Source: Planctomycetia bacterium
Lineage (GTDB): Bacteria; Planctomycetota; Planctomycetia; Gemmatales; Gemmataceae
DNA length: 46,125 bases
Direction: 5' to 3'
NCBI GenBank assembly: GCA_031387445.1
Contig: JANNDF010000418.1
Location: 1 to 46,125, forward strand
The notes beneath the pieces are model-generated. The model was not told the DNA's origin. It was given only the letters and a program-made list of their open reading frames with translations, and searched no databases. Shown here piece by piece: positions 1-46,125 of the stretch; position 1 is the first letter of the stretch, and each line of letters starts with the position of its first letter. The position numbers were made by a program, and so were the translations under genes.

Positions 1-198
1 GATGGACATCGAGCGATCAAGGATGAACTCTAGATCGCGGTCGCCGTAGGGTGCGTTGCACCCGCGGCGGGTGAGGGGGGGCATCACCTCACGGGAATCA
101 GGTTCTCCCATCAGGTCGCACTGTGATGCTCCGCCGCCGGACTGGGTTTCCGTCATCAGCATCGGGGCCGGTGTTCGCCGTAAGTCCTTGGCCGGCAT
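1..198 (-). CDS. 5' part of an unidentified CDS running off the left edge (hypothetical protein)
   Basis: Minus-strand ATG at 198-196 opens a frame with no stop through position 1 (MPAKDLRRTPAPMLMTETQSGGGASQCDLMGEPDSREVMPPLTRRGCNAPYGDRDLEFILDRSMSI...). No family recognised. Confidence 0.25.
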   Translation of the reverse strand, partial: MPAKDLRRTPAPMLMTETQSGGGASQCDLMGEPDSREVMPPLTRRGCNAPYGDRDLEFILDRSMSI

Positions 199-416
199 GG
201 GATCTTCCACGATTGGGACATGATTCCACGGATGGGTGGGGGGTGGTGGAATGAAACCATCCGGTTCCCTTGCCCTCCTCGTTCGCCCCACTATCATGGT
301 TCCTTTCCCCCCGCCTGCGGCGCCGGGGAAGCCGATCGAACCGCGGCGGTCACTCGCCGGACGAGCGGGTCGGCTCACACACTCCGACGCGGGCACAGCT
401 CCCGCAGGAATCCCCC

Positions 417-1202
417 ATGTCGAAGGCGATGGGCCTATTGGGCTTTAAGGTGGGCATGACCCAGGTGTTCAACGACGACGGCTCCGTCGAGCCGGTGACC
501 GTCATTGAACTGGGGCCGTGCCCGGTGCTGCAGATCAAGACGGCGGACGCCAAAGACGGCTACTTCGCCGTGCAACTCGGGTTCAAAGACAAGAAGCGGA
601 AGAACGCCATCCGCGCCGAACAGGGGCACGTGGCGAAGGGGCTGACCAGCAAGCGGAAGGACTCCCGCATGAAGGCCGGCGTGCAACTGCCGCCGAAGGC
701 CGACTGCGAGCCGCAGAAGCACATCCGCGAGTTCCGCCTGGACGCCGCCCCGACCGTGACCGTGGGTCAGGTGCTGAAGGTGGCCGACGTGTTCGCCGAC
801 GTGAAGGCGGTGGACGTGATCGGCACCAGCAAGGGCCGCGGGTACCAGGGGGTCATGAAGCGGCACAACTTCGACGGCCTGCCGGCGGCACACGGGGCGA
901 AGAAGGTCCACCGGCAAGCCGGTAGCACCTCGTCGCTGGCGAGCAACCGGGGTTCGGGTCGTCCGAAGAAGGGTCTGAAGCGGGCCGGTCAGTACGGGAA
1001 CACCCGCCGCACGGTGCGGAACCTGAAGGTGGTGCGGCTCGACCTGGAGAACAACCTGCTCCTGATCCGCGGGTCGGTGCCGGGGTTCAACGGGGCGTTC
1101 GTGATGGTGCGGCCGACGAACAAGATGACCAGCCGGTACGTCCGCGGGGTGGTGCAGCAAGAGGTGAAGAGCAAGATCGTGCTCCAGAAGAAGGGCAAGT
1201 AA
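417..1202 (+). CDS. rplC: 50S ribosomal protein L3
   Basis: The part of ORF 270..1202 from the ATG at 417 reads MSKAMGLLGFKVGMTQVFNDDGSVEPVTVIELGPCPVLQIKT...GTSKGRGYQGVMKRHNF, the canonical L3 N-terminus and central motif. An alternative start is the ATG at 429 (MGLLG). The upstream part of the ORF is Arg/Pro junk. Confidence 0.9.
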   Translation: MSKAMGLLGFKVGMTQVFNDDGSVEPVTVIELGPCPVLQIKTADAKDGYFAVQLGFKDKKRKNAIRAEQGHVAKGLTSKRKDSRMKAGVQLPPKADCEPQKHIREFRLDAAPTVTVGQVLKVADVFADVKAVDVIGTSKGRGYQGVMKRHNFDGLPAAHGAKKVHRQAGSTSSLASNRGSGRPKKGLKRAGQYGNTRRTVRNLKVVRLDLENNLLLIRGSVPGFNGAFVMVRPTNKMTSRYVRGVVQQEVKSKIVLQKKGK

Positions 1203-1234
1203 CGTCGCCCCGTCGGGCGCGCGGTTCGTAAGAC

Positions 1235-1275
1235 AACGCCCAGGCACGCCGGTGTGCCTGGGCGTTTCCGTTTTC
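1235..1275 (+). terminator. Rho-independent terminator after rplC
   Basis: Perfect 13-bp stem AACGCCCAGGCAC (1235-1247) / GTGCCTGGGCGTT (1254-1266), 6-nt loop, followed by TCCGTTTT. Confidence 0.6.
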
Positions 1276-1292
1276 CCCCCTCTCGGTTGGCC

Positions 1293-3131
1293 ATGCCCGA
1301 CCCACTGCCCGAGTTGCTCGCCGCCGCCAAGCGGTCGCCGACCGACGACGCCCCGCGGCGGGCGCTGGCCGACCACCTGTCCGCCGCCGGCGACCCGGAG
1401 CGGGCCGAGTTCATCCGCCTGCAACTGGCCCAAACGGACGACGGCGAGTGGCACCCGAACCAGTGCGAGGAGGTCGTCGCCCTCGGCCGGCTGTTGAAGA
1501 AGAACGTTCGCCGGTGGGCCGGGGTGCCGTACAGCGGGCCGCACTGGTTCAAGTTCACCGACCGCCCGACGAGTGAGGACGACACCCCGCACGCCAGCGG
1601 GCGGTTCGACCGCGGGCTGCTGCGGCTGACCGGGCCGGCTACGGTGGTGCGGGCGGCACTCGACCGCCTGCCGGCGGGGCAGGGCGAGTGGCTGGAGACG
1701 CTCGACCTGAACGGCGTGGCGTCGGCGGCCGACCTGCGGGCGTTGATGAGCCACCCGCACGGCCGGCACGCCACCGCGTTCGACGTGGCGGCCGAGGACG
1801 ACGCGCCGGCGGACGTGTTCGACCCGCTCGACCAGGCCGCCGTGCGGGAACTGCGGCTGACCGGCACCAGCGGGGCGATGCTGCGGCGGGTGACGGAGTT
1901 CAAGGCCGCCCGCCCGCACAAACTGAGTGTCGAGTTCGACAGCGACGACCCGGCCTCCGCCGAGGCATTTCTCGCGTCGCCCGTGCTGGCCGACGTGCGT
2001 GCCGCCGAATTCGGACTGGAAGGCCAGGACCCGAAACGGCTCGCCGAAATCGCCCGCGCGCCGCACCTCCGCGCGCTGACCGACCTGTTCCTGAGCGGCG
2101 ACCAGTTCCCGCAACCGCTGCTCCGCGACCTGTTCGCCTCCGACGCGGTGAAGCACCTCCGCCGGCTGACCATCAGCGGGTATGCCGGGCACCTGACCGG
2201 CGTGACCGAAGCGCTGGTGAAGGGCGGGGCTGCGCGGCACCTCACCGACCTCGACCTGGGGTTCAACGTGGTGAGCACCGACGAGGCCGTCGCCCTCGCC
2301 AAGTCGGACCTGCTCGCCGGCGTGCGAAGCCTCGACTTCGGCAGCGGTGAACTCACCTCCGCCGGGGTCATCGCCATCGCCCAGTCGCCGAACGCGGCCA
2401 ACCTCACCCGCCTCGGCCTGTCGAACACGCACGTCGGCGAGGACGCCGTGTTCGCCCTGGCCCAGTCGCCGCACCTGAAGAACCTCCGCGAACTCGACCT
2501 GTGCCGGTGCGGGGTGACCGCCAAGTCGCTCCGCTCCCTGGCCCAGTCGCCGCACCTGGCGAACCTGGAGCGGCTCGACCTGTCCATGAACCCGCTGCCG
2601 CCGTTCGCCCTGGACGCGCTGAGCAACTCCCGCACGCTCGGCAAGCTGAAGCACCTCGCCCTGCGGCAACTGGTGATCGCCAACGACACGTTCGACCGCC
2701 TGTTCCGCTCGCCCGTCACCGCCCAACTGGAACAACTCGACCTGCAAGGGGCCATGCTGAGCAAGGCCAAGTTGCGGGGGCTGGTGGAGGCGACCAGCCT
2801 CGGCCGGCTGCGGAAGCTGACGCTCGGCGAGAACATCCTGATGACAGGCGAGATCGACGTGCTGGGCGAAGCCGGCTGGCTGCCGCAACTGGCCGACCTC
2901 GCCCTGTACAACACCAAGATGACTGACGCCGGGGTGAAGGCGCTGACGGCCGCGCTCACCCCCGGCCGGCTGGGGCGACTGGATTTGAGCCGAAACCTCC
3001 TCACGGACGAGTCGGCCGAGGTGTTATTGAAATGGGCCGGGTTGAGCGGGCTGACCGACCTGTCGCTATACCAGAGCGGCATGAGCGACCCGCCGGCCGA
3101 AAAGGTGCGGCGGGCGGCATGGGGATCTTAG
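1293..3131 (+). CDS. TIGR02996-type N-terminal domain fused to leucine-rich repeats (ribonuclease-inhibitor-like LRR protein)
   Basis: From the ATG at 1293: MPDPLPELLAAAKRSPTDDAPRRALADHLSAAGDPERAEFIRLQLAQ, the Gemmata/myxobacterial repeat-companion domain. It is followed by repeated LAQSPHL.NL..LDLS.N.. units. Confidence 0.8.
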   Translation: MPDPLPELLAAAKRSPTDDAPRRALADHLSAAGDPERAEFIRLQLAQTDDGEWHPNQCEEVVALGRLLKKNVRRWAGVPYSGPHWFKFTDRPTSEDDTPHASGRFDRGLLRLTGPATVVRAALDRLPAGQGEWLETLDLNGVASAADLRALMSHPHGRHATAFDVAAEDDAPADVFDPLDQAAVRELRLTGTSGAMLRRVTEFKAARPHKLSVEFDSDDPASAEAFLASPVLADVRAAEFGLEGQDPKRLAEIARAPHLRALTDLFLSGDQFPQPLLRDLFASDAVKHLRRLTISGYAGHLTGVTEALVKGGAARHLTDLDLGFNVVSTDEAVALAKSDLLAGVRSLDFGSGELTSAGVIAIAQSPNAANLTRLGLSNTHVGEDAVFALAQSPHLKNLRELDLCRCGVTAKSLRSLAQSPHLANLERLDLSMNPLPPFALDALSNSRTLGKLKHLALRQLVIANDTFDRLFRSPVTAQLEQLDLQGAMLSKAKLRGLVEATSLGRLRKLTLGENILMTGEIDVLGEAGWLPQLADLALYNTKMTDAGVKALTAALTPGRLGRLDLSRNLLTDESAEVLLKWAGLSGLTDLSLYQSGMSDPPAEKVRRAAWGS

Positions 3132-3208
3132 GGTGGCCGACTCTCCGAGAGTCGGTTCTGATGTCGCTCTCGGAGAGAGCGACCCACCCTATCTCGAGGG
3201 GCACACGC

Positions 3209-4042
3209 ATGAACCGTTTCGCCACACTTTTGCTCCTGGCGGCGTCCGCCGGCCTGTTGGTCGGGTGCGGGGAGAAGCCGGCGCCGATCATCGAGGCGAA
3301 GGCGATCGACAAGCCGAAGGCGGACGACAACGAACTGAAGACGCCGGCCAGGCCCGAAGCGTCCGACCCGGACGCCAAGAGACTGCTCGACGAAATGCTC
3401 GCCGCCCACACCGGCGGTCAGCCGGACAGGCTGGCCGCGCTGAAGGAGTGCTCGTTCACTCGCAAGGGCTACCAGGAGAGCACGGCCGGGCGGTTCCCGG
3501 CCACCTGGACCCGCCACCTGAGTTGGCCGGGCGGCTACCGCCTCCGCGTCGATCTCGACCTGGGCGGCGGTGTGAACCAGCAACTGCTGTTCGCATTCGG
3601 TTCGTCGGGGGCGTGGCGGGCGAGCGGCGGCGACAAGGTGAAGACCCCGCTCGGCACGGACGACCGCGCCGACGTGACCGCGCAGTGCCACGAAGACGCC
3701 CTCGCCCTGCTGTTCCCCTTCACCGACCCGGCCGTGCTGGTGAGCAAAGCGGACGGCAAAGACCCGAGCGTGGGCGAACTGCACGCCTGGGTGCCGGCGA
3801 GCGGGTACGTGCGGGTGAGCATCGACGCCAAGACGAAACTGCTCGCCCGCCTGGCGTACAACGGCCGCGAGATGGCCGTGCCGGTGATGAAGGAGTTGAC
3901 CTTCGCCGAGCACAAGGAGTTCGCCGGAGTGAAGTTGGCCACGAAGGTGCAAGTGCGGACGAAGGCGAAACCCCTGGGCGAGTGGACCGACCTGACGCTC
4001 GACGTGGTCAAACCCGACCCGAAACTGTTCGACGGTCCGTGA
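3209..4042 (+). CDS. Lipoprotein, function unknown
   Basis: The internal ATG at 3209 gives MNRFATLLLLAASAGLLVGCGEK (signal peptide plus lipobox LVGC). Coding-like composition continues to the stop at 4042. Confidence 0.7.
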   Translation: MNRFATLLLLAASAGLLVGCGEKPAPIIEAKAIDKPKADDNELKTPARPEASDPDAKRLLDEMLAAHTGGQPDRLAALKECSFTRKGYQESTAGRFPATWTRHLSWPGGYRLRVDLDLGGGVNQQLLFAFGSSGAWRASGGDKVKTPLGTDDRADVTAQCHEDALALLFPFTDPAVLVSKADGKDPSVGELHAWVPASGYVRVSIDAKTKLLARLAYNGREMAVPVMKELTFAEHKEFAGVKLATKVQVRTKAKPLGEWTDLTLDVVKPDPKLFDGP

Positions 4043-4079
4043 CCCGCCCCGACCCGGCGGTGCGCCTATCATCCCTTAC

Positions 4080-4481
4080 ATGAGCACCACCACCGTCCGC
4101 CGCACCATCTTCTACGACGGCCTGTGCCACCTGTGCGCGACCGAGATCGGCCTGTTCCAGAAGCGGGTGACGGACGGCTCGCTCGCCTACATCGACATCT
4201 CGCTCCCCGACTTCGACCCGGCCGCCCACGGGATCGATGCCGTGCGGGTGCAGAAGCACATGCACGTCCGCGACGAGGCGAGCGGGACGATGCTGTTCGG
4301 CGTCGATGCGCTGGCCGGCATGTGGGAGTGCGTGCCGGGGTTCCGCTGGCTGGCGAAACTCACCCGGCTGCCGGTGTTGAACTGGTTCGCCCGCATCGGG
4401 TACGCCGTGTTCGCCTGGGTCCGCCCAATGCTGCCGAAGAAGAAACGCCCGGCGTGCGACACCGGGCGGTGCGCGATTTAG
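4080..4481 (+). CDS. DCC-family thiol-disulfide oxidoreductase (DUF393)
   Basis: N-terminal IFYDGLCHLCATEI (YDG-x-C-x-L-C signature); 133 aa, the typical size. Confidence 0.8.
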   Translation: MSTTTVRRTIFYDGLCHLCATEIGLFQKRVTDGSLAYIDISLPDFDPAAHGIDAVRVQKHMHVRDEASGTMLFGVDALAGMWECVPGFRWLAKLTRLPVLNWFARIGYAVFAWVRPMLPKKKRPACDTGRCAI

Positions 4482-4549
4482 GGCGAGCCGTGCCCCGTGT
4501 GGGGCCGGGTGGAATCCCAACACCCGGCCCTCACGGGGCGCGGCTCGCC
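4482..4549. repeat. Long GC-rich imperfect hairpin (about 28-bp stem) directly after the DCC stop codon
   Basis: GGCGAGCCGTGCCCCGTGTGGGGCCGGGTG (4482-4511) pairs with CACCCGGCCCTCACGGGGCGCGGCTCGCC (4521-4549), with one G-U, one mismatch, one bulge and a 9-nt loop. No U-tract follows. Confidence 0.5.
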
Positions 4550-4670
4550 GAGGCCGCAACTCCTCCCCACTTTCTCCGCCCGTTCTCACTTTCCCAGTCT
4601 CGGTTCCCCGAGTTCTCATAAATAAAGGGGTAAACTACCGCGTGGTTCTCGCCCGCCGGAACACCCGCAC

Positions 4671-6386
4671 ATGCAGTTGATCGACACCCTCGCGGATCGC
4701 GGCCTCCTGTCCGAAGGCGACCGCGCCCGCGCGCTCGAAGCCGTGTCCGCCGCGTCCGACCGCCCCCCGCACATCACCCTTCTCGAAAAGGGGTTCATCA
4801 AGGAGGAGGCGCTCTTCCCCGCCCTCGCCGACGAGTTCGGGTTGCAGTTCGTCGACCTGACTGTGGCGACGGTCGAGCCGGCCGCCCTCGTGGGCATCCC
4901 GCAGAAACTGGTTCACAAGAAGAACCTGATGCCGCTGGCGCGGAGCAACGGCACACTGGTGGTGGCCACCGGCGACCCGTTTGACTCCTACGCCCTGGAC
5001 GAACTGCAGACCATCACCGGACTGCAAATTCACCCGGTGCTCGGCAGCCCGAAGGAGATCGCACGCCTGCTGAAGATGCACTTCGGCATCGGCGGCGACA
5101 ACGTCGCCGGGCTGATGGCTTCGGCCAAGAAAGAAGACGACATTGAGTTGTTGGAAAACATCGAGGCGGACGACAGCGAGGCGGCCAAGCAGGCCCAGGA
5201 AGCCACGGTGGTCGGGCTGGTGAACAAGATCCTCATCGAGGCGGCGTCGGAGCGGGCGTCGGACGTGCACATCGAGCACGAAGAGACGGGCATCACCGTC
5301 CGCTACCGCATCGACGGGTTGCTCCAGAGTCAGCGGCTGCCGCCGGAGATCAACCGCTGGTCGGCGGCCATCGTCAGCCGCCTGAAGATCATGGCCCGCC
5401 TGAACATCGCCGAGAAGCGGCTGCCGCAGGACGGCCGCATCAAGATGAAGGTGCAGGGCCGCGAGGTGGACGTGCGGGTGAGCATCATCCCCATGATCCA
5501 CGGGGAGGGGATCGTCATGCGGCTCCTGGACAAGGGCCGCATGGTGTTCAACCTGAAGAACATCGGCTTCCTGCCCGACTACGACAAGAAGTTCCGGCAG
5601 ATGATCGACCGCCCGCACGGCATCGTCATCGTGACCGGGCCGACCGGGTCCGGCAAATCGACCACCCTGTATTCCGCGCTGAACGAGGTGAAGGACGAGT
5701 CGACCAAGATCATCACCGTCGAAGACCCGGTGGAATACCAGCAGGCGGGCATCTGCCAGATCCAGACGCACGCCAAGATCGGGCTGACGTTCGCCTCCAG
5801 CCTGCGGAGCATCCTGCGGCACGACCCGGACATCATCCTGATCGGCGAGATGCGAGACCTGGAGACGGCCGAAGCCGCCATCCAGGCGAGCCTGACCGGG
5901 CACCTGGTGTTCAGCACCCTGCACACGAATGACGCGCCCAGCGCGTTCACCCGCCTGATCGACATGAAGGTGGAGCCGTTCCTGGTGGCCAGCACGGTGG
6001 AAGGGGTGCTGGCGCAACGGCTGGTGCGGACCATCTGCCCGGAGTGCCGGACGACGTTCGTGCCGACCGGCGAGGACGAACTGCCCATCGACTTCCCGAA
6101 GGTGAACCCGGCCACCAACGAGCCGTGGGAGCACCTGTCCAAGGGTACCGGCTGCCGCAACTGTCGCAACAGCGGCTACCGCGGGCGGACGGGCATCCAC
6201 GAGTTGCTGGTGAACACGGACGTGGTGAAAGACCTGATCGTGCAGAAGGTGAACGCCTCGGTCATCCGCATGGAGGCCCTCAAGCAGGGCATGCGGACGC
6301 TCCGGCAGGACGGGTTCTGGAAGTGCCTGAACGGCACGACCACGCTCGACGAGGTGGGCCGGACGACGGCGGGCGACTTGTCGTAG
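4671..6386 (+). CDS. GspE/PilB-family secretion ATPase (type II secretion / type IV pilus assembly)
   Basis: Walker A GPTGSGKSTT, Asp box, Walker B ILIGEMRD, His box, tetracysteine CPEC...CRNCRNSGYRGRTGIHELL, and an N-terminal T2SSE_N-like domain. Confidence 0.92.
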   Translation: MQLIDTLADRGLLSEGDRARALEAVSAASDRPPHITLLEKGFIKEEALFPALADEFGLQFVDLTVATVEPAALVGIPQKLVHKKNLMPLARSNGTLVVATGDPFDSYALDELQTITGLQIHPVLGSPKEIARLLKMHFGIGGDNVAGLMASAKKEDDIELLENIEADDSEAAKQAQEATVVGLVNKILIEAASERASDVHIEHEETGITVRYRIDGLLQSQRLPPEINRWSAAIVSRLKIMARLNIAEKRLPQDGRIKMKVQGREVDVRVSIIPMIHGEGIVMRLLDKGRMVFNLKNIGFLPDYDKKFRQMIDRPHGIVIVTGPTGSGKSTTLYSALNEVKDESTKIITVEDPVEYQQAGICQIQTHAKIGLTFASSLRSILRHDPDIILIGEMRDLETAEAAIQASLTGHLVFSTLHTNDAPSAFTRLIDMKVEPFLVASTVEGVLAQRLVRTICPECRTTFVPTGEDELPIDFPKVNPATNEPWEHLSKGTGCRNCRNSGYRGRTGIHELLVNTDVVKDLIVQKVNASVIRMEALKQGMRTLRQDGFWKCLNGTTTLDEVGRTTAGDLS

Positions 6387-6387
6387 T

Positions 6388-6511
6388 GCGGAATGCGGAG
6401 CGGGGAGTGCGGATTGTAAACCCGCAGTTCCCCTCCGCTCCCGTTCGAGTCGCGCCCGGCAAGTTGATCGGTCGATGTCTCTCATTCCGCACTCCCCGTT
6501 CCGCATTCCGC
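6388..6511. repeat. 26-bp inverted repeat bracketing the pilB-pilC intergenic spacer
   Basis: GCGGAATGCGGAGCGGGGAGTGCGGA (6388-6413) versus TCCGCACTCCCCGTTCCGCATTCCGC (6486-6511): 25/26 complementary, and the mismatch is G-U compatible. Each arm carries the hexamer TGCGGA/TCCGCA three times. Confidence 0.6.
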
Positions 6512-6520
6512 GTTCGACCT

Positions 6521-7741
6521 ATGCCTGACTTCAGCTACACCGCCCTGGCCACCACCGGCACAAAGAGCTACGGCACCGTCACCGCCGGGAACGAGCGGGA
6601 GGCGGCCGCCATGCTCGACGCCAAGGGCCTGTTCCCCATCTCGATTGCGATGGCGGCCGGCAGTTCGCCGGGCAAGTTCAGCCTGTTCGGCGGGGTGAGC
6701 GGGCGCCAACTGGCCACCATGTACGGCCAGTTGGCCGACCTGTTGCAAGCCGGCGTGCCGCTGCTGCGGTCGCTGGAACTGCTGGAACGGGCGACGACGA
6801 ACAAGCGGCTCCAGGCGGTCATGCGGGACGTGCGGATGAACGTGTCCGAGGGCACCGGACTGGCCCAGGCGATGGCCAAACACCCCCGCGTGTTCGACGA
6901 CCTGGTGGTCAGCATGGTGCGGGCCGGGCAGGAGGGCGGGTTCCTGGAGGACGTGCTCGCCCGCACGGCCGCGTTCGTCGAGCACCAGGAGGAGATGAAG
7001 GGCAAGGTGGTCGGGTCCATGGCCTATCCGGCCTTCCTGCTGGTGGCCGGCACCGCCGTGCTGCTCATCCTCATCGTCTTCTTCGTGCCCAAGTTCGAGC
7101 CGGTGTTCGAGGGGCTGAAGGCGAAGAACCGGCTGCCCGCGACCACCATCATCCTGCTCAACATCAGCCACGTGCTGACCAACCCGGTGTGGGCCATCCT
7201 GCTGGTGGTGTCGCTCGTCGGGGCGGGCGTCGGGTATAGCCTGTGGGCGCGGTCGGACGGCGGGCGGTGGATCATGGACAACATCAAGCTCCGCATCCCC
7301 ATCGCCGGCGGGCTGTTCCGCGGGTTGGCCCTGGCCCGGTTCACCCGCATCCTGGGCACCATGCTGACCAACGGCATCCCCATGCTGCGGGCGCTCAACA
7401 TCGCCAAAGATTCGGCCGGCAACCGGGTGATCGTGAAGGCCATCGAGGAGTCGGCCGAGAGCATCACGGCCGGGCAGAAGTTGGCCGACCCGCTCCGCCG
7501 CAACAAGCACTTCCCGACCGACGTGGTGGAGATGATCGCCATCGCCGAGGAGTCGAACAGCCTGGAGAAGGTGCTCATCAAGGTGTCCGACAGCCTAGAG
7601 CGGCGGACCACCAGCACGCTCGAACTGGCGGTCAAGCTGATCGAGCCGATGATGCTGTTCATTATGGCCGGGGTGGTGCTGTTCGTGGTGCTCGGTCTGC
7701 TGGAGCCCATCTTCCGCATGGGCGAGACGGTGCGAGGGTAG
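6521..7741 (+). CDS. GspF/PilC-family inner-membrane platform protein
   Basis: The ATG at 6521 (in frame inside ORF 6044..7741) gives MPDFSYTALATTGTKSYGTVTAGNEREAAAMLDAKGLFPISI. Two T2SF repeats and three TM segments. Immediately downstream of the ATPase. Confidence 0.9.
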   Translation: MPDFSYTALATTGTKSYGTVTAGNEREAAAMLDAKGLFPISIAMAAGSSPGKFSLFGGVSGRQLATMYGQLADLLQAGVPLLRSLELLERATTNKRLQAVMRDVRMNVSEGTGLAQAMAKHPRVFDDLVVSMVRAGQEGGFLEDVLARTAAFVEHQEEMKGKVVGSMAYPAFLLVAGTAVLLILIVFFVPKFEPVFEGLKAKNRLPATTIILLNISHVLTNPVWAILLVVSLVGAGVGYSLWARSDGGRWIMDNIKLRIPIAGGLFRGLALARFTRILGTMLTNGIPMLRALNIAKDSAGNRVIVKAIEESAESITAGQKLADPLRRNKHFPTDVVEMIAIAEESNSLEKVLIKVSDSLERRTTSTLELAVKLIEPMMLFIMAGVVLFVVLGLLEPIFRMGETVRG

Positions 7742-7902
7742 GCGGGCCTCGCCGCGTGCGTGCGAGCGGATGAAGTCCCGAAGGGACGACCGGGACTAGG
7801 CCGTGTGGACAGTGCGTCGGTGGTTCGGGTAACGTCGTAGGCGGCTTGTTCAATCATGCCCTATTCAGGGCGGTGGCCTTCGGTTTCGGTGGCGGGTAAA
7901 CG

Positions 7903-7933
7903 ACGAACCCCGCCGGGTGAGGACGGGGTTCGT
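7903..7933. terminator. Hairpin between convergent pilC and the small minus-strand gene (possible bidirectional terminator)
   Basis: ACGAACCCCG (7903-7912) / CGGGGTTCGT (7924-7933), 11-nt loop. Weak T-tract on the minus strand (CGTTTAC). Confidence 0.35.
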
Positions 7934-7950
7934 TGCCGCGTGGTTGTTGC

Positions 7951-8154
7951 TCACCAACGCGGGCGGGGTTGGACGATGGTGGGGGCCGACGGGGGCGGCA
8001 ACCTCCTCAGACTGCTCAGCGGGAAGGTGTCCTTCACCCGTTTCCCGTCCTTGCCATGCCACAAACAGACCGCTTCGTTGCCGTCCACACTGTCGAGGTG
8101 CATCGGCTGGGCATCCCCGACCATCGTCACTGTCTCACCCGGTTTCAAGTCCAT
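7951..8154 (-). CDS. Small DUF2158/YodC-like protein
   Basis: MDLKPGETVTMVGDAQPMHLDSVDGNEAVCLWHGKDGKRVKDTFPLSSL follows the YodC pattern (KxGD.V.l..g.P.M.v......v.C.W......k...F....L). Alternative starts at 8190 and 8220. Confidence 0.5.
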   Translation of the reverse strand: MDLKPGETVTMVGDAQPMHLDSVDGNEAVCLWHGKDGKRVKDTFPLSSLRRLPPPSAPTIVQPRPRW

Positions 8155-8451
8155 CGGTCGAACTCCGGCGGAAGGGAAAGGGGTAGCCATTGTAAATGCC
8201 CCGCGTGTCCCTTCAGGCAAGCGATACTGTTCTCTAGTCCACTAGTGGACAAGTGGCCCCAATGCCAAAGGTCGCTTTCGCGTCCTCTCGTCTCGGAATA
8301 CCCACGAAATCACCGCATTCGGCCCACGTTCGGTGTGAGGACTGCCAAATTCCGCTGCCACGGCTGTCACTCTGACAGAAAGGCGGAACCGCTCCACAGA
8401 CACGCATGGCGTCGAAGTGGTGCCCTCATCCGGGCTGGTGTCGTTATTCGG

Positions 8452-8486
8452 TGACACCGGCTGACAACTGCTGACACTCAATGACA
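8452..8486. promoter_or_regulatory. Four TGACA pentamers at exact 10-bp spacing
   Basis: TGACA begins at 8452, 8462, 8472 and 8482 (gTGACAccggcTGACAactgcTGACActcaaTGACAag), in a lower-GC non-coding stretch. Confidence 0.4.
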
Positions 8487-8548
8487 AGTTGGAGCGAATG
8501 CCGGAAGTGCGTGACCGCGAGATAAGCCTTACGGGGCAAGGAGATACG

Positions 8549-8576
8549 AAAAAACCCCCACCGTTTCGGGTGGGGG
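8549..8576 (-). terminator. Rho-independent terminator (minus strand)
   Basis: 8-bp stem CCCCCACC (8555-8562) / GGTGGGGG (8569-8576), 6-nt loop. On the minus strand it is followed by TTTTTT (8554-8549). It lies 8 nt past the tRNA-like 3' end. Confidence 0.6.
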
Positions 8577-8583
8577 TCTTGAG

Positions 8584-8626
8584 TACCGAGGGCCGGACTT
8601 GAACCGGCGACCTATCGCTTATGAAA
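8584..8626 (-). pseudogene. tRNA 3'-half fragment (anticodon-loop remnant, variable loop, T-arm, acceptor 3' strand); not a complete tRNA
   Basis: The minus strand reads ttCATaa GCGAT AGGTC GCCGG TTCAAGT CCGGC CCTCGGT A. The T-arm and 5-nt variable loop are canonical. No complementary 5' acceptor (ACCGAGG), D-arm or 5' anticodon-stem strand exists upstream. Confidence 0.55.
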
Positions 8627-8903
8627 CTGCCCGGAAAACCCCTCCCGCCGCGTCAAATCTCCCACAATTTCAGGCATTCTATCACGCCGGGCGGCCGATG
8701 CAACCTCACACATCGGGCATCAAGAAATGCCTGGAATTGCGGTAGTCGCGGATCGTTTTGCGGTATTTCGCGGTAACACAGGCAGGCGTCGTACACGAAG
8801 CGGGCGGCGTCCATGAACAGCACGTGGGCGGAGCGGCGGCTGCCTCACGGTCGGACGTAGCACGGCGACGGAATGCCGGTCAGGTGGCTCGTCGCGCACC
8901 GGC

Positions 8904-9536
<633 letters not shown>

Positions 9537-9579
9537 GGGCGACTCCGGGGACGGTGGGTGTCAGTCAGGGTCGAGTCGG

Positions 9580-12500
9580 TCAGCGGTAGATTACTTTCTT
9601 GCCCACTGCTTGGGCGAGCAGTTTGCGGTCACGGGCGGTGACGACACCGTCCACGTCCAGGTCGGCGTCGGCGTCCCAGGCGACCGACCCGGGGCGGCTG
9701 CCGAGGGCAGCATTCACCCGCGTTTGGTCGGCCGCGTCCACCGCCCCGTCGCCGTTCAGGTCGCCGAGCAGCCGGTGGAACGGTTGGGTGGTCATGCGGC
9801 CGTCGTTCAGCTTGTTCCCGGCCGCGTCCGTCACCAACGAGCCGTACACCTGCCACTCGTAGTACCCGTCGGCCAGCGAGCCGTCGAGCGACCACGTGAG
9901 GGTGCGGGTGGCCTCGTCGTATTGGAACTGGGCCGCCGACTGGGTGAGCAGTTCGCCGGCCCCCTTGCCGTTCAGGCCGTAGCTCAGCAGCCGGAACGCG
10001 CGGGTGATGTCGCCCGAGCGGATGAGCGACGGCACGTTCACCGCCTCGTCGAACGTCCACGTCATGCGGTTCACCCGGCTCCGCTGCGTCTCGCCGTTCT
10101 GCAACCAGGTGGCCGAGACCGCCGGCGGGGTAGTGTCAGCCGGCGGGGGTGGGGGTGTCACGGGTAGAACCGCGACAGCCCGCGCGCCAGTCGCCCCGCT
10201 CGTGACCATCACCGGGGCCACCTCGCCGCCGAGCGACGTGCCGCTTGGCGGTTCCACCCCGAGGCGGAAGGTGCCCGGCTTCAGGTCGGCGAACGTGGCG
10301 GTGCCGTCTTCGGCAGTGGTGGTGAACGCCTCGCCGTCGTCGCGGGTGCCGTTCGCGTTCGCGTCCAGGAACACCACCACGCCCGACCGCCCGCCTTCCC
10401 CGTCGGACTGAGTGCCGTCGGCGTCGGCGTCGTCGAACACGGTGACGGCGATTTCGGCCGGGCGATAGAAGCCGAGGTCGGCGTCGGCGGTGGTGGCACC
10501 GGGGGCGACCACCACCGACCGGCCGACGAAGGCGGCGGTCGGCCGCGTGCCCGGCTGTCCGGGGGTCGTCCCCGGTGCGAGCGGGGTGGGGGTTTCGCCG
10601 GGCACGAACGCGCGGACGGCGCGGGCGAGCGCGCTCACGTCGAGCCGGCGGTACGTCTGCCCGGTGTTGGTCACGTTGTCCTGCTCGTCGTCCCCGTCGG
10701 TGACGGCCGTGCCCGAGGTGAACAGCAGGGACTGCAACTCGGCGACGGTCAGAAACCGGCCGAGGGTTTCGCGGGCGATCTGTTGAGCGACGGCGACCGC
10801 GCCCGTCACCTGCGGGGTGGCCGCGCTCGTGCCGGACAGCGTGACCGCCGCCCCGCTCGTGCCGACCGTGGAGACGAACGCCCCCGGCGCGAACAGGGTG
10901 GCCCCGGCCGCGTCCCGCTGGGAGAAGCTGGCGATGCGATCGGCCGCCGACGTGTAGTCCTTCGCCCCGTTCCCCCACGCGGCCGACCCGCGGTCGGCCG
11001 CGTACACGGCCCCCACCGCCAGCACGTTCGGGTCGGCCGCCGGGTAGGCGACGCCGGCCGCGACGGCGTGGTTGTTGCCCGCCGCCGCCACCACCAGCAC
11101 GCCCTTCGCCGCCAGCGCCGCGAACTCGTCGTCCAGGCCGTACTGCGCGGTGGCCAGCGACCGCCCGGTGCCGTCCCCGAACGACAGGTTGACGGCCACG
11201 ATGTTGTACCGTGCGGCGTTCTCGGCCACCCACTTCAACCCCTTCTCGACGACGGCGAAGTCGCCGCGGCCGGCAGCGTCGAGCACCCGCAGGACGATCA
11301 CGTCCGCCCCCGGCGCGACCCGGCGTGCGAGGGCGGCTACCCCGGTGCCGTGCCCGCTCAGGTCCTGGGCGACGGCGTCGGCGTCCACGAAGTCGTACTG
11401 GTACACCACCCCGTCGGGCGTGCCATCGCCGTTCGCGTCCGCGCCGAACGCGCCGCCGGCGTTCGCCACGCCGGTGTCCAGGAACACCACGCTCGTCCCC
11501 CGCCCGTCGGCGGTGGTGAAACCGGCGTCCGCCCGCAGGCGGGTGAGGCCGATGAGCGCGTCCGCGTCCGAGGCGGGCGTGCCGACCGGTGTGGCCACAT
11601 CGGCCACGGCCGCGAACGCCCCGACCGCGTCTAGCCCAGACACGGCCAGCCAGCCGGCCGGCTGCTCAGCCGCGACGGTGTGCGTGCCGGGCGGCAGGCC
11701 GGTGAACGTGTACCGCCCGTCCTCGCCGGCCGTGGTGGCCTGCTCGCCCTCGTCGCGGGTGCCGTTCCCGTTCTCGTCCACGAACACCGCCCACCCGCCG
11801 AGTGCCGGCTCGTCTGCCTGCCGCTCACCGTCGGCGTTCAGGTCCTCGTACAGCGTGCCGCTGATGCCGCCCGGCTCAAGCGGTTCCGCGGTCGGGTCGG
11901 GCATCACGGTCGTGGTGTCACCAGCCGTCTTCATCGGCTGAACGTTGCCCGCGCGGTCGGTGGCCACGCTGAAGAACGAGTACGTCCGCCCGAGTTCGCC
12001 GGTGAAATACGCCGACGTGGCGGTGGTGCCCGTCTGCCAGCGGGCGAACGCGCCGCCGTTGACGGACACGTACACGTCGAACCCGGCCACGCCAGACCCG
12101 TCGCCGTCGTCGCCCGCCCACGACACCAGGAAGCGGCTCTCGCTCTCGGCCGGCAGCGGGGAAACGGAGCTGGTCGGCGGGGCGGCGTCCGGGTCGCCGA
12201 GCACCGTCACCGGGTCGGACTCGGCGGCGGTGGCGGTGTTGCCGGCCAGGTCGCGGGCCACAACGGTGAACGTGTAGGTGTGGCCGGGCAGCCCGTAGAA
12301 CACCCCGCCGGTGGCGTCGGTGTCGCGGAGCCAGACGACCGGATCGTCGGCCGGGGCGAGTTCGGACGCGGCCACCCCCGACCCGACGGCCGGCCGGGTG
12401 GTGTCGGTCACGTATACGGTGTAGTCGCGGACGCCGACGCCGGTGCTGTCGTCGTTCGCCGCCCAACTGACCGGGATGCCGGCCGCCACTTCGGTCGGCG

Positions 12501-15500
12501 GCGTGACGGTCGGCGTGACGGCCTCCGGCGGGCGTGCGTCGATGGTGTTGAAGATGGGCGGGGTATCGATCGGCTCGTTGATGTCGAACACGATGCGGGC
12601 TTGGGCGTCGATGCGGGTGCCCGTCTCGGCGGACTTCTTCGCCTTCACGGTGTACGACACGAACCCCTGCCCACTGCCCTCGGAGTTTGGCGGGAGGAGG
12701 CCGACGAGCGGGTTGCCGGGCACGTCGCCGGTGGCCGGATCGACCGAGCGGAGCTCCCAGAACACCTCGGCGGTGGCGACGTTCACGCCGGCGATGACGT
12801 CCACGAAGATGCCGAACTTCTCCCGCAGGTCGAGGCGGGTCTGGTATGCGGAGCGGTTGTCAGGCACGTCCACCTGCAGGTCGCCGAAGCCGAAGTCGCC
12901 GAGGCGGAAGGTGCGGGCGTCGAGGTCGGAGTCGAGCGTTTGGGTGATACGAACGACCTGCGCCGGCGCGGTGGCCACGAGCGGGTCGTTCTCGAACCGC
13001 ACGGTGTATGGCAGCGGGTCGTTCACCCCCACCCACTTCTCGTCCCCGTACCCGGAGGGACCGATGATGTCGTTCGGGTCCGCGGACCCGCGGTGCTCGG
13101 AGTCCTCACACGAGTCGCCCTCGCACTTGTCATCCTTCGTCACCTCGATGGTGACATGGCCCTGACCGACCACGACGCTCGGCTTGCCGTCCACCTTACG
13201 ATATGCGATGTAGTTGAAGCTGGCTTCGCCGACGAAGTCGGTGTCCGGCTGGAAGCGGAACCCGCCCTGGCGGTTGAAGGTGATGAGCGCTCCGCCGACG
13301 ATCGGCCCAACCCCCCACGAGTTGACGAACAAGTCCCCGCACTCCACCCCGATGTCGTTCGACAGCACCCCGCGGGGGCTGATGTTCAGGGCGTGATTCT
13401 TGCTCGTACGGTAGTGGTCAGGATTCACCTTGGCCTCGTCACCCAATTTCTCCCGCACCCTATCGTACTCGTCGAGCGCCTTCTTAGCCTTTTCGACGGC
13501 CTCGAAATAGCGGTCGCCGGCAGCATTCACCTTGTCGTTTGCCTCTCTGATCTTGAGGAACCCCTCGTAAGCCGCCTTGCCTGTGCTGTAGATGTCTAAG
13601 GCGATCGAAATGACACCGGTCAACTGCCCAATTCCCTTCAAAAACTGCTCATACCGCAGTAGGTCCAGGTTGTTGCGTGCGAGTGCCAAGATCTCGGCCT
13701 TCCGGCGATAAAGTAGAATCCCCGCATCCGCCATTTGCCCCAACACGTTTACGCCGGTGTTCAGTTGCCCGATCCATGCGGGCAGTCCTTCAAGCATGTT
13801 CAACGGGTCGGGTAGATCTTTGAAGAACGAGACCGTTGAGTGGCCGTTGTTAAATACCCCTAGGGTGGTCAAGACGATGTCCGCCCACCGACCGCTCCCT
13901 TTCGCGAGTGTAAAGAGGCCACGGAGACTGCCCAACCCGGTCGCGAAAGAGACTGCGTCGAGAGCGAGTTTCCCTAATTCGATGCCTACGTCCCCGAGAG
14001 CCAGGTTTGTGGTGTAGTGGAATGACTCGAGTTCAGACTGCCAAGCTTCGAACGCCAAGTCCATCACCTTGAACGCTTGCTGGACCCGCTTGTAGGCGGC
14101 GTCTGACTTGGGGGACGGGCACTCAGCCGGCTCAGGCAGTTCGAGTTGAACCTTCTCCGCCTCCAACTCCTCCGCGTCCGTCCAGTAGTTCGTCCAGGCC
14201 GAGCGTTCGAGGGCCGACGCGGTAAAAGTCCCTGCCGCGGCCGACGCTGCGGACATCAGATTGGGCACGAGGAGGATGGCGAGTGTGGTAGTGGACGCCA
14301 CACGGATGTCCGGCTGACGCACTGCCACGTAGCCGGGGAATTGGACGTGTACCGAGTACGTGCCGGTCGGGATGTCGGTCGCGTCGAATCGGCCGGCGGC
14401 ATCCGTCGGCAGGGTGAACACGGCTGTCGGGTCACTCGTGTCGATGAGTACGACGACTCCCTCGCCTGGCGACGTGCCATTTCCCGTCGCCTGTCCCTGG
14501 ACGCGGTGAACGGCGGGAAGAGCGATGCTGAGCGAACCACCGTCGGAGGTGACGGTGAGCACACCTGAAATGACCGCCTGCCCGACCGTCACCTCGGCCC
14601 GATACGTCCCCGGAACGAGGTGAGCGAACGTGACCGCCCCGGACTCGTCAGTGACGCCGTCGCCGGCCGGGAAGTCTGCACCGTTCAACGTGCCGACGAA
14701 CCGCACTTTCAGGCCTGCGACTCCTGTCCCCGTCAGCAGAACGGTGGCGGACGCCGATCCCGAGGTGAAATCGACGGCGGCACCCGCCCCGGCTTGGAGT
14801 AGAACGTCGGCAGTCGGGTTGAAGCTGCCGCGGTCTGCACGCGCGACGACCGTGAACGGACCGATACCATCAAGTGTCAGGGAATATGTGCCGTCTGCGG
14901 CAGTCACTGCTACCGCAACCAGTTGCTCGTTCGCGTATACACCGACGGTGGCATCGGCGCCCCCCCCACCATCGGCCCGCCGCACGACCCCCGTCAGAGT
15001 CGCGGACTCTGTCATGCTGATGTCGGGTGCCGTGACGACACCGGAGGCGGTCGTCACATCCACCGTGCCACGGCCGGCGATCCCGGTCTTGATCGTGTAC
15101 GTGCCAGCCCCAACCGCGTCGAACCGATACACCCCGTCGGCGTCCGTGACCGCCGACTGCGAAGCCCCGTCGGACGCCACCAGAGACACTTCGAACCAGA
15201 CCGCCGGCCGGGTGCCCATTCTGACGCGGCCAGTCAACTCGGCCCCAGCGGTGTAGGGAACGGACGCACTGCTGCGCACTTCCCCGGACTCCAGGTCGAT
15301 CTCGACTGCTGTGGACAGCCCTCTGGCTTCACCTGCCCGAAGTTCGTATCGCCCGGCTGGGAGGTTGGGGATTGAGAACCGGCCACTGCCGTCGGTCAGG
15401 GCAGTGCCGATGGTCTGGCCACCTGCTTTCGCAGAAACCTCGATTCCACCGAGGGTGAGACCCGCTGCGGCAGTCACAGCGCCGGAGATGGAGCCGGCGC

Positions 15501-18500
15501 GGTTGAACGGCACCGTGCCGGCGTCGAGCGCCCCGCCGGCTGTCACTGTCAGCGCCCGCGATGTCGTGAGGTATCCGTCCGCCGAGATGCTCAGCGTGTA
15601 CTCGCCGGCCGGTAGTCCGTGGACGGTGAACGTGTCGCCGTCCACCGTGCCCAGGTAGGCTCCGGGTGAGCCGTCGGTCGGGGTGGCCGCCACACGCAGT
15701 GCGGAGTTCGGCCCACCGGCCTCCCGCGTCACACGCCCGCTGATGACCCCCTCGGCGGCCAGGATGAACGTGCGGGTCAGCCCGTCCCCGCTAATCGCCA
15801 CGTTGCTCAGCTGTACCGTCGCACGGCCGGTCGCCGTCACCGTCACCGAGTAGTCGCCGTCCGGCAGGTGTGGGATGGCGAACTTGCCGTCCGCCCCGGT
15901 CGTCGCGGTTTCCACCACACCATTCCCGATGACCTGCACCTGCGCCCCGTTGACGGCCACGCCGGTGTCGGTTTGCACCCGCCCGGAGAAGGTGGCACCG
16001 GGGACGAGCGTCAGGGCGACCGGTTGGTTCTTCAGCCCGGCGGTGAGGGCGAACGTCGGGTCGCCCGCCACCACCGCCCCGGCCACCTCGAAGCGGTACG
16101 TGCCGGTCGTCAGCCCGGTGAGCGTGAACCCGCCGGTCGCGTTCATCCGGCCGAAGAACACGTCGCCGGTGGTGGTGTTCCGGGCGGTCACGTCCGCGCC
16201 GGCCAGCACCACCGCGAAATCGGTCGCCGAGGCGGTGCCGCGGACGGACGTGGTCACCACGTCGGCTACCGCCTCCTCGAACTCGGCGTCGAGCAGAGGT
16301 TGCAAGTCGTTCCGCACCACCCCGAGTTGGTTAGCGTGTCGGGCGAGCATCCGCAGGTAGTCGCCGTTGGTGGCGACCCGCGAGCCGAGGCGGGCGAACG
16401 CCAGTTCGAAGTCGGCGTCCGACAGCCCGTACCCCGGCCCGTCCCGCAGGTCGTCTCGGGACGGGTCCCAGTCGAACCGAGCCTTCTCGTCCTTGTACAG
16501 GCGGGTGAGTTCGTAGTGGATGTCGGCGATGTACGGGATGGGGATGTCGCTGTTGCGGGTGGTCAGCCGGAGCACCCCGCCCGCGCCGGCCGGCAGCACA
16601 CCCGTCGGGCCGGTGGTGGACGCGGCGTAGAACGTCCAGTCCTGCATGCCCATGCCGTCCACGATCTCGGCCATGGAGAAGCCGAACTCGTCGGTGCTGG
16701 TCAGGTTCAGCACAGGCGCGGGAGCGTCGTTCAGCCCCGAGTTCGACCAGTACACGTGGAACTGGTAGCTGAGGGTGTCCACGAACGGGAAGCCGGTGCG
16801 CGGGCGGACGATGGCGTCCGGGGCGTCCACCACCACCTTCACGTCTGCCCCGCCGCCGCGGACCACTTCCATCCCGTTCGCCACGGTGGTCGTCTTGCCG
16901 CTGGCGGTTTTGAATCGCACGTCGTAGCTGCCCGGCGTCACCGCCGTCAGGTTGAAAGTGGCGTACAGCTTGGCGTCACTCACCCGGTAGTAGTCGGTCG
17001 CGGTCGCCACCACCGCGCCGGCCGGGTTCACCAGCTCGGCCGTCACCGTGCGGTCGAACTTCGCCCCGTTGATCTCGATGGTGCGGTTGCCGGCCGTGCC
17101 GCCCTTGCCGTAGCTGGTGTCGAACACGCTGAACTGCACCGTCTTCGCCGTGAGGGTGTACCCGCCGCTCGGCAACCCGGCCGTGCCCCGCACCAGGATG
17201 TAGTACGTGCCGGCCTGCGTCCGACCGACGAGTGCCCGCTGGTCGATGCCGAGTACGTCCTCGTTCCGCACGTCGAACGCCGTCGGCGAGGCCGGCTCGC
17301 CGAACCGCGCGTACAGTTCGGTCGAACCGTCAGTGGCGGCCATGTCGAGGGTGACGAGCAGCGCCTCACCCGCCGCCACGTCCACGCGGTAGTACGCCAC
17401 TTGGCCGTCGGCGAGGGTGCCGGTGGCGGCGGTGCCGAGCGTCAGGGCGGGCACGTCCACGGAGAAGCGGTCGAGGCTGGCGAACGTGTTGTTCGCGTCG
17501 TTCGTCTCCCGCACCTGGTTCCGCACGTCGGTGCGGACGATCAGCTTGTACGTGCCGGGGGTGACGCCGGGCAGGGCGGCCGTCAGCGTCTCGGTGTAGC
17601 TCGCCCCGCCGGCCACGTCGCCGGTGTGCAGCACCTTGCCCAGGAAGGCGTCGCCCAGGTCCCAGGTGTCGTCGGTGGACAGGAACAGGTTGTCGAACCA
17701 ACTGCCGACGGCCGGGTTCGCGCCGGCGTTCGTGACCGAGTACGTGACCGTCACCGGCTGGCCGGGGGTGGCGGTGGCCGGGATCGTCACCGTGCCGGCG
17801 ACCAGATCGGCCGGCGGCTGGAGGGTGAGGACGACCGCGCCGGGGGCGGAGCCGACGTTGTTGTCTTCGTCCGCCTCCGGGGTGATGCGGTTGCCGCCGT
17901 CCGTCACCACGAACGCAGTGAACGTGCCGGTCAGCCCGGCCGGGATGACGCCGGTGAGCGTGCCGGTGTACTCCGCCCCGGCGGCGAGGGTGTCGGTGGA
18001 GTCGCGGTAGCCCAGGTACACATCCGATCCGCGGTCGAGGGTGTCGTCGAGCGACAGGTAGACGGCGTCATACCACGGGCCGGTGGCAGTCGGGCCGGCG
18101 TTCCGCACCGTCCACGTGACAGTGAACGGCTGGCCGGCCACGCCCGTCGTCGGGGCGGACACGCCCGTCACCCGCAGGTCGAGGGACGGGGGCGGGGCGG
18201 CGGTGACGGCCACGGCCGTCGGCGACAGGGCGTTGTTGTTCCCTTCCCCGGTCGGCTCCGTCACCTGCCCCTGGGCGTCCGTCGTCACGCGGACGAAGTA
18301 CGTGCCCGGCACCAGGTTGGCCGGCACGGTGAACGACACGCTTGGCGAGTACGACTCCCCGCCCGACAGTGGGTTGGTGCGGCGGAAGGTGCCCAACTCG
18401 GCCACCTCGCCGCCGGCACTGTTGGTCAGCACCACCCGGTCGTACCAGAACGGGGCCGGGGTGGCACCGACGCCGCTGTTCGTCACCCGCCAGGAGACGG

Positions 18501-18810
18501 TCAGGGTGCCGCCGGCCGCGACCGGGCCGGTGGCGGACACGCCCGAGACGGTCAGGTCGGGCACACGGCGGGTGACAGTGATCGGGGCGGTGCCGGCATT
18601 GTTTGCGTCGTCCGACTCGTACACCGCGTTGCCGGTGTCGGTGCGGACGCTGAGCGTGTAGCCGCCGGCCAGGGTGAACGGCACGGCGACGGTCACGGTC
18701 TCGGTGTACGTCGCCCCGGCCGCCAGGATGCCGCCGTGCCCGCGGGTGCCCAGGTCGGTCTCGCCGCCGTCGGCGGCCACGGCCACGAACCGATCCGTCC
18801 ACCCGCTCAC
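9580..18810 (-). CDS. C-terminal 3,076 codons of a giant secreted multidomain protein (continuation of ORF 18068..25402 after a frame change)
   Basis: Domain order: about 4 CARDB units; a PPC-like domain (YYRVDV...TYYILVRG); multiple carboxypeptidase-regulatory-like units (GRV.D..G..V.GA.V......TD..G.F....L..G.Y); a helical module; a cadherin/Ig-like unit (ISPRGVLSNDIG...FNYIAY); a SADPND...LPYTVRFEN...ATAPAQ module; 2 FN3-like units; an SdrD-B-like unit; an S8 subtilase (FLDTGV / SGHGTGV / AAAGNN / SGTSAATPQVTG); a second SdrD-B-like unit; and a dockerin (GDLNGDGAVDAAD...DLDVDGVVTARD). Confidence 0.88.
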   Translation of the reverse strand: MSGWTDRFVAVAADGGETDLGTRGHGGILAAGATYTETVTVAVPFTLAGGYTLSVRTDTGNAVYESDDANNAGTAPITVTRRVPDLTVSGVSATGPVAAGGTLTVSWRVTNSGVGATPAPFWYDRVVLTNSAGGEVAELGTFRRTNPLSGGESYSPSVSFTVPANLVPGTYFVRVTTDAQGQVTEPTGEGNNNALSPTAVAVTAAPPPSLDLRVTGVSAPTTGVAGQPFTVTWTVRNAGPTATGPWYDAVYLSLDDTLDRGSDVYLGYRDSTDTLAAGAEYTGTLTGVIPAGLTGTFTAFVVTDGGNRITPEADEDNNVGSAPGAVVLTLQPPADLVAGTVTIPATATPGQPVTVTYSVTNAGANPAVGSWFDNLFLSTDDTWDLGDAFLGKVLHTGDVAGGASYTETLTAALPGVTPGTYKLIVRTDVRNQVRETNDANNTFASLDRFSVDVPALTLGTAATGTLADGQVAYYRVDVAAGEALLVTLDMAATDGSTELYARFGEPASPTAFDVRNEDVLGIDQRALVGRTQAGTYYILVRGTAGLPSGGYTLTAKTVQFSVFDTSYGKGGTAGNRTIEINGAKFDRTVTAELVNPAGAVVATATDYYRVSDAKLYATFNLTAVTPGSYDVRFKTASGKTTTVANGMEVVRGGGADVKVVVDAPDAIVRPRTGFPFVDTLSYQFHVYWSNSGLNDAPAPVLNLTSTDEFGFSMAEIVDGMGMQDWTFYAASTTGPTGVLPAGAGGVLRLTTRNSDIPIPYIADIHYELTRLYKDEKARFDWDPSRDDLRDGPGYGLSDADFELAFARLGSRVATNGDYLRMLARHANQLGVVRNDLQPLLDAEFEEAVADVVTTSVRGTASATDFAVVLAGADVTARNTTTGDVFFGRMNATGGFTLTGLTTGTYRFEVAGAVVAGDPTFALTAGLKNQPVALTLVPGATFSGRVQTDTGVAVNGAQVQVIGNGVVETATTGADGKFAIPHLPDGDYSVTVTATGRATVQLSNVAISGDGLTRTFILAAEGVISGRVTREAGGPNSALRVAATPTDGSPGAYLGTVDGDTFTVHGLPAGEYTLSISADGYLTTSRALTVTAGGALDAGTVPFNRAGSISGAVTAAAGLTLGGIEVSAKAGGQTIGTALTDGSGRFSIPNLPAGRYELRAGEARGLSTAVEIDLESGEVRSSASVPYTAGAELTGRVRMGTRPAVWFEVSLVASDGASQSAVTDADGVYRFDAVGAGTYTIKTGIAGRGTVDVTTASGVVTAPDISMTESATLTGVVRRADGGGGADATVGVYANEQLVAVAVTAADGTYSLTLDGIGPFTVVARADRGSFNPTADVLLQAGAGAAVDFTSGSASATVLLTGTGVAGLKVRFVGTLNGADFPAGDGVTDESGAVTFAHLVPGTYRAEVTVGQAVISGVLTVTSDGGSLSIALPAVHRVQGQATGNGTSPGEGVVVLIDTSDPTAVFTLPTDAAGRFDATDIPTGTYSVHVQFPGYVAVRQPDIRVASTTTLAILLVPNLMSAASAAAGTFTASALERSAWTNYWTDAEELEAEKVQLELPEPAECPSPKSDAAYKRVQQAFKVMDLAFEAWQSELESFHYTTNLALGDVGIELGKLALDAVSFATGLGSLRGLFTLAKGSGRWADIVLTTLGVFNNGHSTVSFFKDLPDPLNMLEGLPAWIGQLNTGVNVLGQMADAGILLYRRKAEILALARNNLDLLRYEQFLKGIGQLTGVISIALDIYSTGKAAYEGFLKIREANDKVNAAGDRYFEAVEKAKKALDEYDRVREKLGDEAKVNPDHYRTSKNHALNISPRGVLSNDIGVECGDLFVNSWGVGPIVGGALITFNRQGGFRFQPDTDFVGEASFNYIAYRKVDGKPSVVVGQGHVTIEVTKDDKCEGDSCEDSEHRGSADPNDIIGPSGYGDEKWVGVNDPLPYTVRFENDPLVATAPAQVVRITQTLDSDLDARTFRLGDFGFGDLQVDVPDNRSAYQTRLDLREKFGIFVDVIAGVNVATAEVFWELRSVDPATGDVPGNPLVGLLPPNSEGSGQGFVSYTVKAKKSAETGTRIDAQARIVFDINEPIDTPPIFNTIDARPPEAVTPTVTPPTEVAAGIPVSWAANDDSTGVGVRDYTVYVTDTTRPAVGSGVAASELAPADDPVVWLRDTDATGGVFYGLPGHTYTFTVVARDLAGNTATAAESDPVTVLGDPDAAPPTSSVSPLPAESESRFLVSWAGDDGDGSGVAGFDVYVSVNGGAFARWQTGTTATSAYFTGELGRTYSFFSVATDRAGNVQPMKTAGDTTTVMPDPTAEPLEPGGISGTLYEDLNADGERQADEPALGGWAVFVDENGNGTRDEGEQATTAGEDGRYTFTGLPPGTHTVAAEQPAGWLAVSGLDAVGAFAAVADVATPVGTPASDADALIGLTRLRADAGFTTADGRGTSVVFLDTGVANAGGAFGADANGDGTPDGVVYQYDFVDADAVAQDLSGHGTGVAALARRVAPGADVIVLRVLDAAGRGDFAVVEKGLKWVAENAARYNIVAVNLSFGDGTGRSLATAQYGLDDEFAALAAKGVLVVAAAGNNHAVAAGVAYPAADPNVLAVGAVYAADRGSAAWGNGAKDYTSAADRIASFSQRDAAGATLFAPGAFVSTVGTSGAAVTLSGTSAATPQVTGAVAVAQQIARETLGRFLTVAELQSLLFTSGTAVTDGDDEQDNVTNTGQTYRRLDVSALARAVRAFVPGETPTPLAPGTTPGQPGTRPTAAFVGRSVVVAPGATTADADLGFYRPAEIAVTVFDDADADGTQSDGEGGRSGVVVFLDANANGTRDDGEAFTTTAEDGTATFADLKPGTFRLGVEPPSGTSLGGEVAPVMVTSGATGARAVAVLPVTPPPPPADTTPPAVSATWLQNGETQRSRVNRMTWTFDEAVNVPSLIRSGDITRAFRLLSYGLNGKGAGELLTQSAAQFQYDEATRTLTWSLDGSLADGYYEWQVYGSLVTDAAGNKLNDGRMTTQPFHRLLGDLNGDGAVDAADQTRVNAALGSRPGSVAWDADADLDVDGVVTARDRKLLAQAVGKKVIYR

Positions 18811-21800
18811 CAGCGTCTCGCCCGTTGCCGCTGTTTTGAACGGTGTAGGTGAAGGTGAGCGTCTGGCCGGCCTCGGCCGGGCCGGCCGGCACCACCGCCG
18901 TCACCCGCAGGTCGGCCGGGCGGGAGGCCACCGCCACCGTGCCCGCGCTGCGGCGGACGTTGTTCGCCTCGTCCGACTCGAACACCTGCGCGGTCGAGTC
19001 GGCGACGACGTATACGTAGTAGTTGCCTGTGGGCAGGTCGGCCGGCAGAGTGAAGATGACGCCCGGATCGACGGCCGACCCGTCGGACGCCGACACGCCC
19101 CGCGGCTCGGCGTTCCCACGGGTTCCCAGCAGCCGGGCCGCCGCGGGGTCGAAGGTGGGGGAGGTGGACAGGTAGAAGGCGTCCGTCCAGCCGGCGTTCG
19201 GCACCTCGCCAGCGCCGAGGTTCTGTGCCGCGTACCGCAGGGCGATCGGCTGCCCGGCCACGGCCGTCGGCGGCACCGTCAGGGCGGTCACTTCCAGGTC
19301 GGGCGGCGGGGTGAGCAGGATGGCGGTCGGGTCGTCGTGGCCGACGTTGTTCCCCTCGAAGGCCTGTTCGAACACCTGGTTCAGCGTGTCGGTGCGCACC
19401 AGCAGGAAGAACGCCCCCTGGGTGGTGACGGGCGTGACCACCGACAGGGACGCGGTGTACGTACCGTCGGCCGCGAGCGCCCCGCCGCGGGCCACCCGCC
19501 CGAGGCTCCAGTCGGAGGGGTCCACCCGGTCGTCGGCCGACAGGAACACTTCGTCGTACCAGCCGGTCGCGTCGGTCGGCCCGCGGCCGGCGTTCGTCAC
19601 GGTCCACGTGAGGGCGGTCGGCTGACCGGAGAAGGTGCTGCTCGGGGCGACCACGCTCGTCACCCGCAGGTCGGGCGGCGGGGTGAGGGTGACGGTGAAG
19701 CCGGCGCTGGCCGTGCGGTTGTTCGCGTCGCGGTTCAGCTCGAACACCTGCCCGTGCCGGTCCGCCTCGACGAGGATGTAGTAGGTGCCCTCGGCGTCGC
19801 GGGGCAGGCGGGCCGTCAGCCCGCTGTTGTACCCCTCGCCGGGCGGCAGGTAGGCCGGGTTCGCCACGTCCCCCAGGAAGGTGTCGGAGTTGTCGAGGAC
19901 GGCGTCGGCCGACAGCCACACGCGGTCGTACCAGACGGGCGAACTGGTCGCCCCACTGCCGGCGTTCGTCACCGTCCAGGTGGCCGACACCTCCTGCCCG
20001 CTGAACGCCTGCGGCGGCACTCCCACCGTCGTCACCTTCAGGTCCGGGTACTCCTGCTGGCCGAACTGCGTCTTGCGGGCGGTCAGGCGGGTGTTGTTCG
20101 TGTTATCCTGCTCGGCGAGTGCGTTGCCCACGTCCGCCGCTACCAGCAGGTAGAAGCCGCCGACCAGATCGATCGGGGCGTTCACCGCCTGGGTGCGGGT
20201 GACCGACTCGCCGGCGGCGATGGTGCCGGTGAAGGCGAAGTCGCTCAGGTGTCGCACGTTCACCCCGAATCGGTCCTTGGACGAGTACACGCGGTCGGTC
20301 CAGGTGCCGGTGGCGTCGGCCGAGCCGGTGTTGGTGACCGTCCAGGTGAGGGTGAACGGGTCGCCGCTGCGGGCGGCCGGCGGGGCGTCGATGGCCGACA
20401 CCACCAGATCCGGCCCACGGAGGGAGACGGGCAGCGCGCGGGTGTTGTTCGCCTCGCTCCGCTCGGCCTGCGCGCCGCTCCGGTCGGTCACGAACAGCAC
20501 GTAGTTCACGTCACCGGTCGCCGCCGGCACGGTGGCCGTGCGGGTGACGGTGTAGCTGGCCCCGCCGGTCAGCGGCGTCTGCGCGGCGATCGGCTCGCTC
20601 AGCACCAGCCGGTCGGACGAGTCCAGTGTGTCGTCCGCCGACAGGTAAACCGAGTCCGTCCAGTCGGCCGCCGCCGGGTCGGTGGCGGTGTTCGACACCG
20701 TCCAGGTGAACTCGGCCGGGCTGCCGACGGCCAGCACGGGCGGGGCGGTGGCCGTCGTCAGTTCCAGGTCGGGCGCGCCGATGGTCAGGGCGACCGACCG
20801 GCGGTTGTCGCCCTCGTTCGTCTCCCCCTGCTGGCTGGTGAAGTAGAAGTAGTACGACTGGTACCCGGCGTCGGTGAGCAGCGTCAGGTGCTTGGTGCCG
20901 GTCACGCCCGTGGGGATGGTGACAGTCTTGGTGACGGTGTAGCTGGCCCCCGCCGCGAGCGGCGTCTGTGCCGTTACGCCCTCGGTGGCGATCGGTTGGC
21001 CGTTGTAGTAGTAGCTGAGAGTCTGGTCGGGCGAGTCGAGCAGCAACAGGGCGTCGGCCCAGTCGGCCACGGCCGGGGTGGTGCCGGCGTTCGTCACCGT
21101 CCAGCTGACGGTGATCGTCTGGCCGGGGGTGACGGCCGTGGACGACGCGGTCAGGGCCGTCACGGTCAGGTTGGCCGAGCCGACGGTGGTGGCGACGGTG
21201 GCGGTGTTGTTGTTCTCGTCCGACTCCCCCTGGTAGGCGTTGACGTCCACGCTCAGGCGGAAGGTGGCGGCGCCGCCGGCGAAGTTGGCCGGCACCATCA
21301 CCTCGGCGGTGGCCGTGTACCCGGTCCCGGCCGCCAGTGGGCTGACGGTGCGGGCGCGGGTGGCCAGGCGGGTGCCGTTCAGGTCGATGGCGTCCGACCA
21401 GTCGCCCAGCGCCGGGTGTTGGCCGGCGTTCGTCACCTCCCAACTGACGGTGTACGTCTGCCCGGCGGCCACTGTGGTCGGGGCGGTGAAGGAGACGATT
21501 TTCAAGTCCGGCGGGGTGATGGTGAGCGTGCGGGTGCGGGCGTCGTTGCCCGTGTCGCCGTCGGCGAACCGCGGTTGGGCCGCCGTCCCGTTCCCGTTGT
21601 TCACCCGAAGGGTGACGGACGCCCCGCCGTAGTAGTAGCCGGTGCCGAACGCCGGCGAGGTGGTCACCTGGCGGGTGACGGTGTAGCTGGCACCGGGGGC
21701 GAGGGCCGGGCCGGTGTACGCCACGGCGGCGAGTTCGGACGTGCTGTAGTAGTACGAGTTGCTGAACTCGGTGAGCCGGTCCAGCCACCCGCCGGCCGGG

Positions 21801-24800
21801 GCCGCCGCATCGCCCACGTTCTTCACCGTCCAGGTGGCCGTGACGGTGCTGCCCGGCACGGCCGACGTCGGGAATGTGAAGTCCGTGACCACCAGGTCCG
21901 GGGCGTGGACGGTGACGGGCACCACCCGCGCGTTGTTCGTCTCGTCCGATTCGGTGAGAGTGCCGTTCGCGTCGGCCGTGTAGATGAGGAAGTAGCGGCC
22001 CGGCCGTAGCCCCGGCACGGTAACGGTCTGACTGGCCGTGTACGACCCGCCGGCCGTGGTGATGCCCGAGCGGTAGAACTCCGCGAGTTCCGCGTCCCCG
22101 CCGTCGAAGGTGGCGTCGAGCGACAGGTACACCGCGTCGTACCTGTCGCCCGGCGCGGCCACCGCCGACGAGTTGGACACCGTCCAGGAGAAGTCGGCTG
22201 ACTGGCCGGCGGTCAACTCCGCCGGCCAGTCGGCGACGGCCACCGTCAGGTCGGGCACGCCGACGGTGAACGGGATGGCGCGGGTGTTGTTCGCCTCGTT
22301 CGTCTCCGCCTGGGAGCCAGTGTCACCCTCGTAGTAGGAGTAGTAGTACCCGTCCGTTCGCACGATGAGGAAGCCGGCTCCGGCGGTCAGGGTGGACGGC
22401 AGGGTGAACGCCTGCGTGCGGGAGTACGCTTCGCCCAGATCGAGCGGGGTTTCCGCGCCGGCGTAGAACTGACCGAGGTTCACGTCGGACGAGTCGAGCG
22501 TTGCATCGGTCGAGAAGTACACCGTGTCGTACCAGTCGGCCAGCGCCGCATCCTCGCCGGCGTTCCGCACCGCCCACGTCACCTCCACCGACTGACCCAC
22601 CGCCCCGGCCGACGCCGAAGCCGTGGCCGAGTCCACCACCAGATCCGCACCCGTCACGGTGATGGCCACCGCCCGCGTGTTGTTCCCGGTGTCCGCCTCG
22701 GGCAGGTTGTAGGTGGGGTTGGTCGAGTAGCGGTTGGCCACCACCAGTAGGTACTTCGTGCCGCCGGTGCCGGACGGGATGCTGACCGTCCCTGTGCGGT
22801 TGACCGACGCCCCGGCCGCCAGCCCGTTCCCGGAGGCGTACCCGACGTACTCGTCGGTCGGGTCGAAGGTGGTGTCGTCCGACAGGTAGACGCTGTCGTA
22901 CAGCGTGCCGGTGACCGCCGTCCCGTCGTTCGCTATCGTCCACGAGACGGTGATGCTCTCGCCGGTCCGCACGGTCGTCTTGCTGGCGGTGGCGGCCGTC
23001 GGGCGGAAGTCGGGCAAGCCGGCGGCGGTGAGCCGCACCGCCGCCACGTTGTTCACCTCGTCCGACTCTTCGACGTAGGACGAGTAACTGCTGTAGTTGT
23101 TGCCGTCGGTGATGAAGAGCAGGTAGCCTCCGGCGATCGTCCGGCCCGCCAGGCTGACGTCCCCGCCGGTGGTGTACGACTCGCCGGCCGCCAGCGCCCC
23201 GTACCGCGAGAAGCCGCCCAGGTACGTGTCGTTCGAGTCGAGCACGGCGTCGGCGGACAGGTACACCAGGTCGGACCAACTGGACCGCGACGCCGACACT
23301 GGCCCGGCGTTCCGCACCGACGCCGTCACCTTCACCAGCCCTTGGGTCGAGGGGACGACCGACACGGTGGGGATCAGGTCCGGGGCGGTGAGGGTGACCG
23401 CCGCCGAGGCCGTGTTGTCGGCCGGGTTCGGGTCGTCGGCCGGGGTGCGGGCGTTCGCCACTACGAACACGTAGCGGTACTGATTCGGGTTGTACGGGGC
23501 GTACACCTCGGCGCTCGCCGAATACGTGCCGTCCGCCCGCACGTCGCTCGCCGAGATCAACTTCGTCCCCGCCAGCAAGTCGGTCGCGGTGTTCAGGGTG
23601 GCGTCGGCCGACAAGTAGACGCGGTCTTCCCACTTGCCGCCGGCGGCCGGGGTTGGGGTGGCGCGGACCGTCCAGGTGGCGGTGGAATAGCCGGCGACGG
23701 ACAACCCGTTCGGCAGCGACACCGCCGTGGCCGTCAGGTTCACCCCCGCGCCGGGGGTGAGCGGGGCGACGGTGACGGCGGCGACGGCGGTGTTGTTGTT
23801 GCTGTCCGACTCGGCGAAGTAGTACGGGGTGACGGACGCGATCAGGTAGCCCGCCCCGAGCGTGGTGGACCGCGACAATTCCGTTGCCAGCGTCACCGAC
23901 CTGGAGGTGCCCGGCTCCCACGCGGTGCCGCCGGCCGACGCGTACTGGTACGCGAGGTAGGTGTCGTCGTCGTCCAGTACGGCGTCGGCGGACAGGGCGA
24001 GGTAGACGTAGACGTACCCGGACTCGTACTCGTCGGACGGCACCGCCGCCGCCCCGGCGTTGGTGACGACGACGGTGGCGGACAGCGTGTCGCCGGGGAA
24101 GACGCGGGCCGGGGTGCCGGTGAGGGCGACCGTCAGGTCGGGCTGAGGGCCGGCGGGCGGCGGCGGGACCGGCGTGGGCGGTGGGGAGGTCGGCAGGGCG
24201 GTGACGGTGAGGGCGGTAGAGGCAGCGTTGTCGGCCGCGTTCCCGTCCGCCCGCCCCGCCCCCACCGTCACCCCGTAGTAGTACGTGCCGCCGGTCAGGT
24301 TCGTCGGCAGGGTGAGGGTGGCGGTGCGTGTGACGCTCCCGTTCACCGGCAGGCGGGCGTCCGTGCCGAGCGACACGCCGGTCGAAGCCACGCGGTTCGC
24401 CCCGGCCGCGTCTTTCGCCACCCACGCCACCGCGCTCACGCCGGTGGCGTCGTACACCGGCGTCGTCCCGGCATTCGACACCACGAAGGAGATGTCCACC
24501 GACTGGCCGGCGGTGGCCGCCGCCGGCCCGGTCAGCCCGCCCACCCGCAGGTCGGGCGTGCGGATGCGGAAGGGGATGGCGGCGGTGTTGTTGTCGGTGC
24601 GGGTCTCGGCGTACTGGGTGGAGTAGTAGGAGTACCGCTCCGCCCGCACGATCAGGAAGTAGTCGCCGGCGGCGGCGGCGGTGGGGGCGGCGGTGACGGC
24701 GGTCTGCGGCACCGACCCGCCGGCCGCCAGGTTCGACCCCGAACCGCCGGTCCTGACGAGCGTGTCGGCCGTGTCGTAGGTGGCGTCGGCCGACAGGTAC

Positions 24801-25402
24801 ACGTTTGACTGCCACGTCTGCGTGTACGCCGCCGCCCCCACGTTCGACACCACCCACGACAGGTCGATCGGCTGCCCGGCGTCGGCCGACGCCGGCCCGG
24901 TGAACCCGCTCACCGTCAGGTCGGGGGTGGCGAGCACGAGGGGCAGCACGCGGGTGTTGTTCGCCTCATTCCCCTCGGTGATTCGTTCGGACAGGTCGGT
25001 CACCACGAGCAGATACCCGGCCGAGGTCGGCACGTTCAGCGGCACCGCCTTCGACCGCGTGTACGTCGCCCCGGCCGGCAGTGCCGCCGCGTCCAGGATC
25101 GTCTCGGTGTGCAACAGTTGGTCGGTGCGGTCGAAGGTGGCGTCGGCCGAGAAGTAGAGGGAGTCGGACCAGCCGAGCGGGGGCGAGGCGGTGTCGCCGG
25201 CGTTGGTGCCCGCCCAGGTGATTGTCACCGTCTGCCCGACCACGAGCGGCCCGGTCACGGACAGTTCAGTCGGCCGCAGATCGACCGCCGGGGCGAGCCG
25301 GTCTTCCAACTGCGTGACGCCGAGCAACTGGCGGGGGCGGCGACCCCCCGTCGTGGATTGGGGCAGCCACGAGCGCAGAACGCGACCAAGAAGCGGGTGC
25401 AT
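18068..25402 (-). CDS. N-terminal part of the giant protein: leader with LEDRLAP motif plus about 17 tandem CARDB-type repeats. Only 25402 down to about 18825 is genuinely coding in this frame.
   Basis: MHPLLGRVLRSWLPQSTTGGRRPRQLLGVTQLEDRLAPA, then a repeating PDL.V......P......G......W.V.N.G...A...W.D.VYLSAD..LD..D unit. After ...TFTYTVQNSGNG the frame decays into RGRGRRRRRDRPGHPRARR... low-complexity text until the stop at 18068. Confidence 0.85.
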   Translation of the reverse strand: MHPLLGRVLRSWLPQSTTGGRRPRQLLGVTQLEDRLAPAVDLRPTELSVTGPLVVGQTVTITWAGTNAGDTASPPLGWSDSLYFSADATFDRTDQLLHTETILDAAALPAGATYTRSKAVPLNVPTSAGYLLVVTDLSERITEGNEANNTRVLPLVLATPDLTVSGFTGPASADAGQPIDLSWVVSNVGAAAYTQTWQSNVYLSADATYDTADTLVRTGGSGSNLAAGGSVPQTAVTAAPTAAAAGDYFLIVRAERYSYYSTQYAETRTDNNTAAIPFRIRTPDLRVGGLTGPAAATAGQSVDISFVVSNAGTTPVYDATGVSAVAWVAKDAAGANRVASTGVSLGTDARLPVNGSVTRTATLTLPTNLTGGTYYYGVTVGAGRADGNAADNAASTALTVTALPTSPPPTPVPPPPAGPQPDLTVALTGTPARVFPGDTLSATVVVTNAGAAAVPSDEYESGYVYVYLALSADAVLDDDDTYLAYQYASAGGTAWEPGTSRSVTLATELSRSTTLGAGYLIASVTPYYFAESDSNNNTAVAAVTVAPLTPGAGVNLTATAVSLPNGLSVAGYSTATWTVRATPTPAAGGKWEDRVYLSADATLNTATDLLAGTKLISASDVRADGTYSASAEVYAPYNPNQYRYVFVVANARTPADDPNPADNTASAAVTLTAPDLIPTVSVVPSTQGLVKVTASVRNAGPVSASRSSWSDLVYLSADAVLDSNDTYLGGFSRYGALAAGESYTTGGDVSLAGRTIAGGYLLFITDGNNYSSYSSYVEESDEVNNVAAVRLTAAGLPDFRPTAATASKTTVRTGESITVSWTIANDGTAVTGTLYDSVYLSDDTTFDPTDEYVGYASGNGLAAGASVNRTGTVSIPSGTGGTKYLLVVANRYSTNPTYNLPEADTGNNTRAVAITVTGADLVVDSATASASAGAVGQSVEVTWAVRNAGEDAALADWYDTVYFSTDATLDSSDVNLGQFYAGAETPLDLGEAYSRTQAFTLPSTLTAGAGFLIVRTDGYYYSYYEGDTGSQAETNEANNTRAIPFTVGVPDLTVAVADWPAELTAGQSADFSWTVSNSSAVAAPGDRYDAVYLSLDATFDGGDAELAEFYRSGITTAGGSYTASQTVTVPGLRPGRYFLIYTADANGTLTESDETNNARVVPVTVHAPDLVVTDFTFPTSAVPGSTVTATWTVKNVGDAAAPAGGWLDRLTEFSNSYYYSTSELAAVAYTGPALAPGASYTVTRQVTTSPAFGTGYYYGGASVTLRVNNGNGTAAQPRFADGDTGNDARTRTLTITPPDLKIVSFTAPTTVAAGQTYTVSWEVTNAGQHPALGDWSDAIDLNGTRLATRARTVSPLAAGTGYTATAEVMVPANFAGGAATFRLSVDVNAYQGESDENNNTATVATTVGSANLTVTALTASSTAVTPGQTITVSWTVTNAGTTPAVADWADALLLLDSPDQTLSYYYNGQPIATEGVTAQTPLAAGASYTVTKTVTIPTGVTGTKHLTLLTDAGYQSYYFYFTSQQGETNEGDNRRSVALTIGAPDLELTTATAPPVLAVGSPAEFTWTVSNTATDPAAADWTDSVYLSADDTLDSSDRLVLSEPIAAQTPLTGGASYTVTRTATVPAATGDVNYVLFVTDRSGAQAERSEANNTRALPVSLRGPDLVVSAIDAPPAARSGDPFTLTWTVTNTGSADATGTWTDRVYSSKDRFGVNVRHLSDFAFTGTIAAGESVTRTQAVNAPIDLVGGFYLLVAADVGNALAEQDNTNNTRLTARKTQFGQQEYPDLKVTTVGVPPQAFSGQEVSATWTVTNAGSGATSSPVWYDRVWLSADAVLDNSDTFLGDVANPAYLPPGEGYNSGLTARLPRDAEGTYYILVEADRHGQVFELNRDANNRTASAGFTVTLTPPPDLRVTSVVAPSSTFSGQPTALTWTVTNAGRGPTDATGWYDEVFLSADDRVDPSDWSLGRVARGGALAADGTYTASLSVVTPVTTQGAFFLLVRTDTLNQVFEQAFEGNNVGHDDPTAILLTPPPDLEVTALTVPPTAVAGQPIALRYAAQNLGAGEVPNAGWTDAFYLSTSPTFDPAAARLLGTRGNAEPRGVSASDGSAVDPGVIFTLPADLPTGNYYVYVVADSTAQVFESDEANNVRRSAGTVAVASRPADLRVTAVVPAGPAEAGQTLTFTYTVQNSGNGRDAGERVDGSVRGRGRRRRRDRPGHPRARRHPGGRGDVHRDRDRRRAVHPGRRLHAQRPHRHRQRGVRVGRRKQCRHRPDHCHPPCARPDRLGRVRHRPGRGRRHPDRLLAGDEQRRRCHPGPVLVRPGGADQQCRRRGGRVGHLPPHQPTVGRGVVLAKRVVHRAGQPGAGHVLRPRDDGRPGAGDGADRGREQQRPVADGRGRHRRPAPVPRPAGDGRVRPDDGRGRPAVHCHVDGAERRPDCHRPVV

Positions 25403-25455
25403 GGGCGAAACCCCGCGGGTTGTGGTAGGACCAAATATCTACTGTGGGGCGGATA

Positions 25456-25770
25456 CTACGGCATCAGTTTTGGCGAAGCAAGAAGTTCGAGTCGAATAAC
25501 TGGGCAACCGAGGTCAAGTTTAAGATCGAGTCGTCTCGGCACGTGCAGCGGTGTGCACCCGGCATCGCTCCTCTGCTGGCTCGTTGTGAGCCGGTGACAC
25601 CGTCGGCAGCCGAAGTCTCCGCCACGCAGGTACTTCTTGCGAACCCGGCGCCCGCACCGGATGCTGTTCTCCGGCATCGGGCAGAGGAACCACCACCGCG
25701 GCCGCCGAGGTGACTGCGGGTGGTCACCAACTGGACAGGCTGACTGATCGGTCGAATCGGGGCGAAGCAC
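25456..25770 (-). pseudogene. Probably decayed zinc-ribbon ORF (R-WF-CP...CGRRV..LY...F.CR.C..L.Y.SQ family)
   Basis: PRRPRWWFLCPMPENSIRCGRRVRKKYLRGGDFGCRRCHRLTTSQQRS matches an uncharacterised small zinc-ribbon family I recognise. The flanks are non-homologous and low-complexity, which suggests truncation. Confidence 0.3.
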
Positions 25771-26100
25771 CTCGAAGCGCTATCGGGAGGATGCGCAAAC
25801 CGATCGCGTACAGGTGCGCGATGGAGAGCGGGTGCTTGCCGGGTCACGGCAAATGTTCACTGACCACGGGACACCCGGAATGGCCCCTCTTCTCGTCGGG
25901 GCTGCGGGTGCGGGTCACGAACTCTCCTTCGGATCCCTTTTTCGCGACCCGGGCGCCTCTATCAAGGGCACGGCTCGACATTTCGACCACCCGCTAGTGC
26001 GACCACTGGCCGTGGGTCTTGCCCTCCGGGCCCAACCAGCGCCACCCTCCGCGGTGTGGCGTTGTGCCGCTCGAGGCTGTTGGGTTGACCAACCCGACGG

Positions 26101-26730
26101 TCACCCGAGCAGCGTCCCGGCGGTCCGCCGGACCTCTTGCAGGTAGCTCGTCAGCCCGTCCCGGAACGTCACCTCGGTGGCGTCTAGGCCCCAGCCGAGC
26201 CACAGGGTCAGCCCGCAGTCGCACTCGCGGCCGTCGATCAGTTTCTGCCGGACGGCGTCGAACCCGAACCGGTCGAGGACTCGGGCGAGCACCTGCTCGA
26301 AGCAGAACACCCGGCCGGCAAGGGATCGGCAGAGGGCGGCGCACGTCGCGACCTCCGAGCCGGCGGCGGCAAGACCGGCCAGGCTCTTCTTGTCGCCGGT
26401 GACGATGACCGAGTCGGGCACGAGCGGGCAGAGGGCGAACAGGACCGCCTCACCGGCGTCGATGTTCTTGCCCGTCTGCTCGGTCAGGGCGGCGACGGCC
26501 GCAGGGTCGGGGTCGGCGTCGACGTCGGCCACGGCCGCCAGGAACGCGGTGAGGCGGGCGAAGCTGGCGTCGCCGACCCGCTTGCGGTGCTTGGGGGTGG
26601 TGACGGAGAAGCGGGCGGTCCGGAGCACCCGGAGGTCGGCGGCGGTGACGGCGAACGCGGCCAGGAACTTGTCGAACAGGTCACAGCGGGCGAGTTTGAG
26701 GAGGATGTCGTTGTCGGCCAGGACGATCAC
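26101..26730 (-). CDS. PIN-like nuclease-domain protein (putative)
   Basis: N-terminal MIVLADNDILLKLARCDL (beta1 plus acidic residues), then NIDAGEAVLFALC and VIVTGDKKSLAGLAA, which resemble the PIN acidic quartet. The start overlaps the upstream ImmA gene stop by 4 nt. Confidence 0.55.
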   Translation of the reverse strand: MIVLADNDILLKLARCDLFDKFLAAFAVTAADLRVLRTARFSVTTPKHRKRVGDASFARLTAFLAAVADVDADPDPAAVAALTEQTGKNIDAGEAVLFALCPLVPDSVIVTGDKKSLAGLAAAGSEVATCAALCRSLAGRVFCFEQVLARVLDRFGFDAVRQKLIDGRECDCGLTLWLGWGLDATEVTFRDGLTSYLQEVRRTAGTLLG

Positions 26731-27746
26731 CCGGGGGCCTCCTGCCGGGTGATCCGCATGAGGAACTCGCTGCTATCCTCGGGCAGTTTCTCCCAGTCCA
26801 GGTTGGCGGCCAGCCGCTCGCCGACCATCCCAACCGCGTCGGCGTCCGGGTCCAGGAGCTTGAGCGCCGCGTTCGCCACCGCCCAGAACCCGCCGCCCTC
26901 GGTGTGGGCGCAGTTCAAGACGACGTGGCCGGGGTCCACCCGGTTCCGCCGGCCGAACTCGCGGGCGAGCTGGGCCAGCCGGTCCGCCTTCAGCCAGCGG
27001 CCCACCTCGAAGCAGGTGGCGGCGTTGCCGGTGAGCAGCTCGATGGCGTACCGGTCGGCCTGCTCCTCCTCCGCGTCCTGCACGTTTTCGTGCATCGTCT
27101 CGTCGAGCAGCGCCCCGTTGTCCGGCACGTGCCCGTGGTGCAGGTGGCCGAGCTCGTGGGCCAGGATGAAGAGCAGCCAGGCGGGCTGGCTCTTGTCCAC
27201 GCACAGGACGACCGCCGGCCGGCCGTTCACCCGCAGGGTGAAACCCATCGGCTTCTTCTTCGCGTCCGCCGGGAAGTTGTTGACGTGCAGCACCGGGATG
27301 CCGGTCGCCCAGCAGTGGTCGAGCAACGGCTCGAACCCGATCCACGGGGCGGCTTCGAGGATCGCCCCGCGGAGGGCGGACGCCGGCGGGACGGGCAGGT
27401 ACGGGCGGTCCATCGCGGCGGCGGCCAACTGGGCGGCGCGGGTGGCGATGACGCGGGTGAGGAGCAACTCGTCGTCGGTGGTGCCGGACTGTTTCTTGTA
27501 CTTGCACACCCCGAAGTCCTGTAGCCGCAGGGTGGCGGCCGGGTCCTGGAGTGTGGTGATGTCGATGCCGAGGTGCCGCGACAGGTGCATCAGCCCGACG
27601 GCCCGGCTGGCCGCGTCGTCCCAGAGGGCGTCGTCCCACCACGACGGGAGCGCGGCCACCTTGCGGACGTAGGGCTTGGTGAACCCCACCTCACGGAGTC
27701 GGTCGTACACGGTCTTCGCTGAAATGGCGGTCAGGATGGCGGTCAC
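26727..27746 (-). CDS. ImmA/IrrE-family (COG2856, M78-like) zinc metallopeptidase domain protein
   Basis: HEXXH in LFILAHELGHLHHGH, followed by EEEQADRYAIELLTG (third-ligand / E..AN.FA..LL motif). 339 aa, with no fused XRE HTH. Confidence 0.8.
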   Translation of the reverse strand: MTAILTAISAKTVYDRLREVGFTKPYVRKVAALPSWWDDALWDDAASRAVGLMHLSRHLGIDITTLQDPAATLRLQDFGVCKYKKQSGTTDDELLLTRVIATRAAQLAAAAMDRPYLPVPPASALRGAILEAAPWIGFEPLLDHCWATGIPVLHVNNFPADAKKKPMGFTLRVNGRPAVVLCVDKSQPAWLLFILAHELGHLHHGHVPDNGALLDETMHENVQDAEEEQADRYAIELLTGNAATCFEVGRWLKADRLAQLAREFGRRNRVDPGHVVLNCAHTEGGGFWAVANAALKLLDPDADAVGMVGERLAANLDWEKLPEDSSEFLMRITRQEAPG

Positions 27747-28250
27747 TCCGCATGCCGGCAGTCCGTGCGTCTGGGTGAGATGAGCCTACTCCATGAATTG
27801 TACGGCCGGCCCCGCCCGCCCGACAGGTCCGTTCGCGGTCGGAGGGGAAGAGTCCGGACACCCAGCCGGTAGCGACGGTTCGGACGGACGAGCGGATGGG
27901 CACCTTCACCCCGACGTCTCACCAGGATTGGTGGTCAGCCCGGTCGCCCGAACCGGCTGTCGAGACCGCGTTCGCGAGGAAGAAGCCCGCAAGACGAACT
28001 GAACCGCCGTTGACAACCGGCGGAGCTTCGGGCAGGTGTGCCGCGGGCGGGTCGCCGGGTGACGGTCGCACCTGGCAGGCCGTGACGGAGGGCCGGCGGT
28101 GACCGCTCCACGGCCCCTCCCCGGGTGTGGTGCCCGGTAGCGCGGTCGCGCTTCACTGAGGGGACGCCCGCCGACGAACGTGCCCCGCTGGCAAAGGGTA
28201 GCGCCCGTCGTACCGTCGCGCTACACTGAGAGCTCACTCGGAGTGACACC

Positions 28251-29072
28251 ATGGTCGACAACGACAACTGGATTGACTGCCCGTGGGACGCTGGCGAGGT
28301 CCGCCTGCTCGTCCGCGGACTGGCGAAGTGCCTGATCCAGGCGCGGTGGCTCAACGATCCCGACTTCCTACGGGCCGACCAGGTGAACGCCTGGTTTAAG
28401 CCGGACGGGGCGGAACTCAGGGGCACCGACCGGTCCGCTCAGACTCTGCTGGGGCATGCGGCGACGAACGCCCGCCGGCTCCAGGCAGCCGGCTTCCTGC
28501 CCGCCACCTGGCACACCAGCGCCACCCTCGTACCCGGTCTGGCTGTGGCCGGGGAACTGGCCTCGGTCGTGCACGGACTGCTGTCCGGCGACGTGGAGGA
28601 CGACAACCCGGTCGCCGCGCTGACGGAAGCCGCTCGACGACCCGTGCCGCCGGCGAATTGGGTGTGGGTGATCGATTGGGACGTGTTGCAGCAACTGCTC
28701 CCGCTGCTCGACCAACTCCCCAAGCCGAAGCCCCGCCCGCCGGCGGTAGTTCCTCACTGGGACAAGGACGCCGGGGTGCTGAAGTACGGTCGGTGGGTGG
28801 CCCGCTGGGTGGCCGCCGGGGCGACGAACCTCCGCACGCTGCTCGACGCGTTCGATGCCGAAGGGTGGCCGCACAAAATCCCGTCGCCATTCCCCGGGAA
28901 TGTGTCGGCGGCCAAGGACACGCTGGCCCGGCTGAACGACGGGATGAAGCACATCCGCTTCGGCTCGGCGCGTGGCGGGACGGAGGTGTCCTGGGCATCA
29001 CTGGTCAAGAAGGCACGAACTCCCAAGCAGAACGCGAAGAGTTCGTCGAAAAGAAGAACGCCCGGCCGCTGA
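28251..29072 (+). CDS. Hypothetical protein (273 aa), basic C-terminal tail
   Basis: Clean ORF with coding-like codon bias, divergent from the ImmA operon. The C-terminal part (LRTLLDAFDAEGWPHKIPSPFPG...AKDTLARLNDGMKHIRFGSARGGTEVSW) resembles an uncharacterised planctomycete family I associate with mobile elements. Confidence 0.6.
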   Translation: MVDNDNWIDCPWDAGEVRLLVRGLAKCLIQARWLNDPDFLRADQVNAWFKPDGAELRGTDRSAQTLLGHAATNARRLQAAGFLPATWHTSATLVPGLAVAGELASVVHGLLSGDVEDDNPVAALTEAARRPVPPANWVWVIDWDVLQQLLPLLDQLPKPKPRPPAVVPHWDKDAGVLKYGRWVARWVAAGATNLRTLLDAFDAEGWPHKIPSPFPGNVSAAKDTLARLNDGMKHIRFGSARGGTEVSWASLVKKARTPKQNAKSSSKRRTPGR

Positions 29073-29270
29073 TCGATCAGTTCGCGGTTGCGGTCGATCG
29101 GTCGGCGGCTCAACGGCGCTTCTCCGCCGGCAGCGGCATCCAGTGGGGTGCTTGCTCGGGCACACGACCCTCGGCGACTCAGGCGGTTGGATCACCTCGC
29201 GCGGCCACCTCACCGCCCCGCCGCCAGACCGATGTCGGCTTGCCCCTGCGTCCGCCCGTCACCTACCCGA

Positions 29271-29334
29271 CTGCCCGTCCCTCCTGCCCGTCCCTCCTGC
29301 CCGCCCCCTGACGCCCCCTGCCCGCCCCGTGACA
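29271..29334 (+). repeat. Tandem CTGCCCG(T/C)CCC direct repeats (4 copies) upstream of the DUF1580 gene
   Basis: CTGCCCGTCCCTC (29271-29283), CTGCCCGTCCCTC (29284-29296), CTGCCCGCCCCCTGACGCCCC (29297-29317), CTGCCCGCCCCGTGACA (29318-29334). Confidence 0.6.
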
Positions 29335-29396
29335 CGAGGGCGTGCGTGCAGTCTCATGGCCGGTGTCCCCACCCAACCTGTGCACCGGAGGGCGTC

Positions 29397-29726
29397 ATGA
29401 CCACCGCCGACCTGCTGACCGAAGACGTGATCTCGCTCGCCGCCGCCGGGAAGCTGTTCCCCGGCTCACGCGGCGCCCACCGCGTGAACCCGAGCACCGT
29501 CTACCGCTGGACGATCCAGGGCGTCAGCACACCCACCGGAGTCGTCCGCCTGGAGAGCCTGCGCGCCGGATCGCGGGTGTTCACCACCAAGCAAGCGATT
29601 GAACGTTTCGTCACCGCGCTGTCCGCCCCGACCGAACCGACCGTCGCCCCGTTGGTCCGCACCCCGTCGGCCCGGCGAAAGGCCGCCGACGCGGCGGCCG
29701 AGGCCTTGAAGAAGGCCGGGGCGTGA
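29397..29726 (+). CDS. DUF1580-type helix-turn-helix protein (excisionase/MerR-like fold)
   Basis: The ATG at 29397 (in frame in ORF 29088..29726) gives MTTADLLTEDVISLAAAGKLFPGSRGAHRVNPSTVYRWTIQGVSTPTGVVRLESLRAGSRVFTTKQAIERFV, the planctomycete DUF1580 pattern. Confidence 0.65.
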   Translation: MTTADLLTEDVISLAAAGKLFPGSRGAHRVNPSTVYRWTIQGVSTPTGVVRLESLRAGSRVFTTKQAIERFVTALSAPTEPTVAPLVRTPSARRKAADAAAEALKKAGA

Positions 29727-29751
29727 TCCCTCACTCCACCGAGTTCACCCG

Positions 29752-30243
29752 ATGAACCCGTTGCTCTATCGCGGCGCCCGCACCCGCCAGGCCGAGTTAC
29801 ACCGGCAGTTCGGCCTCCACCCGGCCGGCGACCCGCTGCTCGCCACGTCGTTCGACGCCGTACTGCATGTCGAGCGGTTCGACGAGCTGCCGGCCGAACT
29901 GCTCAACCGACTGCACACGATCGAGCACTTCGACGACCCGAGGACCCTGCGGATCGTTCGGCGGCGGGTCCCCCTGTGGGTGCGGAAGGATGGCGGTTAC
30001 GAGGTGCCGAACCGCCTGGTGCCACTCATCCAGCAGTACTTCTGCAGCTCGGCCCGACGATCCGAAGGGCCGGCGGTCGAAGTGAATACCGACGCCTACC
30101 CGGCCATTGCCGATCCGCTCGTCCCGGCCGCCCTGGACGCGTACGGGCGGGCGGTGGTGAAGTACGCTGTCGGAGTCACTTTATCGCCAACATTCGCCGT
30201 TTCCCCCGTGCTCGATGGCGGGGGCGGATTGAAACATCGGTGA
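29752..30243 (+). CDS. Hypothetical protein (163 aa); the 3' end runs into CRISPR repeat 1
   Basis: ORF with coding-like bias. Its last 15 codons are encoded by the CRISPR repeat and spacer, so the true C-terminus or the reality of the gene is uncertain. Confidence 0.4.
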   Translation: MNPLLYRGARTRQAELHRQFGLHPAGDPLLATSFDAVLHVERFDELPAELLNRLHTIEHFDDPRTLRIVRRRVPLWVRKDGGYEVPNRLVPLIQQYFCSSARRSEGPAVEVNTDAYPAIADPLVPAALDAYGRAVVKYAVGVTLSPTFAVSPVLDGGGGLKHR

Positions 30244-30308
30244 GATTGAGGGCGCGGTGGCCGCTCAGGTCGTTTCCCCCGTGCTCGATGGCGGGGGCGG
30301 ATTGAATC
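30199..30308 (+). CRISPR. Solitary CRISPR mini-array: two 37-nt repeats, one 36-nt spacer
   Basis: Repeat 1 is 30199-30235, GTTTCCCCCGTGCTCGATGGCGGGGGCGGATTGAAAC. The spacer is 30236-30271, ATCGGTGAGATTGAGGGCGCGGTGGCCGCTCAGGTC. Repeat 2 is 30272-30308, identical except position 36 (...GATTGAATC). Internal CCCCCG/CGGGGG stem and an ATTGAAAC 3' tag. Confidence 0.7.
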
Positions 30309-30628
30309 GGCGTTGACGGGCGTCAACAATCGAGGACCGCCGCACGGCGTTGGAGTCACCGCAATCAGACGTGACACCCTTCCACCCAACCACGCCTCAC
30401 CCCCGCAACTCGCAGCAAGGTGGCGCTCCGGGCAGTGGCTCTGTCTTCGCCCAATGAGCGGGCGGGGCATTGGCCGCATGTTCATGCGGGCGGTCTTTGG
30501 GGTTGCTCGGGCTTCTCTTCACCGGGCCGTCGTCAGTGCCCCGGCCGAACATTTCGGTTTAACTCCGCGGCCCCCCCTGGTACTAGTGGGGGTGGGGCAG
30601 TCCGCGCGCACCGCACCGGGGGTTGAGA

Positions 30629-33600
30629 ATGGGGTTGATCCGCTTGGCGTTGAACAACACCTACGGGGTGATCGTCCTCGCCCTGTTCATCTGCATCCTC
30701 GGCTCGGTGGCTATTGTGTCCATCCCGGTGGACATCCTGCCGGCGTTCAAGACGCCGGCGGTGCAGGTGCTGACGTATTACAACGGCATGCCGGCGCGGA
30801 GCATCGAGCGGACCATCACCGACCGGGTGGAGCGGTGGGTAAACCAGTCGGCCGGGGTGCAGTCGGTCGAGTCGCGGTCGGTCGCCGGGGTGAGCGTGGT
30901 GAAGCTCTACTTCCAGGACGACGTGGACCCCAACTCGGCACTCACGCAAACCAACTCGCTCACCGGCGCGGCCATGCCGTACCTGCCGACGAACACCCTC
31001 CCGCCCGTCACCACCCCGTTCGACCCGACGGGCACCCTGCCGGTGGGCATCCTCACCGTGTCGCGGCCGGGGGAGAAAGAGCAGGTGGTGAAAGACCTGG
31101 CGCGGGTGGAGGTGCGGAACCGGTTGGGCGGGGTGCGGGGGTGCGTCGCCCCGGTGGTGGTGGGCGGGAAGGACCGGCGGGTGATGGTCTACCTGGACCG
31201 GCAGAAGCTGGAGGCGATGAAGTTGTCGCCGGTGGACGTGGTGCGGGCGCTCGACCAGGGCAACTTCATGGCCTCGCCGGGGGTGGCGTACATCGGCGAC
31301 AGTCAGATCGCCCTCGACACGAACGCGATGACGCGGACGGTGCAGGACATCAACGACCTGCCGCTGGTGTTCGACGGCGACCGGCACATCCTGCTGAGCG
31401 ACGTGGCCACCGCCCAGGACGACGCGGTGATTCAGAAGTCGCGGGTGCGGGTGAACGGCAAGCCGCAGGTGTACGTGCCCATCTACCGCCAGCAGGGGGC
31501 GAGCACACTGGCAGTGGCCGACGGGGTGCGGGCGATCATCCCGGACATCGAGGCCGAACTGAACGCCGACACCGGCGACGGGGAGAAGAAGGAGCCGGTG
31601 AAGCTGGACTTCGTCATTGACCAGACGGACTACGTGCGGGTGGCCATCGAGAGCCTCGTTCACGAAGGCATCGTCGGGGCCATCCTGGTGTCGATCATGA
31701 TCCTCCTCTTCCTGGGCGACTGGAAGATGACGGTCATCGCCACCCTCGCCCTGCCGCTTTCCATCCTGGGGGCGATCATCGGCCTGAAGGCGACCGGGAA
31801 CAGCATCAACGTGATGACCCTGGGCGGGCTGTTCCTGGCCATCGGCCCGCTCGTGGACAACGCCATTGTGGTGCTGGAGAACATCGAGCGGCACCTGCGG
31901 ATGGGCAAGTCGCCGTTTCAGGCGGCGCTCGACGGCACCGCCGAGCTCACCCTGCCGGTGGTGGTGGCCACCCTCGCCCTCATCATCGTGCTCTGCCCGG
32001 TCGCCCTCACGCCGGGCGTCGGCGGGTTCCTGTTCAAGCCGCTCACGCTGGCGGTCGGCTTCGCCATGATCTTCTCGCTGGTGCTGAGCTTCACGTTCGT
32101 GCCCGCCCTCTGCTCGAAGATGCTCAAGCCGCACGGCCACGGGCACGCCGGCCACTCGCCGGGCGTGTTCGCCCGCGCCTACGGGCGGATCGACGGCGGG
32201 CTGAAGTGGGTCACCGGGCGGTACGCGGCGATGCTGGAGTGGGCGCTCGGCCGGCGGTTCCGGGTGCTCGGCGGCATCGGCCTGCTGTTCGTCAGCTCGC
32301 TCTTCCTGCTCCGGTTCATCGGCCAGGAGTACTTCCCGCAGGTGGACGCCGGGCAGATCTCCCTCCAGGTGCGGGCACCGTCGCACTTGCGGTTGGACGC
32401 CACCGAGCGGCTGATCGCGGACGTGGAGAAGGAACTGCTACTCGCCCCCGACCACCCGGAGAAAGGTGGCATTCCGGGCGATGAGTTGACAACGGTCGTC
32501 TCCGAGATCGGGCTGAACAACGACTGGAGCGCCGCGTATTCGGCGAACGCCGGCCAGCAGGACACCGTCATCCGCCTGCAACTCACCCCGGAGCGGAAGA
32601 AGTCCGCCCAGCAGTACGCCGTCGAACTCCGGAAGAAGTTGACCGCCGACCCGCGGTTCGCCGACCTGGAGTTCAGCTTCGACACCGGCGGGATGGTGTC
32701 GGCGGCGCTCAACTTCGGGGCCAGTTCGCCCATCGACTTGCAAATCACCGGCGGCACCCCGGACCAGAAGTTTGCAGCCGCCCGGAAGGTGAAAGAGGCG
32801 GTGCGGGGGGTGCCCGGTGCGGCCGACGTGCGGGTGCTTCAGCGGAACGACGCGCCCTATCTGGTACTGGACGTGAACCGCGACAAGGCGGCGAGCGTCG
32901 GCCTGTCCGCCCGCGACGTGGTGATGCAAGTGGTGACGGCGATGAACAGCAGCATCGCCCTCACCCGCAACTTCTGGATCGACCCGAAGAGCGGCAACCA
33001 GTACTTCATCGCCGTCCAGTACCCCGACGACCCGAACTTCCTGCTGTCCGACCTGTCCAGCATCATTGCCACCGGCACAAGCCAAAAGGAACCCGTGCGG
33101 CTCAGTTCGCTCGTCACCATCCGCGACACCACGCAGGCGGTGGAGTTCAACCACGTCGGGTTGAAGCGGATCGTGGACGTGCTGGTGAACACCGAGAACC
33201 GCGACATCGGCAGCGTGGCGGCCGACATCGACCGGGCCGTCGCCCCGATCCGGGCCGATCTGCCGCCGGGGGTGAAGATCGAGATGAAGGGGGAGTACGC
33301 CCGCATGACCGAGTCGGCGCAGAGCCTGGGCGTCGGGCTGGCGCTGGCCGCCGTGCTGGTGTACCTACTGATGGTGCCGCTCATGCGGTCGTTCGTCCAG
33401 CCGCTCATCATCCTGGCGGCGGTTCCGCTCGGCCTGATCGGGGTGCTGGGCATCTTGTGGGCCACCCGCACCAGCCTGAACGTGCAGTCCGAGATGGGGG
33501 TGATCTTCCTGGTCGGCATCGTGGTGTCGCAAGGGGTGCTGCTCATCGACTTCGCCAACCATCTGCGGAAGCACGGCAAGCGAGTGCGGGCGGCCGTGAC

Positions 33601-33886
33601 CGAAGCCGCGACGACCCGCTTCCGCCCGATCCTGATGACCTTCCTGGCCACGTTCCTCGACCTGTTGCCGATGGCACTGGGGTTGGGCCGCGGGAGCGAA
33701 TCGCTCACCCCGCTCGCCCGTGCCGTCGTCGGCGGGTTGGTCACGGCGACCGCCTTGACGCTGTTTGTGGTGCCCATCCTGTTCACCCTGCTCATCCGCG
33801 ATCAGCCCGCCACCGACGCCCCGCCTGCCGACGATGTGCCGCCGTCCACCGACCACGACCCCGTTCCGCTCACCCCGGCCGTGTGA
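30629..33886 (+). CDS. RND efflux transporter permease (AcrB/HAE-like)
   Basis: MGLIRLALNNTYGVIVLALFICILGSVAIVSIPVDILPAFKTPAVQV..., 12-TM/two-loop RND architecture, about 1,085 aa. The ORF track starts at TTG 30623; the ATG at 30629 is more likely. Confidence 0.9.
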   Translation: MGLIRLALNNTYGVIVLALFICILGSVAIVSIPVDILPAFKTPAVQVLTYYNGMPARSIERTITDRVERWVNQSAGVQSVESRSVAGVSVVKLYFQDDVDPNSALTQTNSLTGAAMPYLPTNTLPPVTTPFDPTGTLPVGILTVSRPGEKEQVVKDLARVEVRNRLGGVRGCVAPVVVGGKDRRVMVYLDRQKLEAMKLSPVDVVRALDQGNFMASPGVAYIGDSQIALDTNAMTRTVQDINDLPLVFDGDRHILLSDVATAQDDAVIQKSRVRVNGKPQVYVPIYRQQGASTLAVADGVRAIIPDIEAELNADTGDGEKKEPVKLDFVIDQTDYVRVAIESLVHEGIVGAILVSIMILLFLGDWKMTVIATLALPLSILGAIIGLKATGNSINVMTLGGLFLAIGPLVDNAIVVLENIERHLRMGKSPFQAALDGTAELTLPVVVATLALIIVLCPVALTPGVGGFLFKPLTLAVGFAMIFSLVLSFTFVPALCSKMLKPHGHGHAGHSPGVFARAYGRIDGGLKWVTGRYAAMLEWALGRRFRVLGGIGLLFVSSLFLLRFIGQEYFPQVDAGQISLQVRAPSHLRLDATERLIADVEKELLLAPDHPEKGGIPGDELTTVVSEIGLNNDWSAAYSANAGQQDTVIRLQLTPERKKSAQQYAVELRKKLTADPRFADLEFSFDTGGMVSAALNFGASSPIDLQITGGTPDQKFAAARKVKEAVRGVPGAADVRVLQRNDAPYLVLDVNRDKAASVGLSARDVVMQVVTAMNSSIALTRNFWIDPKSGNQYFIAVQYPDDPNFLLSDLSSIIATGTSQKEPVRLSSLVTIRDTTQAVEFNHVGLKRIVDVLVNTENRDIGSVAADIDRAVAPIRADLPPGVKIEMKGEYARMTESAQSLGVGLALAAVLVYLLMVPLMRSFVQPLIILAAVPLGLIGVLGILWATRTSLNVQSEMGVIFLVGIVVSQGVLLIDFANHLRKHGKRVRAAVTEAATTRFRPILMTFLATFLDLLPMALGLGRGSESLTPLARAVVGGLVTATALTLFVVPILFTLLIRDQPATDAPPADDVPPSTDHDPVPLTPAV

Positions 33887-33908
33887 CCTTCCCCGGAGAC
33901 TGCCCCCA

Positions 33909-35525
33909 ATGACTGTCCCCCACGCCCACTCGGACGCGCACGCCCACGCCCGGCCGAACGCCCACCACCATCACCACCACCACCCACACACCGACCCCCG
34001 GCCGCTGCGGAAGAAATGGCGGTGGCGGTGGGTGATCGCACTCGCCCTGGCCGTCGTCGTCGGCGCGGGTGTCGTGGCCGGGGTGGTCGCCGGTGTTATC
34101 CCGTCGCCGTTCGAGCACCCGACCAAGCACGCCCAAGCTGCTCACGGCGGTTCGTCGGGCGAGTTGACGGCAAAGGTGATCCGCCCGAAGGCGGCGGCGA
34201 GCGTGCCCATCACCGTCGATCAGTTGGCGGTGGTCGAGCCGTACTACCGGGCCGACCTGCGGGCGCGTGCGAGCGGACTGGTAAAGGCCGTCCGCCACGA
34301 CATCGGCGATCAGGTGAAGCAGGGGGAGGTGCTGGTGGAGATCGACGTGCCGGAGTTGGTGCAAGACGTGGCCCGCGGGGAGGCGATGATCGTGCAGCGG
34401 GAGAAGGAGTTGAAGGTGTCGGAGGCGAAGCTGAAGGACGCGAACGCGGCGGTGAAGGTGTCGGCCGCCACCATCAAGCAGCGGGAGGCGGACGTACTGG
34501 CCGTCAGCGCCACCCGCGACCTGAAGAAGCGGCGGTTCGAGCGGTTCGCGGCGCTCGCCAAGAAGGGGGACGTGGTGGGCAGCGTGGTGGAAGAGGAAGA
34601 GCGTGACTACCTGGCGAGCGAGGCGGCGGTGACGGCGGCGAACGCGAACGTGGAACGCGCCCGTGCCGATTTTGCCGAGTCTGAGTCAAAGGTGGAGGGG
34701 GCGGAGGCCGATATTGACCTCAAGAAAGCGCTCATCGACGGCGCTCGTACGGATTTGGACAAGGCGAAGGCGGTGGCCGACTACGCCCGAGTGGTCGCCC
34801 CGTTCGACGGGGTGGTGGTCCGCCGCGGCGTCGATCCGGGGTCGTTCGTGCAGAACGCCACCACGGGGAACAGTGAGGTGCTGATCTCCCTGGCCCGCGT
34901 CGATGTGGTGACAATCGCCGCCCGCTTCCCCGACGCTTTCGCCTCGCTGGTGGCGGCCGACACGCCGGCTGAGGTGCGGGTGGACGGACTGTCAGGCGTC
35001 ACCATCCCCGCAGTCGTCACCCGGTTCGCGCCGAGCGTGCAGAACGCCGACCGCACCATGCGGGTGGAAGTGGATCTCTTCAACGGCGACGACGCCGGCT
35101 ACCAGCGAATGTCCACCGCCGGCAAGTTGAGCAACCCGAAGGGGGCGTCCGACCCGCTGCCGGCGCGGGCGTTCGCCGCCGGGCACACGGCCGGCAAACT
35201 GCTCCCCGGCATGACCGGCACCATGCGGCTAAGGGTCGGCGGATACGGCCAGTCGTTCGTACTGCCCTCCACCGCCGTGTACTCCCGGAGCGGCACCAGT
35301 TACCTGCTTCTGGTGGAGGACGGCAAGACGAAGCAGGTGCCGGTGAAAGTGCAGGTGAACGACGGGAAGACGGTGCGGGTGGCGGTGGTGAAGAAGCAGA
35401 CCGCCGCGGACGGCAGCACCCGTGAGACGCTGACCGAGTTGACCGGCGCGGAGCAGGTGGTGGCCGCCCGCCAACTGGAGATCGGCGACGGGACGACCGT
35501 GGGTGTCGCACCGGGCGAGTGGTGA
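33909..35525 (+). CDS. RND periplasmic adaptor (HlyD/MFP family) with a His-rich N-terminal tail
   Basis: ATG at 33909: MTVPHAHSDAHAHARPNAHHHHHHHPHTDPRPLRKKWRWRW, then a TM segment, a lipoyl/coiled-coil region (VKQGEVLVEIDVPEL...) and beta-barrel domains. Confidence 0.85.
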   Translation: MTVPHAHSDAHAHARPNAHHHHHHHPHTDPRPLRKKWRWRWVIALALAVVVGAGVVAGVVAGVIPSPFEHPTKHAQAAHGGSSGELTAKVIRPKAAASVPITVDQLAVVEPYYRADLRARASGLVKAVRHDIGDQVKQGEVLVEIDVPELVQDVARGEAMIVQREKELKVSEAKLKDANAAVKVSAATIKQREADVLAVSATRDLKKRRFERFAALAKKGDVVGSVVEEEERDYLASEAAVTAANANVERARADFAESESKVEGAEADIDLKKALIDGARTDLDKAKAVADYARVVAPFDGVVVRRGVDPGSFVQNATTGNSEVLISLARVDVVTIAARFPDAFASLVAADTPAEVRVDGLSGVTIPAVVTRFAPSVQNADRTMRVEVDLFNGDDAGYQRMSTAGKLSNPKGASDPLPARAFAAGHTAGKLLPGMTGTMRLRVGGYGQSFVLPSTAVYSRSGTSYLLLVEDGKTKQVPVKVQVNDGKTVRVAVVKKQTAADGSTRETLTELTGAEQVVAARQLEIGDGTTVGVAPGEW

Positions 35526-35552
35526 TGTTTCCCCAGGGCACGGAGGCCCGGA

Positions 35553-37112
35553 ATGTCGAACCGATTGATCCGCCGGCTCGTTTGGTTGCCGGCCGTCGGG
35601 CTGACCGTGGCCGGGTGCGCGACCACATCCCCCGAGATCGACCCCGCCGCCTCACCGTCCCGCTGGTACTCGCCCACCAACCTGCCCGTCGCCGCCAAGC
35701 CCGTCGTCAGAACGCCCGCCCCGAAGACCGCTGCGGACGCCCCCCTGACGCTGGCGTCCGCGGTCGAACCGCCGGTCCCGTCCGCCGTGCCCCCGACGAC
35801 ATCACCGCTCCGTCCGGCTTACGCCCAAGTCGAGACGCACCCCATCGATCTCGCCACGGTGTTACGGCTGGTGTCCCCGAACAGCCCGACCGTCGGGCTG
35901 GCCCGCGCGCGGGTGGCTGAGGCCGAGGCACGGGTGCAACGGGCGGAAGTGCAATGGTTGCCCAACCTCTCCTTCGGCACCGCCTACAACCGCTTCGACG
36001 GGCAGACGCAGAACCAGGCCGGGAACGTGTTCGGGGTGTCGCGGGCGAACCTGTTCTACGGCGGCGGACCGACCCTCACCCTTGATCTGGCGGAGGCGCT
36101 GTACGGCCCGCTCGTCGCCCGCCGGGTACGGGCGGCGGCGCAGTTCACGGAGGTGGCCACCACCATCACCGCCGAGCAGGAGGCCGCCGCCGCCTACCTC
36201 GACCTGGTGCAACTGTACGCCCTGCGGGAGATCACCGCCGAGACGCTGTCGCGGGCCGAAGAGATGTTGAAGGCGGCCGAGAGTGCGAAGGACGCGAAAC
36301 TCGACCGCACCGCCGGCGACGTGCAACGGGCGAGGACGGAGGTGCTGTTCCGCCGCACCGAGCGACTCGACCTTGAAGCCCGCGCCTCCGCCATCAGCGC
36401 CCGCCTCGGCCGGATGCTCTTCCTTCAGCCCAACGTGAAGCTGGTACCGGCCGACCTCGCCGTCGCCCCGATCACCCTCGTCGACCCGTCCCGCACCCTC
36501 GACGACCTGCTCGCGACCGCCCTGGAAACCCGCCCCGACCTCGCCGCCGGGCGGGAGGCCATCGCCGCGGCGTGGGCGCGGGTGAAGCAGGCCCAGCGGG
36601 AGCCGTTCATCCCGAAGGTGTCGGTGCAGAATCAGATGGGGAGCTTCGGCGGCGGGCTGAACGACGACCTCGCCGACTTCGGTGCCCGCAACGCCCTGAG
36701 CGTGCAACTGTTCTGGGAAGTGCGGAACCTGGGGTTCGGCAACCGGGCGGGGGTGGCCGAGCGGCGGGCCGCGGCGGATCAGGTCCGCTACCAACTGGCC
36801 GAAGCTCAGGCCCGTGCCGCCGCCGAGGTGGTGGAAGCCGCCCAGACCGCCGCCGCCAAGTTCGAGGCCATCGCCCCGGCGGAAGAGGCGGTGAAGGAGG
36901 CGACCGAGTTGTACCGCATCAACAAGTCGGGCACACAGAACGTGGTCGGGGCGAACAACCTGTTCGACGCCCTCCGCCCGCTGCAAGCGATCCAGGCGCT
37001 GAACACCGCCCGTCAGAACTACCTGGGGGCGATCATGGACCACAACCGCGCCCAACTCCGCCTGCTCGCCGCCACCGGAACACCACCGGCTGTTACCGCC
37101 GGCGTCAAATGA
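35553..37112 (+). CDS. Outer-membrane efflux lipoprotein (TolC/NodT family)
   Basis: MSNRLIRRLVWLPAVGLTVAGC lipobox, then two OEP repeats with long helical segments. Third gene of the RND operon. Confidence 0.85.
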   Translation: MSNRLIRRLVWLPAVGLTVAGCATTSPEIDPAASPSRWYSPTNLPVAAKPVVRTPAPKTAADAPLTLASAVEPPVPSAVPPTTSPLRPAYAQVETHPIDLATVLRLVSPNSPTVGLARARVAEAEARVQRAEVQWLPNLSFGTAYNRFDGQTQNQAGNVFGVSRANLFYGGGPTLTLDLAEALYGPLVARRVRAAAQFTEVATTITAEQEAAAAYLDLVQLYALREITAETLSRAEEMLKAAESAKDAKLDRTAGDVQRARTEVLFRRTERLDLEARASAISARLGRMLFLQPNVKLVPADLAVAPITLVDPSRTLDDLLATALETRPDLAAGREAIAAAWARVKQAQREPFIPKVSVQNQMGSFGGGLNDDLADFGARNALSVQLFWEVRNLGFGNRAGVAERRAAADQVRYQLAEAQARAAAEVVEAAQTAAAKFEAIAPAEEAVKEATELYRINKSGTQNVVGANNLFDALRPLQAIQALNTARQNYLGAIMDHNRAQLRLLAATGTPPAVTAGVK

Positions 37113-37274
37113 AGTTGATCGAGCTACTGCACGGAACGCCGTTGCCTGCAAGCGAAAGATGGTGCCGTGGTGGGCTGTTCGGCCGGGCGAATACAATGTG
37201 ATCGAGTGACCGGACCGATTCTGCCGGTCACGATCAGCCTGCTGTGCCATGGCTTTCCGAGCCGGCGGTGCGAC

Positions 37275-38198
37275 GTGTACGCCGAAACCCCGCCTCTCCC
37301 GTACCTGAGCACCTTCTCGAAAGCAGCCGAGTTGAGTAGTTTCACCGCCGCGGCGAAGGCGATGGGGCTGACACAGGCGGCGGTCAGCCAGCGCATCCAG
37401 TTGCTGGAGCGGGCGCTGAATGTCAGCCTGTTCGACCGCCGTGCTGGGCGGGTGGTGGTGAGCGAGGCCGGGCGGACGTTGTACGCCTATGCCCAAAAGA
37501 TCGATGCCCTCCTCCGGGAAGCCTGGCGGGAAGTGACGGGCCACGGCCCGCCGCTCGCCGGCGACCTCGATATCGCCGCCAGTTCCGTTCCCGGTGAGCA
37601 CCTACTGCCGACCCTGCTCGCCGGGTTCGGTCGTCAACACCCGCATGTGCGTGTGAGGGCCGCCGTGAGCGACAGCCTGGTCGTCACCGCCCAGGTGGAG
37701 CGGGGTGAGGTGAGCGTGGGGCTGGTCGGGCGGAAGGTGGACCGCCCGCACCTGGAGTTCCGCTACCTGACCAGCGACCGGCTGGTGCTGATCGCTCCCA
37801 CTGGCCACCCTCTCGCCCGTTCCGCGACGGTGACGGCAGACCAACTGGCCGAACATCCTCTGGTCATACGGGAGGCCGGGTCGGGGTCGCGGCACTGCTT
37901 CGAGCAGGCGTTGGTGCGCGCCGGTCGGTCAGTTTCCGACCTTCGGGTGGTGCTCGAACTGGGGAGCAACGAGGCCATCCGCGACGCCATCCGGCTGGGT
38001 GTTGGGGTGGCGGTTCTGTCTGAGTACGCCATCGACCCCGACCACGACGCCGGGCGATTGGTGGCGCGTCCGCTGGCCGACCTGTGCATCAACCGCGACA
38101 TGTACCTCGTGCAGGACCGCCGCCGCGTACTGTCCCCGCCCGCCCGTCTGTTCCTGAACTACCTCGAATCCCATCCGATCCCGTCTCACCCGTCATAA
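37275..38198 (+). CDS. LysR-family transcriptional regulator
   Basis: HTH LSTFSKAAELSSFTAAAKAMGLTQAAVSQRIQLLERALNVSLFDR plus a LysR substrate-binding domain. The GTG at 37275 gives the canonical short N-terminus. The longest ORF starts at the ATG at 37167. Confidence 0.85.
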   Translation: MYAETPPLPYLSTFSKAAELSSFTAAAKAMGLTQAAVSQRIQLLERALNVSLFDRRAGRVVVSEAGRTLYAYAQKIDALLREAWREVTGHGPPLAGDLDIAASSVPGEHLLPTLLAGFGRQHPHVRVRAAVSDSLVVTAQVERGEVSVGLVGRKVDRPHLEFRYLTSDRLVLIAPTGHPLARSATVTADQLAEHPLVIREAGSGSRHCFEQALVRAGRSVSDLRVVLELGSNEAIRDAIRLGVGVAVLSEYAIDPDHDAGRLVARPLADLCINRDMYLVQDRRRVLSPPARLFLNYLESHPIPSHPS

Positions 38199-38306
38199 GC
38201 GCCGCTTATGACCGCCCCCGACCCCATCAGCGAAGCTCGCTCACGTCCGGTCCTGCCCCCAGGTATGCTGCCCCGGACGGTCCCATCACCCGGAGCGGCG
38301 ACGAAG

Positions 38307-38795
38307 ATGCGAACCACCACCGGATCGGCCATCGCGGTCTCGCTACTGGCCCTCTCCCCCTTCTCGGCCGGACACGAGAAGGAGAAGAAGCACGACGCCT
38401 CGGCGATCCACCGGCCGGACGACCTGAAGTGGCAGGACGGTCCGCCGTCGCTCCCGCCCGGTGCCAAGATCGCCGTCCTCGAAGGCGACCCGGCCAAAGA
38501 GGGGCCGTTCGTCTTCCGTGTGAAGGTGCCGGACGGATACCGCATCCCCACGCACACCCACCCGAAGGCGGAGCGGGTGACGGTCAACTCCGGGACGTTC
38601 AACCTGGGCATGGGGGAGAAGTTCGATCAGACGAAAGGCGAGGAACTGCCGGCGGGCACCTACGGGACGTGGCCGGCGGGCATGAAGCACTACGTCTGGG
38701 TGAAGGGGGAGACGGTGGTGCAGTTCCACGGCGACGGGCCGTGGAAGATCGAGTACGTCAACGCCGACGACGACCCCCGGAACAAGAAGAAGTAA
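38307..38795 (+). CDS. Secreted cupin-domain protein
   Basis: The ATG at 38307 gives the signal peptide MRTTTGSAIAVSLLALSPFSAG. Cupin motifs: IPTHTHPKAERVTVNSGTF and GTWPAGMKHYVW. Confidence 0.7.
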   Translation: MRTTTGSAIAVSLLALSPFSAGHEKEKKHDASAIHRPDDLKWQDGPPSLPPGAKIAVLEGDPAKEGPFVFRVKVPDGYRIPTHTHPKAERVTVNSGTFNLGMGEKFDQTKGEELPAGTYGTWPAGMKHYVWVKGETVVQFHGDGPWKIEYVNADDDPRNKKK

Positions 38796-38826
38796 TCGCC
38801 AGTTCCGTCCGACAGTGGGAGGACCG

Positions 38827-39225
38827 ATGATCCGCGTTTCCAGCCTCGACGTGCCGTACCAGACGGCGTTCACCAACGGCACGTTCGATGCGGTCGCCGA
38901 CGTGCCGGTTGAGAAGGGCGGGGCAGGCCAGGGGTTCGGGCCGCACGAACTGTTGGAGGCCGCTCTCGCTACCTGCCTGACGATGACCGCCCAGATGTAC
39001 GCCGTCGAGCACACCCTCCCGTTGCACGCGGCGAGGTGCGAGGTGCGGATCGACCGCTCGGTGCCGGGGGCCGTCACGCTCTACTACGCGCTGACGCTCG
39101 ACGGGCCGCTCACCGGCGCGCAATCGGCCCGCGTCCGGGAGGCGGTCAGCCGGTGCCCGGTCGCCCGCACCCTGACCGGGGAGATCATCCTGGCACCCCA
39201 ACCAAATGAGAAGGAAGCAGCATGA
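38827..39225 (+). CDS. OsmC/Ohr-family peroxiredoxin-like protein
   Basis: GFGPHELLEAALATCLTMT...VSRCPVARTL: the two conserved Cys contexts of OsmC. Confidence 0.8.
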   Translation: MIRVSSLDVPYQTAFTNGTFDAVADVPVEKGGAGQGFGPHELLEAALATCLTMTAQMYAVEHTLPLHAARCEVRIDRSVPGAVTLYYALTLDGPLTGAQSARVREAVSRCPVARTLTGEIILAPQPNEKEAA

Positions 39226-39806
39226 AAGGGCGAGAGAGTGGGATGCCCGAAGAGGAGTGCTGGCGAACCTTTTTCAACCCAGGGTGAATCCTGGAGCGGC
39301 TCGACTGCACGGGTCCGTGCGAGGTGGTCGAGTTCGGGTGCGGGTACGGACTGTTCACCGTCCCGGCGGCTCAAGCCGTCACCGGCACTGTCTTCGCCCT
39401 GGACATCGAACCCGAGTTGGTGGCCGAGACGAACCGCCGGGCGACCGCTGCGGGTCTGCCGAATATCGTCGCCGCGGTCAGAGACTTCGTGGCCGACGGG
39501 TGCGGGCGGCCGGACGGCAGCGTTGGCTACGCCATGCTGTTCAACATCCTGCACATCGAGAATCCGGTCGGGCTGCTCCGGGAAGCGCACCGTGCGCTGA
39601 CCCCTGGCGGGCTGGCCGGCGTCATCCACTGGCGGACCGATTTGCCCACCCCCCGCGGGCCGTCACCCGACATCCGCCCGACCGCCGAGCAGTGCCGCGG
39701 GTGGGCGGAGGAGGCCGGGTTCGAGTTCGTGGGGTACAAGTCTCTGGGCTGCTGCTCGTGGCACTGGGGGTTGGTCATGCGACGGCCGGCAGCGGACACG
39801 GGATGA
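39222..39806 (+). pseudogene. Class I SAM-dependent methyltransferase interrupted by an in-frame TGA (39285-39287)
   Basis: The ATG at 39222 overlaps the OsmC stop (ATGA). It reads MKGRESGMPEEECWRTFFNPG-TGA-ILERLDCTGPCEVVEFGCGYGLFT... in one frame, and motif I (VVEFGCGYG) lies after the stop. The ORF track only calls 39324..39806 from an internal GTG. Confidence 0.6.
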
Positions 39807-39961
39807 GTCGGCGGGCGTGCAAGCTCGCGACTCGCCGGTGGCGTCGGGCAACTCGGCCACTTCGGAAAGGCCGGGTCAGGAGCGACCGGCCGGAGAGTCT
39901 CTCCATTTTCGTCGGCAGGACCGGCACAACTTGCCCAAATGTCTTGCCTGCGGTGAAGTCA

Positions 39962-39983
39962 CCCCGCCCGGCGAGCGGCGGGG
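39962..39983. terminator. Hairpin between convergent genes (weak terminator candidate)
   Basis: CCCCGCC (39962-39968) / GGCGGGG (39977-39983), 8-nt loop. No clear U-tract. Confidence 0.3.
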
Positions 39984-40000
39984 CAACTTCTACCAGCGAG

Positions 40001-40381
40001 TTACTTCTTCTCCGGCATGTTCCCCTTCGGGGTGGGCATCTCCTTGCCGTACTTCGCCTTGTACGCCACCTTTGCCTTCTCCATCAGTTCCGGGTCGCAG
40101 ATGAAGCACTGGCTCTTCGCCCGGTTGTGCGTGTCGCACCAGTCGTTGGCCGCCTTGAACTTCTTCGCCACCGCCTTGCTGCACATGCTGCACTCCTCCT
40201 CGGCGATGCCGTGCGGGTTGCACCACTCGCCGCCGTCCTCGTCCGACGGGTCCGTCGGCGGCGACTTCGCGGTCGCCTTCGCCACCTTCCCGTCGCCCGT
40301 CGTCGGGGCCGCCTGCGGGCCGCACCCGGCCACCACCAACGCCCCCACCAGCAGGGCCGCGCACATCCACGTCGCCTTCAT
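40001..40381 (-). CDS. Small Cys/His-motif lipoprotein; putative periplasmic metal-binding partner of the Czc/Cus-like pump
   Basis: MKATWMCAALLVGALVVAGC lipobox. Two W-C-x2-H...C-x2-C modules (EWCNPHGIAEEECSMC, DWCDTHNRAKSQCFIC). It starts 27 nt downstream of the RND gene. Confidence 0.7.
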   Translation of the reverse strand: MKATWMCAALLVGALVVAGCGPQAAPTTGDGKVAKATAKSPPTDPSDEDGGEWCNPHGIAEEECSMCSKAVAKKFKAANDWCDTHNRAKSQCFICDPELMEKAKVAYKAKYGKEMPTPKGNMPEKK

Positions 40382-40408
40382 CGGAACTCTCCTGGGAATG
40401 AACGCCCG

Positions 40409-43400
40409 TCACCGGGCGGGAACCGTCTCCTGGGCCACTTCGGGCGGCTGGCCCCCACCGACCGCGGGTGAGGTGTTCCGGAAGGGAGACCGGAACACGA
40501 CGAACAGCACCCGCAACACGAGCAGCGACATGACCATCGCCGAGATCACGCCGCCGATCACCACCGTCGCCAGGGGCCGCTGCACCTCCGCCCCCGTGCC
40601 GGTCGAGAACGCCATCGGCAGGAACCCGAGTGACGCCACCAGGGTGGTCATCAGCACCGGCCGCAACCGGGTGATCGCGGCCTCCTCCACCGCCCGTTCC
40701 AGCGTCCGCCCCTTCCGCTGGAGGTCGCGGACGTAGCTCACCAGGATCATGTCGTCCAACACCGCCACCCCGGACAGGGCGATGAACCCGATGCCCGCCG
40801 GGATGGAAAACGGCATGTCCCGCACCCACAGGGCGATGATGCCGCCGACCCACGCGAACGGCACCCCCGTGAACACCCGCAGCGTGTCCGGAATGTTCCG
40901 GTAGGTGGCGTACAGGAGCAGGAAGATGAGCACGAGGGCGACCGGCACCACGATGAGCAGGCGGGTGCGGGCACGTTCCAGGTGCTCGAATTGGCCGCCG
41001 TAGCCGAGGTGGTAGCGGCCCGGCGGCAGGGTGATGTCGGCCTTGATCCTGTCCTGCACTTCGGCCACGAACCCGCCCAGGTTGCGGTCCCGCACGTTGC
41101 AGGTGATGGCGACCCGCCGCTGGCCCCACTCGCGGGTGATGGTGGACGGCCCCTCGATCACCCGGATGTCGGCCACCCGCGACAGCGGCACCCGCTCGCC
41201 CGTCGCGGTCGGCAGTTGGATCGAGCCGACCGCCTCCGGGCTGCCCCGCCACTCGTCCGGCAGCCGCACCACCAGCGGGAAGCGGAACTGGCCGTCCACC
41301 ACCTCGCCCATCGGCTTCGACCCGATGCTCTCGACCAGGTCGAGCACGGCGCGGGCCGGGATGCCGTACCTGGCCAGTTGGTCTTGCTTCACCTTCACCT
41401 GCAACACCGGTTGGCCCGTCACCTGCTCGGCCGCCACGTCCACCGCCCCGTGGACGGTTTTCATCACCTTCTCGATTTCGGCCGCCTTCTTCGCCAGTTC
41501 GTCCAGGTCGTCGCCGAACAGCTTGACGGTGAAGTCGGAACGGGTGCCGGCGGTCATCTCGTTGATCCGCATCTCGATGGGCTGGGCGAACGCGAACTTC
41601 AGCCCCTGGACGGTGCGCAACTCCTTCTGAATGAGCGAGGTCAACTCCTCCTGGGTCTTCGCCCGCTTCCACTTCGCCCGCGGCTTGAGGGTGATGAAGA
41701 TGTCGGTCAGTTCCACCCCCATCGGGTCGGTGGCCACCTCCGCGGTCCCGGCCCGGCTCCAGACGTGGTTGATCTCGTTCGGGAAGGCGGCGAGCAGGGC
41801 CTTCTCCACGTTGGTGTTCGCTTCCACCGAATCGGCGAGGCTGGTGCCGGCCAGCCGCACCGTGCCCAGGGTGATCGCCCCCTCCGACAGCTTGGGGACG
41901 AACACCGCGTCCTTCCACAGCGGCGGGGCCATCACCCCGAACGTGATCGCCAGCACCAGCGCCCCGAACAGCAGCACCGCCAGCTTGTGTCGCATGGTGA
42001 GCTTGAGCACCGGGACGTACACCCACTTGACCGCCCGGATGAGGAACGGCTCCCGCTCCGACACCCGCTTCGGCAGCAGCAGACTGGCCAGCGCCGGCAT
42101 GAGCGTCATGGACAGGATCATCGAGCCGAGCAGGGCGAAGATGACGGTGAGCGCCATCGGGCGGAACAGTTTCCCCTCGATCCCTTCGAGTGTGAGGATG
42201 GGCAGGTACACGATGAGGATGATGAGTTCGCCGAACAGGGTGGGCTTCCGCACCTCCACCGCCGCATCCCGGATGACGGCCAGTTTGCCCCGCTTCTCGG
42301 CCTCCCCGTGACTCAGGTGGCGGACGCAGTTCTCGACCATCACCACCGACGAGTCCACCACCATGCCGAAGTCGATGGCCCCGAGCGACAGCAGGCTGGC
42401 CGCCACCCCGAACCGCAGCATGCCGGCGAACGCGAACAGCATGGACAGCGGGATGGCGAGGGCCACGATGAACGCCGCCCGCAGGTTACCCAGGAACAGG
42501 AACAGCACCGCCACCACCAGCAGCCCGGCCTCGAACAAGTTGGCTTTCACCGTGTCGATGACGTGGTCGATCAACTCGGTGCGGTCGTACACCGGCTCGG
42601 CCTTCACCCCCGGCGGCAGGGACGGCCGCACCTCGTCCAGCTTGTTCTTCATCCCCCACGTCACCTCGTGGGAGTTCTCACCCATCGTCATGAACCCCAG
42701 CCCGAGGACGACCTCGCCCTTGCCGTCCGCCGTGACCGCCCCCCGCCGCACCTCGGACCCGATCTTCACCTCGGCCACGTCGCCGAGCAGCACCGGCACC
42801 CCGTCCTGGACGGCGATCTGGATGGCCCTGATCTGGTCGAGGGTGGTGGTGCGGCCCACCCCGGCGACGAGCAGCGACCCGCTCCCGCGGTCGATCACGC
42901 CCCCGCCGACGTTCTGGTTGTTCTCCCGCACGGCGGCCGTCACCCGGTCGAACGTGAGGCCGTACTTGGCCACCTTCGACGGGTCGATGCGGACCTGGTA
43001 CTGCCGCTCGTACCCGCCCCACGAGTTCACCTCGGCCACCCCCGGCACCGCCCGCATCTGGGGCCGCACGACCCAGTCGTGGACGGTGCGGAGTTCGGTC
43101 ACGTCGTCGCCCTTGCCGGTGATGACGTAGTGGTACACTTCGCCCAACCCGGTACTCACCGGCCCCATCTTCGGGCGGTCCAGGCCGTCCGGCATCTTCA
43201 CCGCCGCCAGCCGCTCCGTCACCAGTTGGCGGGCGAAGTAGATGTCGGTGCCGTCGGCGAACACCAGCACCACCTGGGACAGCCCGAACTTGGACACCGA
43301 CCGCAGGGTGGTCACTTTCGGCAGCCCGGCCAGCGCCTGCTCGACGGGGATGGTGATCTGCTGCTCCACCTCCGCCGGGCCGAGGGCGGGGGCCACGGTG

Positions 43401-43549
43401 TTCACCTGCACCTGCACCGGGGTGGTGTCCGGGAAGGCGTCGATGTCAAGTTGGCGCATCGACAGCCCGCCGGCCACCGCCAGGGCGACGGCCCCGACGA
43501 TAACCAGCCAGCGGTAGCGGAGCGAGAAGTCGATGACCGCGTTCAGCAC
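40409..43549 (-). CDS. CusA/CzcA-family heavy-metal efflux RND permease
   Basis: MLNAVIDFSLRYRWLVIVGAVALAVAGGLSMRQLDIDAFPDTTPVQVQVNT...; 1,046 aa with HME-RND-type sequence throughout. Confidence 0.9.
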   Translation of the reverse strand: MLNAVIDFSLRYRWLVIVGAVALAVAGGLSMRQLDIDAFPDTTPVQVQVNTVAPALGPAEVEQQITIPVEQALAGLPKVTTLRSVSKFGLSQVVLVFADGTDIYFARQLVTERLAAVKMPDGLDRPKMGPVSTGLGEVYHYVITGKGDDVTELRTVHDWVVRPQMRAVPGVAEVNSWGGYERQYQVRIDPSKVAKYGLTFDRVTAAVRENNQNVGGGVIDRGSGSLLVAGVGRTTTLDQIRAIQIAVQDGVPVLLGDVAEVKIGSEVRRGAVTADGKGEVVLGLGFMTMGENSHEVTWGMKNKLDEVRPSLPPGVKAEPVYDRTELIDHVIDTVKANLFEAGLLVVAVLFLFLGNLRAAFIVALAIPLSMLFAFAGMLRFGVAASLLSLGAIDFGMVVDSSVVMVENCVRHLSHGEAEKRGKLAVIRDAAVEVRKPTLFGELIILIVYLPILTLEGIEGKLFRPMALTVIFALLGSMILSMTLMPALASLLLPKRVSEREPFLIRAVKWVYVPVLKLTMRHKLAVLLFGALVLAITFGVMAPPLWKDAVFVPKLSEGAITLGTVRLAGTSLADSVEANTNVEKALLAAFPNEINHVWSRAGTAEVATDPMGVELTDIFITLKPRAKWKRAKTQEELTSLIQKELRTVQGLKFAFAQPIEMRINEMTAGTRSDFTVKLFGDDLDELAKKAAEIEKVMKTVHGAVDVAAEQVTGQPVLQVKVKQDQLARYGIPARAVLDLVESIGSKPMGEVVDGQFRFPLVVRLPDEWRGSPEAVGSIQLPTATGERVPLSRVADIRVIEGPSTITREWGQRRVAITCNVRDRNLGGFVAEVQDRIKADITLPPGRYHLGYGGQFEHLERARTRLLIVVPVALVLIFLLLYATYRNIPDTLRVFTGVPFAWVGGIIALWVRDMPFSIPAGIGFIALSGVAVLDDMILVSYVRDLQRKGRTLERAVEEAAITRLRPVLMTTLVASLGFLPMAFSTGTGAEVQRPLATVVIGGVISAMVMSLLVLRVLFVVFRSPFRNTSPAVGGGQPPEVAQETVPAR

Positions 43550-43569
43550 AGGTGAAACTCACTTCGGGG

Positions 43570-45144
43570 TTACTTCGGGTGACAGCAGGCACAGCCCTCG
43601 CCCAACTCGCCGCGGAGCAGTTCGTTGAGCATCAGCCCGCTCCCCTTCGTCACCACCAACTCGCCCGGCAGCACCCCGGCGATCACCTCGGTGGTCTTCT
43701 CCCCCCGCACGCCCAGCCGCACCTTGCGGACGTGGAACACCTTGTACTCCGAGGTCTGGTAGTCCTTGTCGCGGACGAACACGACGTGGCAGCACCCGTC
43801 CCACTGGACCGCCTCGTTCGGCACCGCGATGGCCTTCTCTTCTTCGCGGAGGATCACCCGGCCCGCCCCGAACGTGTTGGCCACCAGCTTCTGATCCGGG
43901 TCGGCGAGGTCGGCCCGCACCTTCACCGTGCGGGTCTTCGGGTCGGCCTGGGAACTCCGCCACGTCAGCTTGGCGGTCAACTCCCCCGTCCCGCCGTCCG
44001 GCCGGAACCGCACCGTCTGCCCGTCCTTCGGCCCGACCTTCACCCGCCCGGCGTCCTCCGCCTTCAAATCGAGCGTCAGCCAGAGCGAGCGGGTGTCCAC
44101 CACCTCGAACAGCAGCCGGGCGGTGTCCACCACCTCGCCGGCCACCACCTCGCGTGACATCACCCGCCCGTCCAGTGGGGCGACGAGCGGCAGCAGGGTG
44201 TTCGGGGCCGTCTTGAGGTCGATGTCCTTCACCGTTTCCAGCGGGAGGCCGAGCAGGTGCAATGTGGCCCGCAGTTGTTCGCCGCTGAGCGGCTTGACCT
44301 CGGACTCCTTGATCCGCAGACCCAGGTTGGTGAGCGCCTGACACCCGGCCGCCACCCGGATCTCGGCTTCCACCACCGCGGCCTCCGCCTCCCGCAGTTT
44401 GGCGGCAGGCACCACCCCGCCGGTCGATCCGGCCGCCACCTGCTCCCGCGTCCGCAGGGATGCGACCGCCTGGAGCAGTTCGGCCTTCGCCTTACCCACC
44501 TCCGCCGCGTCCACCAGGGCGAGCAGTTCGCCGGCTTTCACCTCGTCGCCCAGGTGCTTGAACACCTTCCACACGCTACCCGGTGACCGGGCGGACAGGT
44601 GGGCCACCTTCGTCTGGTCGTACCCGATCTCACCGGGGGCGGCGACGAACTCCACCGCCGGGGCCGTCCACACCAGATCGGTCTCCACCCCGGCCTTCTT
44701 CGCGTCCGCGGCGGTGGCGTACTGAATCCGCCGGTGGTGCTTCTGGCAGTTGGCGGTGTTCGCGGGTCGGTCGGCGAACGCCAGCGCCCGCTTCGCCCGG
44801 TCGCGGTCGGAGTCGGTGACGACGGGGGTGGGAGTCAGTTGCGCCAACACCGGGTTGCACAGCACGCATTCCGGCACCCCGTGGAGCTTGCACCACCCGC
44901 GGGCCTCGGCCTTCGGCATGAGCGAATCGTCGCACTCGACGCACCGCGACTCGGGTACGTTGTGCTCGCCGCACCAGTCGTCCCGCTCCTTCACCGCCCC
45001 ACTCAACTCGGAGAACTTGGGCACCTTCCACTCGTTCGTGTGGCCCCACCAGCCGACCGCCCCGATGCCGGCCAGCACGAGCAGAGTGGGAATCGCACCC
45101 AGGGCGGCGCGGAGCGGGCCCCGCCGTTCGGCGTGTGCTGACAT
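43570..45144 (-). CDS. RND periplasmic adaptor (CzcB/CusB-like) with N-terminal Cys/His modules
   Basis: TM anchor, then DDWCGEHNVPESRCVEC and GWCKLHGVPECVLC, then HlyD-type lipoyl/barrel domains (VKAGELLALVDAAEVG...). It lies 20 nt upstream of czcA-like. Confidence 0.85.
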   Translation of the reverse strand: MSAHAERRGPLRAALGAIPTLLVLAGIGAVGWWGHTNEWKVPKFSELSGAVKERDDWCGEHNVPESRCVECDDSLMPKAEARGWCKLHGVPECVLCNPVLAQLTPTPVVTDSDRDRAKRALAFADRPANTANCQKHHRRIQYATAADAKKAGVETDLVWTAPAVEFVAAPGEIGYDQTKVAHLSARSPGSVWKVFKHLGDEVKAGELLALVDAAEVGKAKAELLQAVASLRTREQVAAGSTGGVVPAAKLREAEAAVVEAEIRVAAGCQALTNLGLRIKESEVKPLSGEQLRATLHLLGLPLETVKDIDLKTAPNTLLPLVAPLDGRVMSREVVAGEVVDTARLLFEVVDTRSLWLTLDLKAEDAGRVKVGPKDGQTVRFRPDGGTGELTAKLTWRSSQADPKTRTVKVRADLADPDQKLVANTFGAGRVILREEEKAIAVPNEAVQWDGCCHVVFVRDKDYQTSEYKVFHVRKVRLGVRGEKTTEVIAGVLPGELVVTKGSGLMLNELLRGELGEGCACCHPK

Positions 45145-45198
45145 GACAATTCACCGTGTGAAGTACGGAGAGGCGCGCGAGGTGGAGGCGACGTGTAG

Positions 45199-45648
45199 CT
45201 AAATGACGAGCGAGCAGTGCGACAGGTAGAGCGGCGGGGAAGACGACCACCGCGCGGACGTGGGCACCGCCGGCGGAACGGTCAGGGTGGGTTCCGCGGT
45301 CAACAGGGTGACGAGCGCGGGCAGCGCCAGAACGGTGACGAGTTGGGGCGACGGATCGACCCACTTCAGGCTGTCCGCCCCCGGCGAGGCCGGACAGCCG
45401 GGCAGGTGGTCGTCCGTCGGCGACGGACGCACGGGCGGTGTGGGGGCTGCGGGAGTCGTGGTGGTTCGGCCCTTACCGGGCGGGGAACAGTCGGAGCAGG
45501 TACAACCGGCCTTTTTGCCGGCCGAATGGGCGGGCGCCTGAACCTCGACCGTCTCCCGTACCGGCACAGGTGAAGACCCGCCGAACCCACGGGCTTTGCA
45601 CACGCAAAAGCCGGTGGGTTGGAGCAGCGGCACGCACGCCACCAGCAT
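45199..45648 (-). CDS. Small Cys-rich hypothetical protein upstream of the metal-efflux genes (start uncertain)
   Basis: The ATG at 45648 gives MLVACVPLLQPTGFCVCKARG...AGCTCSDCSPPGKG...HLPGCPASPG...PPLYLSHCSLVI. A TTG start a few codons upstream would add MTVLARIL. The upstream third of ORF 45199..45897 looks non-coding. Confidence 0.4.
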   Translation of the reverse strand: MLVACVPLLQPTGFCVCKARGFGGSSPVPVRETVEVQAPAHSAGKKAGCTCSDCSPPGKGRTTTTPAAPTPPVRPSPTDDHLPGCPASPGADSLKWVDPSPQLVTVLALPALVTLLTAEPTLTVPPAVPTSARWSSSPPLYLSHCSLVI

Positions 45649-46026
45649 CAGGATTCGGGCCAGGACCGTCAACAGACCTCCCCTCTCGCACGCCGTCGGT
45701 GGGGGCAGTCTATCCCACCTCCCGATGCGGGTCAACGCGGCCGATGACAGCACCGGAGTCACCTCACCAGCCGCACCTTGCCGGCGGACGGATGGTTCGG
45801 CACCGATGCCGGCTGAAAGCGGCTCAGAACCCTCTATCCCACCCGCGTCCCGCTCTCGCCGTCTGCAACAAAGCGCACGCGGCAGCATGGCCAGCACGTT
45901 GGAGTCAATTTTTTGACCCCACGTCGCCCGCCTCTTCAGTCAGCCCTTCGGAGGAACCGGCCGGACAGCCGACCACCGACTTTCGACAATAGAGTCGCTG
46001 CACGATAGCCGGTTTGGCGCTACGCT

Positions 46027-46125
46027 ATGGGGATGAGCCACACCACCCGTCTGCGTCGGTCGCCGGGCACGTTCCGGCAACTCACCGGCATCACCCCGGC
46101 CGTGTTCGACCAACTGCTGGCCGAA
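46027..46125 (+). mobile_element. 5' end of a transposase gene (HTH_Tnp_4-like N-terminus, IS5-group-like), truncated by the window edge
   Basis: MGMSHTTRLRRSPGTFRQLTGITPAVFDQLLAE resembles the ...F..LTG......F..LL.. N-terminal HTH of DDE transposases. Only 33 codons are visible. Confidence 0.45.

Follow-up and report, generated by a model that had tools for sequence, protein, structure and literature searches.

Orphan and mini CRISPR arrays are well documented, and orphan arrays lying far from cas genes, short remnants included, carry the canonical repeats of their lineage's cas-linked arrays and could function in trans alone. Mini-CRISPR arrays are reportedly carried by viruses and other mobile elements, as Faure et al. 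are said to have described in 2019. Viruses are documented to carry such mini-arrays (Medvedeva et al. 2019, PMC6858448), and CRISPR components are documented on plasmids (PMC9071438). In type I-C systems Cas5c cuts at the base of the repeat hairpin and leaves an 11-nt handle (bioRxiv 10.1101/2024.12.27.630466; PMC10651486). Type I-C crlRNA units come after the genes they regulate (bioRxiv 10.1101/2024.12.27.630466), while RNA anti-CRISPRs (Racr) are recognized as solitary repeat units with no second repeat within about 100 bp (PMC10651486).

The window analyzed here, a stretch of 46,125 nt, contains one repeat-spacer-repeat unit, which is a genuine CRISPR and which we call the stub:

30199..30235, plus strand: CRISPR repeat 1, 37 nt, GTTTCCCCCGTGCTCGATGGCGGGGGCGGATTGAAAC; same sequence as the type I-C array consensus of related planctomycetes; covariance model score 60 bits
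30236..30271, plus strand: unique spacer, 36 nt, ATCGGTGAGATTGAGGGCGCGGTGGCCGCTCAGGTC
30272..30308, plus strand: CRISPR repeat 2 (distal), 37 nt; one change, A36T (ends ...GAATC); covariance model score 51.7 bits

Our preferred reading, held at slightly better than even confidence, is that this is an orphan, leaderless, one-spacer type I-C stub of Gemmatales type, located at a rearrangement junction in a degraded integrative-element cassette.

A preliminary description made from the sequence alone had reported two 37-nt repeats with one mismatch, a unique 36-nt spacer and a 6-bp internal stem, and these points were confirmed; it had also taken plus-strand transcription as implied. Direct reading of the sequence, a repeat finder (family D3) and a pattern search allowing up to three mismatches agree on exactly two copies of the repeat in the window, and none of 100 dinucleotide shuffles gave any repeat match. 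A covariance model of 28 family members, run with filters off, likewise returned these two copies alone in the window, the next match scoring 13 bits (E 0.17). No third, degenerate repeat was found above background in either flank, or by the covariance model in the window. No Rfam family matched at gathering thresholds; CRISPR-DR9 gave a full-length but sub-threshold match to repeat 1 on the plus strand. The stem C5-G10/C21-G26 is present in the window repeat, and in the family alignment the hairpin comprises positions 5-12/19-26, with 96% of cells paired, followed by an invariant CGGATTGAAAC tail. Covariation across the family is seen at two further inner stem pairs, which the search pattern had left unfixed. 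As to orientation, the leader precedes GTTTCC...GAAAC in the family's cas-adjacent arrays, which supports the plus strand if the unit is transcribed. Degenerate 3' ends also occur in the terminal repeats of related arrays, as in the distal repeat of the window. A tandem duplication of one repeat with its flank was considered and rejected, since the spacer is unlike the sequence 3' of repeat 2.

By sequence comparison, the window repeat belongs to a planctomycete type I-C family. An identical repeat follows a full cas3-cas5c-cas8c-cas7-cas4-cas1-cas2 operon and leader in the related locus L080, and identical repeats were also found in L042, L049 and L076-L078. Spacers in arrays with the identical repeat are 33-37 nt long, a range that includes the 36 nt of the window spacer. 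The family adjoins type I-C operons in Singulisphaera (L054 and L005), Fimbriiglobus (L018) and a MAG locus (L046); in the last of these, the first repeat after cas1c-cas2 and the leader equals the window repeat over its first 35 nt. Like type I-C arrays processed by Cas5c, whose full operon this same repeat family directly adjoins, the window repeat has a hairpin followed by an 11-nt tail ending in ...GGAUUGAAAC. It differs in length, 37 nt giving a predicted 3' handle of 26 nt, compared with 21 nt from the typical 32-nt type I-C repeat (10.1101/2024.12.27.630466). Since the family is type I-C, the expected nuclease is Cas5c with the 11-nt handle CGGAUUGAAAC, and the Cas6-type I/III processing with an 8-nt handle proposed in the preliminary description is not borne out. 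The 37-nt planctomycete repeat family is thereby now assigned to type I-C.

No cas gene was identified among all open reading frames with a coding signature by comparison with Pfam (several also with PADLOC), in agreement with the first inspection; the window is the entire 46,125-nt contig, and this statement holds for that contig alone. Runs SRR20217212 and SRR20217215 contain DNA that is 99.99-100% identical. A conserved leader is common to the arrays of L018, L046, L060, L035, L033 and L051, and is also present 5' of the identical repeat in L078. The 150 nt 5' of the stub are unlike either conserved leader family and consist of the 3' end of a truncated gene. Neither a larger ancestral array nor a cas operon was seen at this site. 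At least 60 stretches obtained from a genome scan showed no flank homology to the window, no exact-protein matches to the three genes upstream of the stub were found, and the close Cas1c homologs looked up in Logan came from other runs or samples.

These three genes form a cassette that runs directly into the stub:

28251..29072, plus strand: orf273, first cassette gene, 273 aa, no known domain, coding periodicity present
29397..29726, plus strand: second cassette gene, a small helix-turn-helix protein with Pfam DUF1580 (E 7e-9)
29752..30243, plus strand: orf163, truncated gene; homology to the N-terminal part of a protein family of about 465 aa covers codons 1 to about 145

As judged by homology, orf163 is what is left of a gene that breaks off about one third of the way along, directly at the repeat. 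It aligns to residues 1-145 alone of proteins of 462-477 aa, among them P0242 (462 aa, 54%), P0244, P0245 and P0247. Coding GC3 periodicity extends to about 30160-30200 and then ends, and DNA homology to the intact cassette in L083 stops at 30166, within about 30 nt of repeat 1. Repeat 1 together with the spacer's first 8 nt makes up the last 15 codons of orf163, the stop lying 8 nt into the spacer. The earlier observation that this reading frame runs straight through repeat 1 was thus correct, but it is not an orphan gene, being the N-terminal third of a gene of about 465 codons; a word-indexed search had come back empty, and homologs were found by exhaustive HMMER search. An 8-mer, GGAGTCAC, occurs at 30172 and 30352 and was considered as a target-site duplication, but beyond the second copy the gene is not picked up again and the match was taken as chance.

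Homologs of the cassette point to a mobile-element-related neighborhood, as had been suggested, since the three upstream genes have homologs in a cassette that lies behind a phage-type integrase elsewhere. The intact cassette has the order orf278, DUF1580, orf462, reverse transcriptase, orf237 and faces a type I-G-like cas3 gene (cas3g) in convergent orientation. In L083, orf273 has a full-length homolog of 278 aa with 55% identity located 5' of DUF1580, and the window DUF1580 protein is 68% identical to the one in this intact cassette and 52% identical to the integrase-side one in L080. One member of the 465-aa family comes after Phage_integrase, a 366-aa gene and HTH_17, and an excisionase-type HTH_17 gene holds the position of DUF1580 in the P0244 contig. 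The intact cassettes in L083 and L084 contain no repeat at all, including at the position corresponding to the stub. L080 has an integrase, an unrelated gene of 328 aa and DUF1580 directly 5' of, and co-directional with, the type I-C operon and array, in the same order and orientation as the cassette and then the stub in the window. To judge from gene content, L080 is an analog and not the ancestor, because its first gene differs and the gene of about 465 codons is absent. Cassette genes or DUF1580 relatives were found beside CRISPR-Cas loci in two contigs. A cassette of DUF1580, the 465-aa protein and a reverse transcriptase, linked to an integrase in some relatives, may be a lead worth more than the stub.

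The other neighbors of the unit are as follows:

26101..26730, minus strand: partner of the peptidase, 209 aa, with a 4-nt overlap with the peptidase gene; phrog_15597 over full length (E 1e-26)
26727..27746, minus strand: ImmA/IrrE (M78) metallopeptidase, divergent from the cassette; Pfam Peptidase_M78; phrog_18577 over full length (E 1.6e-68)
30309..30628, no strand: unique non-coding stretch from the stub to the efflux operon, no codon periodicity
30629..37090, plus strand: AcrB, membrane-fusion and outer-membrane efflux operon (Pfam), a conserved block and the right-hand limit of the variable islet

An ImmA-PIN module had been proposed here. The ImmA/IrrE peptidase is real, with about 30% identity to plasmid ImmA/IrrE genes, and the pair corresponds over full length to phage protein families; the PIN part did not hold, as no PIN domain was detected by Pfam in the 209-aa partner, which gave a weak, sub-threshold match to TetR_C_15. 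Downstream of the stub, the non-coding stretch contains a hairpin, GTTGACgggcGTCAAC, at 30313-30328 and a terminator-like site at 30487-30509, the sole one of the region; no sigma-70-like promoter was predicted. This stretch is unlike the trailers of related arrays and unlike the relatives of the efflux operon. The operon itself has 83-86% DNA identity to L073, L074 and L075, starting at or no more than 11 nt from 30629. Since the relatives share the efflux operon alone (30629 onwards), each with a different upstream flank, the borders of the islet are not definable by synteny.

Like orphan arrays, the stub has the canonical repeats of its lineage's cas-linked arrays and would function only in trans. 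It differs from them in having one spacer, no leader and a position exactly at the truncation point of a neighboring gene, and this position marks it as a junction product and not as a normal secondary array. Most likely, the trailer end of a CRISPR array, or CRISPR cargo of the element, became joined to the cassette by a deletion or recombination, with presumed loss of the leader, the remaining spacers and anything in between. A transcript reading through from the cassette would include the stub at its 3' end, and Cas5c of a type I-C system encoded elsewhere could cleave each hairpin at its 3' base. The product would be a single 73-nt crRNA composed of CGGAUUGAAAC, the 36-nt spacer and GUUUCCCCCGUGCUCGAUGGCGGGGG (3' end ...GGCGGGGG). 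The first 26 nt of repeat 2, corresponding to the hairpin and the crRNA 3' handle, are intact, and the sole mutated base (A36T) falls in the part outside the predicted crRNA. Based on these features, the stub could yield one intact crRNA, given Cas proteins in trans, while without a leader it should not gain new spacers.

The truncation of orf163 points towards a relic. At the same time, the repeats are near-perfect matches to the live-array consensus and orf163 is open with strong codon periodicity, which suggests that the event was recent or that the unit is kept by selection. The near-perfect repeats, the absence of any larger ancestral array or cas operon seen, the repeat-free intact cassettes and the status of L080 as an analog count against the junction reading. 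An isolated one-spacer CRISPR fragment as such adds little, orphan and mini arrays being well documented; this locus is of interest, among other points, as a clear case of a CRISPR repeat placed where a gene is cut short in a decayed integrative element.

Another possibility, which we regard as unlikely, is a functional mini-array on a mobile element, with one guide that would direct the host type I-C Cascade-Cas3 against a competing element or superinfection. Consistent with this, the cassette has homologs among integrase-linked modules, the array points in the same direction as the cassette with no terminator predicted between the two, the single predicted crRNA is fully intact with the mutated base outside it, and the repeats are identical to those of the lineage's cas-adjacent arrays. 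The stub also shares with the mini-arrays of viruses and mobile elements the one or two spacers, the lack of cas genes, the mobile-element neighborhood and the host-type repeats, and such mini-arrays in viruses (PMC6858448) and CRISPR components on plasmids (PMC9071438) provide precedents. However, those mini-arrays lie within intact elements and carry spacers that match viruses which are related and in competition, whereas the truncated gene beside the stub indicates that its element is degraded. The contig contains no integrase, att site or tRNA, the intact copies of the cassette lack the repeat, and the 465-aa family is absent from IMG/VR. The element might borrow host Cas proteins for inter-element conflict, which we consider unlikely.

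The spacer searches also argue against a mini-array in use, as phages, plasmids, IMG/VR and JGI metagenomes yielded no protospacer. For the two kinds of target raised in the preliminary description, BLAST against phages and plasmids gave chance-level matches only, with E of at least 0.3, and a search of the window for self-targeting gave no match of at least 23 of the 36 nt on either strand. IMG/VR contained no exact 20- or 21-mer of the spacer and the JGI metagenomes no match to a 25-base pattern skipping every sixth position, these collection scans demanding 20-25 specified bases exactly, such that diverged targets could escape. The fetched loci did not match the spacer either.

In a broader proposal, which we consider a long shot, the stub would be a functioning component of integrative elements of a family that recurs at Gemmatales type I CRISPR-Cas loci. 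Such elements may consist of an integrase, an unrelated gene that varies, a helix-turn-helix gene (DUF1580 or HTH_17), the 465-aa protein and a reverse transcriptase, and may recombine at CRISPR repeats or carry a single guide that exploits the host type I-C Cascade against rivals. The wider scatter of this repeat as solitary units shortly 5' of start codons in host and phage genes would then represent a second, non-immune use of Cas5c or Cascade recognition in these bacteria.

It is improbable, in our view, that the stub is a new array formed by ectopic integration, in which Cas1-Cas2 inserted a spacer at a pre-existing solitary repeat-like unit and duplicated the repeat. In its favor, related genomes and phages commonly carry solitary units of this repeat family, the spacer is of canonical length, a leader would not be expected off-site, and near-identical repeats are what a recent duplication should give. 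This scenario leaves unexplained the loss of two thirds of the adjacent gene at the same point; in addition, intact homologs have no repeat-like sequence at the corresponding position, and no orthologous single-repeat locus was found.

Very improbable is a regulatory crRNA-like RNA of the CreTA or CRISIS crlRNA kind, which would guide Cascade to repress the promoter of the preceding genes by partial complementarity. The resemblance lies in a repeat, or two, with a spacer-like segment just after non-cas genes, the stub being directly 3' of the cassette, and a crlRNA-like pseudo-repeat is present between cas3 and cas5c in the related L080. In contrast to these systems, the stub has canonical, non-degenerate repeats, lies outside any cas operon and has no partial target near the cassette promoters. 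On neither strand of any islet intergenic region did the spacer's first 18 nt have a partial, PAM-flanked match above background; the best local candidates mismatched at 5-6 of 15 scored positions, the level seen in random 500-nt windows. The seed with a TTC or TTA PAM has no site in the islet. The sole seed match in the contig has a CTG PAM and is within the secretion ATPase gene; about 0.09 such matches are expected by chance. Finally, a chance or unrelated 37-nt duplication, suggested by two copies alone in a contig without cas genes, is refuted by base-for-base identity with the repeat units found in long arrays and in an array next to cas2 and a leader, together with the absence of shuffle matches and the canonical spacer length.

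Racr share with the stub a repeat mimic outside an array and a mobile-element context (PMC10651486). The two differ in that the stub has two full repeats 36 nt apart, so that it falls outside the definition of a solitary unit, and the SRUFinder pipeline (PMC10651486) would set it aside as a mini-array. Solitary units of the same repeat family do occur in viral contigs. We also observed solitary type I-C repeat mimics 0-25 nt 5' of start codons in the genomes of Isosphaeraceae, of Gemmatales and of their phages, and this start-codon placement may be a lead of more value than the stub itself.

The repeat-spacer-repeat unit, which we call the stub, was recovered by direct reading of the sequence, by a repeat finder and by pattern search, all consistent with the preliminary description of two 37-nt repeats with one mismatch around a 36-nt spacer. 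The stub and its neighbouring genes are located as follows.

Stub and neighbouring genes
28251-29072, + strand: orf273 gene, supported by codon-position GC
~29397-29726, + strand: DUF1580 gene, supported by codon-position GC
29752-30243, + strand (codon periodicity to ~30180): orf163, running through repeat 1 to a stop 8 nt into the spacer
30199-30235, + strand: repeat 1, 37 nt, GTTTCCCCCGTGCTCGATGGCGGGGGCGGATTGAAAC
30236-30271, + strand: unique spacer, 36 nt, ATCGGTGAGATTGAGGGCGCGGTGGCCGCTCAGGTC
30272-30308, + strand: repeat 2, 37 nt, with a single difference from repeat 1, A36T
30629-37090: efflux operon, right of the stub, a conserved block

Shuffled controls contained no repeat match in the pattern search (0/100), and a covariance model of 28 repeat-family members, run with filters off, matched just repeats 1 and 2 in the whole window. 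No additional degenerate repeat rose above background in the flanks of the stub. Tandem duplication of a repeat plus its flank is ruled out since the spacer is unlike the sequence 3' of repeat 2. Every ORF with a coding signature in the complete 46,125-nt contig was scanned and no cas genes were found, as had been claimed earlier for these 46 kb.

Scanning one genome per species with the pattern CCCCCG-N8-12-CGGGGGCGGATTGAA returned at least 60 stretches, for the most part from Planctomycetota (Singulisphaera, Fimbriiglobus, Gemmataceae, Isosphaeraceae), among them long arrays of 40-108 copies with a periodicity of 69-77 nt. By sequence comparison this repeat family is type I-C, because its arrays adjoin type I-C cas genes. 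Arrays lie 3' of cas8c, cas7 (Csd2), cas4 and cas1c in Singulisphaera sp. Ch08 and GP187, and 3' of cas3, cas8c, cas7 and cas2 in a Fimbriiglobus MAG. MAG SOY_31_metabat_55 carries arrays of the exact window repeat at two loci (L042, L049) and, at a third (L046), cas1c, cas2, a leader and then directly a first repeat whose initial 35 nt equal those of the window repeat. The exact repeat also builds arrays in JGI metagenome contigs, and in the Logan contig L080 it follows a complete cas3-cas5c-cas8c-cas7-cas4-cas1-cas2 operon and a leader. In L046, L078 and L080 the direction from leader to repeat bears out the + strand orientation proposed for the stub; Rfam gave full-length matches to CRISPR-DR9 on the same strand, at sub-threshold scores only. 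The repeat hairpin (positions 5-12 with 19-26) shows covariation at two pairs left free by the search pattern, and the 11-nt tail CGGATTGAAAC is invariant across the family, with 9 of its 11 positions already fixed by that pattern. In type I-C systems Cas5c cleaves at the 3' base of the hairpin to leave an 11-nt 5' handle (bioRxiv 10.1101/2024.12.27.630466; also PMC10651486); the Cas6 processing and 8-nt handle suggested previously should therefore be replaced by these.

Codon-position GC supports three real genes on the + strand upstream of the stub (28251-29072, ~29397-29726 and 29752 to ~30180), and periodicity is gone from ~30180 up to the efflux operon. The last of these, orf163, had been described as an orphan reading straight into repeat 1. 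The read-through is real, but the orphan status is not: a word-indexed protein search found no homologue, whereas exhaustive HMMER searching found homologues of 462-477 aa (P0242, 54% identical; P0244, 47%; P0245; P0247). All of these align to residues 1-145 of orf163 only, the missing ~320 codons have left no trace anywhere in the window, and DNA homology to the intact gene stops at 30166, 33 nt 5' of repeat 1. Hence orf163 is a truncated gene whose frame extends into the repeat by accident. An 8-mer, GGAGTCAC, occurs both 19 nt before repeat 1 (30172-30179, native sequence of the truncated gene) and 43 nt after repeat 2 (30352-30359). This pair is probably due to chance, as the gene does not resume past the second copy.

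The intact ~465-aa gene was found at two loci, L083 and L084, within a cassette (L083 4975-9436) whose genes are listed here in order.

Genes of the intact cassette
Gene 1: orf278, 55% identical to window orf273
Gene 2: DUF1580, 68% identical to window DUF1580
Gene 3: orf462, intact counterpart of orf163
Gene 4: reverse transcriptase, 262 aa
Gene 5: orf237, 237 aa

The general order is orf~275, DUF1580 (or HTH_17), the ~465-aa protein, the 262-aa reverse transcriptase and the 237-aa protein. In L083 a type I-G-like cas3 gene (cas3g, E 4.8e-136) faces the cassette in convergent orientation. A phage-type integrase precedes the cassette in some contigs; that of P0244 has Phage_integrase, a 366-aa gene, an HTH_17 gene and then the ~465-aa family member. 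L080 1-1671 has only an integrase, then an unrelated 328-aa gene and, 52% identical to its window counterpart, a DUF1580 gene. All three point the same way as the I-C operon immediately downstream, whose array is built of the window repeat. The intact cassettes contain no copy of the repeat, and the ~465-aa family is absent from IMG/VR. These integrase- and CRISPR-linked relatives lead us to regard the window cassette, which has no integrase and ends at the stub, as the putative 5' part of an integrative-element module tending to adjoin CRISPR-Cas loci. The literature searched made no mention of DUF1580 and held no analysis of planctomycete type I-C repeats.

The stub is a further example of the known class of orphan arrays and mini-arrays, whose occurrence on mobile elements is established (PMC6858448, PMC9071438, PMC7145637). 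In structure it qualifies as a type I-C CRISPR array, but it lacks a recognizable leader: the 150 nt compared upstream matched neither conserved leader family (one common to L018, L046, L060, L035, L033, L051 and L078, the other to the Isosphaeraceae loci L007, L028, L030 and L056), and its trailer resembles no other trailer of related arrays. We lean towards the stub being a junction relic, at most residually functional. This CRISPR-derived sequence would have arisen at a rearrangement junction: one deletion that began inside the cassette and ended in the distal part of an array would account for the truncated gene and the missing leader, and would leave the last spacer between the penultimate repeat and a terminal repeat that is slightly degenerate. 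Degeneracy at the 3' end is also seen in the terminal repeats of related arrays, and the co-directional order in L080 of cassette, (cas operon), leader and array suggests by analogy a route for such a deletion. The relic could still function in a limited sense, since no terminator-like site precedes it in the interval from the cassette (the sole one is at 30487-30509) and the repeat 1 handle and repeat 2 hairpin, parts of a single predicted crRNA, are both intact; with the inferred processing, A36T would fall in the discarded piece outside this crRNA. Type I-C Cas proteins in the source organism are plausible, given that this repeat belongs natively to Gemmatales-type I-C systems and that the best named relatives of the efflux pump are Gemmatales.

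A selected mini-array carried by a mobile element is an unlikely alternative. The mobile-element-like surroundings noted earlier are real, given the integrase-linked cassette homologues and, left of the stub, an ImmA/IrrE peptidase and 209-aa partner with full-length matches to phage protein families; the PIN domain once assigned to this pair was not found by Pfam or phage-family scans. However, the spacer has no match in the collections searched. Phage, plasmid and self-targeting had been raised as possibilities, but BLAST against GenBank phages and PLSDB plasmids gave only matches of E >= 0.3, and none was found in the window or any fetched locus. IMG/VR (exact 20-mer and exact 21-mer) and JGI metagenomes (25 specified bases, every sixth position free) gave none either, although diverged protospacers would escape both searches. 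Ectopic integration into a solitary repeat, giving rise to a new array, seems less likely still. Type I-C crRNA-like regulatory RNAs (crlRNAs) are known (10.1101/2024.12.27.630466), but such a CRISIS- or CreTA-like role is very improbable for a unit with no suitable target in the contig: islet intergenic regions matched the PAM-proximal 18 nt of the spacer no better than random 500-nt windows, and the contig's only seed match (5841-5876; spacer positions 1-11 with position 6 free, 21/36 overall, ~0.09 such matches expected by chance) lies in the Walker-B region (IGEMRD) of a type II/IV secretion ATPase gene with PAM CTG, not TTC. A non-CRISPR origin can practically be dismissed.

About 33 solitary copies of the repeat family, each a hairpin plus CGGATTGAAAC, were seen in planctomycete genomes and IMG/VR viral contigs among the stretches listed. 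A same-strand start codon follows within 60 nt in 20 of the 33, mostly at 0-25 nt; with the orientation reversed, such a start is seen for just 7.

Solitary units 0-25 nt upstream of a start
Genomes: L008, L055, L010, L013, L014, L019, L025, L028, L030, L044, L050, L053
Viral contigs: L064, L069, L070, L071, L072

Among the genes 3' of these units are housekeeping ones (mnmA, pyrG, proS, a thioredoxin, a 708-aa gene) and phage ones, for instance a gene resembling the small terminase. Between orthologues, 35-37 of the unit's 37 positions are conserved, while the upstream flanks fall to 78% in one pair. Solitary repeat units are known as RNA anti-CRISPRs (PMC10651486), and those in viral contigs could be such; those in hosts could serve Cas5c-dependent mRNA processing or as a 5'-UTR element. 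Most well-defined gene starts in the window follow C-rich sequence (e.g. caccATG, ccccATG), with no Shine-Dalgarno-like motif, which bears on the possible effect of an A/U-rich ...AUUGAAAC tail before a start codon. In L028, L030 and L056 the Isosphaeraceae-type leader precedes one repeat, after which comes an ordinary gene; these spacerless, "empty" arrays are conserved across two distinct MAG species. On the minus strand of L080, between cas3 and cas5c (5460-5500), a short hairpin, GCACAGA-ttt-TCTGTGC, with the exact 11-nt handle CGGATTGAAAC after it, adjoins a 70-aa ORF, in position and form like type I-C crlRNA or CreA-like units. Three handle-like units (GATTGAAAT, GATTGAAAC, GTTGAAAC), 16-17 nt apart, lie on the same strand at 2755-2805, within a 1.5-kb non-coding stretch from the DUF1580 gene to cas3.

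Each of three relatives carries a different neighbour upstream of the efflux operon, so synteny cannot set the borders of the islet. About 30 nt 5' of the acrB start codon (30629) is a C-run/G-run hairpin (30570-30598, CCCCCCCTGGTACTAGTGGGGGTGGGG), similar in general style to the repeat hairpin but without the GGATTGAAAC tail. A small SAM-dependent methyltransferase at 39288-39806 matches PADLOC mad2 (E 2e-15), with no further defence-system parts seen nearby. Two huge adjacent surface-protein genes (9580-18900 and 18068-25438, minus strand; ~3100 and ~2450 aa) have strong internal DNA repeats and encode numerous CARDB and carboxypeptidase-regulatory-like repeats, together with an S8 subtilase domain and a dockerin.
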